Source: Bacillales bacterium UBA6380
Lineage (GTDB): Bacteria; Bacillota_I; Bacilli_A; RFN20; CAG-826
Direction: 5' to 3'
DNA: 64,000 nucleotides
Assembly (NCBI GenBank): GCA_002438785.1
Contig: DJQS01000007.1
Span: 6,194 to 70,193, forward strand
Shown here: positions 1-64,000 of the stretch, in pieces
Position numbering within the stretch: the first letter of the stretch is position 1
Layout of the letters: every line of letters starts with the position of its first letter
The notes under the pieces: generated by a model
Seen by the model: the letters and a program-made list of their open reading frames with translations, nothing else
Database searches by the model: none
What the model was told of the DNA's origin: nothing
Translations under genes and position numbers: made by a program

Positions 1-1
1 T

Positions 2-385
2 TGTTTGATTCTTAATAAAAGCGATTTAAGAGCCTTTGCTAAACTTAGAACGAAAGAAGGAAGAAAGGTCCATGCTATCGACTATGTAAATCAAACTATC
101 GATGGTGTTCCTTATGTCCTTAACTCTAACTGTGGAGCTTTAAGTGATCCAGCAACTAGTGAAGGTACTTATTGTATTGCATATGGTTCTTTAACGAACT
201 ATGAAGTACCAATCTTCTCGAATATCGAAATCGGTAAATCCACTGACTATAAATTTAAAGATGGCATCATTTGCTATAAGGCTAGTGTATTTACTGGCGG
301 TAATGTTATCGGATATAAAGGCTTTGTAAGAGTTAAGAAAAAAGCGTCAACCACACCTAGTGTAGAAGAGTCAAATTCTAACTAA
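2..385 (+). CDS. phage structural protein, C-terminal fragment (possibly major capsid protein); 5' end lies outside window
   Basis: ORF open to the window edge; sits immediately upstream of head-tail connector and tail genes; no diagnostic motif seen. Confidence 0.3.
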   Translation, partial: CLILNKSDLRAFAKLRTKEGRKVHAIDYVNQTIDGVPYVLNSNCGALSDPATSEGTYCIAYGSLTNYEVPIFSNIEIGKSTDYKFKDGIICYKASVFTGGNVIGYKGFVRVKKKASTTPSVEESNSN

Positions 386-663
386 TGATTCTTGATTTAG
401 TGAAAGAGTCCCTAGGGATAGTAGAATCTAACCATGATGTAGATAATGAGCTCAATGCTTTAATTGAAGCAAGTAAAGAGCTACTAAGGTCAAGTGGAGT
501 CAGTGAGAAGTATCTTGTTGGCTCTCTTGATCCTCTTATCAGTTCATTTATTTTGATTTATGTCACTACAAGTTTTGGCTATAAGAGTGATGGCAGTTTA
601 AAAGAGTTACCTAAGCATTTTGATTTTTTGCTTAAACAGATAGCTTTAACAAAACATGATTAA
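385..663 (+). CDS. phage head-tail connector protein (gp6-like)
   Basis: 92 aa, ATG overlaps upstream stop; size, position and sequence character match gp6-like connector family (recollection, no search). Confidence 0.4.
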   Translation: MILDLVKESLGIVESNHDVDNELNALIEASKELLRSSGVSEKYLVGSLDPLISSFILIYVTTSFGYKSDGSLKELPKHFDFLLKQIALTKHD

Positions 664-985
664 TGCATTTACTTTAAAGGTAACTCTTTTCAATGTCGAA
701 ACAAGTGCTGATTCTTATGGTAAGCAAAAATATCAAATAAATGAAGAGAGTACCATCATGGCAATGGAAACGAATATCACTAGAAGCGAGTTTTATGAAG
801 CAAGTAGAAGTGGCTATAAGATTTCTCGTGTGATTAGAATAAATAACTTCTTGTATAAAGGTCAAAGGTTTATTGGCATAGATAAGAAAATCTATAAAGT
901 GATTAAAACTTACCAGTTATCGCATTTGCTCGAACTCACCTTAGAAAATACTTCATTAAAGGAATTAGAAGGATGGCTAGTTTAG
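656..985 (+). CDS. phage head-tail adaptor / head closure protein
   Basis: 109 aa, translationally coupled in the head-to-tail joining block. Confidence 0.35.
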   Translation: MINAFTLKVTLFNVETSADSYGKQKYQINEESTIMAMETNITRSEFYEASRSGYKISRVIRINNFLYKGQRFIGIDKKIYKVIKTYQLSHLLELTLENTSLKELEGWLV

Positions 986-1359
986 ATGACTTTGTTGATG
1001 AGATTTCTTCTTTAATTGAGAGCTCATTAGATTTTGATAATGAAGTGGATGAGATTATGGAAGATACCGCTAGAGATATTATTGAAGATATTAAAAGCAA
1101 TGCTCCAATTGGTAAATCTAAAGAGCACTTAAAAGATAGTTTCACTTATTTAAAAGAAGGAACGAAAGTGCATAAAAGCATAACGATCTATTCTTCGAGT
1201 AAAGGAAGACTTGTCCATTTAATTGAGTTTGGCTTTATTCATCGAAGCGGTAAGTTTGTTAATGCTCGACCATTTTTAAGACCTGCTTATGATAAGAATG
1301 AACCGAAGATGGAAACTAAAATCAAGGAGGCAATTAAGAATGCAACTAGAAAATCTTAA
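973..1359 (+). CDS. phage tail component, HK97 gp10-like
   Basis: 128 aa, position between adaptor and major tail protein. Confidence 0.35.
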   Translation: MASLDDFVDEISSLIESSLDFDNEVDEIMEDTARDIIEDIKSNAPIGKSKEHLKDSFTYLKEGTKVHKSITIYSSSKGRLVHLIEFGFIHRSGKFVNARPFLRPAYDKNEPKMETKIKEAIKNATRKS

Positions 1360-1687
1360 AGCAATATTAGAGAGTATCACACCTACCTTTTATGGAAGTT
1401 ATAGTCCATCGATGGTTGAAGAAGAGCTCTCTAATTTTATTGTTTTCACTCGAATAAATAGCTCATTTAAGACTTATTTTGATGATAGGGAAGCAATAAG
1501 AGTGACACATTATCAGGTCAATTTAATCACTATAGATTTAAAGACCATGGATACTCTTTCAAAGAAACTCGAAGAAACTCTTAAACAAAATGACATATCT
1601 TTTACTCTTACAAGCGAATATATAAACGATAACGACACAATAAATACAGTCTATGAAATAGAAATGGAGGAATTTATAGATGGCTAA
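1340..1687 (+). CDS. phage tail completion / tail terminator-like protein
   Basis: Start refined to ATG 1340, 8 nt after AAGGAGG (1325-1331); the ORF-track start at 1289 overlaps the upstream gene. Confidence 0.35.
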   Translation: MQLENLKAILESITPTFYGSYSPSMVEEELSNFIVFTRINSSFKTYFDDREAIRVTHYQVNLITIDLKTMDTLSKKLEETLKQNDISFTLTSEYINDNDTINTVYEIEMEEFIDG

Positions 1688-2243
1688 TAAAATAACTTTT
1701 GGATTACGTAATGTTCACTATGCTTTGGCAACTAATGATGGTGAATCTTGGACTTTTGCTACACCTAAAGAGTTAATCGGCGCTCAGGAATTCTCAACTG
1801 AGATGGTTGGTGGAACAAGTCAAGTCTATGCTGATGATAAGATATTTCACACTTTAGTTTCTAATAGTGGAGCAACCATTACATTAAAATTAACTGAACT
1901 ATCTGACGAGTTTAAAAAGGATATTTTTGGCTATGTTGAAGATAGCAATAAAAACTTAATTGAAGTCACTAATGCTGAAGTGAAGACTTTTGCTTTAGGT
2001 TATGAGATTCAAGGTGATAGTAAGGCTAGGAGAGTGTGGTATTTCTTATGCACGGCAACCCCAGTCGGACAATCAACGAAATCGAAAGCCGATAGCATTG
2101 AAGCAAATAGTGTCTCTTTAACTATTACTGCTCGACCAATTGAAATCAACGATAAAGAAGTCTTAAGAGTTATCGCTTCAAAAGGTGATACAAACTATGA
2201 GAACTTCTTTAAAACTGTAACCTTACCAACTTTAGGAGCTTAA
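1680..2243 (+). CDS. phage major tail protein (TP901-1/phi13-like family)
   Basis: 187 aa, N-terminus MANKITFGLRNVHYA... typical of siphovirus major tail proteins; lies just upstream of chaperone and tape measure. Confidence 0.55.
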   Translation: MANKITFGLRNVHYALATNDGESWTFATPKELIGAQEFSTEMVGGTSQVYADDKIFHTLVSNSGATITLKLTELSDEFKKDIFGYVEDSNKNLIEVTNAEVKTFALGYEIQGDSKARRVWYFLCTATPVGQSTKSKADSIEANSVSLTITARPIEINDKEVLRVIASKGDTNYENFFKTVTLPTLGA

Positions 2244-2247
2244 GTCT

Positions 2248-2592
2248 ATGGAAAAAGTAGTAGAAATTGGTAGTGAAAAGCTCGTTTTAAGATCATCTCT
2301 TTACTCCCTTATCAATTATCGTAATAGGTTTGGAAGCGAGCTCTTTAACGACATCAAAAAAATAGAAGAGGTCAAAGAAAATAATATCACAGAAGTCTTG
2401 GAAGTAATTTTTAGGATCGTTTTCATTTTAACTAATCCTAAAGATGGTGAGACTTTTGATGATTTCTTGAAGAGATTTGATTTAGGAATTTTAAGTGATG
2501 TTAGCTTGCTTCAAAGACTTTCAAATGCGATTGTTGAACTCTTAAAACCCGATAACAAAGGAAATAAAGGAGAGACGTTTCGAAGCGAGTAA
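2248..2592 (+). CDS. tail assembly chaperone (gpG-like)
   Basis: 114 aa acidic protein directly upstream of tape measure; overlapping alternative-frame ORF downstream (see next feature). Confidence 0.5.
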   Translation: MEKVVEIGSEKLVLRSSLYSLINYRNRFGSELFNDIKKIEEVKENNITEVLEVIFRIVFILTNPKDGETFDDFLKRFDLGILSDVSLLQRLSNAIVELLKPDNKGNKGETFRSE

Positions 2593-2773
2593 GCATTCGT
2601 TTACAGCAAATATAATTTTTAATTTAGGTAAATTAGGCTTATCGATTGATGATAGCAGGTACTTTGATATTTCTACATATGTTGAGCTTATCCAAATTGA
2701 GCGAGAAATACATGGTGAAGAAAGTGGAAATAGAAGAGCAAGTCAAACAGATATCGATAGGTTTTTTATTTAG
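2567..2773 (+). other. open +1 frame overlapping the 3' end of the chaperone gene (candidate G-T frameshift extension, about 69 codons)
   Basis: Frame 2 is stop-free from 2567 to TAG 2771-2773, ending 13 nt before the tape measure ATG; classic position of the gpT-like extension. Confidence 0.3.
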
Positions 2774-2785
2774 AAAGGAGGTATT

Positions 2786-4657
2786 ATGGCAGAGACTATA
2801 AGAGGAATAAACATCAAATTAACTCTCGATGGTAAAGATTTACAAAACGAACTTAACAATATTAAAGCCAATTTAAAAGAACAGCAAAAAGATTTAAAAG
2901 CCATCAATACCTCTCTTCGCTATGATTCTTCTAATGTCGATTTATGGAAGAAAAAACAAGAGACATTAAACTCTATTTTAGAAACCACGAAGAAGAAACT
3001 TCAAAATCAAAATGAACAATTAGAAAAAGCTAAAGAAGCCTTAAAGGTTGGCGAGATATCAGAAAAAGAATATAACCAGTTAAGAAGAAACGTTGAATAC
3101 ACGGAAGCTGACATTTCAAAGTTAAATAATGAGCTTAATAAAACAAGTGAGAAAATTAACTCTTTAGGTAGTGTTGACCTTTCTAAACTTTCTAAATTAG
3201 GCACGAACTTAACTAAATATGTGACTGCTCCTCTCATTGGTGCATTTACAGCTTTAACGACCTTGACTGTGAAAAGTGCTGAAACTGCTGATGAATTAGG
3301 TGATTTAGCTCAAAACTTAGGAATCTCAGTAAAATCACTTCAGGAGTGGAACTATGTAGCTAAACTTTTAGCAGTCGATAACGAGCAACTTCAAAAGGCT
3401 TTTATCAAAACGAATTCTCTTTTAGGTGATTTAGCAAGTGGTAATACATCAACTGCAACATCAGCTTTAGAACAGCTAGGAATAACCTATGATAAATTAA
3501 AAGGGAAGAGTGTAGATGAAGCCTTTAATATTATCCGTAATGCCCTATCTAGTTTAGAAGATGAAACTTTAAGAGTTGGCATAGCTAATGATATTTTTGG
3601 CGATAAAATTGGCACTGATTTACAACAACTTTTATCCGCTTCAAGTCAAGAAATAGAGAATTTTAAAAATGAGTGTCTTTCTTTAGGGATTATTACTGAT
3701 GAAGAGGTGAGAAAAAGTGCAGCATTCAACGATGAATTAGATCGAGTGAAACAACAGCTTCAAACATTAGGTGTCGAAGTCGCTCAAATTTTACTTCCTA
3801 TCTTAACTGAGTTTTTAGGTTATGTAAAAGAGAGTCTTATTCCAAAAATCAGTGAATGGGCAAATAAGCTAGCCAACATGAATGACACTACAAAAAAGAC
3901 CATTTTAGTGATTGGTGGAATGATTGCGATTGTTGGTCCAGCGATTAAGATAGTGACAGCTTTAGTGCCTGTAGTAAAAGGTTTATCGACTGCTTTAACT
4001 AGTGTTGGAACAAGCGGATTTTTTGCTGGAGAAGGAATAAATGCTGCCACTTTAGGAATTGGTGCTTTAATCGCTTTACTCGTAGTTGCTTTATCTCAAT
4101 CAGAGACTTTTAAAGAGATCATTGGAGAAATTGGAGAGCTATTAGTTCAAATCATCGAACCTATCTGGGACATCATTGAGACAGTTGGAGAAGCCTTAAT
4201 GCCAATTATTGATTTGGTAATGGAAGTAATAAATACATTAATGGGACTTTTACAGCCTTTATTAGATACGCTTTTGTTACCAATTAAAGTCGTACTTGAT
4301 GTTATAGGAAGAATAATCCAAGCCTTAAATCCAGCCTTAAAACTGATAGCAAATGTAATTCAAAGAGTAATCGCACCAGTCCTTGAGATGCTCTATGCGA
4401 TTTTAGAACCTATTTTTTCTATATTAAACGCCATCATTGAAGCGGTTGAGTGGATTATTGATCATACTGTCGGCTGGCTTATGGATCTTTTTGATTCAGC
4501 AGTTGATTGGTTTAAAGATACATTTCATCTTGGTGGTAATTCAAATAGCTCAAATCAAACTACGAATAACACAACAAATAATGTCACGATCAACACGAGT
4601 TCTAGTGAATTTGATGTCGATTCAGTCAATGAAGCCTTAGGAGGTAATTATCTATGA
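2786..4657 (+). CDS. phage tail tape measure protein
   Basis: 623 aa; N-terminal coiled coil, central hydrophobic/Gly-rich segment, AGGAGG RBS; canonical position after chaperone. Confidence 0.7.
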   Translation: MAETIRGINIKLTLDGKDLQNELNNIKANLKEQQKDLKAINTSLRYDSSNVDLWKKKQETLNSILETTKKKLQNQNEQLEKAKEALKVGEISEKEYNQLRRNVEYTEADISKLNNELNKTSEKINSLGSVDLSKLSKLGTNLTKYVTAPLIGAFTALTTLTVKSAETADELGDLAQNLGISVKSLQEWNYVAKLLAVDNEQLQKAFIKTNSLLGDLASGNTSTATSALEQLGITYDKLKGKSVDEAFNIIRNALSSLEDETLRVGIANDIFGDKIGTDLQQLLSASSQEIENFKNECLSLGIITDEEVRKSAAFNDELDRVKQQLQTLGVEVAQILLPILTEFLGYVKESLIPKISEWANKLANMNDTTKKTILVIGGMIAIVGPAIKIVTALVPVVKGLSTALTSVGTSGFFAGEGINAATLGIGALIALLVVALSQSETFKEIIGEIGELLVQIIEPIWDIIETVGEALMPIIDLVMEVINTLMGLLQPLLDTLLLPIKVVLDVIGRIIQALNPALKLIANVIQRVIAPVLEMLYAILEPIFSILNAIIEAVEWIIDHTVGWLMDLFDSAVDWFKDTFHLGGNSNSSNQTTNNTTNNVTINTSSSEFDVDSVNEALGGNYL

Positions 4658-5475
4658 GAAAGTTTTATTTACAAAATGAGAAAGGTGAGATTTTTTATTT
4701 TGATTACCATTCTAAGGTTCTCATTTCCAGCGTCTCAGGTTTAGGCTTTGAAAAAGAAATCACTTACTTTGATTATGATAATCTCTATAAGAAAATCGAA
4801 GAGAAGAATCCTCAACAAGAGATTGCTTTTAAACTTGTATTTTTAGAAAATTATAAGGGTTTTAAAGGGTTTTTGAAATTTATTGAGGATTCTAGTGAAC
4901 TTGTTTTATATTACACGAGTGTCGACACTAAATACACTTATGTTGAGATTGAATCCTTATCAAAAACTCAAATTGAAGGTGGAGCATTGACTTCGGATTT
5001 AAAGATGAAGAAGCTCTCTTATTGGTATAAAGATGTCGTTAGCGATGTAGTAATCAATGTCTCTAGAACTGGTAAGATTTATCCTTTTACTTATCCTTAC
5101 ACTTATAGCAACTCTTCAAAAGGAAAATTAGAGATTACAAATAATGGATATGCACCAGCTCCTTTAAAGATAATTATTGAAGGTGATGTGAATAATCCAG
5201 AAGTGATTGTTACTAAGGACGGAATTGAAGAAGCTAAGTTAAAAATATATTATGAGTCATCTAATTGTAGGATAGTGGTTGATGCCTTTCCTACTCGACA
5301 ACAAATCACCATCACTGAAAATGAAGAAACCATCGATGCTTATGAATATCAAGATTTCTCATGTGATAACTTTATCTTTTTAAGTAGAGGTAAGCATGAG
5401 ATTACTTTTATTCCAAACACTGAGACTACGCCTAAATGCTCAATTACGATGATTGAAGGATACTTAGGAAATTAG
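4654..5475 (+). CDS. distal tail protein (Dit-like)
   Basis: 273 aa, ATGA overlap with tape measure stop; size and position typical of Dit. Confidence 0.5.
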   Translation: MRKFYLQNEKGEIFYFDYHSKVLISSVSGLGFEKEITYFDYDNLYKKIEEKNPQQEIAFKLVFLENYKGFKGFLKFIEDSSELVLYYTSVDTKYTYVEIESLSKTQIEGGALTSDLKMKKLSYWYKDVVSDVVINVSRTGKIYPFTYPYTYSNSSKGKLEITNNGYAPAPLKIIIEGDVNNPEVIVTKDGIEEAKLKIYYESSNCRIVVDAFPTRQQITITENEETIDAYEYQDFSCDNFIFLSRGKHEITFIPNTETTPKCSITMIEGYLGN

Positions 5476-5477
5476 AT

Positions 5478-6599
5478 ATGAAACTTATATTTTTAGATAG
5501 AGGCACCTTAACATATAAGGATAACGCTTATGTCTCGAATGAGTTTGAAATCATCATTGATAGCGTAGTCAAACAGAAGTCGAATTTTGTCGCTAACAAA
5601 GAAAAGATCAATGCTAGTGTCGGTGATATTGTGGTTTTAAAAGAAGGAGAACTCTCTTATATTGGAATCTTACAATCGATCACTCAAAATAAAGATAAAA
5701 CAAGCAAAATACAACTTAATGACTTTAAAGAAATATTTAATATTGAAGTTCCGATTTCTTCCTTTTCTGGTGATATTTGCTTATTACTAGCAAACACCAT
5801 AAAAAAAGCATTCATTGAAAATAGCGATGATAAGCAAAATCTAAAATATCTTAGAATTAAGCAATTATCTAGTGTAGAAGGTAACTTAAATTATAATGAT
5901 GACACTTTGATTAAAATTGAAGACTTGATTGAAATGGTGAGTAAAACTTATGGCATCATTTTGCATTATAAAGTTAAATTTTTAAGAGGAAGATTTGTAA
6001 ATATTGAAATCATCATACAAGAAGAAAGTCATCTAGTTAAACTGCGACACGACTTTAAAGCGATCAGTAATTTAACAATTAAAGAGAGCGAAGATAACAC
6101 AGTTAATAAATGCATCTTTTATCCGAAAGCTGATAATGAAACACATAAGGATGAGAGATGTTTTTATTTGCTTAAAGATGGAACTATAAGTGAAGATAAG
6201 GAAAGTGAAAATCGATTTAATTACGTCAATGTCTACTCTGCTTTTTATGCGGATAATGAATATGAAAATTTAATAACAAAAGCACAAGAGAAGATGATTA
6301 ATTCTAGTCAAGATCATCAAATAACCTTTGAACTTGATGGAACTAATAAAATCTTCATTCCTTTAGCGAATATTTTTGTTGGGTATTTTATTGAGTTCTA
6401 TGCTCCAAAAAGAACCTATATGACAATGCTTACTCAGATTAAGTATAAGAACACTTTTTCTAGTTGCACCTTGACTTTAGGTGAGCAAAGAAACTCGCTA
6501 ACTGACAAAATTAAAATGCTAAGTAAAGGTGGTCAAGATAGTGGAACGACCATCAATGTATCGACAAATTTAGTAAATTTAGATGGAGGACAATACTAA
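5478..6599 (+). CDS. phage tail-associated / baseplate protein (Tal-like N-terminal module)
   Basis: 373 aa, immediately after Dit. Confidence 0.4.
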   Translation: MKLIFLDRGTLTYKDNAYVSNEFEIIIDSVVKQKSNFVANKEKINASVGDIVVLKEGELSYIGILQSITQNKDKTSKIQLNDFKEIFNIEVPISSFSGDICLLLANTIKKAFIENSDDKQNLKYLRIKQLSSVEGNLNYNDDTLIKIEDLIEMVSKTYGIILHYKVKFLRGRFVNIEIIIQEESHLVKLRHDFKAISNLTIKESEDNTVNKCIFYPKADNETHKDERCFYLLKDGTISEDKESENRFNYVNVYSAFYADNEYENLITKAQEKMINSSQDHQITFELDGTNKIFIPLANIFVGYFIEFYAPKRTYMTMLTQIKYKNTFSSCTLTLGEQRNSLTDKIKMLSKGGQDSGTTINVSTNLVNLDGGQY

Positions 6600-7420
6600 T
6601 GGCAGTAACAAAATTAACCTTTGATGAAGCGCTCAACACGGCAAAAAACGACGCTTATTTCAATTGGTATTTAACAAATAAAACAAATGGAATATTTAAA
6701 GATTTAGGTAATGCTTGTGAGGCAAGTGCAAGTAATGGAAGTATCACCTTTAAAGATGGCTTTGTTTCAGTTTATGGAAGAAGAGTATATATCGAAAACG
6801 GCACATCGATCACTATTACTTTAAATGAAACTAAGAAAGGCTACGTGGTTTTAAAGGTAGATACAATCAATAACAAAGCTGAGATTTTACTTCACGAAGG
6901 AACTTCAAGTAATTATCCTACTCTTACTCAAGAAGACTTATTAGAGCAGGACGGAGTGTTTGAATTACCACTCGTAGGCTACTCTAAAACAACAACTACG
7001 CTCACTTTAGATAAGTCTTGCATCTCTTATATTTCTACGAATAAAGAAGAATTAACAAATACGAGTGAGAAGTTATCGGATGCATTAAAACAAGAAGTAA
7101 ACACTTTAAACTCGACGATTAAGTCAAAGCAACATGGACTTCAATATGTCGTTTTCTATCAATATAGCAGGTCAAACAACACGATAAAGTTTGATATAAC
7201 CAGTGTGATGAGTAAAGATTCGGTCATTCTTTCCTTTGCTTTTTGTAATAACATCATTTCTATTTCTTTAGATTTATTAAAAGGGACTACGGCGATTAGT
7301 TTTGGCTATCGTTATTTAGGAACGGACTATCAAGGATCCATTGAGCGTAGTGGTAACTTTTTATTCATCACGGTTGAAGAGTCAACTCATAATATCAAAA
7401 AACTATATGCACATTTTTAG
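6599..7420 (+). CDS. phage baseplate / tail protein, function unknown
   Basis: 273 aa, coupled ATG overlapping upstream stop. Confidence 0.3.
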   Translation: MAVTKLTFDEALNTAKNDAYFNWYLTNKTNGIFKDLGNACEASASNGSITFKDGFVSVYGRRVYIENGTSITITLNETKKGYVVLKVDTINNKAEILLHEGTSSNYPTLTQEDLLEQDGVFELPLVGYSKTTTTLTLDKSCISYISTNKEELTNTSEKLSDALKQEVNTLNSTIKSKQHGLQYVVFYQYSRSNNTIKFDITSVMSKDSVILSFAFCNNIISISLDLLKGTTAISFGYRYLGTDYQGSIERSGNFLFITVEESTHNIKKLYAHF

Positions 7421-7432
7421 GAGGAAAAAATT

Positions 7433-8284
7433 ATGGCAACAATACAACTTAGAAGAAAAACTACATCAGGAAACGGTCCACATATCGGTAGTACAGGATC
7501 AGTAAAACAAGGTGAGCCATTAATCGATTTAAATGGTGGTAATCTTTATATCGCTAAAAAAGATAAAACGGCATCAAGTTCAGCACCTTTAGCAGTGACT
7601 GATTATTTTGAATTCGTTAATAAAGATAAATTGATCGGCATGATTGAAGATGCTACAACAGCGTTAGAACTTGGCACAGCTTCAAGATTTAATGTAGGAG
7701 ATGCAGAAGGGTGTATTCCTTATGTTCATAGTGATGGTTACCTTTCTCCTGATATTATTCCAAGCATCGCTATCACTAATACCTTTGTGGCTAACTCTGA
7801 TAGTGAAATGATCGCTTTATCAAATGCTGAGGTCGGTGATATTTGTATTCGTAACGACCTATCAAAGACCTTTATTTTAAAATCTAATCCTTATAACACT
7901 CTTTCAAACTGGACTGAACTTAAAACCCCAGCTGATAAGGTTAGCTCAGTAAATGGTAAGACTGGAGCAGTGAATATTTCTCTTAGTGAGTTAGGAGGCG
8001 TTTCAACATCAACGTTTAATACCCACGTAAATAGCAATAAACACTTAACCGATGCTCAAGTTCAACTCTTAAGTCACATCTATTCCTCTGAAATTGATAC
8101 TAGTGCTGGAAGTGTATTTATTAGCCAACAAGAGTTTAGAGATAATGCTATCACAAATGCCATCATGGTTAACTTTGACGTTCATGAATTTTATGAATCC
8201 TTCTTTGTTAAAAAGTTTTATTTAGCTATTGATGGCACTAAGGTGTATCATCCTGGCTCAACGATTGATGGAGGTACTTATTAA
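7433..8284 (+). CDS. phage tail fibre / receptor-binding protein
   Basis: 283 aa; N-terminal MATIQLRRKT...QGEPLIDLNGGNLYIAKKD motif resembles the conserved N-terminal module of Firmicute phage tail fibre/HylP-like proteins (recollection). Confidence 0.45.
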   Translation: MATIQLRRKTTSGNGPHIGSTGSVKQGEPLIDLNGGNLYIAKKDKTASSSAPLAVTDYFEFVNKDKLIGMIEDATTALELGTASRFNVGDAEGCIPYVHSDGYLSPDIIPSIAITNTFVANSDSEMIALSNAEVGDICIRNDLSKTFILKSNPYNTLSNWTELKTPADKVSSVNGKTGAVNISLSELGGVSTSTFNTHVNSNKHLTDAQVQLLSHIYSSEIDTSAGSVFISQQEFRDNAITNAIMVNFDVHEFYESFFVKKFYLAIDGTKVYHPGSTIDGGTY

Positions 8285-8463
8285 TGGCAACTATCATGAT
8301 CAAAAGAGGTCTTAGAGTACCAACAACTACCGCCTTAACGAAAATGGGAGAGATGGCAGTTAATTATCAAACAGGATACGTTTATATTAGATGCATTAAG
8401 GGAATAATGTGTATAAATACGAATACACTATCGACTACGACAACAAGTAGTGCAACATCATAG
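8284..8463 (+). CDS. small ORF (59 aa) repeating the tail-fibre N-terminal motif
   Basis: Not in ORF track; TAATG overlap with upstream stop; translation MATIMIKRGLRVPTTTALTKMGEMAVNYQTGYVYIRC... parallels MATIQLRR...GEP...GNLYI of the preceding gene. Confidence 0.3.
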   Translation: MATIMIKRGLRVPTTTALTKMGEMAVNYQTGYVYIRCIKGIMCINTNTLSTTTTSSATS

Positions 8464-8475
8464 GAGGATAGAATA

Positions 8476-8760
8476 ATGGCGATTATTAAAAAATTAGAGT
8501 CTAGTTTTGGCGTGGATTTAAATTACCATAGGATTACAAATATTTCACTTAATGCTTTGGATAAAGAAGTGATTATCTGCGTCGGTTCATATTTAGATAA
8601 AGAAAAAAGAGATAAGGGGTGTGATCCAATTGATAGCATAGACATTCTGGTGCCTAAAGAGGACTATCAAAACTTTTTTACAGGTAATGTTTTAGAAGTT
8701 GGCTATAAGTGGTTAAGAGAAAATGTAGTCGGATTTGAGGAGGCTATAGATGATAAATGA
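8476..8760 (+). CDS. hypothetical phage protein (94 aa)
   Basis: AGGAGG RBS; overlaps next gene start by 11 nt (coupled). Confidence 0.4.
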   Translation: MAIIKKLESSFGVDLNYHRITNISLNALDKEVIICVGSYLDKEKRDKGCDPIDSIDILVPKEDYQNFFTGNVLEVGYKWLRENVVGFEEAIDDK

Positions 8761-9439
8761 GTTAACTTTAAAAAGAGATGCCTTGCTTAAAAACATCGAT
8801 AAAAACAAAATCGCTAGAGACATAAAAGGTATCCTTCCATCAGTTGAAGTGATGTTTATCTATTTTGGTGGAAGCGTTGCCTATAACAGCTTTGTTGGTG
8901 ATAAGAGCGACTTTGATTTAGTAGTCTTTGTAGATGGATTTCACAAGGTCTTTCAAACAAGTTATAACAATATGGATTTATTCATCTATCCAAAAAATGC
9001 TATTACTGAACGCTATAACAAAGATAACGATTATCCATTTTATAAGCAATGTTTTCTCGATGATGTTTTATCTCTTCCTGCCACATTAGTTTATTTAAAT
9101 CCGAACTACGAAAAAGAATATAACGAATTCAAAAATAAAGATTTTAATGGGGTTTTGCATGGCTTTTTAGATAATTTCTATAATTACCACATGTTTTGTT
9201 TTAACGGATTAACAGAAATGGCTAAGAAATTTTATCACGTTATAAGAATGAAAGGACAAATCGAAAACTATAAAAAGACAGGTAAGTTCACTCTTGATAT
9301 CGCCCCTGAATATTATAAAGAAATGATGGATTTAAAACTCCATTACGATGATAAAAATAGAAAAGATGAATTCTTAAAGAAAATAGAAGAATACTTAAAA
9401 GATATATATGAATTTAAGGAGGTGTTAACTTATGGATAG
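8750..9439 (+). CDS. Pol-beta superfamily nucleotidyltransferase (ANT/Lnu-like fold), phage moron
   Basis: 229 aa; hG[GS]x11DxD motif FGGSVAYNSFVGDKSDFDLVVFV (nt about 8867-8917) typical of minimal nucleotidyltransferases; helical C-terminal half. Confidence 0.5.
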   Translation: MINELTLKRDALLKNIDKNKIARDIKGILPSVEVMFIYFGGSVAYNSFVGDKSDFDLVVFVDGFHKVFQTSYNNMDLFIYPKNAITERYNKDNDYPFYKQCFLDDVLSLPATLVYLNPNYEKEYNEFKNKDFNGVLHGFLDNFYNYHMFCFNGLTEMAKKFYHVIRMKGQIENYKKTGKFTLDIAPEYYKEMMDLKLHYDDKNRKDEFLKKIEEYLKDIYEFKEVLTYG

Positions 9440-9749
9440 TTCATCAATCGCCTTAACCATCATCTCAGTGCTAGGGACAATCTCTAGCATTTTATTTGCT
9501 TTTTTAGCTTTTAGAAGAAATGACAAAAGAGACAATAAGGATGCTGGTAAAAATGAAGGTGTAATGCTTAGTGAAATCGGCTATATCAAGTCTTCAATTG
9601 ATAGGATAGAGAAGTCTTTAAACCATCTTGAAGAGCGATATACTGATCTTTCTAACCGTTTAATTAAAGTGGAAGAGTCCACTAAGAATGCACATAAACG
9701 AATTACGGAACTTCATGAAGAGATAAAAGGAGGAAAAAATCATGAATGA
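9432..9749 (+). CDS. membrane protein with N-terminal TM and coiled coil (XhlA-like lysis accessory?)
   Basis: 105 aa; one TM (res 7-28) followed by charged coiled coil; located just before holin. Confidence 0.35.
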   Translation: MDSSSIALTIISVLGTISSILFAFLAFRRNDKRDNKDAGKNEGVMLSEIGYIKSSIDRIEKSLNHLEERYTDLSNRLIKVEESTKNAHKRITELHEEIKGGKNHE

Positions 9750-10119
9750 AATTTTACTTAACGTTTTAAGCTGTGTAGTGACAGCAGTAATTATTCCTCT
9801 TATCACTTTACTTGGATCTAAACTTATCAAATGGATTTCTGGTAAAATCGATAATGAAAAGACTTCTAAATATTTAACGGAAGCAACAACTATTGTTTTA
9901 GATGCAGTAAAATGTGTCTTTCAAACTTATGTAGAAGCCTTAAAGAAAGAAGGAAGTTTTAATAAAGATGCTCAACTCATCGCTCTTAATAAAGCAAAAG
10001 AGATCGTTTTAAATCAACTTAGTAATGATGTAAAAGAGTATATAAAAAGTAACTTTGGTGATATCGATACCTGGCTTACTACTCAAATTGAAGCAAGTAT
10101 TAACACCTTAAAGAACTAG
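9742..10119 (+). CDS. phage holin (LL-H / holin superfamily 6-like)
   Basis: 125 aa, single N-terminal TM then amphipathic helical region; position at end of structural module. Confidence 0.5.
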   Translation: MNEILLNVLSCVVTAVIIPLITLLGSKLIKWISGKIDNEKTSKYLTEATTIVLDAVKCVFQTYVEALKKEGSFNKDAQLIALNKAKEIVLNQLSNDVKEYIKSNFGDIDTWLTTQIEASINTLKN

Positions 10120-10322
10120 GCTTTTACTTCATCAAAAAGAGCGTCACTAATACTTATTCCTAGAGCATCGCATATCTTAAAAGCGGTTTGAAGTCTGATA
10201 TTTTCATTGTTTAAGACTCGGTTAATGGTTGATAATGATAAGCCAGTAATCTCTGCTAACTCCTTTTTTGATATGCAGTGCTCGACTAGATATTTTCTTA
10301 ATCCATCAAAGGTATAGTTCAT
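10116..10322 (-). CDS. XRE-family HTH transcriptional regulator (Cro/cI-like)
   Basis: 68 aa; HTH LAEITGLSLSTINRVLNN; convergent 4-nt overlap with holin stop; divergent from the recombinase operon. Confidence 0.7.
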   Translation of the reverse strand: MNYTFDGLRKYLVEHCISKKELAEITGLSLSTINRVLNNENIRLQTAFKICDALGISISDALFDEVKA

Positions 10323-10612
10323 ATAAGAATAATAGCGTATTTTATGTAGGAGTTTTAGAAAATTCTGAGTTTAGGTGATAGGCTTAAAATATTTACTGTC
10401 AAGAAAAAGAGAATAGAAAAGAAAATAAACACGCTACAAATTTCTTTATATTACTTAGTAATATAGGCGTTTTATGAATTCATGAATTTGATAGAATTTT
10501 AAGATGATTATGAGATTTCTTTAAGATGAATTTAGATGATTTTGCCATTAAAGTAGGACTAACCAGGATTTAAAAATTCATAGGTTATAATGATTTTAAG
10601 GAGGCAATAAAA

Positions 10613-10828
10613 ATGTATAAAATTCCATCTATAACTCTTGAAACATTGCTCTTTAATCTTCAAGGGAATCAAGAAGTGCTAGTGAAAAATATTGATGTTG
10701 ATCTAACTGCTTATGGAAACGAAAGCTCAATAAGAAAAATATGCTATCAATGGCTAGAACACTTAGTGACATCAATATTTCTAAATGAGCAAAAGCAAAT
10801 TGAAATTCATATCAGTAATGAACTTTAA
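10613..10828 (+). CDS. hypothetical protein (71 aa)
   Basis: AGGAGG RBS at 10599-10604. Confidence 0.3.
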   Translation: MYKIPSITLETLLFNLQGNQEVLVKNIDVDLTAYGNESSIRKICYQWLEHLVTSIFLNEQKQIEIHISNEL

Positions 10829-10963
10829 CCTTATGACTCTGCCTTAATTGGTGGAGTCTTTTTTTGTTGTTGAAGTAAAGAAAACATAAAAAATAAAAAA
10901 TTCAAAATATATCAAAAAAAATCCTCATTTTGCACCAATGGTATTGAGGAGGTGTAACTTCAT

Positions 10964-11380
10964 ATGGACATTATTATGAAAAATAAAATTAAAGCCTTAA
11001 GGAGTGAAGGTTATGGTTATGGAAAAATAGCGGAACTTTTAAATATATCAAAAAGCCAGGTTAGTTCGTTTTGCCGAAGAAATAATATCGATTGTATGAA
11101 TTGCTCGAACTGCATCCATTGTGCTTATTGTGGCTTACCTGTTTCTTGTTTAAATCATCATAAGAAAAAGAGGTTCTGCTCCGATAGTTGCAAGAGTAAA
11201 TACTATAACGAACTTTATAAAAAAGAAGGCAAAATCCATGGTGAAAATCTAACGTGCAAGTGCTGTGGCAAGATATTTAACTCTAAATGGAATAAGAATC
11301 AAGTATTTTGTTCGCATCAATGTTATATTACATACCGTTATAAAGGAGGTAAGAAAGATGATGGAAATAGTGCTTTATAG
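10964..11380 (+). CDS. HTH plus Cys-rich zinc-ribbon protein
   Basis: 138 aa; N-terminal HTH (GYGYGKIAELLNISKSQVSSFCRR) then multiple CxxC pairs; directly upstream of recombinases. Confidence 0.45.
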   Translation: MDIIMKNKIKALRSEGYGYGKIAELLNISKSQVSSFCRRNNIDCMNCSNCIHCAYCGLPVSCLNHHKKKRFCSDSCKSKYYNELYKKEGKIHGENLTCKCCGKIFNSKWNKNQVFCSHQCYITYRYKGGKKDDGNSAL

Positions 11381-11543
11381 AGAGAATTTAGAGAATTATA
11401 AAATTGCCATGAATTTAATAAAAACAATGCAAAACTTAGGTATTTTATCAGAAAACGACCTAAATAAGATGGGTAGAGTTTTAAGAAAAAAATATAGTAT
11501 CAAACCTAGTTCTATTTATGTCGATGATGGGTTGAATTCCTAG
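11357..11543 (+). CDS. small hypothetical protein (about 62 aa)
   Basis: ATG 11357 preceded by AAAGGAGG (11341-11348); ORF-track start at 11265 overlaps the upstream gene. Confidence 0.25.
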
Positions 11544-11584
11544 CCGTTTAGAGTGATGTATATGACTAAGGAGGTATAAAGAAA

Positions 11585-12886
11585 ATGGAAGAAAAAAGCA
11601 TTGAAAAAAGACTCGGTATGCCGTCCTTAGTTCATAAGAAAAAAGTCGCTGCATATTGTCGAGTCTCAGTTGAAAAAGATGCCATGCTCCATTCCTTATC
11701 GAACCAGGTATCCTATTATCAAGATTACATTGCTAAAAACGATGAATGGATCTATGTAGGAACTTATGCAGATGAAGGAATAAGTGGCACTAAGGTTAAT
11801 AGACCTGAATTCAATCGCCTTATTGAAGATTGTAAGGCACATAAAATCGATATGATAATTACAAAGTCAATATCGAGATTTGCTCGAAACACCACGCTCT
11901 TACTTCAAACGACAAGGCTTTTAAAAAAATTAAATATCGATGTCTATTTTGAAGAGCAGAAGATTCATAGTCTATCTAACGATGGTGAGTTAATGCTTTC
12001 TTTACTGGCTGGATTTGCTGAAGAGGAAGCTAAGTCGATGTCAAATAATGTAAGATGGAAAGTAAATAAGTTTTTTGAAGACGGTAAGATTTGGGGACTT
12101 CACAAAATATATGGCTATGATGTTATTGATGGCAAGCTAGTGGTGAATCAAAAAGAAGCTGAAGTCATAAGACTCATTTATCATCTTTATTTAGATGAAG
12201 GACTAGGAACTCATCAAATAGTCAATAGACTTGACGAACTCAATATCCCTGCTCCAAAAGCTAATGGATGGATACGATATAGTGTGCGAAATATTTTAAG
12301 ATCCATCATTTATACTGGCGAGTTGATGCTTGGTAAATATTCTCAAGAAATGAACCCTATATCACACCATAAAGAAAACGATGGAAGATACCCTTTGTAT
12401 TATGTTGAAGAAAGTCATGAGCCAATTATCAGTAAGGAACTTTATGAAAGAGCCCAGGCAACATTTAAACAAAGGAATGAAAAGTATATACCTACCAAAG
12501 AGAATAATTACTCGCCTTTTGCTGGTTTAATTAAATGTGCTAGTTGCGGAAAGAATTATCTTAGAAAGAAAAATAAGTATCGCATCTATTGGATATGTGG
12601 TCAGTTTGTTGTTGGAAAAGGTAAAAAGTGTAATCAAGCCTTATCACTTAGAGAAGATACGCTTTATGAACTTACAAAACTCGCTCTAGATATAGATGAA
12701 GTAACTGAAAAGAGTCTAGAGCCATTAGAACAAATTATGGTTCATGATTCAAAAGACCTAGATTTTATATTCAAAAACGGAGAAAAGAAAACCTATCATT
12801 TTGAGTTTAAGTCAAGAAAAGAATCGTGGACGGAAGAAATGAAAGAAGAAGCAAGAAGAAGGGGGTTATTAAATTATTATGCCTAA
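11585..12886 (+). CDS. large serine recombinase (433 aa)
   Basis: Resolvase catalytic N-terminus AAYCRVSVEKD with Ser nucleophile; recombinase and zinc-ribbon domains (CASCGKNY...C); AAGGAGG RBS. Confidence 0.85.
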   Translation: MEEKSIEKRLGMPSLVHKKKVAAYCRVSVEKDAMLHSLSNQVSYYQDYIAKNDEWIYVGTYADEGISGTKVNRPEFNRLIEDCKAHKIDMIITKSISRFARNTTLLLQTTRLLKKLNIDVYFEEQKIHSLSNDGELMLSLLAGFAEEEAKSMSNNVRWKVNKFFEDGKIWGLHKIYGYDVIDGKLVVNQKEAEVIRLIYHLYLDEGLGTHQIVNRLDELNIPAPKANGWIRYSVRNILRSIIYTGELMLGKYSQEMNPISHHKENDGRYPLYYVEESHEPIISKELYERAQATFKQRNEKYIPTKENNYSPFAGLIKCASCGKNYLRKKNKYRIYWICGQFVVGKGKKCNQALSLREDTLYELTKLALDIDEVTEKSLEPLEQIMVHDSKDLDFIFKNGEKKTYHFEFKSRKESWTEEMKEEARRRGLLNYYA

Positions 12887-14480
12887 AGTAACTAAAATAG
12901 AAGCTACTATAAATCCAAAAACAAGACTGCCAAAGAATCAATTAACAAAAAGAAAAGTTGCAGCCTATGCTCGAGTATCAACCGATAGCGATGAACAAGC
13001 CACATCCTATTCAGCTCAAGTTGATTATTATAGTCGCTATATTAAATCTAGACCTGATTGGGAGTTTGTTGATGTTTATACCGATGAAGGAATCAGTGGA
13101 ACAAATACTAAAAATAGAAATGGCTTTAATAAAATGATCGCTGATGCCTTAGATGGTAAAATTGACCTGATCATCACAAAATCAGTCTCTAGATTTGCTC
13201 GTAATACAGTCGATAGTTTAGTTAATATTAGAAAACTAAAAGAACATAATGTTGAGTGCTACTTTGAAAAAGAAAATATCTATACTTTCGATTCTAAAGG
13301 AGAGTTATTAATTACTTTAATGTCGAGTCTAGCTCAAGAAGAATCTAGGTCGATAAGTGAAAATGTAACTTGGGGACAAAGAAAGAGATTTGCTGACGGT
13401 AAGTTCTCGATGCATTTTAATAACTTTCTTGGCTATAAAAAAGGTCCGAATGGTGAAATTGAAATTGATGAAGAAGAAGCCAAAACTATCAGAGTAATTT
13501 ATAGATTGTATCTTGATGGACATTCTATCGTTGAAATTGCTAAATATTTAGATGAAAACAATTATGGTAAGCCAAATAAAAATAAAGGAACAAAATGGTC
13601 GATTTCAACTGTAAAAGGTATCTTAACTAATGAAAAATATAAAGGAGATGCCTTGCTTCAAAAAAGTTTTACTATCGATTTTTTAGGACATAAGACAAAG
13701 AAAAATGAAGGCGAGATTCCTCAATATTATGTTAAAAATTCTCATCCAGCCATCATACCTAAAGAAGAGTGGGAAATGGTACAAGATGAGATGAAAAGAA
13801 GAAAAAAAATAGGTTCAAAATATCAATTTGTCAATTCATGCTTTAGTAGTAAGCTCATATGTGAAGATTGTGGAGCGTTTTATGGTAGAAAAGTGTGGCA
13901 CTCTACTGATAAAGGAAGAAAAGTAATCTGGCAATGCAATAATAAGTTTAATCTTAGCAAAGAAAAAAGATGCAAAACTCCTCATTTGAGTGAAGAAGAA
14001 ATTAAATCAATGTTTATGAAGGCATACTTTCAACTAATGGATAAGAAGGGAAAGTATATAGATGATTTAAATGAAGTTAAAAATGCTCTTTGTGATATCG
14101 ATGAACTTGAAGACAAAATTAGAGAAAAAGATAAAGAAATAAAAACGGTTATTAGTGATGTTGAAAGTTTAGTGAAAAGTAATGCTAGTAAACCTCAAGA
14201 TCAGCTTAGTTATTATAAAAAGTATGCAGAACTAGAAGAAAAGTATAATTTATTAAAAGCTGATTACGATAAACTAGTAAGCCAAAAAGAAGAAAAAAAT
14301 GCAAAAGCAATAAGAATAGAAAAGTTTATTCAAGACATAAAAAATCATAAAGAAGAGATGGTAGAGTTTAATGAACCGCTCTGGAACTTGCTAGTTGAAA
14401 ATGCTATCGTTCATAAAGACAAATCCATAACGTTTAGGTTTCGAAGCGGTGTTGAAATTAAGGTTGAAGCTGAGGAGTGA
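12879..14480 (+). CDS. large serine recombinase (533 aa) with C-terminal coiled coil
   Basis: AAYARVSTDSDEQ catalytic motif; ICEDCGAFY...C zinc ribbon; long coiled-coil tail; 8-nt overlap with upstream recombinase. Confidence 0.85.
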   Translation: MPKVTKIEATINPKTRLPKNQLTKRKVAAYARVSTDSDEQATSYSAQVDYYSRYIKSRPDWEFVDVYTDEGISGTNTKNRNGFNKMIADALDGKIDLIITKSVSRFARNTVDSLVNIRKLKEHNVECYFEKENIYTFDSKGELLITLMSSLAQEESRSISENVTWGQRKRFADGKFSMHFNNFLGYKKGPNGEIEIDEEEAKTIRVIYRLYLDGHSIVEIAKYLDENNYGKPNKNKGTKWSISTVKGILTNEKYKGDALLQKSFTIDFLGHKTKKNEGEIPQYYVKNSHPAIIPKEEWEMVQDEMKRRKKIGSKYQFVNSCFSSKLICEDCGAFYGRKVWHSTDKGRKVIWQCNNKFNLSKEKRCKTPHLSEEEIKSMFMKAYFQLMDKKGKYIDDLNEVKNALCDIDELEDKIREKDKEIKTVISDVESLVKSNASKPQDQLSYYKKYAELEEKYNLLKADYDKLVSQKEEKNAKAIRIEKFIQDIKNHKEEMVEFNEPLWNLLVENAIVHKDKSITFRFRSGVEIKVEAEE

Positions 14481-14536
14481 TTCTCGGCTTTTTATTTTTG
14501 TATAGAAATAGGGTATAATTGTTTTGGGTGGTAATA

Positions 14537-15148
14537 ATGATAAGAAGTGAAATAGGTAGTCGTTATAGAAAATTAATAGTAATTGAAGAAACAAGTAAAA
14601 GATACCATTCAACTCGCATAGTTAGATGTAGGTGTGATTGTGGTAATGAAATAGAGCTCACCATTAGCAAACTCCATAGCGGACACACCAAATCTTGTGG
14701 TTGTTTAAAACATCGAGTAGTTGATCTAACTGGTCAAAGGTTTTCTAGACTTCAAGTAGTAGAGTTTGCTTATACTAAAAATAGAAAGAATTATTGGAAG
14801 TGCCTATGCGATTGTGGGAACACGTGCTTTGTTGATACAGCCTCACTTAGAAATGGAACGACCGTATCTTGTGGATGTAAGAATAAAGAAAATCGAGCCA
14901 ATGTTAAAAATCTAGATAGTGGATTAGTTGATGGAACTAGAAAGTCATCCATTAAGAAAGATAGGAAAGTGAATAAAAACAATAAGTCAGGAGTTACTGG
15001 TGTTTCATATGATTCCACTAAAGGCTTATGGGTTGCTCAGATAACTTTTCAAAATAAAAATCACTGCCTTGGTAGATATAAAACTAAAAGCGAAGCCATC
15101 AAAGCTAGGAAGAATGGTGAAGAGCAATACTTTTCTAAATATCGATAG
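14537..15148 (+). CDS. AP2-domain DNA-binding protein with duplicated CxCxCG...SCGC zinc-ribbon modules
   Basis: Two repeats CRCDCGNEIELT...SCGCLKHR / CLCDCGNTCFVD...SCGCKNKE then AP2-like segment VTGVSYDSTKGLWVAQI...LGRYKTKSEAIKARK; TATAAT at 14510-14515. Confidence 0.5.
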   Translation: MIRSEIGSRYRKLIVIEETSKRYHSTRIVRCRCDCGNEIELTISKLHSGHTKSCGCLKHRVVDLTGQRFSRLQVVEFAYTKNRKNYWKCLCDCGNTCFVDTASLRNGTTVSCGCKNKENRANVKNLDSGLVDGTRKSSIKKDRKVNKNNKSGVTGVSYDSTKGLWVAQITFQNKNHCLGRYKTKSEAIKARKNGEEQYFSKYR

Positions 15149-15236
15149 GGGTGTCGTTTTCTCTAAGGGTGTCGCTTTTTTGCACTAGGGTGTCGGTTTA
15201 TATATAGGGTGTCGCAAAATTAGCGTAAGGGTGTCG
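15148..15236. repeat. five direct repeats of AGGGTGTCG at about 20-bp spacing
   Basis: Copies start at 15148, 15166, 15187, 15206 and 15228; GC-rich 9-mer in a 27% GC background; the array begins at the AP2 gene stop codon. Confidence 0.85.
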
Positions 15237-15406
15237 AAAGTATCAAGGTCATAATTCTTTGCCATAAGAAAAGCATAGGTTTGATACAAATGTTATCAAG
15301 CCTTTTTTCTTTGCAGATAGGAAACTTTATCCTTTCCGCCAGCAATATTCAGAGCCTTGTAGGAGTGTCAAACGGCATTTTTATGAGGCTCATTTTTTTT
15401 GAATAT

Positions 15407-15464
15407 TGCTACGGAACGAAAGCCTTATCAACGGAACGATAGGTAGTGCTACGGAACGAAAGCC
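15407..15464. repeat. ACGGAACGA x3 at exact 20-bp phase; outer copies embedded in identical 18-mers TGCTACGGAACGAAAGCC
   Basis: Copies start at 15411, 15431, 15451; 18-mer at 15407-15424 and 15447-15464. Confidence 0.85.
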
Positions 15465-15607
15465 TCTAAAAAGATTTTTGATAAAATTTTCGTTTTTATG
15501 ACAAATTATTCTCTAATGTACTATAACAGATGATATGAAACAAAATCTCTAAACAAAAAGACATCTGATTTATAATTTTATTGGACTAATTATAAGGAGA
15601 TGTCTAT

Positions 15608-16278
15608 ATGAATATTTTAGCATTAAATGATACAAAATCATCAAGTACTTTTGAGACTCGTAAAAACGTGATAAACGCAATCTTGAATTTACATTGGTCT
15701 TATAATAAGGCTTGTGGCTATTATCATGCATCAAGAATTTCTATCTACCGTTTCGTTAAAAAAATAAAAATAATCCATGTGATGAAAGCATCGCATTATT
15801 TTCTCATAAGCCAAAAAGTCCACATCCTAATGCATATAATGATGAATTAATACAGAAAATTTTAAACAAGCATAGGAGGTGTCATGGTAAATCAAAATTT
15901 GAAATATGGTGTGATTTTCAATCTTCTATTGGAGATTTTAAACCTTCATATATGACAATTTTGCGTACTTTTAGAAGAAATAGCGAAGATTTTCAATACA
16001 AAACAAATAAAAAGAAAAAACATGATAGACCATACGATACTCCGAAATTGCCTGGCGAAAAATGGCAAGTCGATGTTAAATATGTGCCCAAAGAGTGTAA
16101 AACCCAAGATCTAGAGGGAAGATTTTATCAATATACAATTCTTGATGAATTCAGTAGAAAACGTTTTCTTTATTTTACCAATGAACATTCAATGTATGAA
16201 ACTGTGAAATCGCTTGAAAGAGCATTGAATTTTTTAGACTATATCTCTGCTGGAATACGAACTGATAATTGGTTTTGA
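15608..16278 (+). pseudogene. disrupted IS30/IS481-like (rve/DDE) transposase: HTH fragment plus integrase-core fragment
   Basis: 15608-15850 is an HTH N-terminal piece; 15952-16278 carries GEKWQVDVKYV ... IRTDNWF (RTDNGxEF-type rve hallmark) truncated right after; frame breaks in between. Confidence 0.5.
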
Positions 16279-16449
16279 ATTTTTAGATAGAGCAAAAAGA
16301 GAGAAAGATGGGAAAACTTTGGTTCTATGAAATAAAGTCTGTATGAAAAAAACAGCATACACATTTAATTTCACAGATTTACAGTCTTTTAAAATGAAAA
16401 GGCCTCTATAATTTAAGTGTTCAAAAGCAATAATAGGAGGTCTTTTCAT

Positions 16450-17013
16450 ATGGATTTTAACACATTACTTTTAAGACTTGGGATAAGTTCAGAAAATTTT
16501 ATTAATAAAGAAGGTATTGCTATACCGATTGAAGGAGGAATGCTTTACGAGGTAGAACAACAAAAAATAGTTAGAAAATGTCCATATTGTGAATGTGGTG
16601 AATCGGTAATAATTGGTTACTATTATACAGAAACAAAATGCTCAGAATCAGAAAATTTTAAGGATATCTTGAGAATTATGCGAGTAAGATTCAGTTGCAA
16701 AAAGTGCGGTAAAATATTTTCTCCAAAAATAAATGGAATTGAAAGATATGCAACAATTAGTAATCAAGTTGAAAGATTCATAATAAATGATTTCGTAAAG
16801 CCATTAACTTTTGCTCAAATAGGCAAAAGATATGGCTTGAAAAAGCAAAGAATAATTCAAATTTTTGATGAAAAAGTTAAATATGTTCCTAGAAGAAAAA
16901 TGCCGCGTATTTTATGTATAGACGAAATTAAATTTTCAGAAGAATTTGATCAAAACTACTGCTGCGCCTTGTACGATTTTGAGAAAAGAGAAATCGTAGA
17001 TATTATTAAGTGA
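16450..17013 (+). pseudogene. ISL3-family transposase N-terminal fragment (zinc-finger plus HTH), truncated
   Basis: MDFNTLLLRLG...CPYCECGESV... matches ISL3 N-terminal region; about 188 aa versus about 430 aa full length; AGGAGG RBS; no DDE domain follows. Confidence 0.5.
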
Positions 17014-17351
17014 TAATGTCATAATGCCACTTCAATTTCGTTAAGTTTGCACATCAACTATCCTTTCTTTTTAGTCCAAGTTTTATCCACACCATAATTG
17101 GTAAAAGTATATATACTTTTTCAGTAACCATAGGGTGCTGGTTAAATGAATTGTATTTATACATTTTTATAAAGGAAATTGTCTATATAATTGGCTTAAG
17201 TTTAGTAGAATAAACGACTTGTTTTTTAATATTTTTTGGTCATACAGGTTTCATTTTTGTTATAAAATAATATTTTTGAACTTTAAGTCCCAAAACTCTT
17301 GAATAAAGAATTATCTTATGATACATTTTTAAAAAAGATAGGAGATTAATC

Positions 17352-18581
17352 ATGACCAAACTTATAAATCGTGCTGAATACTTAAAACAACTGATTGAGA
17401 ATAAGGATGTTGATTTAGTAAAAATAATAACTGGTATTCGCAGATGTGGGAAGTCTTCTTTACTAGATTTGCTTCATGAATACCTTTTGCAAAATGGTAC
17501 GCCAGGAGAAAATATTATTCATATGAATCTAGAATCATTACAATATCGGAATATTATTGATTATTTTAGTTTTTATGATTACGTAGCAAAACATATTGCA
17601 AAGAGTGGAAAAACGTATTTGATTTTTGATGAGCTACAGGTAATTGAGCATTGGGAAAAAGCTGTTGAATCATTTCGTTTGGATTTTAATGTGGATATCT
17701 ATATAACAGGCTCTAACGCTTACTTATTATCTTCGGAATTATCGACCTTGCTTTCGGGAAGATATGTGGAGATACGTATGTTGCCATTATCTTTCAAAGA
17801 ATTTTTGAATTTTTATAATTTTGAAGTATCTATCAGTATTGAAGAAAAATTTCAGAAATATCTTCAGTTTGGGGGAATGCCTATTTTAAGAGAATATCAA
17901 TTCAATGAGACGAGAATTAATCAGGCACTTGAAGGCATTTATTCAACTGTTGTTTTAAAAGATATTTTACTCCGCAATCCACAGGCTGATCAGTCAATTT
18001 TAGAAAAGCTTATATTGTTCCTTTGCTCGAATATTGGAAGTATAACTTCGCCAAATAGTATTGGAAATGCCTTATCTCATGAAGGAAATATAATCAAAGG
18101 AAAAGATAAGAATATTGCCAGAAAGACGGTCGATAAATATCTTGATATGCTTCATCAAGCATTCTTTTTCTACTCAGTAAGACGATATGATGTGAAAGGT
18201 AAACAATTTTTGAAAACTTTAGAAAAGAATTATATTATTGATTTAGGATTTCGAAATATGTTATTAGGGTATCGAGATGTGGATAGGGGACATATATTAG
18301 AAAATGTTGTATATTTGGAGCTTATTCGAAGAGGTTACAATGTATATATTGGTAAAATTGGAGAACTTGAGGCTGATTTTATTGCTGAAAAACCAAATGA
18401 AAAACTATATATTCAGGTTACGGAGAGTATGCAATTAATAGAAACACGAGATCGTGAATTAAAACCACTAAGAATCATTAGAGATAATTATGAAAAAATT
18501 ATTCTATCGATGGATAGAAGTTATGTAACTTCTTATGATGGAATTAAGTCATTAAATTTAATTGATTGGCTACTACAATAG
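17352..18581 (+). CDS. AAA+ ATPase (AAA_14 plus DUF4143-type)
   Basis: Walker A GIRRCGKSSLL, Walker B LIFDELQ; 409 aa architecture typical of the widespread DUF4143 ATPase family. Confidence 0.7.
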   Translation: MTKLINRAEYLKQLIENKDVDLVKIITGIRRCGKSSLLDLLHEYLLQNGTPGENIIHMNLESLQYRNIIDYFSFYDYVAKHIAKSGKTYLIFDELQVIEHWEKAVESFRLDFNVDIYITGSNAYLLSSELSTLLSGRYVEIRMLPLSFKEFLNFYNFEVSISIEEKFQKYLQFGGMPILREYQFNETRINQALEGIYSTVVLKDILLRNPQADQSILEKLILFLCSNIGSITSPNSIGNALSHEGNIIKGKDKNIARKTVDKYLDMLHQAFFFYSVRRYDVKGKQFLKTLEKNYIIDLGFRNMLLGYRDVDRGHILENVVYLELIRRGYNVYIGKIGELEADFIAEKPNEKLYIQVTESMQLIETRDRELKPLRIIRDNYEKIILSMDRSYVTSYDGIKSLNLIDWLLQ

Positions 18582-19156
18582 TTCTATTATCCACGCGGAT
18601 AAAATATAATTATTTCAAATTTAAATATTGTATTTGAGATAACATTTTTAAATATTCTTAAATCAATTATTAAGTTGATGAGTTATAGTTACCTTTTATT
18701 TTACAATGAATATAAAGTATAAAAACTCTCGGTAGAATCAGAATTTGTTATAGGTATCATATCACTGGTAGAAAAGTCGTTTTATATTAATTAGATAGAA
18801 TGTGGCATGTTGTTACTTAAATTTTTATATGATTAAAGATGTCAAAATTAGTCATAAATGTTCGATGTAAAGTGAATTTTTTTATCATCGAGATTAGAGA
18901 AATATAGAATCAGATGAATTTATTATCGAATTAAATAAATACCTAGAATGGTTCAAAAATAAGTGAAGATTGAATTATCTTTCTATAAATAATTTCACAT
19001 TATATTAGTGGCAGATGTTGTCAGAAAAATATCTGCATTTCCTTTCCAACAATTTCAGTATGATATTTATAGGAAAATGCATTTAGCTATATCAATAGTT
19101 GTTTAATGTACAAAAGTCGTTATCAGACTTATTTTATTAATTGTAATGACTTAATA

Positions 19157-19279
19157 ATGCAACTCAAAAAAGTTAAGCATGAAAATACTTTAGCAAGAAG
19201 ACTCAAACACTTCATCTCTTATAGTATTCTTATTATTGATGAAGTCGGATTTCTTCTTATTTGTGCAGAAAAATCTTAA
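19157..19279 (+). pseudogene. IstB-like (IS21 helper ATPase) fragment
   Basis: Short ORF MQLKKVKHENTLARRLKHFISYSILIIDEVGFLLICAEKS contains the IstB Walker-B-like LIIDE(L/V)G(Y/F) motif; ends in a stop with further fragments out of frame. Confidence 0.3.
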
Positions 19280-19412
19280 CCTATTATTTCAGCTAACACC
19301 AAGAGGCAATTTATCGACATTGGTGAGTGTTATTTTCCAATAATAGTTAAAAATATATTTATTTTTTAAAAAAGCAACTTAACCTATGTTGATTGAATTA
19401 AGTCGTTTTCAT

Positions 19413-21515
19413 TTATTTAAATTTTGAACTTTTAAACAATTGATTTCTATTAATTGAATGATTGGTTTCGTCAAGCCAATATTCTTTACCATTTCTTGAT
19501 CCGATTTGAATAAATCCTGCTGAAGTACTTAAGCCTGTATTACCTTCTATTTTTGAGTAGAAGGTATAGTTTTCTTTAAATATAGCTCCATCATTTGTTT
19601 CTTCTATAATCCCATCTTCTAAAAGCTGATCATAGAGTTCATCGAATGAGTGATTTTCATGAGGTAATCGATAGTTTTCAATATCTGATCCTTTTTGTAC
19701 TTCAACCGCTCCATTATCTAAATAAAATAGAGCTTTTGCTTCAAGGCCTGGATTAGAAAAAAACAAATGTATATGTATAATTTCAAGATCAGAAGAAGAT
19801 ACTGCATAATATGGAAACAATGATATGACTTTATTAGTTAAATTAGCGGTTCTATCATCAATTTCTTTTGTAGTCCAATCTGGTAATTTTAAAATATCTT
19901 CATTTAATTTAAGATGACTAGTAGAAGAAAATAGGTCTACTTTATATTCCCAGATATTATTTTGCGCTTTAGAATTGTCTTTTTTAGAAATAAGTGTAAG
20001 ATTTCCTAATCTATTTCTTTGCATTAAATATTCATCCTCTGTTAAATTTAATTTAGTAAGCCATTTTTTACCATCTTGCGGCATTAAATGTTCCACACTG
20101 AGCTCTTTTAGATCAACAGGCGCAGAATTGTTAATGTTCTCAATTTTTTCTAAAACGATTCGTAATTGAGAACGTAAGATGTACATGTTATCTGTCCATA
20201 AGTGTTCTCTTAATTCCTTATCGTCAGGAACATATGATGATTTTCCTTTATTTGCATTTATCAAATGCTTTCTTAAGGCTATATCAATATTTGAATAATC
20301 GGGCTTACAAGAAGAGAGTGTATCATTTAAAACAGTAGGGAATATTCTTGTAATAGAAGATGTATCTAATGAGCATAATGCTCTTCTTATTAAGTATGAA
20401 TTGACAATTTTTATGAGATTTGCAAAAACATCATCACTTATTAGTAAATTTTGATTCATTTTATAAAATTCAAGAATAAGAGGAGCTGGCATTTCTGAAT
20501 CAATTTTTCTATAATCAATTAATTCATTTTTTATTGGATTTTTGAATTTTGTAATATCTAAATAATAAAGGTCGTTGTATCCTTTAGCATAATCTTTTAT
20601 ATCTGAAAGAATATCTTTAGGTGATAATCCGCTTTTTTGCTCTTTTTCATAGTATTCTTTGAATGTTGAATAAACAGAGTTGATATTACAAAGTCGTTTA
20701 TATTTAATTGATAAATAGATTCTAAAGAAACCTTCTAGTTTTTTGGCATTGCTATTTAAATTTTTTTCTATTTCGTTCCAATAATTTTTGTAATATATTT
20801 CTTGATCATCACTTGGAATAGTCATTAGTATATAATTTCTAATTAAATCTGATGCAGTTAATTTAGCTCCTGTTGAGTTAATACTTTCGAATATTTTTTG
20901 AGCGTTATCGTCTGAAGAAAGTGGAACACACACTAAGTATAGATTGTCCATTGCCATAAGTATTTGATTAAAAGAAAAACCATTTTTATTTAAGTCATTT
21001 ATTCTATCTTTAGTATAAATATAATTTTTGTATATGTTTGAATCAGTATTTTTAATATTATTTAAATCTTTATTGATTATTTGCTGATAAACATCATCAT
21101 CATTAACCAGTGGCTTTAGTTTGAATTTTAGTTTATCTTGTACAAATTGATTATTTAGATATTGATTCTCTAATTGTGAAGCTAAAGTAATATTGCCAGG
21201 GTCTTTTGTTTCATTTAATAAATCTCTTATTGCATACAACATAAGAAAAGTAGTGGTTAATCTTTGCTGACCATCTATTACAGAAAATTCTCTTGAAAAA
21301 GAATCTAATGGTGTATCTAAATAAATCAGAATACCTAAAAAATGTTTATCATACTTATTTTTTAATACTGCACAAAGATCATCAATATACTGTCTCACTT
21401 CTTTATTTGCTGTCCATGTGTAATTTCTTTGATACACTGGAATTACAAATTGACTTCCTACACTATTCCTTAATAATTCTAATAGACCTGTTCGTCTTGG
21501 TGGTTGATTTGTCAT
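19413..21515 (-). CDS. DUF262/DUF1524 (GmrSD-like type IV restriction / anti-phage) protein with extra C-terminal domain
   Basis: 700 aa; DGQQR motif (VIDGQQRLTT) near the N-terminus; His-Me finger motif SVEHLMPQ in the second half; about 130 extra C-terminal residues. Confidence 0.75.
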   Translation of the reverse strand: MTNQPPRRTGLLELLRNSVGSQFVIPVYQRNYTWTANKEVRQYIDDLCAVLKNKYDKHFLGILIYLDTPLDSFSREFSVIDGQQRLTTTFLMLYAIRDLLNETKDPGNITLASQLENQYLNNQFVQDKLKFKLKPLVNDDDVYQQIINKDLNNIKNTDSNIYKNYIYTKDRINDLNKNGFSFNQILMAMDNLYLVCVPLSSDDNAQKIFESINSTGAKLTASDLIRNYILMTIPSDDQEIYYKNYWNEIEKNLNSNAKKLEGFFRIYLSIKYKRLCNINSVYSTFKEYYEKEQKSGLSPKDILSDIKDYAKGYNDLYYLDITKFKNPIKNELIDYRKIDSEMPAPLILEFYKMNQNLLISDDVFANLIKIVNSYLIRRALCSLDTSSITRIFPTVLNDTLSSCKPDYSNIDIALRKHLINANKGKSSYVPDDKELREHLWTDNMYILRSQLRIVLEKIENINNSAPVDLKELSVEHLMPQDGKKWLTKLNLTEDEYLMQRNRLGNLTLISKKDNSKAQNNIWEYKVDLFSSTSHLKLNEDILKLPDWTTKEIDDRTANLTNKVISLFPYYAVSSSDLEIIHIHLFFSNPGLEAKALFYLDNGAVEVQKGSDIENYRLPHENHSFDELYDQLLEDGIIEETNDGAIFKENYTFYSKIEGNTGLSTSAGFIQIGSRNGKEYWLDETNHSINRNQLFKSSKFK

Positions 21516-22083
21516 TTTTACTGTTCCTTATTTATCATTTTGAAATGTAGTCCATAATATTTTAAAATCACAATTTAGGGTCTTGCAAATTTTACATAAA
21601 GCATCAATATTTATATTTTTAAATTTTATGGTTTTTGCCATAGTAGAAGTTCTTATTCCAGAAAGATTAGTTAATTCCTTCTTGTTTTAATTCTTATTAA
21701 TTGCAATATTCATAATCTGTTATAACTATTCATTTTAGTAAACAAACTCTCTCTTTAAATAAGATATACTTTAATTTTTTTATTTATCAATAAACATAAA
21801 GTTTAAGAATACATAAAAAAGCTTTGATTTTAAAATACATTGGTTAGTTTTTATTATTAATCTACATATCTTTCAATAATAGTTGTATTAAACAATTTGT
21901 AAATTAACAAATTGATTAAATTATCTATCTCCAAATATATTATTCTAAGTTAATAGCAGATGTAGTCAAAAAATCCGTATTCTCAATTGTTACAATTTAT
22001 TATGACTTCATCACTAACTCGCTAATTGGTAAAATAAATATTATTATTGATGAAAATATAAAATAATCTTTGACAATATTTAC

Positions 22084-22093
22084 GGGGGGGGGG
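22084..22093. repeat. G10 homopolymer tract in promoter region
   Basis: tacGGGGGGGGGGttaat; 30 bp upstream of the AAAGGAGGAAG RBS of the 22124 gene; extreme outlier in 27% GC DNA. Confidence 0.9.
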
Positions 22094-22123
22094 TTAATAT
22101 TATAAAAAAAGGAGGAAGAAAAA

Positions 22124-22609
22124 ATGTCAAAGAAAAAAGGGGTTGTTTCAAGTTTTGTTCTAACTATTTTATTCTTTTTAGGAGTTTTATCAGTTCTTTT
22201 CTTTAATCAATGTACAGCTGCAGGAATGTTAAATGAAGAAACTGTTACATTATTTGCGCTTATTGGTGCAGTAATTGACGAAGGAGAAGGTGGATTATTA
22301 GTATTAGCTTTTGTAGTTTTATTAATTACTTTTTTAGTTAGGTTCATTTTATTTTTGATTTTAGCTTTAGCTAAATGCAATATAATTAAAAAAGAATCTT
22401 TCGATGAAAAACTAGTTAAAATTTTAAATATTGTAGACACAATTTGCTTTGTCATTGACGATGTTGCTATATTATATATATTCTTCTATTATGTGATAGG
22501 TGGAAATCCGATATTTTCTGTTTATGGCTTGCCAATAGATGCATTTTATTTTGGTATAAGTATGGCTGCTTATTTAATTACAAGGAAAATGGCTAAACAA
22601 ATAGCATAA
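22124..22609 (+). CDS. small polytopic membrane protein (161 aa), function unknown
   Basis: Four or five hydrophobic segments; strong RBS. Confidence 0.45.
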   Translation: MSKKKGVVSSFVLTILFFLGVLSVLFFNQCTAAGMLNEETVTLFALIGAVIDEGEGGLLVLAFVVLLITFLVRFILFLILALAKCNIIKKESFDEKLVKILNIVDTICFVIDDVAILYIFFYYVIGGNPIFSVYGLPIDAFYFGISMAAYLITRKMAKQIA

Positions 22610-22628
22610 TTAAGTTTAATTATTTTAT

Positions 22629-22670
22629 AAAAAGAACTATCAAATATTTTTTAAATTTGATAGTTCTTTT
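22629..22670. terminator. bidirectional rho-independent terminator
   Basis: AAAAAGAACTATCAAA / TTTGATAGTTCTTTT perfect 15-bp stem flanked by A- and T-runs, between convergent genes. Confidence 0.55.
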
Positions 22671-22708
22671 ATTAAGTAGTTAAGATTATCTAAATTTATT
22701 TTAAGATA

Positions 22709-25700
22709 TTACTTATTTACTTTATATTTTTTAATAAAGATTAAAATAATAATTCCTAATATAGAAAGAATCGATATAAGAATACTCATACTAATAATAT
22801 TACCACCACAACCATTTTTATTAGATTCGCTATTAGTATTTTCTTTTTTATAATTTGTCAATTTAAACTTATATTCAACTGATCCATCAACCATATTTAT
22901 TTTAATAATATGTTCATTTGTTTCTAATGTGTTTAAATATTCATTTGTAAAAGTAATTGTTGATTTAGAATAATCTAAAACATATGAATTTTTATCTAAT
23001 TCTTTTTCATCAATGAGAATATTAATTAAATCTTTTAAATCGCCATTAATTGTTAAAACTAAATCATTTTTAGAATTTAAATCGATTTCTGCAGTGTTTC
23101 CCTTAATTTCATATACTTTTTTATAATTACAAGCTATACTTCCGATTGATAAAGAACCACTTGTAACCCCATCTTTAAATCTATAAACTGGACGATTACC
23201 ATTACTAGTATAACTAGCATCACTAATAGCAAACCCTTCATAATTATCTTCTATATTTAATTTAGTTGGAGGAAGAATGTGAGTAATTGTATTTCCTTCT
23301 TTATTAAATTTAATAGTTGCACCGACATTCTTATAACCATTGTCACTCATAACATATAATTCTTTATTATATGTATCAAAATCCATAGCCATAGCTCCAC
23401 CTAATTTAGAATCATATTCATTAATTAAAGTATATGTTCCATCATTATTTAAAACATAGGCATAAACAAATCCATTATCTTCTAAAGCAACAAAGAATAT
23501 TCCATCATTTATTGAATTTTTATAATTATCTATATTAAAGAGTTCGTTAGTATTTTTATCAATTATAGAACCTTCAATATCCTTGTAAGAAACATATTCA
23601 ACCGATTCAATACCCATATTAGCACTAACGCTAGGTAAAGAAGAAGTAATATCCCATTCCTTAGAAGCAACAATTTCATTGCTATCCTTATTTGGATCAA
23701 CCATTAAGATTGTATTATAGTTAACTCCTTTATTTGAATTATCTCTTTCTGAAGCTAAATAAACAAATCCATTGTCATCAACTGTAATTCCTTCAGCATC
23801 AGGACCTTTTGCAGTTAAATTATCCTTATCTTTAATAAATTTGACTTTTTTACCTTTAGAAAATCCTTCTTTAAAGTTCATTGAACCATCTTTATTGACA
23901 TCTAAAATCCAAAAGGTAGCTGTACCATTATCAACTGCATATAATTGATTATTATAAAAATCTAAGCCAGAAGAATCTTCTAAGAATAAACTTTCCTTAT
24001 CAAATATTTCGATTTCGTTACTTCCTGGCCAATTTATTTTTTCAGGAATATCTTTAAATTTATTAGCACTACCAGGAGTTTCAACCATTGTATTTTGATA
24101 GGTATTGCCATTAAAGTCTGGGTATAATCCCCAAGTCGGATTAGTATCTCCTATCCAAGTAGTTTCAGCTAATAATTGAGAATTATTATCATATAATCTA
24201 ACTGAATCATCTTTTCCTAAACCAAAACTTAAATCTGATATCACAAGATAACCATAAGGCTCAATTGTGGTGCCATCTTTAACTTTGTAAATATTATCAT
24301 CTTTATTATCTTTAATTATAAAATTAGAAATATCAATTTTTTCACTAGTAGGATTAGCAAGTTCTACCCAATCGTTTTCGTTTTCTTTAGGATTTGATTG
24401 TATTTCATTTAAAACAACAGGACTTGTAACTTTATTTAATTTTCCTTTACTAGATGTTGGATAGTCAACAAATTCACCTGTGCCATTAGGAATTCGAGCA
24501 TAAACCCCATTAGCATGAGCACCACTCCATGAATAAGAATCAATTAATAGCTCATCTTTATTATATAAATTAGCTTCATCAGATTTTCCAAGCCCAAAAC
24601 TAAAATCTTTATTTTGCTCAAAAACATAAATTTGATTAGGGTTTAACAAAGTATTATCAGCAACTGGCGTTACTTCGTTTTTCCTAGCTAATTTATCACT
24701 ATCATAAATATGCCAACCTGAAATATCAATCGGAGTAGTTCCAATATTTATAATTTCAACATAATCGATGCCACCATTAGGATCATCAGATTCAATTTCA
24801 TTTATTTTTACTTCTGGTTTATACCATTCATTAGCTTTATTTTTTGTTTCTTTAGTTAATGTAAATGAACCTGTTCCGTCAGGATAACGCCCATAACTAG
24901 CTTTAGCTCCATCCCCATCATAACTTGCGTGGCTAGTCCATGAATATTCATCGATTAATTCTTCTTTTTTATTATAAAGTCTTATAGAATCTCCTCCGCC
25001 TAGGCCGATATCATATTTACCTTCAATATATGTCTTAGTTGTATCATCATAAGCTTGACCAATTGTATTATTATCAATTACGTAAAAACTTTTTGAAGCA
25101 AGCTTTGTTCCTTCTTTAATTTTAAAACGATGATCATCACTATTATCTCTAATTTCATAATTTGATAAATCAATCTCACTATCACTATTATTATAAAGTT
25201 CGATCCAATCATCAGGTTGACTATTAACTTCATTAATTACTAATGGTTTACTTGTATCGGTAATTGGCTCTTCCTTAACGATATTTAATTCACCTTTAGT
25301 AGAATCTTGATCAATAAAATCACCTAAGCCATCTGGCACTCTGGAGTAAGTACCACTAGCTTGAGTAGTATATGTATAAGTATCGATTAATTCTTGATTT
25401 TTATTATAAAGATTAGCTGTATCAGCTTTCCCTAAGCCAAAAGAAAAATTAATTCCTCCTTCTAAAACTAATACTTCATTGCTTTTTAAAATCGTTCCTT
25501 CTTTAATTAAAGTTGTTTCATTATTTGTAAGATTTTCTAAACCTTTTTCATCACTAACAAAATAACCACCAATATCAATATCATTAGTTCCTACATTAAT
25601 AATTTCAATCCAATCTTCACCACCATTAGCATCCTTTGATTCGATTTCATTAATTCTTATACTTTCTTTTTTAAGTTCGTTTTGATTTCTTTTAACTATT

Positions 25701-25768
25701 TTATTATTTATTGATATTCCACTAACACTAATTAAAGAACTTAATACTAATAAACTTGCTTTTAACAT
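22709..25768 (-). CDS. surface protein with four lamin-tail-domain (LTD) repeats, phytase-like/beta-propeller region and C-terminal TM anchor
   Basis: Start refined to MLKASLLVLSSLISVSG signal peptide (ATG complement 25766-25768, GGGAG RBS); four repeats of the INE(I/V)xS...DW(I/V)E(L/I)xN...(I/L)D(I/L)S(N/G)(Y/W/F) pattern; C-terminal hydrophobic anchor. Confidence 0.6.
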   Translation of the reverse strand: MLKASLLVLSSLISVSGISINNKIVKRNQNELKKESIRINEIESKDANGGEDWIEIINVGTNDIDIGGYFVSDEKGLENLTNNETTLIKEGTILKSNEVLVLEGGINFSFGLGKADTANLYNKNQELIDTYTYTTQASGTYSRVPDGLGDFIDQDSTKGELNIVKEEPITDTSKPLVINEVNSQPDDWIELYNNSDSEIDLSNYEIRDNSDDHRFKIKEGTKLASKSFYVIDNNTIGQAYDDTTKTYIEGKYDIGLGGGDSIRLYNKKEELIDEYSWTSHASYDGDGAKASYGRYPDGTGSFTLTKETKNKANEWYKPEVKINEIESDDPNGGIDYVEIINIGTTPIDISGWHIYDSDKLARKNEVTPVADNTLLNPNQIYVFEQNKDFSFGLGKSDEANLYNKDELLIDSYSWSGAHANGVYARIPNGTGEFVDYPTSSKGKLNKVTSPVVLNEIQSNPKENENDWVELANPTSEKIDISNFIIKDNKDDNIYKVKDGTTIEPYGYLVISDLSFGLGKDDSVRLYDNNSQLLAETTWIGDTNPTWGLYPDFNGNTYQNTMVETPGSANKFKDIPEKINWPGSNEIEIFDKESLFLEDSSGLDFYNNQLYAVDNGTATFWILDVNKDGSMNFKEGFSKGKKVKFIKDKDNLTAKGPDAEGITVDDNGFVYLASERDNSNKGVNYNTILMVDPNKDSNEIVASKEWDITSSLPSVSANMGIESVEYVSYKDIEGSIIDKNTNELFNIDNYKNSINDGIFFVALEDNGFVYAYVLNNDGTYTLINEYDSKLGGAMAMDFDTYNKELYVMSDNGYKNVGATIKFNKEGNTITHILPPTKLNIEDNYEGFAISDASYTSNGNRPVYRFKDGVTSGSLSIGSIACNYKKVYEIKGNTAEIDLNSKNDLVLTINGDLKDLINILIDEKELDKNSYVLDYSKSTITFTNEYLNTLETNEHIIKINMVDGSVEYKFKLTNYKKENTNSESNKNGCGGNIISMSILISILSILGIIILIFIKKYKVNK

Positions 25769-25907
25769 AAATTTCTCCCTTTTAGAGAATTTTATTAATT
25801 TTTGGAGTGAGTATTCTATCAATAATCTGTAAATTAAATGTAAATAACTTATATAAATATATATTTTATGTAATTAAAATTAATATAAAATAATGTTAGA
25901 GGTTAAT

Positions 25908-26306
25908 ATGAAAAACATAAATGTTGTTGCTGCAATAATTATTAAAAATAATAAAATATTCATTACACAAAGAGGATATGGAGAATTTAAGGATTATTGG
26001 GAGTTTCCGGGTGGCAAAATTGAAAATGGAGAAACTAAAGAAGAAGCCCTTATTAGAGAAATAAAAGAAGAGCTTAATACTAATATTACCGTCAAGAAAT
26101 TATTAACTATAGTCGAGTATGATTATCCTAAGTTTCATTTAACTATGTCATGTTTTATATGTAATTTTGAAGATAATAATTTTAATTTAGTCGAAGCTGA
26201 AGACTATAGATTTATAGATGTTAATGAATTAGATTCGATTAATTTTTTACCAGCTGATATTTTAACTATTAAAAAAATAAAGCAATATTTTAATGAGAAT
26301 CAATAA
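25908..26306 (+). CDS. NUDIX hydrolase (MutT-like)
   Basis: Nudix box GGKIENGETKEEALIREIKEELN; start refined to MKNINVV. Confidence 0.7.
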   Translation: MKNINVVAAIIIKNNKIFITQRGYGEFKDYWEFPGGKIENGETKEEALIREIKEELNTNITVKKLLTIVEYDYPKFHLTMSCFICNFEDNNFNLVEAEDYRFIDVNELDSINFLPADILTIKKIKQYFNENQ

Positions 26307-29271
26307 TTAATGGCTTACTTATTAAGTAATTATATAGTTCATTTTTGACTGGTATTTCTAATTTTAACTTAAATTGTACGACTTTTGTTTTAATTATATT
26401 TCCGTTTTCTTTTTCTATTGGACATCCATCAAGTTTTACCTGTCCTAAATAATAAAATGAATTATCTTTATCTTTACTTTCCCCAAGTTTATTTATAACA
26501 CTATCTCTTTTTATAAATAATAGTACCCTACCATCATTATTAAAAATATTAATTAATGATTTAATTTCTTCGCTTTTTAATGTTCTATTACTTTTTGAGT
26601 CCCATAAAAAGGTATTTGGGTTTAAAAAGATATCTTTATAATTTATTGAAGCGTCATCATCTAAATCTTTATGATAAGTAACAAATATTGGAACAATATT
26701 AAGATTTTTAAATATCTTATACCCATAAATAGTAGATTCTTCATTTTTTGGATTATTTATTAAATAACATACATCCTTACGTGTATATTTTTCATATAAA
26801 ACAAAATTATTGATTGAATTATCGAATTTTTTAAAATAACGATGATGTGAGTACAAAGAATAATTGATGATTTCAAGAAGATATTTCTTAAAGCATTTAT
26901 TATTTAAAGCTAGTAAGAATTCTTTAGTTAATATAATTTCTTTATTATCATTTATTTTACATATTTGAAGTGGCTTTAATTTTGAAGAATTGTTTAATCC
27001 AAAAGAAGTATTTAAAACACTTAAAATACTATTTTTTATTATAGAGTCATAACAATATTTGATCTTTTTAAAAGTACCTAATTTATTTAAGATATCTGCA
27101 AAATCCAATTCTTTTTTATTAAAAATTAACATTTTAATTAATAAAGCTTCATATATTCTTAACCCACTTCCAATGTTTCTCGATAAATAAATTAGAGTGT
27201 CTTTTTCATTAATATTTAAGATTTCTTTTTCATCATTAATTGTAGATAAAAAATTATAATAAGAATCATAACCATTTTGATAAAAATCTAAAAAAGAACG
27301 TCCAGATAAGTTTCCAAGTAAGTCAAATTCGATAAGAGATGGTATCTTGCCTAATCTATTTTTAATATTAATATATTGTTCTTTTATTCTTCTTTTTTCA
27401 GTATTATTTATACTAGCTAAAGATTCAATTATTCGTTTTGTTGATATTTCATCAAATTGAATAATACTTGAACCTGGTAATAGAGGATGAAGATCTTTTT
27501 CACTATGTTTTTGTCCAGAAGTTTTAGTTGCAAATGTTTCTGGAATTAAAAAATTAGATTGATAATTTCCAATAAAATCAATGACAGTTAGATATTCTTT
27601 ATTTATATCTAAACGTAAACCTCTACCAAGTTGTTGAATAAAAATAATAGAAGACTTTGTAGGTCGAAGAAAAATGACTTGATTAATTGAAGGTATATCA
27701 ATACCTTCGTTAAAAATATCACAAGTAATTATCATTTCTAAATATTTTTTATTAAGATCATTTTCTTCTAATAATGATATCGCTTCATTTCTTTTATTAA
27801 GTGAATCTTCTCCTGATAGAAAAATACATTTGATGCCCTTTTGGTTTATTTTTATGGATAACTCCTTGCCTTCTTCTTTATTTGAAACAAATAATAAACA
27901 TTTTAATCGAGGACCAGAATATCCATAGTATCTAGAATTTTGAATGATTTTATTAACTCTTTCATCACATGTTAAATATTTAAAACTAGTTTTATCATCA
28001 ATTGTTATATTATCAATAACTAAATCAGAAACACCAAAATAGTGGAATGGGACGAGCATATTAGCTTCTAAAGCATCATATAATCTTATTTCATATAAGA
28101 TGTTATTATCAAATATTTTATATATATCATATCCATCTAATCTATCTGGAGTTGCTGACATTCCTAAAATATATTTAGGTTTAAAATAATTTAATATATT
28201 TTGATATAAAGTATTTTCGCCAATTCTATGACATTCATCGATAACAATAAAATCAAAAGCAGTTGGATCAAATTGGTTATAATATTTATCTTTACCTAAT
28301 GTCGAAATATTAGAAAATATGAATTGTGCATCATTAAAATCGTGATTATTACCACTTAATAATTTCATTTTTATTTCATTACCAAATACTTTTTTATAAG
28401 ATTCCAAGGATTGTTTTAAAATATTATCTCGATGTGAAATGTATAATAATTTATTTATTTTAAATTTAGTGATGCTTTTAATAGCAAAAGCAGAAGCAAA
28501 TGTTTTTCCGGTTCCAGTAGAAGAGATTAATAAGCCTTTATTATCTCCTTTATTAATTGATTCATTTAATCTATTTATAAAAACCATTTGCATCGAATTA
28601 GGCTTAAATTGTTCATATTGTACTTCATTATTTAAAATATGAGCTTTTATCTTTAAAGAAGATTCGTATTCTTTTTGATATTGATCTAATATTAAAGACA
28701 AAGGAGTCGATAATTTCCAAATTCTATCATATTCATTTAATATATCCTTAATTATTTTTCCATCTTTATTACCAATTATTAGATTATTCCATTCATTATT
28801 TGTTGTTAATGCACTTTGGGTTAAATTGCTACTTCCTATTATTGCTTTATATTCATTATTTTTAAATTTAAAGATATATCCTTTTGTGTGGAATCCAATA
28901 TTATTTGATGAATTTATATAAAAAAGTCTAACATCAATATTTGAATATTGCTGAAGTTCTTTTAAGGCTTTTGGTTCTGTAAAGCATAGATAATTACTTG
29001 TTATGACAGTTCCATGAACCTGTGGATTTCTATTTTGTAATTCTTTAAATATTTCTTTTAATAAACTAAGACCAGAGTCTGTAATAAAGGCAATTGAAAA
29101 ATGAAATTCTTCACATGTTAATAAATTTTCTTTTAAAGAATAAAATACTTTTTTGATATTATCTTTTTCATTAACGTTGTAAATAAATTCGGGTATGAAA
29201 TTAGATTCGACTACCGAATTGTTGTTTAGATATGCATTTATTAAATTATTTAATATCTCGTTATTTTCCAT
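26290..29271 (-). CDS. PLD-family (HKD) nuclease plus SF2 DEAH-box helicase with long C-terminal domain (possibly DUF3427-like)
   Basis: 993 aa; HTKGYIF...IGSSNLT (HxK ... GSxN) near res 128-150; Walker A LLISSTGTGKT; DExH FIVIDECHRIG; helicase-C motifs (FIQQLGRGLR); about 390 aa C-terminal region without recognisable motif. Confidence 0.75.
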   Translation of the reverse strand: MENNEILNNLINAYLNNNSVVESNFIPEFIYNVNEKDNIKKVFYSLKENLLTCEEFHFSIAFITDSGLSLLKEIFKELQNRNPQVHGTVITSNYLCFTEPKALKELQQYSNIDVRLFYINSSNNIGFHTKGYIFKFKNNEYKAIIGSSNLTQSALTTNNEWNNLIIGNKDGKIIKDILNEYDRIWKLSTPLSLILDQYQKEYESSLKIKAHILNNEVQYEQFKPNSMQMVFINRLNESINKGDNKGLLISSTGTGKTFASAFAIKSITKFKINKLLYISHRDNILKQSLESYKKVFGNEIKMKLLSGNNHDFNDAQFIFSNISTLGKDKYYNQFDPTAFDFIVIDECHRIGENTLYQNILNYFKPKYILGMSATPDRLDGYDIYKIFDNNILYEIRLYDALEANMLVPFHYFGVSDLVIDNITIDDKTSFKYLTCDERVNKIIQNSRYYGYSGPRLKCLLFVSNKEEGKELSIKINQKGIKCIFLSGEDSLNKRNEAISLLEENDLNKKYLEMIITCDIFNEGIDIPSINQVIFLRPTKSSIIFIQQLGRGLRLDINKEYLTVIDFIGNYQSNFLIPETFATKTSGQKHSEKDLHPLLPGSSIIQFDEISTKRIIESLASINNTEKRRIKEQYINIKNRLGKIPSLIEFDLLGNLSGRSFLDFYQNGYDSYYNFLSTINDEKEILNINEKDTLIYLSRNIGSGLRIYEALLIKMLIFNKKELDFADILNKLGTFKKIKYCYDSIIKNSILSVLNTSFGLNNSSKLKPLQICKINDNKEIILTKEFLLALNNKCFKKYLLEIINYSLYSHHRYFKKFDNSINNFVLYEKYTRKDVCYLINNPKNEESTIYGYKIFKNLNIVPIFVTYHKDLDDDASINYKDIFLNPNTFLWDSKSNRTLKSEEIKSLINIFNNDGRVLLFIKRDSVINKLGESKDKDNSFYYLGQVKLDGCPIEKENGNIIKTKVVQFKLKLEIPVKNELYNYLISKPLIIDSH

Positions 29272-29425
29272 AATAAAAGCTTAAATTAATTGACTAAAAA
29301 TTACAATAAATTTAGAATGTTAAAAAATGATTTTTATTAATAAAAATAGGTTTTATAACTTATAAAGCGGCAATAAAATTCTTTAATTTTCTTAAGTTTT
29401 ATTAACAAAACTTAGCAGAAATCAA

Positions 29426-30247
29426 CTATTTTTCTAAAATTTTATCTAAAAAATTAATAGATGATTTAACCCAAGTTTGGACATCATCAAAACAATCTTT
29501 TTTATCATTAACAAGTTCAGTATCAATGGATAATCCATGATGACCATGTTGAAAAATAATTGTTTCGTGGTTAACATTGGCTTTATTTAAGGCCTCATTC
29601 ATTAATTTGGTATTAATAATTGGAACACAATCATCTGTTTCAGTCGACCAAATAAAAGTAGGAGGGTAATCATTATCAATGTGATTTTGAATAGAAAGTT
29701 TATTAATTAATTTAATAGAACCTTCAGTAATATTATTTTTAGTATCTTGATGTGTATCATTTAAAAGTGTAATAACAGGATAAGATAAAATAATAGCTTT
29801 AGGTTTTAGGTGTTTTGTATCTAAAATATTTAATAATTTGCCTAATTCATCATAAAGATAACAATAACTAGCAACTAAATGGCCGCCAGCACTACAACCA
29901 ATCATGGTTATTTTATTAATATCGATTTGATATGCTTTATAATTATTATATATATAATCCATTGCAGCGCATAATTCTAAATGAGGAATAGGATATTTAA
30001 CAGTTGAATAATGATCTTTAGTTGAGTAAGTTAATTTACAGGTTACATAATCATTTAATAAAAATGGTAACGCAATTGGATCACCTTCTCGTAATGAATT
30101 CATATTATAAGCTCCGCCAGGAACTATAATTATTGTCTTTTTCTCTCTATAAGAGTCATCATCCCATGTTTTAATAGTAGTAATTTCTAAAATTGGGTCA
30201 TTTTTTAAATTATAAAATTGGTTTAAATGTATTCTTGTTGTATTCAT
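29426..30247 (-). CDS. alpha/beta hydrolase (esterase/lipase fold-3)
   Basis: GCSAGG (GxSxG) nucleophile elbow, HGHHG region; 273 aa. Confidence 0.6.
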   Translation of the reverse strand: MNTTRIHLNQFYNLKNDPILEITTIKTWDDDSYREKKTIIIVPGGAYNMNSLREGDPIALPFLLNDYVTCKLTYSTKDHYSTVKYPIPHLELCAAMDYIYNNYKAYQIDINKITMIGCSAGGHLVASYCYLYDELGKLLNILDTKHLKPKAIILSYPVITLLNDTHQDTKNNITEGSIKLINKLSIQNHIDNDYPPTFIWSTETDDCVPIINTKLMNEALNKANVNHETIIFQHGHHGLSIDTELVNDKKDCFDDVQTWVKSSINFLDKILEK

Positions 30248-30375
30248 AATTTCAATTTATTATTTATTAAAAAAATATCAAACATTATTTTTAAAATAGA
30301 TAAGAATTTTTAAATTATTTATTTGTTTATAGTTCTTTTTAATAAAAATATAGGTACAGCGTTAAATAAATATAA

Positions 30376-30402
30376 TTTACAAATTATTTACAATAGTTTA
30401 CA
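30376..30402 (+). promoter_or_regulatory. Pho-box-like array: TTTACA x3 at 11/10-bp phase upstream of pstS
   Basis: TTTACAaattaTTTACAatagTTTACA, 67 bp upstream of the pstS ATG; resembles Bacillus PhoP box TT(A/T/C)ACA-N5 direct repeats. Confidence 0.45.
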
Positions 30403-30468
30403 TAACATTGGTTTTATCGAAAATTAATAAGATAAATAATTGTGTCGTTGAAAGAAGGGAAAAAAGAT

Positions 30469-31455
30469 ATGAGAAATATTAGAAATTTATTTATATTAGG
30501 ATTAAGTGCATTAGTCCTTGGAAGTTGTGGTCAAACTGATAATACTAGTAAGTTTGATACAAGTAAAAATATTACTTTATATACCAGAGATACAACTAGT
30601 GGTACAAGAGATGGTTTCTTTACAAAAATTGGAATTGAAGATGCTAAAACTGATGATTCTAAATTAAGAAAAGGTGTAACTCAAACTTCAGGTAACTCTG
30701 ATATGATGGCTAAAGTTGCAAATGATACTTATGGTATAGGTTATGCATCATTAGCTGGTGTTGTTGAAGATACAACTGGTAAAATTAAAGGCTTAAAATA
30801 TGAAGGTGTTGAAGCAAATGAAGAAAATGTTCTTAACGAAACTTATAAATTAACACGTAACTTCAATTATATTATTAGAAATGATTATGCTTCTGATGAT
30901 AAAAAAGGTTTAGTAGTTAAAGCTTTCGTTGCCTATATGTTCTCAAAAGATGGTCAACGTACAATGAAAGAGGCTGATGGTATCTTAACTATTTCTGGTA
31001 AAGATTGGACAGAAGTTGCTAAAGATTATGAATCAGTTTTAAAGGATTCTACACTTAATTTTGAAATTAAAGTTGGTGGATCTACTTCAGTTCAAAAAAT
31101 GAGTCAAAAATTAACTAGTAACTTTGCAGCTTTATTAACAAGTAAAAATGTTAAGTTTACACATAATCACGGTGGAAGTGGTGACGCTTATAAATATACT
31201 CAAGGTGCTGATAAGGATAGTACAAATAAATTAGATATAGCTTTCTTAAGTAGAGAATTAAAAGATACTGAGAAGGCTGCAGAAGGTACAAGCGGTAAGA
31301 TGTGTGTTGATGCTATTGTTCCTATTGTAAATAGTGCTAACCCATATTCAGAAACAACAGCTAAGGATCTAGTTGCTATGTATTCAGTCGATGGTAAAAA
31401 TGATGATAAAGTTGACTGTGGTATGTACACTAAATGGAGTGATGTAATTAAATAA
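30469..31455 (+). CDS. pstS: phosphate ABC transporter substrate-binding lipoprotein
   Basis: Start refined to MRNIRNLF... with lipobox LVLGSCG and RBS AAGAAGGG; PstS-like; first gene of the pst operon. Confidence 0.8.
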   Translation: MRNIRNLFILGLSALVLGSCGQTDNTSKFDTSKNITLYTRDTTSGTRDGFFTKIGIEDAKTDDSKLRKGVTQTSGNSDMMAKVANDTYGIGYASLAGVVEDTTGKIKGLKYEGVEANEENVLNETYKLTRNFNYIIRNDYASDDKKGLVVKAFVAYMFSKDGQRTMKEADGILTISGKDWTEVAKDYESVLKDSTLNFEIKVGGSTSVQKMSQKLTSNFAALLTSKNVKFTHNHGGSGDAYKYTQGADKDSTNKLDIAFLSRELKDTEKAAEGTSGKMCVDAIVPIVNSANPYSETTAKDLVAMYSVDGKNDDKVDCGMYTKWSDVIK

Positions 31456-31530
31456 AATCTTTACAAAATCTTTACAATTACTTACTTGTTCATGATATTT
31501 ATAAATAAATTGCTTTAATATAATTGAGCC

Positions 31531-32559
31531 ATGAACAATGTGTTAAGTGAAAATAAAATTTTGAAAAACTCTAATAGAAAGAAGATTATTGATAAAATAA
31601 TGTTCTTTCTATTTTTATTTATAGCTGTTATTTGTGCTAGTGTAATTCTTGTTACAATTGGAGTAGTTTTAATTAAAGGATTAACACCATTTTTTAAAAG
31701 TTATGAAACGAACAATGGTTTAGTAAAACCAAGCTTTGTTAATTTTTTATTTGGCTTTACTTGGACTAGTCACGGAGCATTTTATTTATTAATAAATACA
31801 ATTTACGCGGTTATTTTATCACTTGTTATATCAATACCAGTGTCAATATTAACCGCTTTATTTATTACTAGGATTGCTCCTAAGACTATTGGAGAAATTT
31901 TTAAAAGTGGTATTGAAGTTCTATCTTCGATACCTTCAATTATTTTCGGATTATTTGGACAGATGGTTATTTGTCCAATGGTAAATAATTTTGCAAATTT
32001 ATTTAATTATCAAACTGCAGGTGGAGCAAGTTTACTTTCTGGAATTATTGTTTTAGCATTAATGTCTATACCAACGATTACTGTAGTATCAATTACATCA
32101 ATTCAAGCTGTAGATAAAAAATATATTGAAGGCAGCGTAGCTATGGGTGCTACAAATAGTGAAACTAATTTCAAAGTTGTTTTAACTGGTGCTAGTAGTG
32201 GAATTATTAGTGGAATTATTCTTGGCGTAGGTAGAGCTTTAGGTGAAGCTACAGCAATAAGTTTAGTTATTGGTAATTCATTATATGGCCCTACATTTAG
32301 TTTGTTCAATACAAGTTCAACCTTAACTACTATTATGATGCTTGGTTTGACTGAGGCAAGTGGATTAGAATATGATATAAAATTTAGTTTAGGTATTTAT
32401 TTAATGCTAGTAATTGTTATAACAAACTTTACCTTAAATTATGTTAAAAATAGAATTGCTAATCCTTATAAAAAAGAGATTTGGCTTAAAAAAGCCTTTC
32501 GTTCTTTGATATTTTTTATAAAAACTAAATTTACGGAGAATAAAAATGAAAAAGATTAA
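31531..32559 (+). CDS. pstC: phosphate ABC transporter permease
   Basis: Polytopic permease with ABC transmembrane EAA-type loop; operon position. Confidence 0.8.
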   Translation: MNNVLSENKILKNSNRKKIIDKIMFFLFLFIAVICASVILVTIGVVLIKGLTPFFKSYETNNGLVKPSFVNFLFGFTWTSHGAFYLLINTIYAVILSLVISIPVSILTALFITRIAPKTIGEIFKSGIEVLSSIPSIIFGLFGQMVICPMVNNFANLFNYQTAGGASLLSGIIVLALMSIPTITVVSITSIQAVDKKYIEGSVAMGATNSETNFKVVLTGASSGIISGIILGVGRALGEATAISLVIGNSLYGPTFSLFNTSSTLTTIMMLGLTEASGLEYDIKFSLGIYLMLVIVITNFTLNYVKNRIANPYKKEIWLKKAFRSLIFFIKTKFTENKNEKD

Positions 32560-33829
32560 TCTTAATATATTTAAGAAAAAAGATGATAATTTTTCAAGAG
32601 TTGCTTTAAGTCCTATTAGGAGAGCTAAAGATATTTTTAGAAATTTCTTAACAATGATATTTAGTTTATTTTCATTGTCTTTATTAGTCTATATTGTCGT
32701 TTATATCTGTGTTTCTGGAGGAAAATATTTAACCTGGGATTTTATAACTAGTAATTATAATGAACAATCTTATACGTTAAAAAGCGTTTCTGGTTTTAAT
32801 ATAAATGATGATTTAAGAACTTTTACATTTAAAGATAATAGTGATGGTGTTTATCAATCCAAAAAGTGGGGAGTTTCTTTTAAAGAAAAAAAGGGAAATG
32901 AAGGGAATTATTTGATTTCAATACATGAAGTTTGTGCTAATTCTTATTTTAATGATTTAATTGATTATAATAACAAAGTCTTTTCTACTGGTTATGAAGA
33001 TACTTACGTTTTTTATTTATATGTTGATAATGAAAACGGTGAAGAAGTTGAATGTGATAAAGATAATATTGAAAAATTTGTAGAAACTTTAGATCGTTCT
33101 ACATCAATTGGTAGTTTATCCATACGTACTTTTGGTGGTGGTATTAGAGGAAGTTTATTATCTACATTATATTTAGTATTAATTACATTATTGATTGCTT
33201 TACCTATAGGAACTGGTGGAGCAATTTATTTGTCAATGTTTAGTAAGAAGAACTTACTAAATAAAATAATTAGATCTTTAATTGATATGACTAGTGCTAT
33301 TCCATCTATTATATTTGGCTTTTTGGGTATTTTAATATTTATACCTTTTATTAATTCAACTGCAGGTAGTAATGGTTCTAGTATATTAGCAGGCAGCCTT
33401 ACATTAGTTGTTATGCTTATTCCAACGATTGTTAAAACAACCGAAGAAAGTATTATAGCTTTACCTAAAGGTTATATGGATTCTAGTTTAGCTTTAGGGG
33501 CTAGTAAGACCGAAACGATTTTTAAAATTATTTTACCTAATGCCTTACCTGGCATTGTTACAAGTATTATATTATCAATAGGTAGAATTATTGGTGAATC
33601 TGCTGCTTTAATATTTGTTATGGGCACAAGTGCTGCAGATAATGTATTATTAAATCAATCAGCTACAACTTTATCAACGCACATTTGGATGCTATTAAAT
33701 GCTTCTGAAGTGCCAAATTATGGCTCAGCTTGTGCTGTTGGTATTATTATATTGATTATTGTTTTTATATTAAGTGCGTTATCAAAAATTGTTCAATATA
33801 GATATTACAAAAAAATTAAAAGGGCATAG
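32546..33829 (+). CDS. pstA: phosphate ABC transporter permease with about 150-aa extracytoplasmic insertion
   Basis: 427 aa; TM1, then a long hydrophilic insert, then canonical PstA core (AIPSIIFGFLGIL..., PNALPG). Confidence 0.8.
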   Translation: MKKINLNIFKKKDDNFSRVALSPIRRAKDIFRNFLTMIFSLFSLSLLVYIVVYICVSGGKYLTWDFITSNYNEQSYTLKSVSGFNINDDLRTFTFKDNSDGVYQSKKWGVSFKEKKGNEGNYLISIHEVCANSYFNDLIDYNNKVFSTGYEDTYVFYLYVDNENGEEVECDKDNIEKFVETLDRSTSIGSLSIRTFGGGIRGSLLSTLYLVLITLLIALPIGTGGAIYLSMFSKKNLLNKIIRSLIDMTSAIPSIIFGFLGILIFIPFINSTAGSNGSSILAGSLTLVVMLIPTIVKTTEESIIALPKGYMDSSLALGASKTETIFKIILPNALPGIVTSIILSIGRIIGESAALIFVMGTSAADNVLLNQSATTLSTHIWMLLNASEVPNYGSACAVGIIILIIVFILSALSKIVQYRYYKKIKRA

Positions 33830-33832
33830 ATT

Positions 33833-34591
33833 ATGGAAGAAAAAGAAATTATATTTAAAGTAAAAAATTTAAATTTATTTTATGGTGATAAACAAGCATT
33901 AAAAGATATAAATATTGAAATTTATAAGAATAAAGTGACTGCTTTTATTGGTCCTAGTGGTTGTGGTAAATCTACTTTTTTAAGATGTTTTAATCGTATG
34001 AATGATTTAATTGAAGGATGTAAAGTTACTGGTGAAATACTTTTTAGAGGTGAAGATATTTTAAAAATTAATCCTATTTATTTAAGAACAAAAGTTGGTA
34101 TGGTTTTCCAACAACCTAATCCATTCCCAATGTCTATTTATAATAATGTAGTTTATGGTCTTAAATGTCAAGGAATTAGAAATAAAAAAGAATTAATGGA
34201 GATTTGCATAGATTCTTTAGAAAAGAGTGCTCTTTTAAAAGAAGTTAAAGATCGTTTAAAAGATAGTGCGCTAGCTCTTAGTGGAGGTCAACAACAACGA
34301 CTTTGTATAGCTAGATGTATTGCCTTATCTCCTGATGTTATTTTAATGGATGAACCTACAAGTGCTCTTGATCCAATTGCAACAAGTAAAATTGAGGAAC
34401 TAATTAGAGAATTAAAGAAAGATTTTACAATTATAATTGTTACTCATAATATGCAACAAGCTACAAGAATTAGTGATTATACTGCTTTCTTTATGTTAGG
34501 AGATTTAGTTGAATATTCTAAAACTGAAGAATTCTTCTCTCATCCTAAAGATAAGCGAAGTGATGATTATATCAATGGTAAATTTAGTTAA
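33833..34591 (+). CDS. pstB: phosphate ABC transporter ATP-binding protein
   Basis: Walker [10 protein letters not shown], signature LSGGQQQR, Walker [12 protein letters not shown]. Confidence 0.85.
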
Positions 34592-34603
34592 TGAGGTGAT
34601 TTT

Positions 34604-35236
34604 ATGTATAAAGATGAATTAATAAATAATTTAAAATTATATTGTATTCGAATGATTGAATTAACTTTTAATGATTTAGATAAAGCAATTAATTCAATTA
34701 AAGATAAAAAAGATGATACAGTTAATGATGATGAAGTTGATAATTATCATTTAAAAATTGAATCTAGTGCTTTAAGAATTTTATTAAAAGAAAGTGTTTA
34801 TAGCCAAGATTTACGTGTAGTTACTGGAATATTAAAATTAGTTGATGATATCGAGAGAATTGGTGATCATAGTGAAGACTTATTATGGTGTACATCAAAA
34901 CTAACTGAAGCTGAAAAACATATTGAACTTAAAAGTTTGGATTTATTATTAACTAGTGTAAAAGATATGGAAATTCTTACCTTAAAGGCTTATTTAGGTG
35001 AAGACATTAAACTAGCTCATGAATTAATTAATAGCGATGATAAGATTGATAAATTATATTTAAGTGTTTTAGATGAATTAGAGAAGTTAAAAGATAAGAC
35101 TAAAATGCAAAATTTTATAATTTATACTACTCTTATTGCTAAATATCTTGAACGTGTTGCCGATCATCTTGTCAATATTAATGAATGGATTATATATATT
35201 AAAAATGGTGAATATAAAGGTAAAGTGATAATATAA
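34604..35236 (+). CDS. phoU: phosphate transport regulator PhoU
   Basis: 210 aa, two-repeat helical protein with ERIGDH / ERVADH motifs; operon position. Confidence 0.75.
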   Translation: MYKDELINNLKLYCIRMIELTFNDLDKAINSIKDKKDDTVNDDEVDNYHLKIESSALRILLKESVYSQDLRVVTGILKLVDDIERIGDHSEDLLWCTSKLTEAEKHIELKSLDLLLTSVKDMEILTLKAYLGEDIKLAHELINSDDKIDKLYLSVLDELEKLKDKTKMQNFIIYTTLIAKYLERVADHLVNINEWIIYIKNGEYKGKVII

Positions 35237-35240
35237 AAAT

Positions 35241-35903
35241 ATGAAAAAATTAATTTATTCAATAGAAGATGATAAAGATATATCTTATATAATTAGATTA
35301 GCTTTAGAAAATAGTGGGTATGAAGTTCATAGTTTTTATGATGGCGAATCTTTTTTAAAAGCTTTTAATGAAAAAAAGCCTGATTTAATATTATTAGATA
35401 TGATGCTTCCAAAAATTCAAGGTCAAGATTTGCTTAAAATTATTCGCAATGATAGCTCAAATAATGATATTGATATCATAATTATAAGTGCAAATAAACT
35501 TATAAGCGATAAGGTTGATGGTCTTAATTTAGGTGCTGACGATTATATTGAAAAGCCTTTTGATATTTTAGAACTTATTTCAAGAGTGAATGCTAGATTT
35601 AGAAAAAATAAAAATAGTATTTATCAAATTGGCGATTATACAATTAACGAAGAAAAAAGATCTATTCAAAAAAATGGTGTTTTATATAAATTAACAAATA
35701 GTGAATTTGATATATTACTTATCTTAATTAAAGAAAAGGGTAATATTGTTTCTCGAGATGAACTAATGACTGCATTATGGGGAAATGATGCTAATTATGA
35801 ATCTCGAACGATTGATATGCACATTAGAAATATTCGTAAAAAATTAAATGATCCTGAAATTATCATTACAATGCATGGACTAGGTTATCGAATTAATGAA
35901 TAA
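35241..35903 (+). CDS. OmpR-family response regulator (PhoP/PhoB-like)
   Basis: Receiver domain DLILLDMMLP plus winged-helix C-terminus; adjacent to pst-phoU. Confidence 0.75.
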   Translation: MKKLIYSIEDDKDISYIIRLALENSGYEVHSFYDGESFLKAFNEKKPDLILLDMMLPKIQGQDLLKIIRNDSSNNDIDIIIISANKLISDKVDGLNLGADDYIEKPFDILELISRVNARFRKNKNSIYQIGDYTINEEKRSIQKNGVLYKLTNSEFDILLILIKEKGNIVSRDELMTALWGNDANYESRTIDMHIRNIRKKLNDPEIIITMHGLGYRINE

Positions 35904-37548
35904 AAAAAGATTTATTTTAATAGATTTTATATTCTTTATAGTAACTTTTATTATTTTTATAGTTTCTTTAACAACTATCAATTATAAATCTAAAAGCGAT
36001 TCAATAAATAATTTAGAAAATTATATTGCAATTGCTTCAAATATTTATAATAAAGAAAGTGATATAAATATTATTGAAGAAACTTTTGATGATTTTAATA
36101 AGGTTCGTATTACTTTGCTTTCTTATGATGATGGTAGTGTAATTTATGATAATAATAAAAATTATAATAAAGAAGAAAATAGATTAGATGAATTTGTTGA
36201 GCATAATAATAAAAATGCTTATTATAAAAAAAGTAAAACTACTAATGTAGAAGTTCTATATTTAGTTAAAAAAGATAACAATACTAATGTTTTTATTCGT
36301 GTTGGCATTCCTAAAGCGGAAGTTTTGTCTTTAACCTATAATTTAGCAATTTATGGTAGTTTAACATTATTTATTATTAATATTGCTTTTTACGTTATGA
36401 TTTATTTTTATTTTCGCAAGGATATTTTATCTATAGAAGAAGATATTAATAAATTAAATAAAATAGTTGATCCTAGTGTACAAATTAATAAAGTTGATAT
36501 TAAAGAATTAAAAAATACTTTATATAAAACCTATGATTTAATTTTAGAAAAAATTAATGAAGTTACTGATGAAAAAAATAAAAAAGATTTTATTTTAAAT
36601 AATATTTCTCAAGGATTTATAATTTTGGATAATCATCTTAACATAATAAGTATTAATAAATATGCACTTAATTTATTTAAATTAGAGGAAAATAAAATTT
36701 TGTTTAAAAATATTTTATACTTAGAATTTGGTAATTTAATAGAAAAAGAATTATTAAATTTTGATAATGATAATAAATCATTTATTATTAGAAATAACAA
36801 TCATTATTATGAGTTCGAAGCAAGCAAGATTAAATTTAAAAATAGGAACGTTATAGCTTTATTAATAATTGATATAAGTAAAGATAAGCAAGCTGAAACT
36901 ATGAAAAGAGATTTCTTTGCTAATGCTTCCCATGAACTTAAATCTCCCTTAACATCAATTATTGGTTATCAAGAATTAATTAAATCTAATTTAATTACAA
37001 AAAAAGAAGATCTTAAAAATGCTACTCAAGCAACTTTAAATGAAGCCCTTAGAATGAAAAACATTGTTCTTGATATGCTATCGTTATCAAAACTTGAGCA
37101 AAATGTTGATAGTGGAAAAGAAAAGATAAATATTAAAGATGTCGTTTTAGAAGTTTTAAATAATTTAAATCCTCAAATAAGGGCAAAAAAAATTAAAATA
37201 TCTACAGATCTCAAGGATTTTTATATAATTTTAAATAAAGATGATGCCTATAAATTAGTCAATAATTTAGTTTCTAACGCTATAAATTATAATAAAATTG
37301 GTGGTGAAATTTATATTAAACTTGATAATTCTTTAATCATAAAAGATACAGGAATTGGTATTAGTGAAGAAGATTTACCACATATTTTTGAAAGATTCTA
37401 TTGTGTAGATAAAGCTCGAACCAAAAACAATTCTGGAACTGGACTAGGGTTAGCTATTGTTAAACATATATGTTTAAATAATAAATTCAAAATAAACGTG
37501 ACTTCGAAATTAAATGAAGGAACTACTTTTGAAATTAATTTCAAATAA
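35896..37548 (+). CDS. sensor histidine kinase (PhoR-like)
   Basis: Two TM, H-box FFANASHELKSPLTS, N/G boxes (GTGLGLAIVK); 8-nt overlap with the regulator gene. Confidence 0.75.
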   Translation: MNKKRFILIDFIFFIVTFIIFIVSLTTINYKSKSDSINNLENYIAIASNIYNKESDINIIEETFDDFNKVRITLLSYDDGSVIYDNNKNYNKEENRLDEFVEHNNKNAYYKKSKTTNVEVLYLVKKDNNTNVFIRVGIPKAEVLSLTYNLAIYGSLTLFIINIAFYVMIYFYFRKDILSIEEDINKLNKIVDPSVQINKVDIKELKNTLYKTYDLILEKINEVTDEKNKKDFILNNISQGFIILDNHLNIISINKYALNLFKLEENKILFKNILYLEFGNLIEKELLNFDNDNKSFIIRNNNHYYEFEASKIKFKNRNVIALLIIDISKDKQAETMKRDFFANASHELKSPLTSIIGYQELIKSNLITKKEDLKNATQATLNEALRMKNIVLDMLSLSKLEQNVDSGKEKINIKDVVLEVLNNLNPQIRAKKIKISTDLKDFYIILNKDDAYKLVNNLVSNAINYNKIGGEIYIKLDNSLIIKDTGIGISEEDLPHIFERFYCVDKARTKNNSGTGLGLAIVKHICLNNKFKINVTSKLNEGTTFEINFK

Positions 37549-37636
37549 TTTTAAATATAAAATTTTACTTGAAACAATCTTAAATTTTTTATATTATTGA
37601 AAAGTCTTTTTTAAAAAGGGAAAGGAGAAAGACTCA

Positions 37637-39181
37637 ATGGAAATGGTAGATGGAAAACTACAACTTTTTGGTGTTAAAAAAGCCGGTTCTACTTATCGAA
37701 AAGAGATTCTTGGTGGATTAACGACCTTCTTTGCAATGAGCTATATTATTGCTACAAATCCAGGCATTCTAAGTGCTAGTGGTATGCCTTGGGGCGCTGT
37801 ATTTATTGCAACTATTTTAGCTTCTGTTATTGCAACATTAATTATGGGACTTTTTGCAAATGTTCCATATGCTCAAGCTCCAGGCATGGGCTTAAATGCT
37901 TTCTTTACATACACCGTATGTATGGCTCTTAAGTTTAGCTGGCAAGAAGCACTAACGATGGTTTTTATTTGTGGTGTTATAAATATTCTTATAACAGTTA
38001 CAAAAGTAAGAAAATTAATCATTAAGGCAATACCTCAATCATTACAATCAGCAATCAGTGGTGGTATTGGTTTATTTATTGCTTATTTAGGTATTTTAAA
38101 TATTGGTGGAATTAGTTTTGGTAGTGGCGTTCCTTCAATGAGCACATGGAATAGTGCAAGTGTTATTGTTTTTTTAATTGGATTAGTAATCTGCATAGTT
38201 TTAAATTGTTTAAAAGTAAAAGGTGCAATGATTATTACAATTATTGTTACTACATTATTTGGTTTAATTCCAATTGGTGGGGTTACATTAACTAAGATGG
38301 GTGCTTTAAGTGTTGGAAGTTCCCAATATGGTTATATGGATGGATTTATTGATGCTTTTAAACAACTTCCACAAACTTTTGGTGCAATTTTTACTAAAGA
38401 AGGATTCCCAAGCTTATTTGGCGAAGGTGGCGTTAAAGCAGTTACTGCAATAATTACAATTTTCTCATTTAGTTTAACTGATACTTTTGATACACTTGGT
38501 ACATTTATTGGAACTGGTAGAAAAACTGGAATATTTACTGATGAAGACATAAATGGTATGGAAACTAGCCGTGGATTTAAATCAAAGATGGACAAAGCTT
38601 TATTTAGTGATTCTGTTGCTACTAGTATTGGAGCTATTTTTGGAACAAGTAATACTACAACATTTGTTGAAAGTGCTGCTGGTATTGGAGCTGGAGCTAG
38701 AACTGGTTTAGCTAGTGTTGTTACCGCTTTAATGTTTTTAGTTTCAATATTCTTTGCTGGTCCAATTAGTGCAATTCCTAGTGCTGCAACTGCTCCGGTT
38801 TTAGTAATTGTTGGATGTATGATGTTATCTAATTTTACAGATATTAAATGGACTAAATTAGAAGAAGCGATTCCTGCTTTCTTTGCTACAGCATTTATGG
38901 CTTTCTGCTACAGCATTTCTTATGGTATAGCAATGGGCTTTATTAGTTATTGTATTGTTAAGTTAGTTTTATTTGTTAAAGATTATATAGTTTATTCCAA
39001 TAAGAGAAAATCAATTGATGATACGATGATTTTAGATGAGAATAATGCTATTCTTAATAAAGAAACTAATGAGGTTATTTTAACTAAACCTAATTTAGGA
39101 ATTAGTTTGATTTTAGGTATTTCTACTCTTTTATTCTTACTTAACTTCATTTTACTTGCTACACCTTTAATGAATAAATAA
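37637..39181 (+). CDS. NCS2/AzgA-family purine (adenine/guanine/hypoxanthine) permease
   Basis: 514 aa polytopic; characteristic N-terminus KEILGGLTTFFAMSYIIATNPGIL of PbuG/AzgA-like permeases. Confidence 0.75.
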   Translation: MEMVDGKLQLFGVKKAGSTYRKEILGGLTTFFAMSYIIATNPGILSASGMPWGAVFIATILASVIATLIMGLFANVPYAQAPGMGLNAFFTYTVCMALKFSWQEALTMVFICGVINILITVTKVRKLIIKAIPQSLQSAISGGIGLFIAYLGILNIGGISFGSGVPSMSTWNSASVIVFLIGLVICIVLNCLKVKGAMIITIIVTTLFGLIPIGGVTLTKMGALSVGSSQYGYMDGFIDAFKQLPQTFGAIFTKEGFPSLFGEGGVKAVTAIITIFSFSLTDTFDTLGTFIGTGRKTGIFTDEDINGMETSRGFKSKMDKALFSDSVATSIGAIFGTSNTTTFVESAAGIGAGARTGLASVVTALMFLVSIFFAGPISAIPSAATAPVLVIVGCMMLSNFTDIKWTKLEEAIPAFFATAFMAFCYSISYGIAMGFISYCIVKLVLFVKDYIVYSNKRKSIDDTMILDENNAILNKETNEVILTKPNLGISLILGISTLLFLLNFILLATPLMNK

Positions 39182-39196
39182 GTTTTATTTTAATAG

Positions 39197-39228
39197 AAAA
39201 GCTAACTATAAAGGTTAGCTTTTCTTAC
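39197..39228 (+). terminator. rho-independent terminator
   Basis: AAAAGCTAAC-tataaag-GTTAGCTTTT then T-rich, 16 nt after the permease stop. Confidence 0.6.
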
Positions 39229-39285
39229 TTTAAAAAACTTTTGAATAATATAGGCATTTATGCTATTATAATTAGGCTTGAATAT

Positions 39286-39359
39286 GCCCCCTTAGTTAAT
39301 CGGTATAACGGATCCATGGTAAGGATCTATGCGTAGTTCGACTCTGCGAGGGGGCACCA
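39286..39359 (+). tRNA. tRNA-Thr (anticodon GGT)
   Basis: Hand-folded cloverleaf: acceptor GCCCCCT/AGGGGGC, D-stem GTTA/TAAC with GG loop, anticodon stem GATCC/GGATC with loop ATGGTAA, T-stem CGTAG/CTGCG with TTCGACT loop, discriminator A plus encoded CCA. Confidence 0.85.
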
Positions 39360-39865
39360 TTGAAAATTTGCGATATTATGCTAAATAACATAATGTCGTT
39401 TTTTTATATATAGAATTACAAAAACAAAAGTGAAATAATTGATGATTTTAGGAAATAGTTGAAAATAGTCTATTTAGATTATCGAAATTACAGGAGATTA
39501 AAAATGAAGAATTAATTATTAAACTTTAATAAATTAAATAAAATATTTGAGTTTAGAAGGTTTTTTAGAAAATTTAGATTCAATTCAAGAAAAATTACAA
39601 TCTTGAAATTAATTTTATCGAAGTGATAGATTATTTAAATTTGATAGAATTAAAATCAAAAAAAGAGCGCATATAATGTAGTGATTAATATATCAGACAT
39701 TTTTATAAAAAATGATTGATTTTGGCTTTAATTTCTAACCATCTTTAAATAAAACGAAAATTTTAAATTTTTTACTTTAGAATTTTAAATACGAATTAAA
39801 ATATTATTTTTGGCTAATTAGGGAGATAGAAATTTTAAAAAAGTATTTATTTAAAACACGAATGT

Positions 39866-39894
39866 TTTTTTCAAGATTGACACTAGATAATAAA
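39866..39894 (+). promoter_or_regulatory. sigma-70-like promoter (TTGACA-N17-TAATAT)
   Basis: Consensus -35 with 17-nt spacer; about 30 nt upstream of the GGAGGG RBS of the 39924 gene. Confidence 0.35.
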
Positions 39895-39923
39895 AATATT
39901 AATATATAGTCATTGGAGGGAAT

Positions 39924-41150
39924 ATGAAATATTTTTGTTATTCATTTGGTCTTATTGTTTTAGTTTTGGCTATAATTTTTCTTTTATTGGCTATTTTCTC
40001 TTATAATTCTAAGAATAAGAGTAAAAATGACTTACTAGGAAGCATAATTAAATGTGTAGTACCTCTACTTGGATTGATATTTATTTTTACATGCTTTACA
40101 AAACTTTTTGATTATAAATATTTATTAAGTGGATTAATTGTTTTTATAATTTATGTGATTTTAGTTTTCTTAATTAAGATTTTAATCTTAACATCTATCT
40201 CAAGATATAGTTTTATTAAATTAATTGAAAGAATTGGATCTGATATTAAAGATTCATTTAAAGAAAAAACAAATGTTTTTTCTAAGATAGGAGATGTTTT
40301 ATTATTTTTAATTTCTCCTGACTTTGTAATAACTAGATTAAGTGAAGATGCACATATTATAAATTATAGTGATGAATATAATAATAAATATATTAGAGTT
40401 AGTTTAAAAAAGTCATATAGTTTATTAAATTTAGTTATCAGTATTATTTTATGCATAATTTGCTATTTTACATTTTATTTTAATAAGAGTAATGCAATTT
40501 ATTTAGGTCTTAAAGCTTTAATCATTTATCATATAATTTCTAGAAGTGTTGAAGAATTATCAAATTTATTTAATGATCTTATTAATAAAGACATTGAATA
40601 TAGATTGAATTTTAAAGAAAAGATTATTATAAGTAGCATAAAAATTATCGAATTTGCTATTTTAATGGTTGGAGCTTATTTAAGTTATAAATATATTGCT
40701 AAAGATGCTTTAGCTGGTGGAATGTCTACCTTATTAGGCAATTTAACAAACAAACATAATTATTATGGATTAACTGCCTTATCTACAATGAGTTTTACTG
40801 GTTGTATTGCTATCTTAATTAATTTATTTATTTCTAATTTTCAAAATAATGAATGCTATGTTGATAAAAATAGTCCTAAGTTAATGGTTATTAATAAAAA
40901 TAACGATAGGATTGAAGATATGTTTTCTTTAATGGATCATCATGATGGTATTGCTAGTATTGTTTTAAATCCTTCTAGAGATCAGTCTTATGTTATTTAT
41001 TATGATAACAAATATTATGGATATAGAAACGTTATTAGTAAGAATTTAGTTAATAATGAAAGTTGCGTTAATGATAATTTCTCAATTAATGAATCGATTG
41101 AATTAACTATTTCATTTAATAAGGAAAATAAAGAAATTACTATTAAATAA
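39924..41150 (+). CDS. polytopic membrane protein (408 aa), function unknown
   Basis: Multiple TM segments; Asn/Ile-rich soluble C-terminal part. Confidence 0.4.
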   Translation: MKYFCYSFGLIVLVLAIIFLLLAIFSYNSKNKSKNDLLGSIIKCVVPLLGLIFIFTCFTKLFDYKYLLSGLIVFIIYVILVFLIKILILTSISRYSFIKLIERIGSDIKDSFKEKTNVFSKIGDVLLFLISPDFVITRLSEDAHIINYSDEYNNKYIRVSLKKSYSLLNLVISIILCIICYFTFYFNKSNAIYLGLKALIIYHIISRSVEELSNLFNDLINKDIEYRLNFKEKIIISSIKIIEFAILMVGAYLSYKYIAKDALAGGMSTLLGNLTNKHNYYGLTALSTMSFTGCIAILINLFISNFQNNECYVDKNSPKLMVINKNNDRIEDMFSLMDHHDGIASIVLNPSRDQSYVIYYDNKYYGYRNVISKNLVNNESCVNDNFSINESIELTISFNKENKEITIK

Positions 41151-41167
41151 AATAATTAAACTATTAA

Positions 41168-41197
41168 AACTGCTTATTAATTTAAGCAGTTTTTTTA
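41168..41197 (+). terminator. rho-independent terminator
   Basis: AACTGCTTA-ttaatt-TAAGCAGTT followed by TTTTTTT. Confidence 0.5.
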
Positions 41198-41253
41198 TGT
41201 CAATAAAAGGATAAAATTAGTGACATTTAAAAACTCAATGTTATAATGTAAAT

Positions 41254-41730
41254 ATGTTCTTAGAAAAGTTTTTTTATTCATTTATTATGAGTTTACCAGT
41301 TGTTATTACAACAATTGGTATTTTGATTTTTTTATTTATTAAATTTAAAAAGACTAGAACTTTAATTTTAGGAATAACATTATTTTATTTTTCCTTATTT
41401 TTTATATATTTAATTTATTCGTATAACTGTAATATTTTTAATATAACTTTTATTAAAAAAATAAAAGCAATACTAAAAATTACTCTTAATATAGTTACAT
41501 TATTTAATGAATATCTTTTATATTTTTTAAATAATGGTTTTGTTTATATATTAATTAGTTTTGTATTTAGTATAACTTTTGTTTTTGCTATTAAAATTAT
41601 TATTATTCTTAATTTAATTGATAAAAAGCCTTCTAAAGTTAAACTATTTATTAAAAAAATTTCATTTTTAATTTTTAATAAAGAAGAATTTAATATATTT
41701 AAAAACCCTTTTTATAATCTTAGATGTTAG
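41254..41730 (+). CDS. small membrane protein (158 aa), function unknown
   Basis: Three or four hydrophobic segments; very AT-rich. Confidence 0.35.
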   Translation: MFLEKFFYSFIMSLPVVITTIGILIFLFIKFKKTRTLILGITLFYFSLFFIYLIYSYNCNIFNITFIKKIKAILKITLNIVTLFNEYLLYFLNNGFVYILISFVFSITFVFAIKIIIILNLIDKKPSKVKLFIKKISFLIFNKEEFNIFKNPFYNLRC

Positions 41731-41778
41731 AGATATTTTATATTTTTAATTTTTAATTTTATAAAATAGGAGTGAATT

Positions 41779-44700
41779 ATGAATAAAAAAATAGTTTTTT
41801 TAACCTTTTGTAGTGTAGCTTGCTTATTTAGCTGTACTAATAAAAAAGACGTAAACGAAGATATTAAAAATATTTATAAAGATATAAGTAACGGAAATAA
41901 ATTAAAGGCGTTTATTATTAAAGATAATAATTATTATATTTTTGAAAATTCAACAGACATTATTTCCTTAGGAAGATTTGATGAATCAACATATAGTTTT
42001 GATAATTCAAATGATTTTGGTTTTATTCTTCCTAGTAGTGGAGTGATTAATTATGATGATTTAAGCATAAGTAATATTTCTAAATTAATTGTCAATTATA
42101 AAAGTAAAGAGATTTATTCTTTTATTGATTATAATACTAAAGCTCTATCTAAAATATATAATAGTAATAATTTCGATAATTTATATTTTTATAATGATTT
42201 TAATAATGAAAAATTTAGTAATGGATATGAAGTAAATCTAAAAATTGATAATTATAATAAAATTAGTTGTGAAGATATAAGGGAGTATTATTTAAATAGT
42301 TTTAACAAATATAATGATTTAAAAGAAATAGATTCCTTATATAAAAATATCAGCATCAGCGATGAGTTTAATGGTAAAAAAGTTGTTTCTATTGGTAACT
42401 TATCTAATACTTTAAAATCTTTAAAAATAGATAACATTAATTTTACATTTTCAAATAACATTGAAAATGTAAGTGAAGATGCTTTTAATGGACTAAAATT
42501 TAATAATGATTTAAATCTGAGTAACAATCTTATAAATATCGAAGATAACGCGTTTAAAAATAGTCAGATAAATAAATTACTTGTTCATGATAAAAAGATT
42601 AATTATAAAGATTCAAGCTTTTTAAATTTAAAATTAAATGAAATTAATTTTGATCATGAGGATTCAAATAATTTAAATTTAATAGATGATTTTATCTCTG
42701 ATAATTATGATTTAAAAGTAACAATTAATAATTTATATTATGATAAATTTACAAAGATAAAGGAAATATATAAAAAAGCTACAAATAACGAAATAAATAC
42801 TAAAGCATACTTAGTTAAAAATAATCATTATTATGTGTTTGATGGAATTGATAAAATTACTCAATTGGGTATTTTTGATTTAGACAAAAATGAATTTAGT
42901 AATAGTAATGAATTTGGTTTTATTCTTCCTAGCAGTGGAACAATTAATTATGATTCAAGTAATGTTTTAGAGTGCTCAAAATTATTAGTTAATTTAAATA
43001 ATAAAAATATTTATTCTTATATTAATTTAGACGGTGAGATTTCTAACGATTATAATGGTAATAATTTTGATAATCTATATTTTTATGGTGATTCAAGTAA
43101 TAATGACATTAGTAATGGATATGAAGTTAGTTTAAAAATTGATAATTATTTAAAAATTAGTAACGAAGAAGTTCGTAATTATTATTTGAATAATTTCCTA
43201 TCATATAATGATTTAAAAGATCAAAAAGACATAAAAAAGTTATATGAAAAGATTATATTAAAAAATGATTTTAATAATAAAAATGTTGTAGCTATTGGTA
43301 ATTTTTCTAAAGTATTAAAAGAACTCGGATTAACTAGTATTAATTTAAATTTAAGTGAAAATATTGAGTATATTAAAGAAGATGCATTTAATGGAATTAG
43401 CTTTAATAATGAAGTTTTGACATTAAATAAAAAACTTAAAAATATTGATATAAGGGCATTTGCTTATTCGAATATTTATACTCTATATGTTTACGATAAT
43501 GAAATTGAATTTTATTATGAAACATATAATAAATTCACTCATAAATTTAGACCATTTGAGGATGATAGTTTTTATGAAGCAAATGTTAAAAATATTCATT
43601 TTGAAACATATAATTCAGGCAATAGTTTATTATCTAATTATTTAGCTGGCAATAATAGTGAATTAATTATTAAATGTGGAAAAAATCTAAATTCTAAATA
43701 TTATGACTCAATAAGTGAGGGCTTAAACATAGAAAAAACAATTAATCCACTTTGTGACTTAAAAGATATTTCAAATAATGTAATTGGAGATAATAATTTA
43801 ACACTAGTAGATACTAATGAAAGCTTAATTTTATCTATTAAAAATAAACTTGATGATGGAAATCTTTATAATGGATCTAATGTTAGAGAATACGGAACTT
43901 TAGATGCTAAAACTGCTAATTCTATACCTAATATGTTAAGTAGCGACTTTGTTAATAAATATACTAAAAATGTTTATACATTAAAATTAAAAAACGATCT
44001 AACAATTAAAGGAAAAGTTTATGTTGGAGCTACTATTAATAGCGAAGCTCAAAGAAATCAAGGATATATTACAGGTGACTATGTTACTCTCGATTTAAAT
44101 GGGCATAATGTTTATATCGAAGATGGTGGAGTATTAGAAAGTAGTGGCTATATTATTGATAGTAGTGCAAATCAAAGTGGTATGATTGAAATCAAAAATG
44201 GTGGCACATTATCGACAAATTTTAATGTAGAAGATTATAGTGGTGGTCAAATTACAAAGAATAGATATGACAAAAATGTTAGTCCTTTCAATTTATTTAA
44301 ATTAGGATATTTGCAAGTTAATACTAAAATAAATAAAGGTGGTAAGCTTAATGGACTTTGCGTTTTGTACGCTTCATATTCTCAAAATGAAGCAATTCAA
44401 ACTATCATTGGAGAAGACGGCTTATTTGATATTAGTTCTAATGATGGATATATCATTAAAAGAGCAAAATTCATTAATAATGAATATGATGGAATTGATC
44501 ATTATGAAATATATGGTGATTGCAAAACTAATTCAATGACTTTAAGAGTTGGAGCTATTGCTTTAAGTACATCAAAATTATTTTTACCATTAACTAGATT
44601 TCAAACAATCGATATCTATAAAGGTAAATTTACCATGAACACAAAATTAAAAGTGCTTCCAGGAACAGAAGTTAATGTTTATAATGGCGCTACTTTAGTT

Positions 44701-45105
44701 ATTAATGAAAACGTTATAATTTATGAAGAATATAAAACACAAGCTGAGGTTGGTGTAAATTATTTTGCAAATTATTGTGATTATTATGCTAGTTCAAAAT
44801 ATGATAAAGATAATATTAATCAAGGGCAAATAAATTTCTATAATGGTTCTAATTTAATAGTAAATGATGGAAATGGAATTAATGGTTTAATAAATGTGGA
44901 AGATAATAATGTCTTAGAGGTAATTAAAAATATGTATGAAAATACTAATTTTAATAATAAATTAGAGTCTATTGAAAGCGATGGAACTACCACATATTAC
45001 ATAGCTGCATCAAGCAATATAACTAAATATTATAAAGATTTAAAAGATAAAATATCATTAATTTCTACTATTAAAGAAGAAGATCACAAAGTAATAACTG
45101 CTTAA
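41779..45105 (+). CDS. large surface lipoprotein with tandemly duplicated about 300-aa modules (BspA-type LRR-like) and C-terminal beta-helix-like domain
   Basis: Lipobox VACLFSC; res about 40-335 and about 340-640 are paralogous (KAFIIKDNNYYIFEN...FGFILPSSGVINYDD versus KAYLVKNNHYYVFDG...FGFILPSSGTINYDS); Gly/Asn-rich repetitive C-terminus. Confidence 0.55.
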   Translation: MNKKIVFLTFCSVACLFSCTNKKDVNEDIKNIYKDISNGNKLKAFIIKDNNYYIFENSTDIISLGRFDESTYSFDNSNDFGFILPSSGVINYDDLSISNISKLIVNYKSKEIYSFIDYNTKALSKIYNSNNFDNLYFYNDFNNEKFSNGYEVNLKIDNYNKISCEDIREYYLNSFNKYNDLKEIDSLYKNISISDEFNGKKVVSIGNLSNTLKSLKIDNINFTFSNNIENVSEDAFNGLKFNNDLNLSNNLINIEDNAFKNSQINKLLVHDKKINYKDSSFLNLKLNEINFDHEDSNNLNLIDDFISDNYDLKVTINNLYYDKFTKIKEIYKKATNNEINTKAYLVKNNHYYVFDGIDKITQLGIFDLDKNEFSNSNEFGFILPSSGTINYDSSNVLECSKLLVNLNNKNIYSYINLDGEISNDYNGNNFDNLYFYGDSSNNDISNGYEVSLKIDNYLKISNEEVRNYYLNNFLSYNDLKDQKDIKKLYEKIILKNDFNNKNVVAIGNFSKVLKELGLTSINLNLSENIEYIKEDAFNGISFNNEVLTLNKKLKNIDIRAFAYSNIYTLYVYDNEIEFYYETYNKFTHKFRPFEDDSFYEANVKNIHFETYNSGNSLLSNYLAGNNSELIIKCGKNLNSKYYDSISEGLNIEKTINPLCDLKDISNNVIGDNNLTLVDTNESLILSIKNKLDDGNLYNGSNVREYGTLDAKTANSIPNMLSSDFVNKYTKNVYTLKLKNDLTIKGKVYVGATINSEAQRNQGYITGDYVTLDLNGHNVYIEDGGVLESSGYIIDSSANQSGMIEIKNGGTLSTNFNVEDYSGGQITKNRYDKNVSPFNLFKLGYLQVNTKINKGGKLNGLCVLYASYSQNEAIQTIIGEDGLFDISSNDGYIIKRAKFINNEYDGIDHYEIYGDCKTNSMTLRVGAIALSTSKLFLPLTRFQTIDIYKGKFTMNTKLKVLPGTEVNVYNGATLVINENVIIYEEYKTQAEVGVNYFANYCDYYASSKYDKDNINQGQINFYNGSNLIVNDGNGINGLINVEDNNVLEVIKNMYENTNFNNKLESIESDGTTTYYIAASSNITKYYKDLKDKISLISTIKEEDHKVITA

Positions 45106-45185
45106 TTTTGTAAAAAAGCCTTTCAAATCTGCATTATTTTAATTATTTTTTTATTAATTATCTAAGAGAGACAATCTATTTATAA

Positions 45186-45212
45186 AAAAGAATGGGTAGT
45201 CCCATTCTTTTT
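45186..45212 (+). terminator. rho-independent terminator
   Basis: AAGAATGGG-tagt-CCCATTCTT then TTTT. Confidence 0.5.
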
Positions 45213-45278
45213 GCATACATAATTAATTTTTTAGCTTCTTGATTTAGATTTTTTATAAAGATAAAATATTTATAACTT

Positions 45279-45914
45279 ATGAATAGAGCCATATTTTTTG
45301 ATTTAGATGGAACATTATGGGATGCATTAGAAGAAATAAATGATTCTTATAATGCTTTTATGTTAGAAAATAATTTACCATATAGATTTACAAAAGACAT
45401 TACCTCTTCTTATATGGGGTTAACTCCTTTAGAAACTGCTAGGCTAGCTTTTAAAGATTTAGATGATGATAAAGCAATGAAATTATTTCATTTACTTTTT
45501 AAATTTGAAATTGCTTATTTAAGAAAGTATCCTGGGAAATTATATAATAACGAAGAAGAAGTTATAAATGCATTATCAAAGTCTTATCCTTTATATATTG
45601 TATCAAATGCTGATAAAGGATATATTGAAAATTATTTATTTGGTTGTGATATGAATCAATATTTTAAAGGTCATATTTGTGCTGGTGATACAGATTGTGA
45701 TAAGGCAACAAATATTAAAATATTGATGGAAAAAGAGGGAATTAACGAAGTAATTTATGTAGGTGATACTTTAAAAGATTATGAACAGTCTAAAAAAGCC
45801 GGCGTTCAATTTATTTATGCTAGTTATGGATTTGGATCGATTGATTTTAAAGTTAATAAAATTGATAATCTTAATGAATTAATACCTTTAATATCTAAAA
45901 TTTTTAATAATTAA
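45279..45914 (+). CDS. HAD-superfamily hydrolase (phosphatase)
   Basis: Motif I FFDLDGTLWD, motif IV-like VGDTLKD. Confidence 0.6.
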   Translation: MNRAIFFDLDGTLWDALEEINDSYNAFMLENNLPYRFTKDITSSYMGLTPLETARLAFKDLDDDKAMKLFHLLFKFEIAYLRKYPGKLYNNEEEVINALSKSYPLYIVSNADKGYIENYLFGCDMNQYFKGHICAGDTDCDKATNIKILMEKEGINEVIYVGDTLKDYEQSKKAGVQFIYASYGFGSIDFKVNKIDNLNELIPLISKIFNN

Positions 45915-45928
45915 AAGGAGAAAAATTT

Positions 45929-47362
45929 ATGGAAAACGAAAATGTGAAGAGCCTAGAAAATTGTCCTAAATTAAAGCTAAACTTCAAACGAACAGCAATT
46001 ATTGGCTTTGCTTTTTTTGGTATTTTGCTTTTATGGCAAGTTTATGATTCATGGTGCCCTTTATTTTTATCTAATTTATTTGAAGAGGCATTACATAAAG
46101 AGCATAATGAAGTTCAATATTTAGTCGGTATAGTTATGGCTTTAGATAACTTAGCTGCATTAATAATGCTACCAATATTTGGTTCTTTATCTGATAAAAC
46201 TCATACAAAGATTGGAAAGCGAATGCCATACATTTTAATAGGCACATTTTGTTGCGCGATAGCTTTTCCATTTATTCCAATCTTATTTCACTATCATAAT
46301 TTAATTGGAACCATTGCTGTTATGGCAATAGTCGTATTTTTTGCAATGATGTATCGAAATCCAGCAGTGGCATTAATGCCTGATATTACTCCAAAACCTT
46401 TAAGAAGCCGTGCTAATGGTATAATTAATATAATGGGTTATTTAGGTGGTGCTTGTGCTACCCTTGTTGGAATGATATTTGTTTTAAGTAAGTATCTAAC
46501 TGGGTGGGAAAATAGTTCTACCAGCATTTGGGTAATTGAAGCACCTTTCTTAATTGCTTCAATTTTAATGATTATCAGTGCATTAGTATTATTTTTCTTT
46601 ATTAATGAAAATAGGATTGAAAAAGAAGTTGCTCCTGAAATGGAATTAGGTGAAAGACTTGCAGCGGTTGAAACATCTGTTGAAGAAGATGATAAAAAAC
46701 CGATGTCAAGGGTTAATAAAATTATGCTTTTATTAATCTTAGGTGCAGAATTTTTATGGTTTATGGCAGATAATGGAATTGGAACTTTCATGTCTATATA
46801 CGTAGAAAAATATCTTCACTCCAGTACAGGTGCTTTGAGCATGTGTATTTTAGTTGGTGGATTTGGTTCTGTTATTGGTTTTGCAGCAGGCGGATTTATT
46901 GCTAGTAAAATAGGACGTAAATGGACTATTTGTGGTGGGCTTAGTTTAACAGCTATCGCCTTAATGATATGGGTCATTATTTCTAACGTAGTTAAAATTG
47001 ATTCCAATGCTGCTGAAAATAGTCAAAAATTTCCTTTTTACTTATATATAATTTGGCTTATTAAAGGGTTCGGAATGAGCTTAGTACATATTAATTCATT
47101 CCCAATGGTTGTAGAGTTATGTTCTAATAAAAAGGTTGGAAAATTTACTGGGTATTATTATGCATCATCTATGGCTGCACAAACTATTACGCCTTGTTTG
47201 ATCGGATTATTAATGTTAAATTCGAATTTTGGATTTGCTCAACTTCCAACTTATGGATTATGTTGTATAGTAGGCTCGTTAATTATATTTCTATTTGTAA
47301 AAAATATTAAAAATAAGGCAATTGTTAAAAAAGGTTTAGAAGCCTTTGATGTGGATGATTAG
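45929..47362 (+). CDS. MFS transporter (GPH/MFS_2-like; possible lysophospholipid or glycerophosphodiester-related transporter)
   Basis: 12 TM; GSLSDKTHTKIGKRMPYIL resembles the GPH D..xGRRxP loop-2/3 signature; large central loop. Confidence 0.65.
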   Translation: MENENVKSLENCPKLKLNFKRTAIIGFAFFGILLLWQVYDSWCPLFLSNLFEEALHKEHNEVQYLVGIVMALDNLAALIMLPIFGSLSDKTHTKIGKRMPYILIGTFCCAIAFPFIPILFHYHNLIGTIAVMAIVVFFAMMYRNPAVALMPDITPKPLRSRANGIINIMGYLGGACATLVGMIFVLSKYLTGWENSSTSIWVIEAPFLIASILMIISALVLFFFINENRIEKEVAPEMELGERLAAVETSVEEDDKKPMSRVNKIMLLLILGAEFLWFMADNGIGTFMSIYVEKYLHSSTGALSMCILVGGFGSVIGFAAGGFIASKIGRKWTICGGLSLTAIALMIWVIISNVVKIDSNAAENSQKFPFYLYIIWLIKGFGMSLVHINSFPMVVELCSNKKVGKFTGYYYASSMAAQTITPCLIGLLMLNSNFGFAQLPTYGLCCIVGSLIIFLFVKNIKNKAIVKKGLEAFDVDD

Positions 47363-47365
47363 AAT

Positions 47366-48103
47366 ATGAAAAAAGAAGTGTTAAGAAAGAAAGTTAATCC
47401 TTTAATTTTTATGGGTGTTGCCCATAGAGGATTGCACACAAAAGATTTTACTGAAAACGGTATGAAGGCATTTGCAAATGCCATTAATAATAATGTCTCT
47501 TTTGAGTTAGATATTCATCTAACTAAAGATAATCAATTAGTTGTTTGTCACGATTCGGATTTAATTAGAACTACCGGGAAAAGTGGAATTATTGAAGATT
47601 TGACGCTAAAAGAAATTAAGGACAATTATAGATTATTTGATGGTGGGGAGATTCCAACCTTTAAAGAATTGTTAGATTTTACTAATGAAAGAGTGCCAAT
47701 GGTTATTGAATTAAAAGTGTATAAAAATAATTACAAGGCTTTAGCTAAGAAATTTTTAGAGGTTATGAAACCTTATAAAAATAAGCAAAATTATTTTGTC
47801 ATCTCTTTTGATCCTCGCGCTTTATTAAAAGTTAAGAAAGGACATTTTGTTAGAGGACTCTTAGTAGGTATGGGTGATAAATGGGTTTATCATTTTAGAT
47901 TTTTATTTGAGTCATTAGATTTAGAAAATAAAATGCTAAAGCTTAAGAGTGTTCAAAGGTATCAAAAAAGACATTTTGTTAATGCTTGGACAATTAATAA
48001 TAAAGAACAATTTGATGAAGTCTATCCTTTTGCTGATACGATTACATTTCAAAACATGGATGTTGAGTATGTAAAAGAAATGCTTAAGAAAAAGAATTTT
48101 TAA
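47366..48103 (+). CDS. glycerophosphodiester phosphodiesterase
   Basis: GDPD motifs HRGLH...ENGMKAF and ELDIHLTKDNQLVVCHDSD. Confidence 0.75.
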   Translation: MKKEVLRKKVNPLIFMGVAHRGLHTKDFTENGMKAFANAINNNVSFELDIHLTKDNQLVVCHDSDLIRTTGKSGIIEDLTLKEIKDNYRLFDGGEIPTFKELLDFTNERVPMVIELKVYKNNYKALAKKFLEVMKPYKNKQNYFVISFDPRALLKVKKGHFVRGLLVGMGDKWVYHFRFLFESLDLENKMLKLKSVQRYQKRHFVNAWTINNKEQFDEVYPFADTITFQNMDVEYVKEMLKKKNF

Positions 48104-48109
48104 ATAAGT

Positions 48110-48457
48110 TTATTTCTTAAAATTATTTTTATCATTATTAGAGTTTTTATCCCATTTATCGCTTAGCTTTTCTAAATCAGCAATAAATTCTTCCCTTGAT
48201 TTTTTTATATTTTCATTTAAATTCAAAAATGATCCTTTTTTTAAAAAATAAGTTGTAACACCTAAACTGATTAAGCCAATACATGTAAATATTAAACCAA
48301 GCCATCCATAAATTTGATTATTCTTATCAATTAAAGGCATAGTTATACCTAGTGATATAAAAATAATAGATATAAATAAAGTTAAAAAACCTAATAAATA
48401 ATATTTTCTTGCTTTGTTTTTATTTGATTTTTCTTTCATAAAAATATTATATGACAA
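48110..48457 (-). CDS. small membrane protein (115 aa)
   Basis: Two TM then charged C-terminal tail. Confidence 0.35.
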   Translation of the reverse strand: MSYNIFMKEKSNKNKARKYYLLGFLTLFISIIFISLGITMPLIDKNNQIYGWLGLIFTCIGLISLGVTTYFLKKGSFLNLNENIKKSREEFIADLEKLSDKWDKNSNNDKNNFKK

Positions 48458-48621
48458 AGAATTTATTTTTAAAATAAAAATATATTTTATAAATTTTTAT
48501 AAAAATAATTAGGTTTTGCAAAGTTTTTTATAAAACTAAATTATTTTAAACAAAAAAACTATTGTTTATTACATAATGAATTATAATTTTTAATATTGTA
48601 TAATATTAAAAGAGGTTATGT

Positions 48622-49083
48622 ATGAAAAAATGTGAGAAATGTGGAAAATATATTGAAGATAGTGCGACATATTGTTCTTATTGTGGGACTAAATATGGTG
48701 CTAAAGAAAGTGATAAAAATAAGAAAAATAAGAATAAAGTCAATTATTACGGGATACTAGCACTAATAATTGCTGTTGTTCCTACTTTATTTAGTCAAAT
48801 CCTAATTAATATTTCTTCTTTGTTCTCTACCGATAATATTGGTCAAATCATGAATAGCAGTTATGGTAATGCTATTGCTATCGTATTTTTATTAACTATT
48901 ATTCTAGGTCTTGTATTTTCAATTGTTGGCTTCGTCTTTAGTTTTAAAGAAGGAGGATTTATATTATCTATATTAAGTTTTTTGATACTTGTTGTTTTAT
49001 TCATATCTATTTTTATTAGTAAAGAAAATGGAAAAACTTTTCTTGAGCAAATCAAAATGTTTCTCGAGGCTAAATATTTATGA
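48622..49083 (+). CDS. zinc-ribbon plus membrane protein
   Basis: N-terminal CxxC...CxxC (CEKCGKYIEDSATYCSYCG), Lys-rich linker, three or four TM. Confidence 0.4.
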   Translation: MKKCEKCGKYIEDSATYCSYCGTKYGAKESDKNKKNKNKVNYYGILALIIAVVPTLFSQILINISSLFSTDNIGQIMNSSYGNAIAIVFLLTIILGLVFSIVGFVFSFKEGGFILSILSFLILVVLFISIFISKENGKTFLEQIKMFLEAKYL

Positions 49084-49796
49084 AAAGTAAATTTTTAAAT
49101 AAGGAATATCTAATTCATTCTCTAAAACAATATAAATATTTAGGAATAATTACATCTATGTTGTTAATTGTTCTTGGTATTTTAATGTTTTGTTTTCCTT
49201 TAATAAGTAATATTATTGCTATCTGGACATTTATAATTGGATTATTACTTGTCGGACTATTTGATTTATTTGCTTATCTTTTCGGAAATAAAGATAATAA
49301 AAAATCTTCTTTTATTTTGCTTAAAGCTATAACAAATATTGTTGTAAGCTTATTAATATTGATACCAATGATAATAAATTCTATTGAAATAGGATTTAAG
49401 GAAGCAATAACTGATTCGACTTTATCTTTCATAAGTTGGGTAGTCGTATTTTTTGGTATTTATTTAGTCTTTACTGGTTTAGGCAGAATTTTTAGAAGTT
49501 CAGTAATAGAAGTTCTTGGTGGCTCGAGATCTGTTGAAATTATAATAGGTGTTACTTATATATTTCTTGGCTTACTTTTTTGTATAAATCCAGCTATTAA
49601 CACAATTACATTTATCACTTATATCTTAAGTATTTATTTAATTTCTTACGGAATTATTTTGTTCATAGAACTTATTACTAGTCCAACGATTAGGGATTAT
49701 AGCAAACCATTTACTCCTAAAAAAGCTAAAGATGGTAGTAAAAACGAAGAAGTTACCGTAGAAATTATTGATAATGATAAATTAGAAAAGAAATAG
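49080..49796 (+). CDS. polytopic membrane protein (238 aa)
   Basis: Six predicted TM; ATGA overlap with upstream gene. Confidence 0.4.
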   Translation: MKSKFLNKEYLIHSLKQYKYLGIITSMLLIVLGILMFCFPLISNIIAIWTFIIGLLLVGLFDLFAYLFGNKDNKKSSFILLKAITNIVVSLLILIPMIINSIEIGFKEAITDSTLSFISWVVVFFGIYLVFTGLGRIFRSSVIEVLGGSRSVEIIIGVTYIFLGLLFCINPAINTITFITYILSIYLISYGIILFIELITSPTIRDYSKPFTPKKAKDGSKNEEVTVEIIDNDKLEKK

Positions 49797-49808
49797 AAGG
49801 AAATTATT

Positions 49809-50432
49809 ATGTTACATGTTGTTGACCACCCATTAATTACTATGAAATTAAATTTGATGAGAGATGAAAGAACTGATAGTAAAGACTTTAGAACTTTGCT
49901 TGATGAAATTTCATCTTTGATGACTTATGAAATATTTAAAGATTTAAAGTTAGTAAAATGTGGAAAAATTAAAACCCCAACAGGCTGTGAAATCGACAAA
50001 TTACATCTTGAATATAATATAATTGTTGTTCCAATCTTAAGAGCTGGAATGGGCATGAGTAATGGTGTTATTAATATGCTACCTAATGCGCGTATTGGAC
50101 ATATAGGTTTATATAGAAATGAAGAGACACTGGAACCAGTCGAATATTTTTTTAAAATGCCTAAAGTTGAAAAACCATTAGTTTTATTATGTGATCCAAT
50201 GGTAGCAACTGGCGGAAGCGCAATTGATGCTATAGCAAGTTTAAAGAAAAAAGGATTTAAAAATATACGATTTTTAGCTTTGGTTGGTGCTCCTATAGGT
50301 GTTAAAAAAATAATGGAAGCACATCCTGATGTTGATATATATATTGCTGCTATGGATGAAAAATTAAATGATAAAGGGTACATTTTACCAGGATTAGGTG
50401 ATGCTGGCGATCGTATATTTGGAACGTTATAA
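49809..50432 (+). CDS. upp: uracil phosphoribosyltransferase
   Basis: Characteristic Upp N-terminus VVDHPLITMKLNLMRDERT and PRPP-binding LLCDPMVATGGS. Confidence 0.85.
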   Translation: MLHVVDHPLITMKLNLMRDERTDSKDFRTLLDEISSLMTYEIFKDLKLVKCGKIKTPTGCEIDKLHLEYNIIVVPILRAGMGMSNGVINMLPNARIGHIGLYRNEETLEPVEYFFKMPKVEKPLVLLCDPMVATGGSAIDAIASLKKKGFKNIRFLALVGAPIGVKKIMEAHPDVDIYIAAMDEKLNDKGYILPGLGDAGDRIFGTL

Positions 50433-50433
50433 C

Positions 50434-51885
50434 ATGAAAAAGAGATTTATTTTTATTAACTTATTTTTATTTTCTATTTTTCCTATTTTATTAAATAGTT
50501 GCTCTAGTATTGATTATCCAAGAGGTGATTTAGAAAAAGGCGGAAAGGTTGAAATTCAAACGATTGGTGAAGGAACGGTTGAAATTGCTGATGAAAATGA
50601 TTTAAATAATGTTTCATTAAATAAGACATTAGTGATAAAAACTTACCCAGCTACGAATTATAAAACGCTATCGATTTTTGTTAATGAATTAGATTTAACA
50701 AATGATCCAAATTTTATTATTGGTGATCCAAATGATATTGTTCATATCGTTGTTACATTTACTAAAATTAATAATGGAACAACTAGCGAAGATAGATATG
50801 GTGTTATAAAACTTGGAAATGTTAATAATGGAACGATTTCTTTTAAAGATAATCATTATAATAATGAAAGTGTTTTACTTGGAACTAAAATTCAAATAGT
50901 TGCTACTCCTAATGAAGGATATAAATTGAATTCATTATCTGTTAATAATGAATCTATTTTATCAACATTAGAATTTATTGTAGAAAAAGAAATTACTTAT
51001 ATTATTGATGCAGATTTTATTTATATTAATTCAAAAAATGATTATTCATATTTATATAATAATAAGATAAAACCTACACGAGGTAATCAAAGTATTAGTT
51101 ATGATGAATATTATGAAAGTGCTAGAGGCTTAAAAGGTTTGGAGTTAAAAAATGAATTACATAATATTATTAAAAAAGGGTCTAAATCTTTTTCATATAA
51201 ATCACTAAATTCTATTTTACCTAAAACTGATGTTGATCCTTATGATTCTTCTAATTTTATTTTAACTTATGAAGGTAGTTATAATAAATCTGAATCCTTT
51301 AATAAAGAGCATACTTGGGCTAAATCTCACGGAGGATTTGGCACAAGTCAACCAACAGGAAGTGATATTCATAATTTAAGACCTTCAAATTCAACCCTAA
51401 ATAGTACTAGAGGTAATTTAGATTTTGGCACTGTCTTAAATCATAGTAATAGTACTGATTGCGGCTATAAATATAATTGGAGTCGTGAAACAATGAAAGG
51501 CAATTACATTGGTGGTGGAAAAAGTGTAAATAGTACTGTTTTTGAACCAAAAGACGAATTTAAAGGAGATGTTGCGCGTATGATTTTTTATATGGCAACT
51601 AGATATGATAGTGATGATAGCTATGATTTAGAAGTAAGTGGAGCTATTGATACTAAATTATATTATGATTATAGTAATGGTGCAAAAGGACTTCACGGTG
51701 TCTTTAAAGATCTTTATGAATGGGCAACTAGTGGAATTGATCCTGTAAGTGATTTTGAAGTTAATAGAAACAATATTATTGACGAAGATTATCAACATAA
51801 TAGAAATCCTTTTATTGACCACCCAGAATTTATTATAATGATTTATGATAAAAATTATTCTGGACCAGGCGCATTAAATGAATAA
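50434..51885 (+). CDS. secreted endonuclease I-family nuclease lipoprotein with N-terminal Ig-like region
   Basis: Start refined to MKKRF...ILLNSC lipobox, one nt after the upp stop; C-terminal EHTWAKSHGG ... SDIHNLRPSNSTLNSTRGNLDFG matches endonuclease I signatures. Confidence 0.65.
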   Translation: MKKRFIFINLFLFSIFPILLNSCSSIDYPRGDLEKGGKVEIQTIGEGTVEIADENDLNNVSLNKTLVIKTYPATNYKTLSIFVNELDLTNDPNFIIGDPNDIVHIVVTFTKINNGTTSEDRYGVIKLGNVNNGTISFKDNHYNNESVLLGTKIQIVATPNEGYKLNSLSVNNESILSTLEFIVEKEITYIIDADFIYINSKNDYSYLYNNKIKPTRGNQSISYDEYYESARGLKGLELKNELHNIIKKGSKSFSYKSLNSILPKTDVDPYDSSNFILTYEGSYNKSESFNKEHTWAKSHGGFGTSQPTGSDIHNLRPSNSTLNSTRGNLDFGTVLNHSNSTDCGYKYNWSRETMKGNYIGGGKSVNSTVFEPKDEFKGDVARMIFYMATRYDSDDSYDLEVSGAIDTKLYYDYSNGAKGLHGVFKDLYEWATSGIDPVSDFEVNRNNIIDEDYQHNRNPFIDHPEFIIMIYDKNYSGPGALNE

Positions 51886-52609
51886 TAATTTTTCATATAA
51901 AAAAGAATTTAACATAACAACGAATATGCTCGATTGTTATGATTATTTAAAATTATCATCAATTTTAGATTTTATGCAATGCGTTGCTAGTGAGCATGCC
52001 GATATTTTGGGTGTTGGATTTAATAATTTTATAAAAAAAGGTTTAATTTGGGTGGTTATTAGAAATAAAGTAGAGATTTTAGATAGCCTAAAAGATTTAA
52101 AAAATATATCGATTAGAACATCTTTAGTTAAACCTAGACTATTTGAATGTCCAAGAGATTACGAAATTTTTAGTGGTGATAAACTTATCATTAAAGGAAG
52201 ATCAATTTGGGCAATTTATGATTTAAATAATAAAAAAATTATTTTACCAAATGATTATGATAGTCTATTCTCTAAAGATATTGGCTTATATAATCGAATT
52301 AAGAAAATAGATTTAATTGACAAAAATTTATTAAAATTTAACTCATATCGAAATGTTAATTTTACTATGTTAGACCATAATAAACACATGAATAATACTC
52401 ATTATTTAGATTTGTTTATGGATATTTATAAACCTACAAAAGAAATAAAAATCAGTTCCTTTCAAGTAGAATATGTATCGCAATGTTATTTAGATGATAA
52501 AATTAGCATATACACTTATGAAATTTTAAATAAAAAATACTTATATGGTTATTGTAACGATGAACTTAAATTTTATATTGAGGTTGATGTAAATGAGTCA
52601 AATAACTAA
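51878..52609 (+). CDS. acyl-ACP thioesterase (hotdog fold)
   Basis: 243 aa; DHNKHMNNTHYLDLF resembles the FatA/B D.N.HVNN.Y motif. Confidence 0.55.
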   Translation: MNNNFSYKKEFNITTNMLDCYDYLKLSSILDFMQCVASEHADILGVGFNNFIKKGLIWVVIRNKVEILDSLKDLKNISIRTSLVKPRLFECPRDYEIFSGDKLIIKGRSIWAIYDLNNKKIILPNDYDSLFSKDIGLYNRIKKIDLIDKNLLKFNSYRNVNFTMLDHNKHMNNTHYLDLFMDIYKPTKEIKISSFQVEYVSQCYLDDKISIYTYEILNKKYLYGYCNDELKFYIEVDVNESNN

Positions 52610-53147
52610 ATCTGTTATCGCTGATTCTTTTTTAAAATTAGTAGAAGAGGAACCAATTGAATCAATTACAATTAGCGATATAACAAAAAATTGTGGATTA
52701 AATAGACAAACATTTTATTATCATTTTAGCGACATCTATGATTTAATTGAATGGATTTTATTAGAAGCAACTGATAAAGTAATTGGAAAAAATAGAACCT
52801 ATAATAGTTGGAAGGAAGGTTATCTAGATTTATTTTATTTTTGTTTAAAACATAAAAAAATAATTACTTATGGATATAATTCTATAAATAGAAAGCAAGT
52901 TGAAAGATTTTTATATAATGTTGCCTTTGATTTTTTAATGAATGTTGCTAACGAATTATCAAAGAATCTCAAAATAAGAGATGATGATAAAAAATATATT
53001 GTTGATTTTTATAAGTTTGCTTTTGTCGGATTTTTATGCGAGTGGATTGATAATGGCATGAAAGATGATCCTAAATATATAGTAAACAAATTAGAGGCAC
53101 TTATTAGTGGCGATTTAAAAAAAGATTTAACGTTATTTTCTTATTAG
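52593..53147 (+). CDS. TetR/AcrR-family transcriptional regulator
   Basis: N-terminal HTH ISDITKNCGLNRQTFYYHF. Confidence 0.6.
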   Translation: MSQITKSVIADSFLKLVEEEPIESITISDITKNCGLNRQTFYYHFSDIYDLIEWILLEATDKVIGKNRTYNSWKEGYLDLFYFCLKHKKIITYGYNSINRKQVERFLYNVAFDFLMNVANELSKNLKIRDDDKKYIVDFYKFAFVGFLCEWIDNGMKDDPKYIVNKLEALISGDLKKDLTLFSY

Positions 53148-53392
53148 TTTTTGTCTAAGAAATTTTTAGCGTAGGAACATGTTGCTTCGACATTATGCCC
53201 TTGTTTTTTGATTATCTCTAAAGCTTCAATTACAAGTTTTTTAGCAATTCCTTGTCCCCTTAAGCTATCACTCACATATGTTCTAGTTATACAGTTTGTG
53301 TTTTGATTAATTAACGGAAATAAAATTTCTGCAATAACATTTTCATTTTCATCTAAGTATTTTATATATTCTTTAGTTTTAATAATTTTCAT
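53144..53392 (-). CDS. small GNAT-like acetyltransferase (82 aa)
   Basis: RGQGIAKKLV acetyl-CoA-binding-like motif; short Acetyltransf_CG-type size. Confidence 0.45.
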   Translation of the reverse strand: MKIIKTKEYIKYLDENENVIAEILFPLINQNTNCITRTYVSDSLRGQGIAKKLVIEALEIIKKQGHNVEATCSYAKNFLDKN

Positions 53393-53432
53393 AATTCACC
53401 TCTTTTTTAATAATATCATAATAAGAAGCGAA

Positions 53433-53451
53433 TTTCTTTAAATATACCCCT
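53433..53451 (+). promoter_or_regulatory. candidate CsoR operator (TATACC-N7-GGTATA pseudo-palindrome)
   Basis: Inverted repeat 30 bp upstream of the csoR ATG, overlapping a probable -10; resembles GC-rich CsoR-type operators. Confidence 0.4.
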
Positions 53452-53481
53452 AGATGGTATATACTTTTGTAGGAGGAAAAT

Positions 53482-53784
53482 ATGGATAAAAAATGTTGTA
53501 CAAATAATATAAAAGTAACAATAAGAGGAGATGATGAGAAAAAGCAAATTATTTCTAGAATAAATAGGATTATTGGACAGATAGAAGGAATTAAGAAAAT
53601 GGTTAATAATGATCGCTATTGCGATGATATATTAATTCAACTTTCAGCAGTTGATAAATCAGTTAAAAGTTTAGCTAATTCTATTTTAGATAGGCATTTG
53701 CATACCTGTATTGTTGATAATATTAAAAAAGGAAATTACGAAATTTTAGACGAGATTAGTGAGCTTTTTAGGAGATTTCAATGA
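53482..53784 (+). CDS. csoR: CsoR/RcnR-family metal-sensing repressor
   Basis: 100 aa; RINRIIGQIEGIKKMV ... C...H...C ligand pattern; 4-nt overlap with copA. Confidence 0.7.
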   Translation: MDKKCCTNNIKVTIRGDDEKKQIISRINRIIGQIEGIKKMVNNDRYCDDILIQLSAVDKSVKSLANSILDRHLHTCIVDNIKKGNYEILDEISELFRRFQ

Positions 53785-56276
53785 AAAAAATATTTGATGT
53801 TAAGGGAATGACATGTGCTAGTTGTCAAGCTCATGTTGATAATGCAGTTAGAAAAATTAAAGGTGTAAAAGATGTAAATGTATCTCTTTTAAATAACACT
53901 ATGGAGGTAGATTATGATGAAAAATGTGTTGATGATCAAGATATAGAAAATGCTGTTAAAAAAGCGGGATATAAGGCCTTTAGTCAAGATAAAAAAGGTA
54001 ATAAGGGAGTAAATGAAAATAATGATTATTCTTTATTAAAATTAATAATAGCAATTACCTTTTTAATATTATTAATGTATGTTTCAATGGGCCATATGAT
54101 TAATTTACCAATGCCTAAGTTTTTAAAAATTTCAACGCATGAAGAAATGATAAAAAATTCATTAATTTTTGCTTTTACTCAATTTTTATTAACGTTGCCA
54201 TCAATTTTTATTTATCGAAATTATTTTATTAACGGTTATAAAAGATTATTTAAACTATCGCCAAATATGGATAGTCTTATAGCATTAGGAAGTAGTGCTA
54301 GTTTAATTTATGGAGTTATTGCTATATTTATGATTGGATATGGATTAGGGTATAACAATTATGATTTAGTTATGCAATATGTCCATAATATTTATTTTGA
54401 AAGTGCGGCAACAATTTTAACCTTAGTTAGTTTAGGGAAATATTTAGAGGGATTATCTAAAAGAAAAACTACTGACAATGTAAAAAAGATGTTAGACTTA
54501 GTTCCTAAAAAAGCAACTATATTTATTAATAATGAGGAAACAACTATACCAGTTAACGAAATTAAAATTAATGATATTGTTGTTGTAAAAAAAGGAGAAC
54601 AGGTGCCTATTGATGGAGAAATTATCGAAGGATCGGGTTCTTTTAATGAATCTAATATTACAGGTGAATCAATGCCTGCTTATAAAAAAAGCAATGATTT
54701 TGTTTATTCTTCTACAATATTAGAATCAGGCTATGTAAAAATAAAGGCAAAAAAAATTGGTGATGATTGTTCTATTAATACAATTATAAAATTAGTCGAA
54801 GAAGCTGCTAATTCTAAAGCTCCTATATCAAAACTTGTTGATAAAATATCTTTATTCTTTGTACCTATAATAATCTTAATTTCACTAGTTGTTTTTATTT
54901 TTTATTTATCTTTTAATTATAGTTTTAATGATGCGTTTAATTATGCAATTAGTGTCTTAGTTATTGCCTGTCCATGTGCTCTAGGCTTAGCAACTCCAGT
55001 TGCTATAATGGTAGGAACAGGAAAAGGTGCTCAGCTTGGTCTTCTTATAAAAAATGCTGAGATATTAGAAAATGCGCATCGTATAAAAACAATTGTTTTA
55101 GATAAAACAGGTACAATTACTATGGGTAAGCCATGTGTTACAGACTTCATTGTATTTAAAAAAGAGGATGATTTACTTTCTAAAATATATTCATTAGAAA
55201 TTAAAAGTGAGCATCCTTTAGCAAATGCTATTATTAGTTATGTTAAATTAAAAGAAAGTAATATTATTAATTATCACGTAGTTAACTATCAAGCGATAGA
55301 AGGAGTTGGTGTTTCAGGTTACATAAATAATGATTTTTATCAAATAGGTAATATAAGGTGTCTTAAAGATAAAAATTATATAAATGATAAAATAGACAAA
55401 TTATCTTTAGAAGGAAAAACTACTTTAGTAATCGTAAAAAATAATGAAGTTATTTCTTTAATATCTTTGAAAGATATTATTAGAAAAGATTCTAAAGAGG
55501 CCATTAGGTTATTAAAGAATAAAGGCATAAAAATAATTATGCTAACAGGAGATAATGAATTAACAGCAAAAAATATTGCTAAAGAAGTTGATATTAATGA
55601 AGTTAGAGCTAATGTATTGCCTATTGATAAAGAGAAAATAATAAAAGATATTCCCCATAATAAAAATAATTTAGTTGCAATGGTTGGAGATGGTGTTAAT
55701 GATGCTTTAGCTTTAACAACTAGTGATATAGGAATAGCAATTGGCGGTGGTACAGATATTGCAATAGAATCTAGTGATATTGTTTTGATTAGAAATAGCT
55801 TATTAGATGTTCTTAACGTTATAAATTTATCTAAAAGGGTTTATTTTACGATAATAGGTAATTTATTTTGGGCTTTTATTTATAATTGCATTGGTATTTT
55901 ATTTGCAACTGGGATGTTTGTGCCACTACTTGGTGAAAATTTTAAATTGTCTCCAATGATTGGATCAGCATGTATGGCATTTAGTTCTATATTTGTGGTA
56001 TTGAATGCTTTAACAATTAATTTATTTAAACCAAAGGCTTATAATAATAAAAAAGTAAATGGAGAAATTTCTAATATGGAAAAAATTGAACTTAATGTAA
56101 ATGGTATGATGTGCATGCATTGTGTAAAACATGTTAAAGAAGCTTTATTAAGTTGTAATGGTGTAAAGCATGTTGATGTTTATTTAGATAGTAAAAAAGC
56201 CATCATCGAAGGTAATAATCTTTCTAAAGACAAGTTAATTAATGCAGTTAAAAATGCAGGATACGATGCATTTTAA
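53781..56276 (+). CDS. copA: copper-translocating P-type ATPase with N- and C-terminal HMA domains
   Basis: GMTCASCQ and GMMCMHCV metal-binding motifs, CPC (ACPCALGLATP), DKTGT phosphorylation site, GDGVNDA. Confidence 0.85.
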   Translation: MKKIFDVKGMTCASCQAHVDNAVRKIKGVKDVNVSLLNNTMEVDYDEKCVDDQDIENAVKKAGYKAFSQDKKGNKGVNENNDYSLLKLIIAITFLILLMYVSMGHMINLPMPKFLKISTHEEMIKNSLIFAFTQFLLTLPSIFIYRNYFINGYKRLFKLSPNMDSLIALGSSASLIYGVIAIFMIGYGLGYNNYDLVMQYVHNIYFESAATILTLVSLGKYLEGLSKRKTTDNVKKMLDLVPKKATIFINNEETTIPVNEIKINDIVVVKKGEQVPIDGEIIEGSGSFNESNITGESMPAYKKSNDFVYSSTILESGYVKIKAKKIGDDCSINTIIKLVEEAANSKAPISKLVDKISLFFVPIIILISLVVFIFYLSFNYSFNDAFNYAISVLVIACPCALGLATPVAIMVGTGKGAQLGLLIKNAEILENAHRIKTIVLDKTGTITMGKPCVTDFIVFKKEDDLLSKIYSLEIKSEHPLANAIISYVKLKESNIINYHVVNYQAIEGVGVSGYINNDFYQIGNIRCLKDKNYINDKIDKLSLEGKTTLVIVKNNEVISLISLKDIIRKDSKEAIRLLKNKGIKIIMLTGDNELTAKNIAKEVDINEVRANVLPIDKEKIIKDIPHNKNNLVAMVGDGVNDALALTTSDIGIAIGGGTDIAIESSDIVLIRNSLLDVLNVINLSKRVYFTIIGNLFWAFIYNCIGILFATGMFVPLLGENFKLSPMIGSACMAFSSIFVVLNALTINLFKPKAYNNKKVNGEISNMEKIELNVNGMMCMHCVKHVKEALLSCNGVKHVDVYLDSKKAIIEGNNLSKDKLINAVKNAGYDAF

Positions 56277-56397
56277 ATGTAAAAGTTTGCAAAATTCAAT
56301 TATTTTTTAAAAAACACAATAATTATTTATATTTCTTTTATAATTATTTATTAGTGTTTTGATTCAAAAATATTCGATTTCGAGTATAATATTTTTT

Positions 56398-59259
56398 ATG
56401 GAAAAAAATGTAATTAAAGTTATTGGCGCTAAAGAAAACAATTTAAAAAATGTTTCTTTAACTATCCCTAAAGATAAGTTAGTTGTTTTTAGTGGTGTTA
56501 GTGGTAGTGGCAAGTCAACCCTTGCATTTGACACTATTTTTGCTGAGGGTCAAAGAAGATATGTTGAATCTTTATCTAGCTATGCTAGACAATTTTTGGG
56601 AAATTTTGAAAAACCAGATGTAGAAAGTATCGAAGGTTTATCACCTGCCATTTCAATTGATCAAAAATCTACTTCTCATAATCCCCGTTCAACGGTTGGT
56701 ACTGTAACTGAGATTTATGATTATTTACGTTTACTTTTTGCTAGAGTTGGTGTGCCATATTGTCCAACACATAATATTCCAATTGTGGCTTTTTCACTTC
56801 AAAAGATTACTGATATCATTATGAATTATCCTAAAGGCAGTAAGGTACAGATATTATCGCCTATTGTTAGAAACGAAAAAGGAACACATAAAGATACGTT
56901 AGATAAAATAAAAGAAAATGGTTTTAGTCGTGTTAGAATTGATAATGAAGTTTGTTTTATTGAAGAGGTAAAACCTTTAGATAAAAATAAAAGACATAAT
57001 ATTGACATAATAATTGATCGTCTTGTTATTAAAGATGATATAAGACCAAGAGTTTTTGAAGCTTGTGAATTAGCAAGTGACTGGGCAAATGGTTTTGTAT
57101 TAGTTTTATGTGGAGAAGAGGAAAAATTATTTAGTGAACATAATGCGTGTCCAATTTGTGGATTCACTGTTCCTAAACTTGAGCCACGTTTATTTTCTTT
57201 TAATTCTCCATTAGGATGCTGTCCTTCATGTAATGGATTAGGTATTAAGCAAGAAGTTGATATCGATTTATTAGTTCCTGATAAAAATTTAAGCATAAAT
57301 GATGGAGCTATCTTGTTTTTTAAAAACACAGTTAATTCTTCTAATATTGACTGGCAAAATTTTGATCAATTATTGCGATATTATCACATACCTAAAGATA
57401 TACCTTTTAAAGATTTAACAAAAGACGATGTTGATTATATAATGAACGGATCTAAAGAACCAATTTCTTATAGTATTACGACTATCAGTGGTAATGTCAT
57501 GAAAAAAAATAATTTTATAGAAGGTCTTAAAACTAAAATTGAGAGATTGTTTAAAGAAACGACTAGCGAATTTAATCGTGAATATTATTCTAAATTTTTA
57601 CGTGATAATGTTTGTACCACTTGCCATGGAGCCCGCTTATCGAAAGAGGCTTTAAGTGTAAAAGTAGCTGGTTTAAATATTTATGAGGTTACTTGTTTAT
57701 CTCTTGATAGACTTTATGAATGGATAAATAATTTAAACAAAACCTTTACTCCATCTCAAATTACAATTGCAGAACTTGTTATAAATGAATTAAAAAATAG
57801 AGTTAAATTCTTAATCGATGTTGGTCTTGAATATTTAACATTGTCGAGAATGTCTATGACTTTGTCTGGAGGAGAAAGTCAAAGAATTAGACTTGCTACT
57901 CAAATTGGTTCTAAATTAAGTGGTGTTTTGTATGTTTTAGACGAACCATCAATTGGTTTGCACCAAAAAGATAGTGAAAAACTTATTAATTCTTTAAAAG
58001 AAATGCGCGATTTAGGTAATACTTTGATTGTTGTAGAACATGATGAGGAAATGATTAGAAGTGCAGATTATATTGTAGATGTAGGGCCTGGGGCTGGTGT
58101 ACATGGTGGTGAAATAGTTGCTTGTGGAAGTTTAAAAGACATTGAAAATGCTCCTAAAAGCATTACTGGTGCATATTTAAGTGGTAGAAAATATATTCCA
58201 GTTCCATTAAGTCGAAATAAAGGTAATGGCAAGTTTATTACTATTAAAGGATGTAGTACAAACAATTTAAAAAATATTGATGTTAAATTTCCACTTGGAG
58301 AATTTATTTGTGTTACAGGTGTTAGTGGAAGTGGAAAGTCAAGTTTAGTTAATGAAACTTTATATTTAGGAATTTTAAAAGAATTAGAACATCAAGATGT
58401 AATTCCAGGAAAATATAAATCTTTAGAAGGACTTGAAAATATTGATAAAGTAATTAATATTTCGCAAGAACCTATTGGTAGAACCCCACGTAGTAATCCT
58501 GCAACCTATGTTAAAGCTTTTGATGATATTAGAGATATATTTGCTAATACTATCGAGGCTAAGGCTAGAGGCTTTGATAAATCTCGATTTAGTTTTAATA
58601 TGCCTGGAGGGCGTTGTGAACATTGTCAAGGCGCTGGCGTAACTAGAATTCCAATGAATTTTTTGCCAGATGTTTATGTTAAATGCGATGAATGTGATGG
58701 AAAGCGATATAATAGTCAAACTTTATTATGTACATATAAAGGTAAAAATATTTATGATGTTTTAGAAATGACAATCGATGACGCTTATGAATTTTTTAAA
58801 AATCATTATTCGCTAGCAAGAAAGTTAAAGACTTTAATTGATGTTGGTTTGGGCTATATGAAACTTGGTCAACCTGCAACTACTTTATCAGGTGGTGAAG
58901 CTCAACGTGTAAAACTTGCTTATTATTTGCAAAAAAGACCAACCGGTAAGACTTTATATATATTAGATGAACCAACAACAGGTTTGCATGTTGATGATGT
59001 AAATAGATTATTAAAAGTATTAGAGACAATTGTGAATAATGGTGATACATTATTAGTAATTGAACATAATTTAGATGTTATTAAAATGGCTGACTATATT
59101 ATTGATATTGGGCCTGATGGTGGAGACAAAGGTGGGCAAATTGTTGCAACTGGAACGCCTGAAGAAGTTAGCAATAATTTAAATAGTTATACTGGAAAAT
59201 ATTTAAAGAATATATTAGAAAAAGATAAACTAAGAAAGGAGAAAATTAATGATGCATAA
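56398..59259 (+). CDS. uvrA: excinuclease ABC subunit A
   Basis: Two ABC modules (GVSGSGKS twice, LSGGE signatures), zinc fingers CPICGF...CPSC and CEHCQGAG...C; start refined to MEKNVIKVIG. Confidence 0.9.
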   Translation: MEKNVIKVIGAKENNLKNVSLTIPKDKLVVFSGVSGSGKSTLAFDTIFAEGQRRYVESLSSYARQFLGNFEKPDVESIEGLSPAISIDQKSTSHNPRSTVGTVTEIYDYLRLLFARVGVPYCPTHNIPIVAFSLQKITDIIMNYPKGSKVQILSPIVRNEKGTHKDTLDKIKENGFSRVRIDNEVCFIEEVKPLDKNKRHNIDIIIDRLVIKDDIRPRVFEACELASDWANGFVLVLCGEEEKLFSEHNACPICGFTVPKLEPRLFSFNSPLGCCPSCNGLGIKQEVDIDLLVPDKNLSINDGAILFFKNTVNSSNIDWQNFDQLLRYYHIPKDIPFKDLTKDDVDYIMNGSKEPISYSITTISGNVMKKNNFIEGLKTKIERLFKETTSEFNREYYSKFLRDNVCTTCHGARLSKEALSVKVAGLNIYEVTCLSLDRLYEWINNLNKTFTPSQITIAELVINELKNRVKFLIDVGLEYLTLSRMSMTLSGGESQRIRLATQIGSKLSGVLYVLDEPSIGLHQKDSEKLINSLKEMRDLGNTLIVVEHDEEMIRSADYIVDVGPGAGVHGGEIVACGSLKDIENAPKSITGAYLSGRKYIPVPLSRNKGNGKFITIKGCSTNNLKNIDVKFPLGEFICVTGVSGSGKSSLVNETLYLGILKELEHQDVIPGKYKSLEGLENIDKVINISQEPIGRTPRSNPATYVKAFDDIRDIFANTIEAKARGFDKSRFSFNMPGGRCEHCQGAGVTRIPMNFLPDVYVKCDECDGKRYNSQTLLCTYKGKNIYDVLEMTIDDAYEFFKNHYSLARKLKTLIDVGLGYMKLGQPATTLSGGEAQRVKLAYYLQKRPTGKTLYILDEPTTGLHVDDVNRLLKVLETIVNNGDTLLVIEHNLDVIKMADYIIDIGPDGGDKGGQIVATGTPEEVSNNLNSYTGKYLKNILEKDKLRKEKINDA

Positions 59260-60721
59260 TTTTTTATATTATTCTGGATTAATCTTGATATTAGGGTCTA
59301 TAATATGTTCTTATTTATTTATAAATTTTACAAATAAAGAAAAAAATATTTCTGATTTGCAGATTATTTTAAAAAAAACATGGGTTTTTGGTTTACTTGG
59401 AATCAGCTTATTTGCACTAGCTTTTATCTTACTAGATTGGGCTTTTTTTATAGATGAGGCTACATTAAATAATTTAAAGACTCTTAATAAGAGTTTAAAT
59501 CCGGGTTTAGTTTTCTTATCTTTCTTTTTTGGGAGTTTGTTTGTAATTGCTATACACATATTTGCTTATAGTTTTTATTTTTATTGGTATTTTCCAAAAG
59601 AAGAAAAGAAGAGAAGGAAATTATTTTTGGTAATTTATACTTTAAGTGCTGTTATAGCCTTTATTTCTTTTATATTATTTAGTGAAGGAAACGCTCAATA
59701 TTTGATTTATCCTTTAGCTAATATTGTACATATTGGTAAGGGAGGATTTTTTGTTTTAACTAGAAATGGTAGTGAATTATCACAAGAAGGAGGACTAAAT
59801 ATTGCCTTATATGCTTTATGCATTTTATCAGGTGCAATTTTAGTTTTATTTATTTGCGATCATTTTACTTATAAATATTATGGTAAACATGGCCTTTTAT
59901 ATACTTGTTTTCTATTTGCCTTTCCTAGCGGAATAATTGGGGCACGACTTTGGTATGTTTGTATCGACATCGGAGATAATGGAGTTAATAGTCAATTTAT
60001 TCAAAGACCTCTTTCAATTTTTGAAATTTGGAACGGAGGACTTGCAATAATGGGCGGAGCTATATTGGGCATTATTGTTGGTGTCTCTGTGATACTTATT
60101 TATAAATATGCTTTAAAAAATAAAGACTATACAAAAATTAATTTATTATTTTTAGTAGATTATATAATTCCTACAATTCTAATTGCACAAGCCATTGGAA
60201 GATGGGGGAATTTCTTTAATAATGAAGTTAATGGAAATTTATACGATATTAAATATTTTAATTGGCTTCCAACATTTATTAGAAATCAAATGCAATATGC
60301 AAATCATGCTACTTGGGGAAGTAATATTGATCATCCTGGAATGATTTATTTGCCTTTATTTTTTATTGAATTTTGTACGAATCTAATTGGTTATTTTACT
60401 ATTTATTTTGGATTTGGGCGTGGTAATTTTAGTAAACTTATTATCTCATTAATAAATAAAATAAAACCTGGATTGATCAAAGCAAAATTTTATCATCCAA
60501 ATGGAGCTTGTGTTGGTGGATATTTAATTTGGTATGGAACAACACGTATAATTTTAGAGCCTTTAAGAACGGGAAGTGATTTTTATAAATCTAGTTTATA
60601 TAGTGCTTATGGAATGGTATTTTCAGGTATATTGATAATTATAATAGCGATATTATGGGATTATTTTATAACACGTAAAGGTGTTAAAAATATTATTTTA
60701 AAAGATGAAGATTTAAATTAA
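59249..60721 (+). CDS. lgt: prolipoprotein diacylglyceryl transferase with about 160-aa N-terminal membrane extension
   Basis: Lgt signature AIGRWGNFFNNEVNG and IWNGGLAIMGG in the C-terminal two-thirds; 490 aa versus about 270-300 typical. Confidence 0.75.
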   Translation: MMHNFLYYSGLILILGSIICSYLFINFTNKEKNISDLQIILKKTWVFGLLGISLFALAFILLDWAFFIDEATLNNLKTLNKSLNPGLVFLSFFFGSLFVIAIHIFAYSFYFYWYFPKEEKKRRKLFLVIYTLSAVIAFISFILFSEGNAQYLIYPLANIVHIGKGGFFVLTRNGSELSQEGGLNIALYALCILSGAILVLFICDHFTYKYYGKHGLLYTCFLFAFPSGIIGARLWYVCIDIGDNGVNSQFIQRPLSIFEIWNGGLAIMGGAILGIIVGVSVILIYKYALKNKDYTKINLLFLVDYIIPTILIAQAIGRWGNFFNNEVNGNLYDIKYFNWLPTFIRNQMQYANHATWGSNIDHPGMIYLPLFFIEFCTNLIGYFTIYFGFGRGNFSKLIISLINKIKPGLIKAKFYHPNGACVGGYLIWYGTTRIILEPLRTGSDFYKSSLYSAYGMVFSGILIIIIAILWDYFITRKGVKNIILKDEDLN

Positions 60722-60734
60722 ATAGGGTATTTTC

Positions 60735-61382
60735 ATGATAAAAGTTATAATTTTCGATATGGATGGAACTATTGTTGACACTGATGAAGTTTTAAGACTT
60801 ACTTGGTATAAGGTTTTTGAAAAGTTTTATAATAATAAACATTACGTTAGTGATGATGTTATTAAAACTTTTAGCGGACCTAGTTTAAAAGAAACTATTA
60901 ATAAATATTTTCCTAATTTTTCTTTTAATGAAGTGAAAGATGTTTATTCGAATTCTTCTTTTGAATATTATGAAAAATATGCTAATGTTTTTCCTGATGA
61001 ACTTGAAGTGTTAAAAAAATTAAAAGATGATGGTTATAAATTGGCTGTATTTACTAATAAGAATAAAGAGAGAGCTTTATATTGTCTAAATAAATTAAGT
61101 TTAAATAAATATTTTTCATATTTAGTTTCTGGTGATGATGTAAAACATAATAAGCCAAATAAAGAGGGCATTGATAAAATTTTAAACTATTATAAAATAA
61201 AAACAGATGAAGCTATTTTAATAGGTGATACAATTTATGATTATAATGCTGCTTTTAATGGAGGCGTTAAATGCATTCTATTAAAAGTTGCTTCTAGAAT
61301 ATTTCCTAAAAATCTTAAACCTATTGGAATTTATACTACATATATGGATTTATATAAAGGGATAAAAGAATATGACAATTAA
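60735..61382 (+). CDS. HAD hydrolase (PpaX/phosphoglycolate phosphatase-like)
   Basis: IIFDMDGTIVDT motif I; position after lgt matches the hprK-lgt-ppaX synteny of Firmicutes. Confidence 0.55.
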   Translation: MIKVIIFDMDGTIVDTDEVLRLTWYKVFEKFYNNKHYVSDDVIKTFSGPSLKETINKYFPNFSFNEVKDVYSNSSFEYYEKYANVFPDELEVLKKLKDDGYKLAVFTNKNKERALYCLNKLSLNKYFSYLVSGDDVKHNKPNKEGIDKILNYYKIKTDEAILIGDTIYDYNAAFNGGVKCILLKVASRIFPKNLKPIGIYTTYMDLYKGIKEYDN

Positions 61383-62298
61383 AAAAGATATCGCTATTAT
61401 TGGAACAGGTGTTGCTGGAATGAGTGCAGCTATTTACTTAGCTCGAACTAAATATACTTTTGAAATATTTGAAAAAAGTGCTATAGGTGGTAAATTAAAT
61501 ATAATAAATAAAATTGAGAATTATCCTGGAGTAAAAGATATATCTGGATTTGATTTGGCTATGGATTTTATTAATCAACTCAAGTCTCTAGATGTAAGTG
61601 TAAATAATACTGAAATTTTAAAGATAGAGAAAGACAATAATTTATTTAAATTATATTCAAAAAAAGACACATATGTTGTGAAAGCAGTTATTATTGCTAC
61701 TGGTATGCAAATTAAAAAACTTGGATTAGCTAATGAAGAGTCTTTTATTGGAAAAGGTATAAGTTATTGTGCTACTTGTGACGGATTTTTTGCTAAGGAT
61801 AAGACAGTTTTACTTTACGGAAATGAAGATCGTGCTTATCTTGAAGCTTTGTTTTTAGTTGGTCTAGTTAAAAAGTTATATTTTGTTCATGATAATAATT
61901 GTGAAATAACTGATAACTTTGAAAAATTGATAAAATATCCTAATGTAATTGAAATTTGTGGGTATAAAATTTCTGCTTATAATGGTGTAGGTCATTTAGA
62001 GAGCGTAACTATCAAAAAGTCGCAAAAAGAGAAAACATTCGAAGTTTCGATGGTTTTTCCATTATCAAAAGAAATTCCTAATAATTATTTATTTAGTGGA
62101 ATTGGTTTAAATAATAAAGATAAATTCATTTCGACTGATGAGGATTGTAAAACGAGTATTGATGGTGTTTATGCAATCGGTGATATAAGAAAGAAAAAAT
62201 TAAAACAAGTTGTTACTGCGGCTAGCGATGGAGCAATTGCTGCGACAGCTGTTATTAAATATTTATTAAGTTTAAAGAAAGATGAACAAGATAAATAG
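61372..62298 (+). CDS. thioredoxin-reductase-like flavoprotein lacking the canonical NADPH-binding motif
   Basis: FAD GxGxxG (IIGTGVAGMSAA), redox CATCDG, C-terminal GDIR...Q..TA.SDGAIAA retained; where TrxB has VGGGDSA...HRRD this protein has LLYGNEDRA...VHDNN. Confidence 0.65.
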   Translation: MTIKKDIAIIGTGVAGMSAAIYLARTKYTFEIFEKSAIGGKLNIINKIENYPGVKDISGFDLAMDFINQLKSLDVSVNNTEILKIEKDNNLFKLYSKKDTYVVKAVIIATGMQIKKLGLANEESFIGKGISYCATCDGFFAKDKTVLLYGNEDRAYLEALFLVGLVKKLYFVHDNNCEITDNFEKLIKYPNVIEICGYKISAYNGVGHLESVTIKKSQKEKTFEVSMVFPLSKEIPNNYLFSGIGLNNKDKFISTDEDCKTSIDGVYAIGDIRKKKLKQVVTAASDGAIAATAVIKYLLSLKKDEQDK

Positions 62299-63244
62299 TT
62301 TTTCTAAAGAAATTAAAGAAGAGTTAACTCTTAGTTGGATCGATGTTACTAGCGAGTTAAGAATTTCCTTATTATCTGCATTTATTAGAGTTAATGGAAC
62401 TATTTCATTTGCAAATAAAAAAGAGAATTTAACACTTGAGGCTGAAAATGCTCAAGTTATTAAGTTTATATATAAGAATTTAAAGGACATGTTTAATGGT
62501 ATTGATATTCATTTTTATTTTCAAAGATCGATGAAACTAAAGAAGAATACAAAATATATTATTGAGATTTTAGATGCTTCTAATATAATTAAAGCCTTTC
62601 ATATTAATTTTTTAGATAATAAAATTCCTTATTCTTTAACAAGCAAAGAAGATAAGATAAAAGCGTATTTAACTGGACTATTTTTATCAAATGGATCATG
62701 CAACGATCCTATTAATACAAATTATCATTTGGAAATTTCTTTGAAAAGCGAAGATTTTGCAAAGGCTATTTTAAAGGTTATTCAAAAAATAAAAAGCAAA
62801 GAATTCAACTTTAAACTTATTCAAAGAAGAAATAATTATGTAATCTATATTAAGAAATCAGATCAAATTAGTGATTTTTTAAATTTTATCGATGCAAATG
62901 AAGCATGTTTAAAATTTGAAAATGTTCGTATGGATCGTGATATATCTAATGTTACTAATAGGCTTATAAATTGTGATGAGTATAATTATTCTAAAATTAT
63001 TTCTAATTCTCAAAAGCAAATTAAGATGATTGATTTTATTGATAAAAATTTAGGTATTAAAAATATTAACAATACTAAGGTTAAAAATTTGTGCATTTTA
63101 CGTAAAGAATTTCCAGAAGCTTCTTATAATGATTTGTCGATTGAGTTGTCTAAAGTAGTAGAACAAAAGGTGAGCAAAAGCAATATTAACCACTTATTTA
63201 GGAAAATAAATGAATTAGCAAAGAGGCTTAATTATGAAGATTAG
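62282..63244 (+). CDS. whiA: DNA-binding sporulation/cell-division regulator WhiA
   Basis: 320 aa; LAGLIDADG-like segments (LTGLFLSNGSC) and C-terminal HTH; conserved position after trxB. Confidence 0.8.
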   Translation: MNKINSFSKEIKEELTLSWIDVTSELRISLLSAFIRVNGTISFANKKENLTLEAENAQVIKFIYKNLKDMFNGIDIHFYFQRSMKLKKNTKYIIEILDASNIIKAFHINFLDNKIPYSLTSKEDKIKAYLTGLFLSNGSCNDPINTNYHLEISLKSEDFAKAILKVIQKIKSKEFNFKLIQRRNNYVIYIKKSDQISDFLNFIDANEACLKFENVRMDRDISNVTNRLINCDEYNYSKIISNSQKQIKMIDFIDKNLGIKNINNTKVKNLCILRKEFPEASYNDLSIELSKVVEQKVSKSNINHLFRKINELAKRLNYED

Positions 63245-63467
63245 TGATATCAATGTTAATTATGAATTTGGTAAAAGAATTAGATATTTAAGGAAGAAAG
63301 AAAATATTTCGATTGAAGAACTAAGTTTTCGTTCTAATATTAATAGAAATTATCTTGGCGATTTAGAAAGAGGAAAAAGAAATCCTACATTAATAGTTAT
63401 TGAAAAAATTGCAATTGGCTTAAATATTACCTTAGAAGAATTGTTTGCAGGTATTGGAATAAAATAA
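63234..63467 (+). CDS. XRE-family HTH protein
   Basis: 77 aa; IEELSFRSNINRNYLGDLERGKRNP HTH. Confidence 0.55.
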   Translation: MKISDINVNYEFGKRIRYLRKKENISIEELSFRSNINRNYLGDLERGKRNPTLIVIEKIAIGLNITLEELFAGIGIK

Positions 63468-63511
63468 AAAGGGCTATTCTTTTAAATAACCCTTTAAAAA
63501 TCGATTATTTT

Positions 63512-63988
63512 TTAAGCTTTTAATGTGATAGTAATCTTAGATTTTACATTTATTAGAGCATTATCATCAGCTAAATTAACAGCTATTGTTACTATTTCAT
63601 CGTGCTTTAATGTAGTTAAATCACCAACAGTTAATATAACTTCATTTTCTTTATCTGTATTAGTTATGGTAATTAAATCACTATCTGATGTAAAACTAAG
63701 TGACAAATCATAAGGATTATCAACGTCTGCTACTAATTTAATTTTATCGCCAGATTTTAAAGAACTACTATCTTCTAATAATTTTAATGAATTAATCTTT
63801 GAAGGATAATATTCATTAAATTTAGATGAATAATCATTATTAATACCAGTTACACTTGCTTTTTGATATTTATCAAAAGAAGAAAATTCAGAATATAAAT
63901 TCTTAATTACTTTTTTAGTTTCATCTAATGACAAATAATATTCACCTTGTTCGTTATAATTAGAAATAATTAAATCAAAATTACCCAC
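63512..63988 (-). CDS. hypothetical protein (N-terminus may lie beyond the window edge)
   Basis: ORF on the minus strand running to within 12 nt of the window end; Asn/Ser/Asp-rich, no motif. Confidence 0.3.
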   Translation of the reverse strand: MGNFDLIISNYNEQGEYYLSLDETKKVIKNLYSEFSSFDKYQKASVTGINNDYSSKFNEYYPSKINSLKLLEDSSSLKSGDKIKLVADVDNPYDLSLSFTSDSDLITITNTDKENEVILTVGDLTTLKHDEIVTIAVNLADDNALINVKSKITITLKA

Positions 63989-64000
63989 AAAACTTTGAAC

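What the first reader, a model, noticed from the sequence alone, without database searches (positions are those of the whole stretch)
61372..62298. TrxB-like flavoprotein with intact CATCDG redox site but degenerate NADPH-binding motifs
Alignment against canonical TrxB shows the FAD GxGxxG, the CATCDG dithiol and the C-terminal GD(I/V)R...TA.(G/S)DG..AA retained. The second dinucleotide-binding motif VxxGGG(D/N)(S/T)A is replaced by LLYGNEDRA, and the HRRD 2'-phosphate-binding motif by VHDNN. The same loss pattern defines the ferredoxin/flavodoxin-dependent flavin thioredoxin reductases described in clostridia, which use a non-NADPH electron donor. The gene sits in the conserved trxB position directly before whiA. 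If it is the only TrxR in the genome, the organism's thioredoxin system would be NADPH-independent.
Basis: partly seen in the sequence, partly recalled or inferred. Interest (0 to 1): 0.5.

Follow-up and report, generated by a model that had tools for sequence, protein, structure and literature searches.

The report
Thioredoxin reductase without an NADPH site
An uncultured gut or rumen bacterium carries, at the usual housekeeping position, a well-conserved thioredoxin reductase that has lost both NADPH-binding motifs, so it probably draws electrons from a ferredoxin- or flavodoxin-type carrier; this is a new lineage of an already known kind of enzyme.

Summary
ORF 61372-62298 (+, 308 aa) has a low-Mr thioredoxin reductase fold. 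It keeps the FAD motifs, C133-A-T-C136-D137 and the thioredoxin-docking K128/F139/F140. GGGxxA is replaced by G150-N-E-D-R-A and HRRD by H173-D-N-N.

This is not decay. About 20 relatives at 45-75% identity form a clade (NJ bootstrap 84) with its own conserved replacements: Y156, invariant D174 and D/E178. The former NADPH domain is as conserved as the FAD domain. dN/dS is 0.15.

The gene lies in a translationally coupled uvrA-lgt-HAD-trxB-whiA-HTH operon. A related MAG with canonical GGGNTA/HRR keeps the same locus, so the housekeeping trxB most likely changed in place.

The same MAG encodes a pyruvate:ferredoxin/flavodoxin oxidoreductase. In three relatives that gene sits directly upstream of uvrA.

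NAD(P)H independence is likely. However, the protein is not demonstrably a clostridial FFTR: it lacks that enzyme's deletions, it matches NTRs best, and the tree backbone is unresolved. The donor is unknown, and whether this is the only TrxR could not be tested. NADH use remains a live rival, as shown by the Thermoplasma enzyme.

Verdict: a new variant of a known kind, of moderate interest.

The parts
61372..62298 (+). trxB-like gene (308 aa, = P0001 = NCBI HBS10360.1): low-Mr thioredoxin-reductase fold without NAD(P)H motifs
   Evidence: ORF. Pfam PF07992 only. TIGR01292 264 bits, below the 343 cut-off. Best PDB matches are NTRs. AF2 model has pLDDT 91 and TM 0.85 to FR-state TrxRs.
61402..61419 (+). 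FAD-binding GxGxxG (G11-T-G-V-A-G16), retained
   Evidence: Alignments. G11, G13 and G16 are invariant in the clade.
61768..61791 (+). Redox-active C133-A-T-C136 with acid-base D137, followed by the Trx-docking F139-F140 (K128 lies upstream)
   Evidence: The K/R + FF triad is the low-Mr TR-Trx interface (PMC5627308).
61816..61839 (+). Degenerate former NADPH glycine loop, Y149-G-N-E-D-R-A-Y156 (canonical vGGGDSAv). Y156 is clade-specific.
   Evidence: AF2 keeps the beta1-loop-alphaA geometry (E145-150, H153-163).
61888..61908 (+). Former 2'-phosphate site, H173-D-N-N-C-E-I179 (canonical HRRDxxR). The charge is reversed: D174 is invariant and D/E178 is conserved in the clade.
   Evidence: D 20/20 against R 21/21 at position 174; D/E 20/20 against R/K 21/21 at position 178..
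62179..62241 (+). C-terminal FAD motif G270-D...T282-A-A-S-D-G-A-I-A-A290, retained
56398..59259 (+). uvrA, first gene of the operon; overlaps lgt
   Evidence: Pfam UvrA_inter, UvrA_DNA-bind.
59249..60721 (+). lgt (prolipoprotein diacylglyceryl transferase)
   Evidence: PF01790.
60735..61382 (+). HAD phosphatase (PpaX-like); overlaps the trxB start by 11 nt
   Evidence: NCBIfam PpaX scores 122 bits, below its cut-off.
62282..63244 (+). whiA; overlaps the trxB end by 17 nt
   Evidence: WhiA_N, LAGLIDADG_WhiA, HTH_WhiA.
63234..63467 (+). Small XRE-type HTH regulator, last gene of the operon. It is conserved after whiA in relatives.
63468..63495 (.). Hairpin plus T-run between the operon end and the convergent gene (terminator-like)

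Best explanation
This gene is the housekeeping thioredoxin reductase of an uncultured low-GC Bacilli lineage (labelled near 'Candidatus Onthovivens' / 'Mollicutes bacterium' in public records). In this lineage it has lost pyridine-nucleotide binding while staying in its ancestral locus.

Proposed mechanism:
1. Pyruvate:ferredoxin/flavodoxin oxidoreductase reduces a low-potential protein carrier, either a ferredoxin or a flavodoxin-like protein.
2. The carrier reduces the enzyme's FAD in one-electron steps.
3. The domain rotation typical of low-Mr TrxRs brings C133/C136 over the flavin.
4. The resulting dithiol reduces thioredoxin docked on K128/F139/F140.

What is shown:
- Both NAD(P)H motifs are lost.
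- The FAD, CxxC-Asp and Trx-interface residues are retained.
- The fold is that of a low-Mr TrxR.
- The whole protein is under purifying selection.
- The gene is at the orthologous locus.
- PFOR is present in the same MAG.

What is inferred:
- That NAD(P)H is not used.
- That a protein carrier is the donor, and which one.
- That thioredoxin is the substrate.
For: Motifs:
- G152 is Glu, G151 is Asn, and both Arg of HRR plus the distal Arg are lost.
- There is no PF00070 hit, and TIGR01292 is below its cut-off.

Not a relic:
- The clade (P0001-P0032, P0043, P0123) has NJ bootstrap 84.
- In the clade the central domain has pairwise identity 0.50 against 0.54 for the FAD domain. Canonical enzymes show 0.46 against 0.47.
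- The replacement residues are themselves conserved: Y156 19/20, D174 20/20, D/E178 20/20.
- dN/dS against the 75%-identical orthologue is 0.15 overall and 0.23 for the central domain. Two strain variants differ at 11 and 13 sites, all synonymous.

Catalytic apparatus:
- C133, C136, D137, G11/G13/G16 and D286/G287 are invariant. K128 and F139/F140 are kept.
- The AF2 model has pLDDT 91 and pTM 0.80. It superposes on FR-state TrxRs at TM 0.83-0.87.

Orthology and change in place:
- uvrA-lgt-(HAD)-trxB-whiA-HTH is found in the window and in motif-less relatives L089, L090, L091, L093 and L009.
- The same order holds in a relative with canonical GGGNTA/HRR (L051), in Ureaplasma (L031) and, more loosely, in Bacillaceae.

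Electron source:
- A nifJ-type PFOR lies directly upstream of uvrA in L090, L091 and L093.
- In the window's organism PFOR is HBS10517.1 on DOKH01000094.1 of the same MAG as HBS10360.1.
- The PFOR contig and the trxB contig have matching coverage in two metagenomes: 26 vs 28x and 4.0 vs 3.3x.

Precedent: FFTRs with the same motif loss are ferredoxin-dependent (PMC8154056; PMC10880999).
Against: - There are no biochemical data.
- No ferredoxin, classical flavodoxin or thioredoxin gene was found in the window or in any related locus.
- The segment that replaced the NADPH site is net acidic: residues 148-186 carry -3.2 against +0.7 in canonical enzymes. If the carrier docked there, that would disfavour the usual acidic ferredoxins and flavodoxins. 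The GvFFTR-Fdx complex is described as electrostatically driven.
- D174 sits one residue past the end of beta2, close to where NAD-specific Rossmann folds carry their ribose-binding acid (own knowledge). NADH use is therefore conceivable.
- Thermoplasma TrxR, which lacks HRRxxxR, proved to be NADH-dependent.
- A second, canonical TrxR elsewhere in the genome was not excluded.
Confidence: 0.55

Rival explanations
1. It is an NADH-dependent thioredoxin reductase. The HRR-to-xD change switched specificity from NADPH to NADH, as in Thermoplasma acidophilum TrxR, and the dinucleotide still binds despite the altered glycine loop.
For: - There is an invariant Asp (D174) immediately after strand beta2. 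NAD-specific Rossmann folds carry an acid at about this position (own knowledge).
- TaTR lacks HRRxxxR, was first called pyridine-nucleotide independent and was later shown to use NADH (PMC6262447).
- Neighbouring lineages show an intermediate state with GxGxxA kept and HRR lost: Ureaplasma L031, P0089 and L081. Of the 150 nearest 50%-identity representatives, 59 are in that state.
Against: - The glycine loop itself is destroyed. The Gly that contacts the pyrophosphate is Glu/Ser/Asn across the clade, and the first Gly is Ala in 16 of 20 members.
- That TaTR retains a GxGxxG loop is from memory only; it was not retrieved here (one search did not show it).
- There is no PF00070 match.
Confidence: 0.15
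2. It is a member by descent of the clostridial FFTR family and works exactly like it, with a 2x[4Fe-4S] ferredoxin as donor. On this reading it is not an independent conversion of the housekeeping NTR.
For: - In the NJ tree the FFTR 6gna falls inside the broad, unresolved assemblage of motif-less sequences next to this clade.
- Some of those neighbours share FFTR-like replacements. Examples are VGYEDHA / YF(L/F)xP in P0031, P0035, P0036 and P0056, against VGYNKEA / YYVP in 6gna.
- Several of them sit in the same lgt-trxB-whiA locus.
Against: - Support for that grouping is 1-2% bootstrap.
- P0001 scores 108-113 bits to 6gna/6gnc/6gnd against 161-163 bits to NTRs.
- 6gna has a roughly 10-residue deletion after beta2, further deletions, SSDLSKK in place of GGK, and GDCTGKPY-QYMKAVGEG in place of GD..LKQVVTAASDG. 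P0001 shares none of these.
- There is no trxA partner gene next to it, unlike C. difficile trxA1B1.
Confidence: 0.12
3. It is no longer a thioredoxin reductase. It would be a TrxR-fold flavoprotein with another role, for example a dithiol oxidase of the GliT/DepH type, or a reductase for another disulfide substrate.
For: - TrxR-fold enzymes without NADPH sites that oxidise dithiols do exist. GliT 4ntc is a distant hit at E 1e-09.
- NCBI names the 46%-identical P0023 only 'FAD-dependent oxidoreductase'.
Against: - The Trx-interface residues K128, F139 and F140 are conserved.
- The gene occupies the housekeeping trxB locus in a core-gene operon, not a biosynthetic cluster.
- Similarity to GliT-type proteins is far lower than to TrxRs.
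- The source samples are taken here to be anaerobic gut or rumen metagenomes. That is an inference from the labels of related MAGs; the samples' own descriptions were not retrieved.
Confidence: 0.08
4. It is an ordinary NADPH-dependent TrxB and the motif loss is only apparent, caused by misalignment or a sequencing or assembly error. Alternatively, it is a decaying pseudogene.
For: NCBI annotates HBS10360.1 as thioredoxin-disulfide reductase.
Against: - HMMER and MAFFT alignments agree, and no register restores GxGxxA or HRR.
- The identical protein comes from many independent assemblies.
- The replacements are conserved across the clade, and dN/dS is 0.15.
Confidence: 0.03

Closest known systems
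[quoted passage not shown]
   Same: - Low-Mr TrxR fold with FAD and CxxC.
- Both GxGxxA and HRRxxxR are lost.
- Found in an anaerobic Firmicute that makes low-potential reductant with PFOR.
- No C-terminal aromatic tail.
   Different: - Only 108-113 bits to the FFTR structures, against 161-163 bits to NTRs.
- Lacks the FFTR deletions and keeps NTR-type GGK and TAASDG motifs.
- Sits in the housekeeping lgt-trxB-whiA operon rather than a trxA-trxB operon, and is not an extra paralogue beside an NTR.
- Has its own conserved replacements: Y156, D174, D/E178.
- The donor is untested.
Cyanobacterial FFTR, formerly DTR (Gloeobacter violaceus, PDB 5J60 / 6XTF)
   Same: It is pyridine-nucleotide independent by motif loss. 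In some organisms it is the sole TrxR (PMC8154056).
   Different: DTR has a C-terminal extension whose Trp stacks on the flavin and helps bind plant-type [2Fe-2S] ferredoxin. The protein here ends shortly after the last helix with no aromatic tail.
Canonical low-Mr NADPH-thioredoxin reductase of Firmicutes (e.g. S. aureus 4GCM, S. pyogenes 5UWY, B. cereus 7AAW, L. lactis 5MH4)
   Same: - Best sequence and fold matches: E 1e-46 to 1e-43, 31-34% identity.
- Same length class.
- Same Trx-docking residues.
- Same genomic position relative to lgt and whiA.
   Different: The GGGDSA and HRRDxxR motifs are replaced, and the TIGR01292 equivalog cut-off is not reached.
TRi, the NAD(P)H-independent TrxR of Desulfovibrio vulgaris (PDB 5NII)
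   Same: It reduces Trx but is not reduced by NAD(P)H, its donor is unknown, and it is confined to anaerobes (PMC5627308).
   Different: TRi is defined by a TQ/NGK motif in place of HRRD. The protein here has HDNN or NDNN instead. 5nii is the weakest TrxR hit, at 85 bits.
Thermoplasma acidophilum TrxR (PDB 3CTY), NADH-dependent
   Same: It lacks HRRxxxR and has a similar fold, with TM 0.80-0.81.
   Different: TaTR uses NADH. The enzyme here has in addition lost the glycine loop.

Membership tests
Low-Mr thioredoxin reductase (TrxB, NCBIfam TIGR01292 equivalog) | N-terminal FAD GxGxxG and C-terminal GD...TAxxxG FAD motif | tested here: met
   G11/G13/G16, G270-D271 and T282...D286-G287 are aligned and invariant.
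Low-Mr thioredoxin reductase (TrxB, NCBIfam TIGR01292 equivalog) | CxxC redox dithiol with following Asp in the central domain | tested here: met
   C133-A-T-C136-D137 is invariant in the clade.
Low-Mr thioredoxin reductase (TrxB, NCBIfam TIGR01292 equivalog) | NADPH-binding GxGxxA and HRRxxxR motifs | tested here: not met
   The protein has GNEDRA and HDNNCEI instead. There is no PF00070 hit.
Low-Mr thioredoxin reductase (TrxB, NCBIfam TIGR01292 equivalog) | Score at or above the curated equivalog cut-off | tested here: not met
   264 bits against a cut-off of 343.45.
Low-Mr thioredoxin reductase (TrxB, NCBIfam TIGR01292 equivalog) | Two-domain TrxR fold and Trx-docking K/R + Phe-Phe | tested here: met
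   AF2 pLDDT 91; TM 0.83-0.87 to FR-state TrxRs. K128, F139 and F140 are present (PMC5627308).
Clostridial FFTR | Absence of both NAD(P)H motifs on a TrxR scaffold | tested here: met
   This is the criterion used in PMC10880999.
Clostridial FFTR | Phylogenetic clustering with biochemically characterised FFTRs | tested here: inconclusive
   In the NJ tree 6gna lies in an unresolved bush adjacent to the clade, with 1-2% support. Bit scores favour NTRs, 161-163 against 108-113.
Clostridial FFTR | FFTR-type architecture: about 288-294 aa, a deletion after beta2, and divergent FAD motifs as in 6gna | tested here: not met
   P0001 is 308 aa. It keeps NTR-length segments and the GGK and TAASDG motifs.
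Clostridial FFTR | Reduction by 2x[4Fe-4S] ferredoxin and not by NAD(P)H | not testable with these tools
   This requires enzymology. Only the presence of PFOR in the same MAG was shown.
Cyanobacterial FFTR (DTR) | C-terminal tail with a conserved Trp stacking on the flavin re-face | tested here: not met
   The C-terminus is ...KYLLSLKKDEQDK, with no tail and no aromatic residue. The cyanobacterial L077 protein has a longer C-terminal tail with a Trp (...RKSIRPDWDHS). Definition from PMC8154056.
TRi (Desulfovibrio type) | TQ/NGK motif in place of HRRD | tested here: not met
   HDNN here and (N/S)D(N/K)(N/D) in the clade. Definition from PMC5627308.
NADH-dependent TrxR (Thermoplasma type) | Intact dinucleotide glycine loop, plus loss of the 2'-phosphate arginines | tested here: not met
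   The arginines are lost, but the glycine loop is also destroyed. Part of this definition rests on own knowledge, because the TaTR loop sequence was not retrieved.

The most novel reading that the evidence does not exclude
In this Bacilli lineage the sole thioredoxin reductase is pyridine-nucleotide independent. Its dedicated donor would be the lineage-restricted, uniformly basic Flavodoxin_5 protein (171-177 aa, pI 9.3-9.9 in all 90 homologues). That protein is encoded 5-8 kb downstream of trxB. It would dock on the acidic patch (invariant D174, D/E178, D179) that replaced the HRR site.

The chain would be PFOR, then flavodoxin-like protein, then TrxR, then Trx. This would be a flavodoxin-dependent TrxR, a donor class not yet described. 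It would uncouple thiol redox control from NADPH in a reduced-genome gut bacterium.
Probability: 0.1. Interest if true: 0.7.

Novelty: new variant of a known kind. Interest (0 to 1): 0.45.

Why it matters
Thioredoxin reduction is normally tied to NADPH. The known exceptions (clostridial and cyanobacterial FFTR, TRi, the F420-dependent enzyme) link thiol redox control to other parts of metabolism. A published survey reported a single TrxB in Bacilli and placed the non-NTR forms, as extra copies, mainly in Clostridia and Negativicutes.

Here the positional orthologue of the housekeeping gene itself has lost the NAD(P)H site. The loss is stable across a whole clade of uncultured, host-associated, low-GC Bacilli. 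Neighbouring lineages show intermediate states, with HRR lost and the glycine loop kept.

If confirmed, three things follow:
- It would be a further, probably independent, origin of pyridine-nucleotide-independent TrxR.
- It would be a natural series for studying how the donor switch evolves.
- It shows that 'thioredoxin-disulfide reductase (NADPH)' annotations in such MAGs can be wrong.

It also bears on how reduced-genome fermenters with little NADPH-generating capacity keep ribonucleotide reductase and peroxiredoxins supplied with electrons.

Tried and rejected
It returned 80 diverse TrxRs at 41% identity or less. It did not return the window's genome or its close relatives. It was still useful for synteny (L009, L051, L031, L082) and as tree references.

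2. Getting FFTR sequences from the PDB tool took four searches. L036 and L025 turned out not to be FFTR-like. Only 6gna residues 4-280 were recovered, via P0167.

3. The NJ tree with 100 bootstraps resolved the immediate clade (84%) but not the backbone. No claim of independent or shared origin with FFTR can rest on it. No ML software was available.

4. The attempt to see the Thermoplasma TrxR glycine loop failed. One search did not rank 3cty in the top five, and the two key papers are not held.

5. The search for a second TrxB from the same MAG used accession prefixes of ten related proteins. It gave no information.

6. Six-frame motif scans for thioredoxin, 4Fe-4S ferredoxin, flavodoxin or a second CxxC TrxR found nothing beyond PFOR's own clusters and the Flavodoxin_5 gene. 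This covered the window and 11 related loci.

7. Fold search cannot discriminate the donor class, because all TrxR-fold enzymes match. FFTR structures were not in the top 50.

8. The idea that the central domain is decaying was rejected.

All motif statements were therefore cross-checked against the HMMER alignments to PDB chains.
Full report
THE OBSERVATION

The ORF at 61372-62298 (+) encodes 308 aa. It has an ATG start preceded by AAAGGGA. HMMER alignments to solved thioredoxin reductases and MAFFT alignments with 120 homologues put its residues on the canonical motifs.

Retained:
- FAD GxGxxG: G11-T-G13-V-A-G16.
- Redox site: C133-A-T-C136-D137-G138, followed by F139-F140.
- C-terminal FAD motif: G270-D271...T282-A-A-S-D286-G287-A-I-A-A.

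Lost:
- Opposite vvGGGDSAveEa the protein reads L-Y-G150-N-E152-D-R-A-Y156-L-E-A.
- Opposite vHRRDelRa it reads V-H173-D174-N-N-C-E178-I.

Independent indicators agree. Pfam finds only Pyr_redox_2 and not the small NAD-binding Pyr_redox domain PF00070. The NCBIfam TrxB equivalog TIGR01292 scores 264 bits, below its cut-off of 343.45.

IS IT REAL AND MAINTAINED?

The identical protein is encoded on 17 contigs read from several independent metagenome assemblies. It is also in MAG GCA_003510245.1 as HBS10360.1, annotated 'thioredoxin-disulfide reductase'.

In the homologue list, the closest approximately 43 proteins lack both motifs, and so do several further ones. More distant hits have VVGGGNTA and HRRD.

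A neighbour-joining tree with 100 bootstraps recovers the immediate clade at 84%. That clade contains P0001, P0002, P0003, P0005-P0032, P0043 and P0123.

Within 20 representative members of the clade:
- The former NADPH domain (residues 114-243) has mean pairwise identity 0.50, against 0.54 for the FAD domain. In canonical enzymes the values are 0.46 and 0.47.
- The replacement residues are themselves conserved:
  - The first Gly is Ala in 16/20.
  - The pyrophosphate-contacting Gly is Glu in 10/20, Ser in 5/20 and Asn in 2/20.
  - The residue after the loop is Tyr in 19/20, where canonical enzymes have Val, Leu or Ile.
  - The first Arg of HRR is Asp in 20/20.
  - The distal Arg is Asp or Glu in 20/20.

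Against the 75%-identical orthologue in L089, dN/dS is 0.15 overall and 0.23 for the central domain. Two strain variants differ at 11 and 13 nucleotides without any amino-acid change.

This is a constrained, functional protein with a remodelled site. It is not a decaying gene or an assembly artefact.

CATALYTIC APPARATUS AND FOLD

C133, C136, D137 and the FAD-motif glycines are invariant. The three residues reported to carry most of the low-Mr TR-Trx interface are K128, F139 and F140. These are a Lys/Arg and two Phe (PMC5627308).

An AlphaFold2 model built on the clade alignment has mean pLDDT 91 and pTM 0.80. It keeps the beta-loop-alpha-beta core of the central domain: strand 145-150, helix 153-163, strand 168-173.

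Foldseek against the PDB gives only TrxRs at the top. TM-scores are 0.83-0.87 to structures in the flavin-reducing conformation: 3r9u, 5mh4, 1f6m, 4up3 and 5u63. Fold comparison cannot tell donor classes apart.

GENOMIC CONTEXT

The gene sits in a run of overlapping genes:
- uvrA (56398-59259)
- lgt (59249-60721)
- a PpaX-like HAD phosphatase (60735-61382)
- trxB (61372-62298)
- whiA (62282-63244)
- a small XRE-type HTH gene (63234-63467)

A terminator-like hairpin follows at 63468-63495.

The same order is found around motif-less relatives at 40-75% identity: L089/P0002, L090/P0023, L091/P0047, L093/P0062 and L009. L092/P0035 retains only the trxB-whiA-HTH part.

The same uvrA-lgt-trxB-whiA-HTH order also surrounds a trxB with canonical GGGNTA and HRR in a rumen Bacilli MAG (L051, UvrA 66% identical). 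Ureaplasma (L031) has lgt-trxB-whiA. Bacillaceae have lgt-ppaX...trxB...whiA.

The gene is therefore the positional orthologue of housekeeping trxB. The simplest reading is that the NAD(P)H site was lost in place.

Neighbouring branches show an intermediate state, with the glycine loop kept and HRR lost. Examples are Ureaplasma L031, P0089 and L081. Among the 150 nearest 50%-identity cluster representatives in a 1.8-billion-protein library:
- 47 have both motifs.
- 59 lack only HRR.
- 4 lack only the loop.
- 35 lack both.

Motif erosion is thus common in this part of TrxR sequence space. The clade studied here is one well-defined instance.

WHERE COULD THE ELECTRONS COME FROM?

A nifJ-type pyruvate:ferredoxin/flavodoxin oxidoreductase (about 1188 aa) lies directly upstream of uvrA in three motif-less relatives. 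It is not in the window.

Its 79%-identical orthologue, P0305 = HBS10517.1, is on contig DOKH01000094.1 of the same MAG. It also occurs in the same two metagenomes as the trxB contig, at matching coverage: 26.2 vs 28.3x and 4.0 vs 3.3x. So the organism can generate low-potential reductant.

No small ferredoxin, classical flavodoxin or thioredoxin gene was found in the 64-kb window or in 11 related loci.

The only small redox-carrier-like gene nearby is a Flavodoxin_5 (PF12724) protein of 171-177 aa. It carries an FMN-phosphate-loop-like Y-K-S-N-T-G-F-T. It lies 5-8 kb downstream of trxB in L001, L089 and L090.
- Its family is small: 99 hits in the 5.8-billion-protein search, although that search has word-based sensitivity limits.
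- It appears lineage-restricted, and one member is labelled Ca. Onthovivens.
- All 90 full-length homologues examined are basic, with pI 9.3-9.9.
- Three further clade members share a contig length with a homologue of it.

The TrxR segment that replaced the NADPH site is net acidic: -3.2 over residues 148-186, against +0.7 in canonical enzymes. The charge complementarity is suggestive. However, co-location may simply reflect shared ancestry. Many proteins of this AT-rich genome are basic. Flavodoxin_5 also includes HemG-type proteins of different function; JGI labels two homologues 'menaquinone-dependent protoporphyrinogen IX oxidase'. I keep this as the novel case at low probability.

COMPARISON WITH KNOWN SYSTEMS

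The literature defines non-NTR or FFTR-type enzymes by absence of GxGxxA and HRRxxxR (PMC10880999). It recognises two FFTR classes (PMC8154056):
- The clostridial class has no C-terminal tail and uses 2x[4Fe-4S] ferredoxin.
- The cyanobacterial class has a C-terminal Trp stacking on the flavin and uses [2Fe-2S] ferredoxin.

The protein here meets the motif-loss criterion and has no tail. Beyond that it does not resemble the characterised clostridial enzymes:
- It scores 108-113 bits to 6gna/6gnc/6gnd, against 161-163 bits to the Thermosipho, S. aureus and S. pyogenes NTRs.
- In a multiple alignment, 6gna shows a roughly 10-residue deletion after beta2, further deletions, SSDLSKK instead of GGK, and GDCTGKPY-QYMKAVGEG instead of GD..LKQVVTAASDG. 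P0001 shares none of these.

In the NJ tree, 6gna falls in an unresolved bush of other motif-less sequences next to the clade, with 1-2% support. Common descent with FFTR is therefore neither shown nor excluded.

It is not TRi, which has TQ/NGK in place of HRRD; 5nii is the weakest TrxR hit.

The Thermoplasma enzyme is an important caution. It lacks HRRxxxR, was first reported as pyridine-nucleotide independent and was later shown to use NADH (PMC6262447). Here the invariant Asp just after beta2 is close to where NAD-specific Rossmann folds place their ribose-binding acid (own knowledge). Because of this I give NADH dependence 0.15. The destroyed glycine loop argues against it.

VERDICT

A pyridine-nucleotide-independent thioredoxin reductase is the best explanation (0.55). 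It would be fed by a PFOR-reduced protein carrier.

- Membership in the clostridial FFTR family is not established.
- The donor is unknown.
- The claim that it is the only TrxR could not be tested.

A published survey found one TrxB in Bacilli and described non-NTR forms as extra copies in Clostridia and Negativicutes. A clade of Bacilli in which the housekeeping orthologue itself has switched is therefore a new variant of a known kind. It is of moderate interest and directly testable by simple enzymology.

Noticed in passing
window 1-14480: This is the right-hand end of a siphovirus-type prophage. It holds head-tail connector genes, a 623-aa tape-measure-like protein (2786-4657), Dit (4654-5475), an XhlA-like lysis gene and two tandem large serine recombinases (11585-12886, 12879-14480). 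GC is about 32%, against about 25% for the rest of the window. The same block occurs on many metagenome contigs next to TerL, portal and HK97 capsid genes (composition).
   Followed up: partly
window 17352-29271: A probable defence island lies next to the prophage, mostly on the minus strand and with reversed GC skew. It contains an AAA_14/DUF4143 ATPase (17352-18581), a GmrSD type IV restriction enzyme (19413-21515), and a PLD-nuclease + ResIII helicase + DUF3427 protein (26290-29271). Between them is a 1037-aa protein with four lamin-tail domains (22709-25822).
   Followed up: partly
L001 18146-18679 (about 7 kb beyond trxB, outside the window); also L089 18983-19513 and L090 15825-16340: A lineage-restricted Flavodoxin_5 protein is encoded here. 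It is uniformly basic (pI 9.3-9.9 in 90 homologues), which is unusual because flavodoxins are normally acidic (own knowledge). It lies between an ArsR/HMA/P-type ATPase unit and smpB plus an ECF riboflavin transporter S component.
   Followed up: partly
L031 (Ureaplasma sp. MAG) 6001-6903: The Ureaplasma TrxB in the lgt-trxB-whiA locus keeps a GxGxxA loop (GSGRSA) but has ISNKPEFKA in place of IHRRDxxRA. A cultivable-genus mollicute may therefore also have altered cofactor specificity.
   Followed up: no
L051 (rumen Bacilli MAG) 5739-6632: This is the relative with canonical NADPH motifs in the same operon. It has an aberrant C-terminal FAD motif, RQIYLSEVDAKMASKA instead of RQVVTAASDGAIAA.
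   Followed up: no
PDB 7jyp alignment and loci L013, L025, L084, L086: The solved Thermosipho africanus TrxR, and a group of Oscillospiraceae/Ruminococcus TrxBs, keep GGGxSA but carry VQNL(P/D) instead of HRRD. This is another recurrent HRR-less subtype.
   Followed up: no
window 53482-56276: A csoR-like repressor (53482-53784) and a copA-type P-type ATPase with two HMA domains (53781-56276) lie immediately upstream of uvrA. In more distant relatives PFOR occupies this position.
   Followed up: no
window 41779-45105: A 1108-aa protein has only a faint LRR_5 signal. It is preceded by two ORFs without any Pfam hit (39924-41150, 41254-41730), in the lowest-GC stretch of the window (about 19%).
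   Followed up: no
L009 (CAVGNR010000025.1): This contig is deposited under 'Escherichia coli isolate ... cleanbin'. It carries the low-GC Bacilli uvrA-lgt-trxB-whiA operon with a motif-less TrxB, so the bin label is evidently wrong.
   Followed up: no
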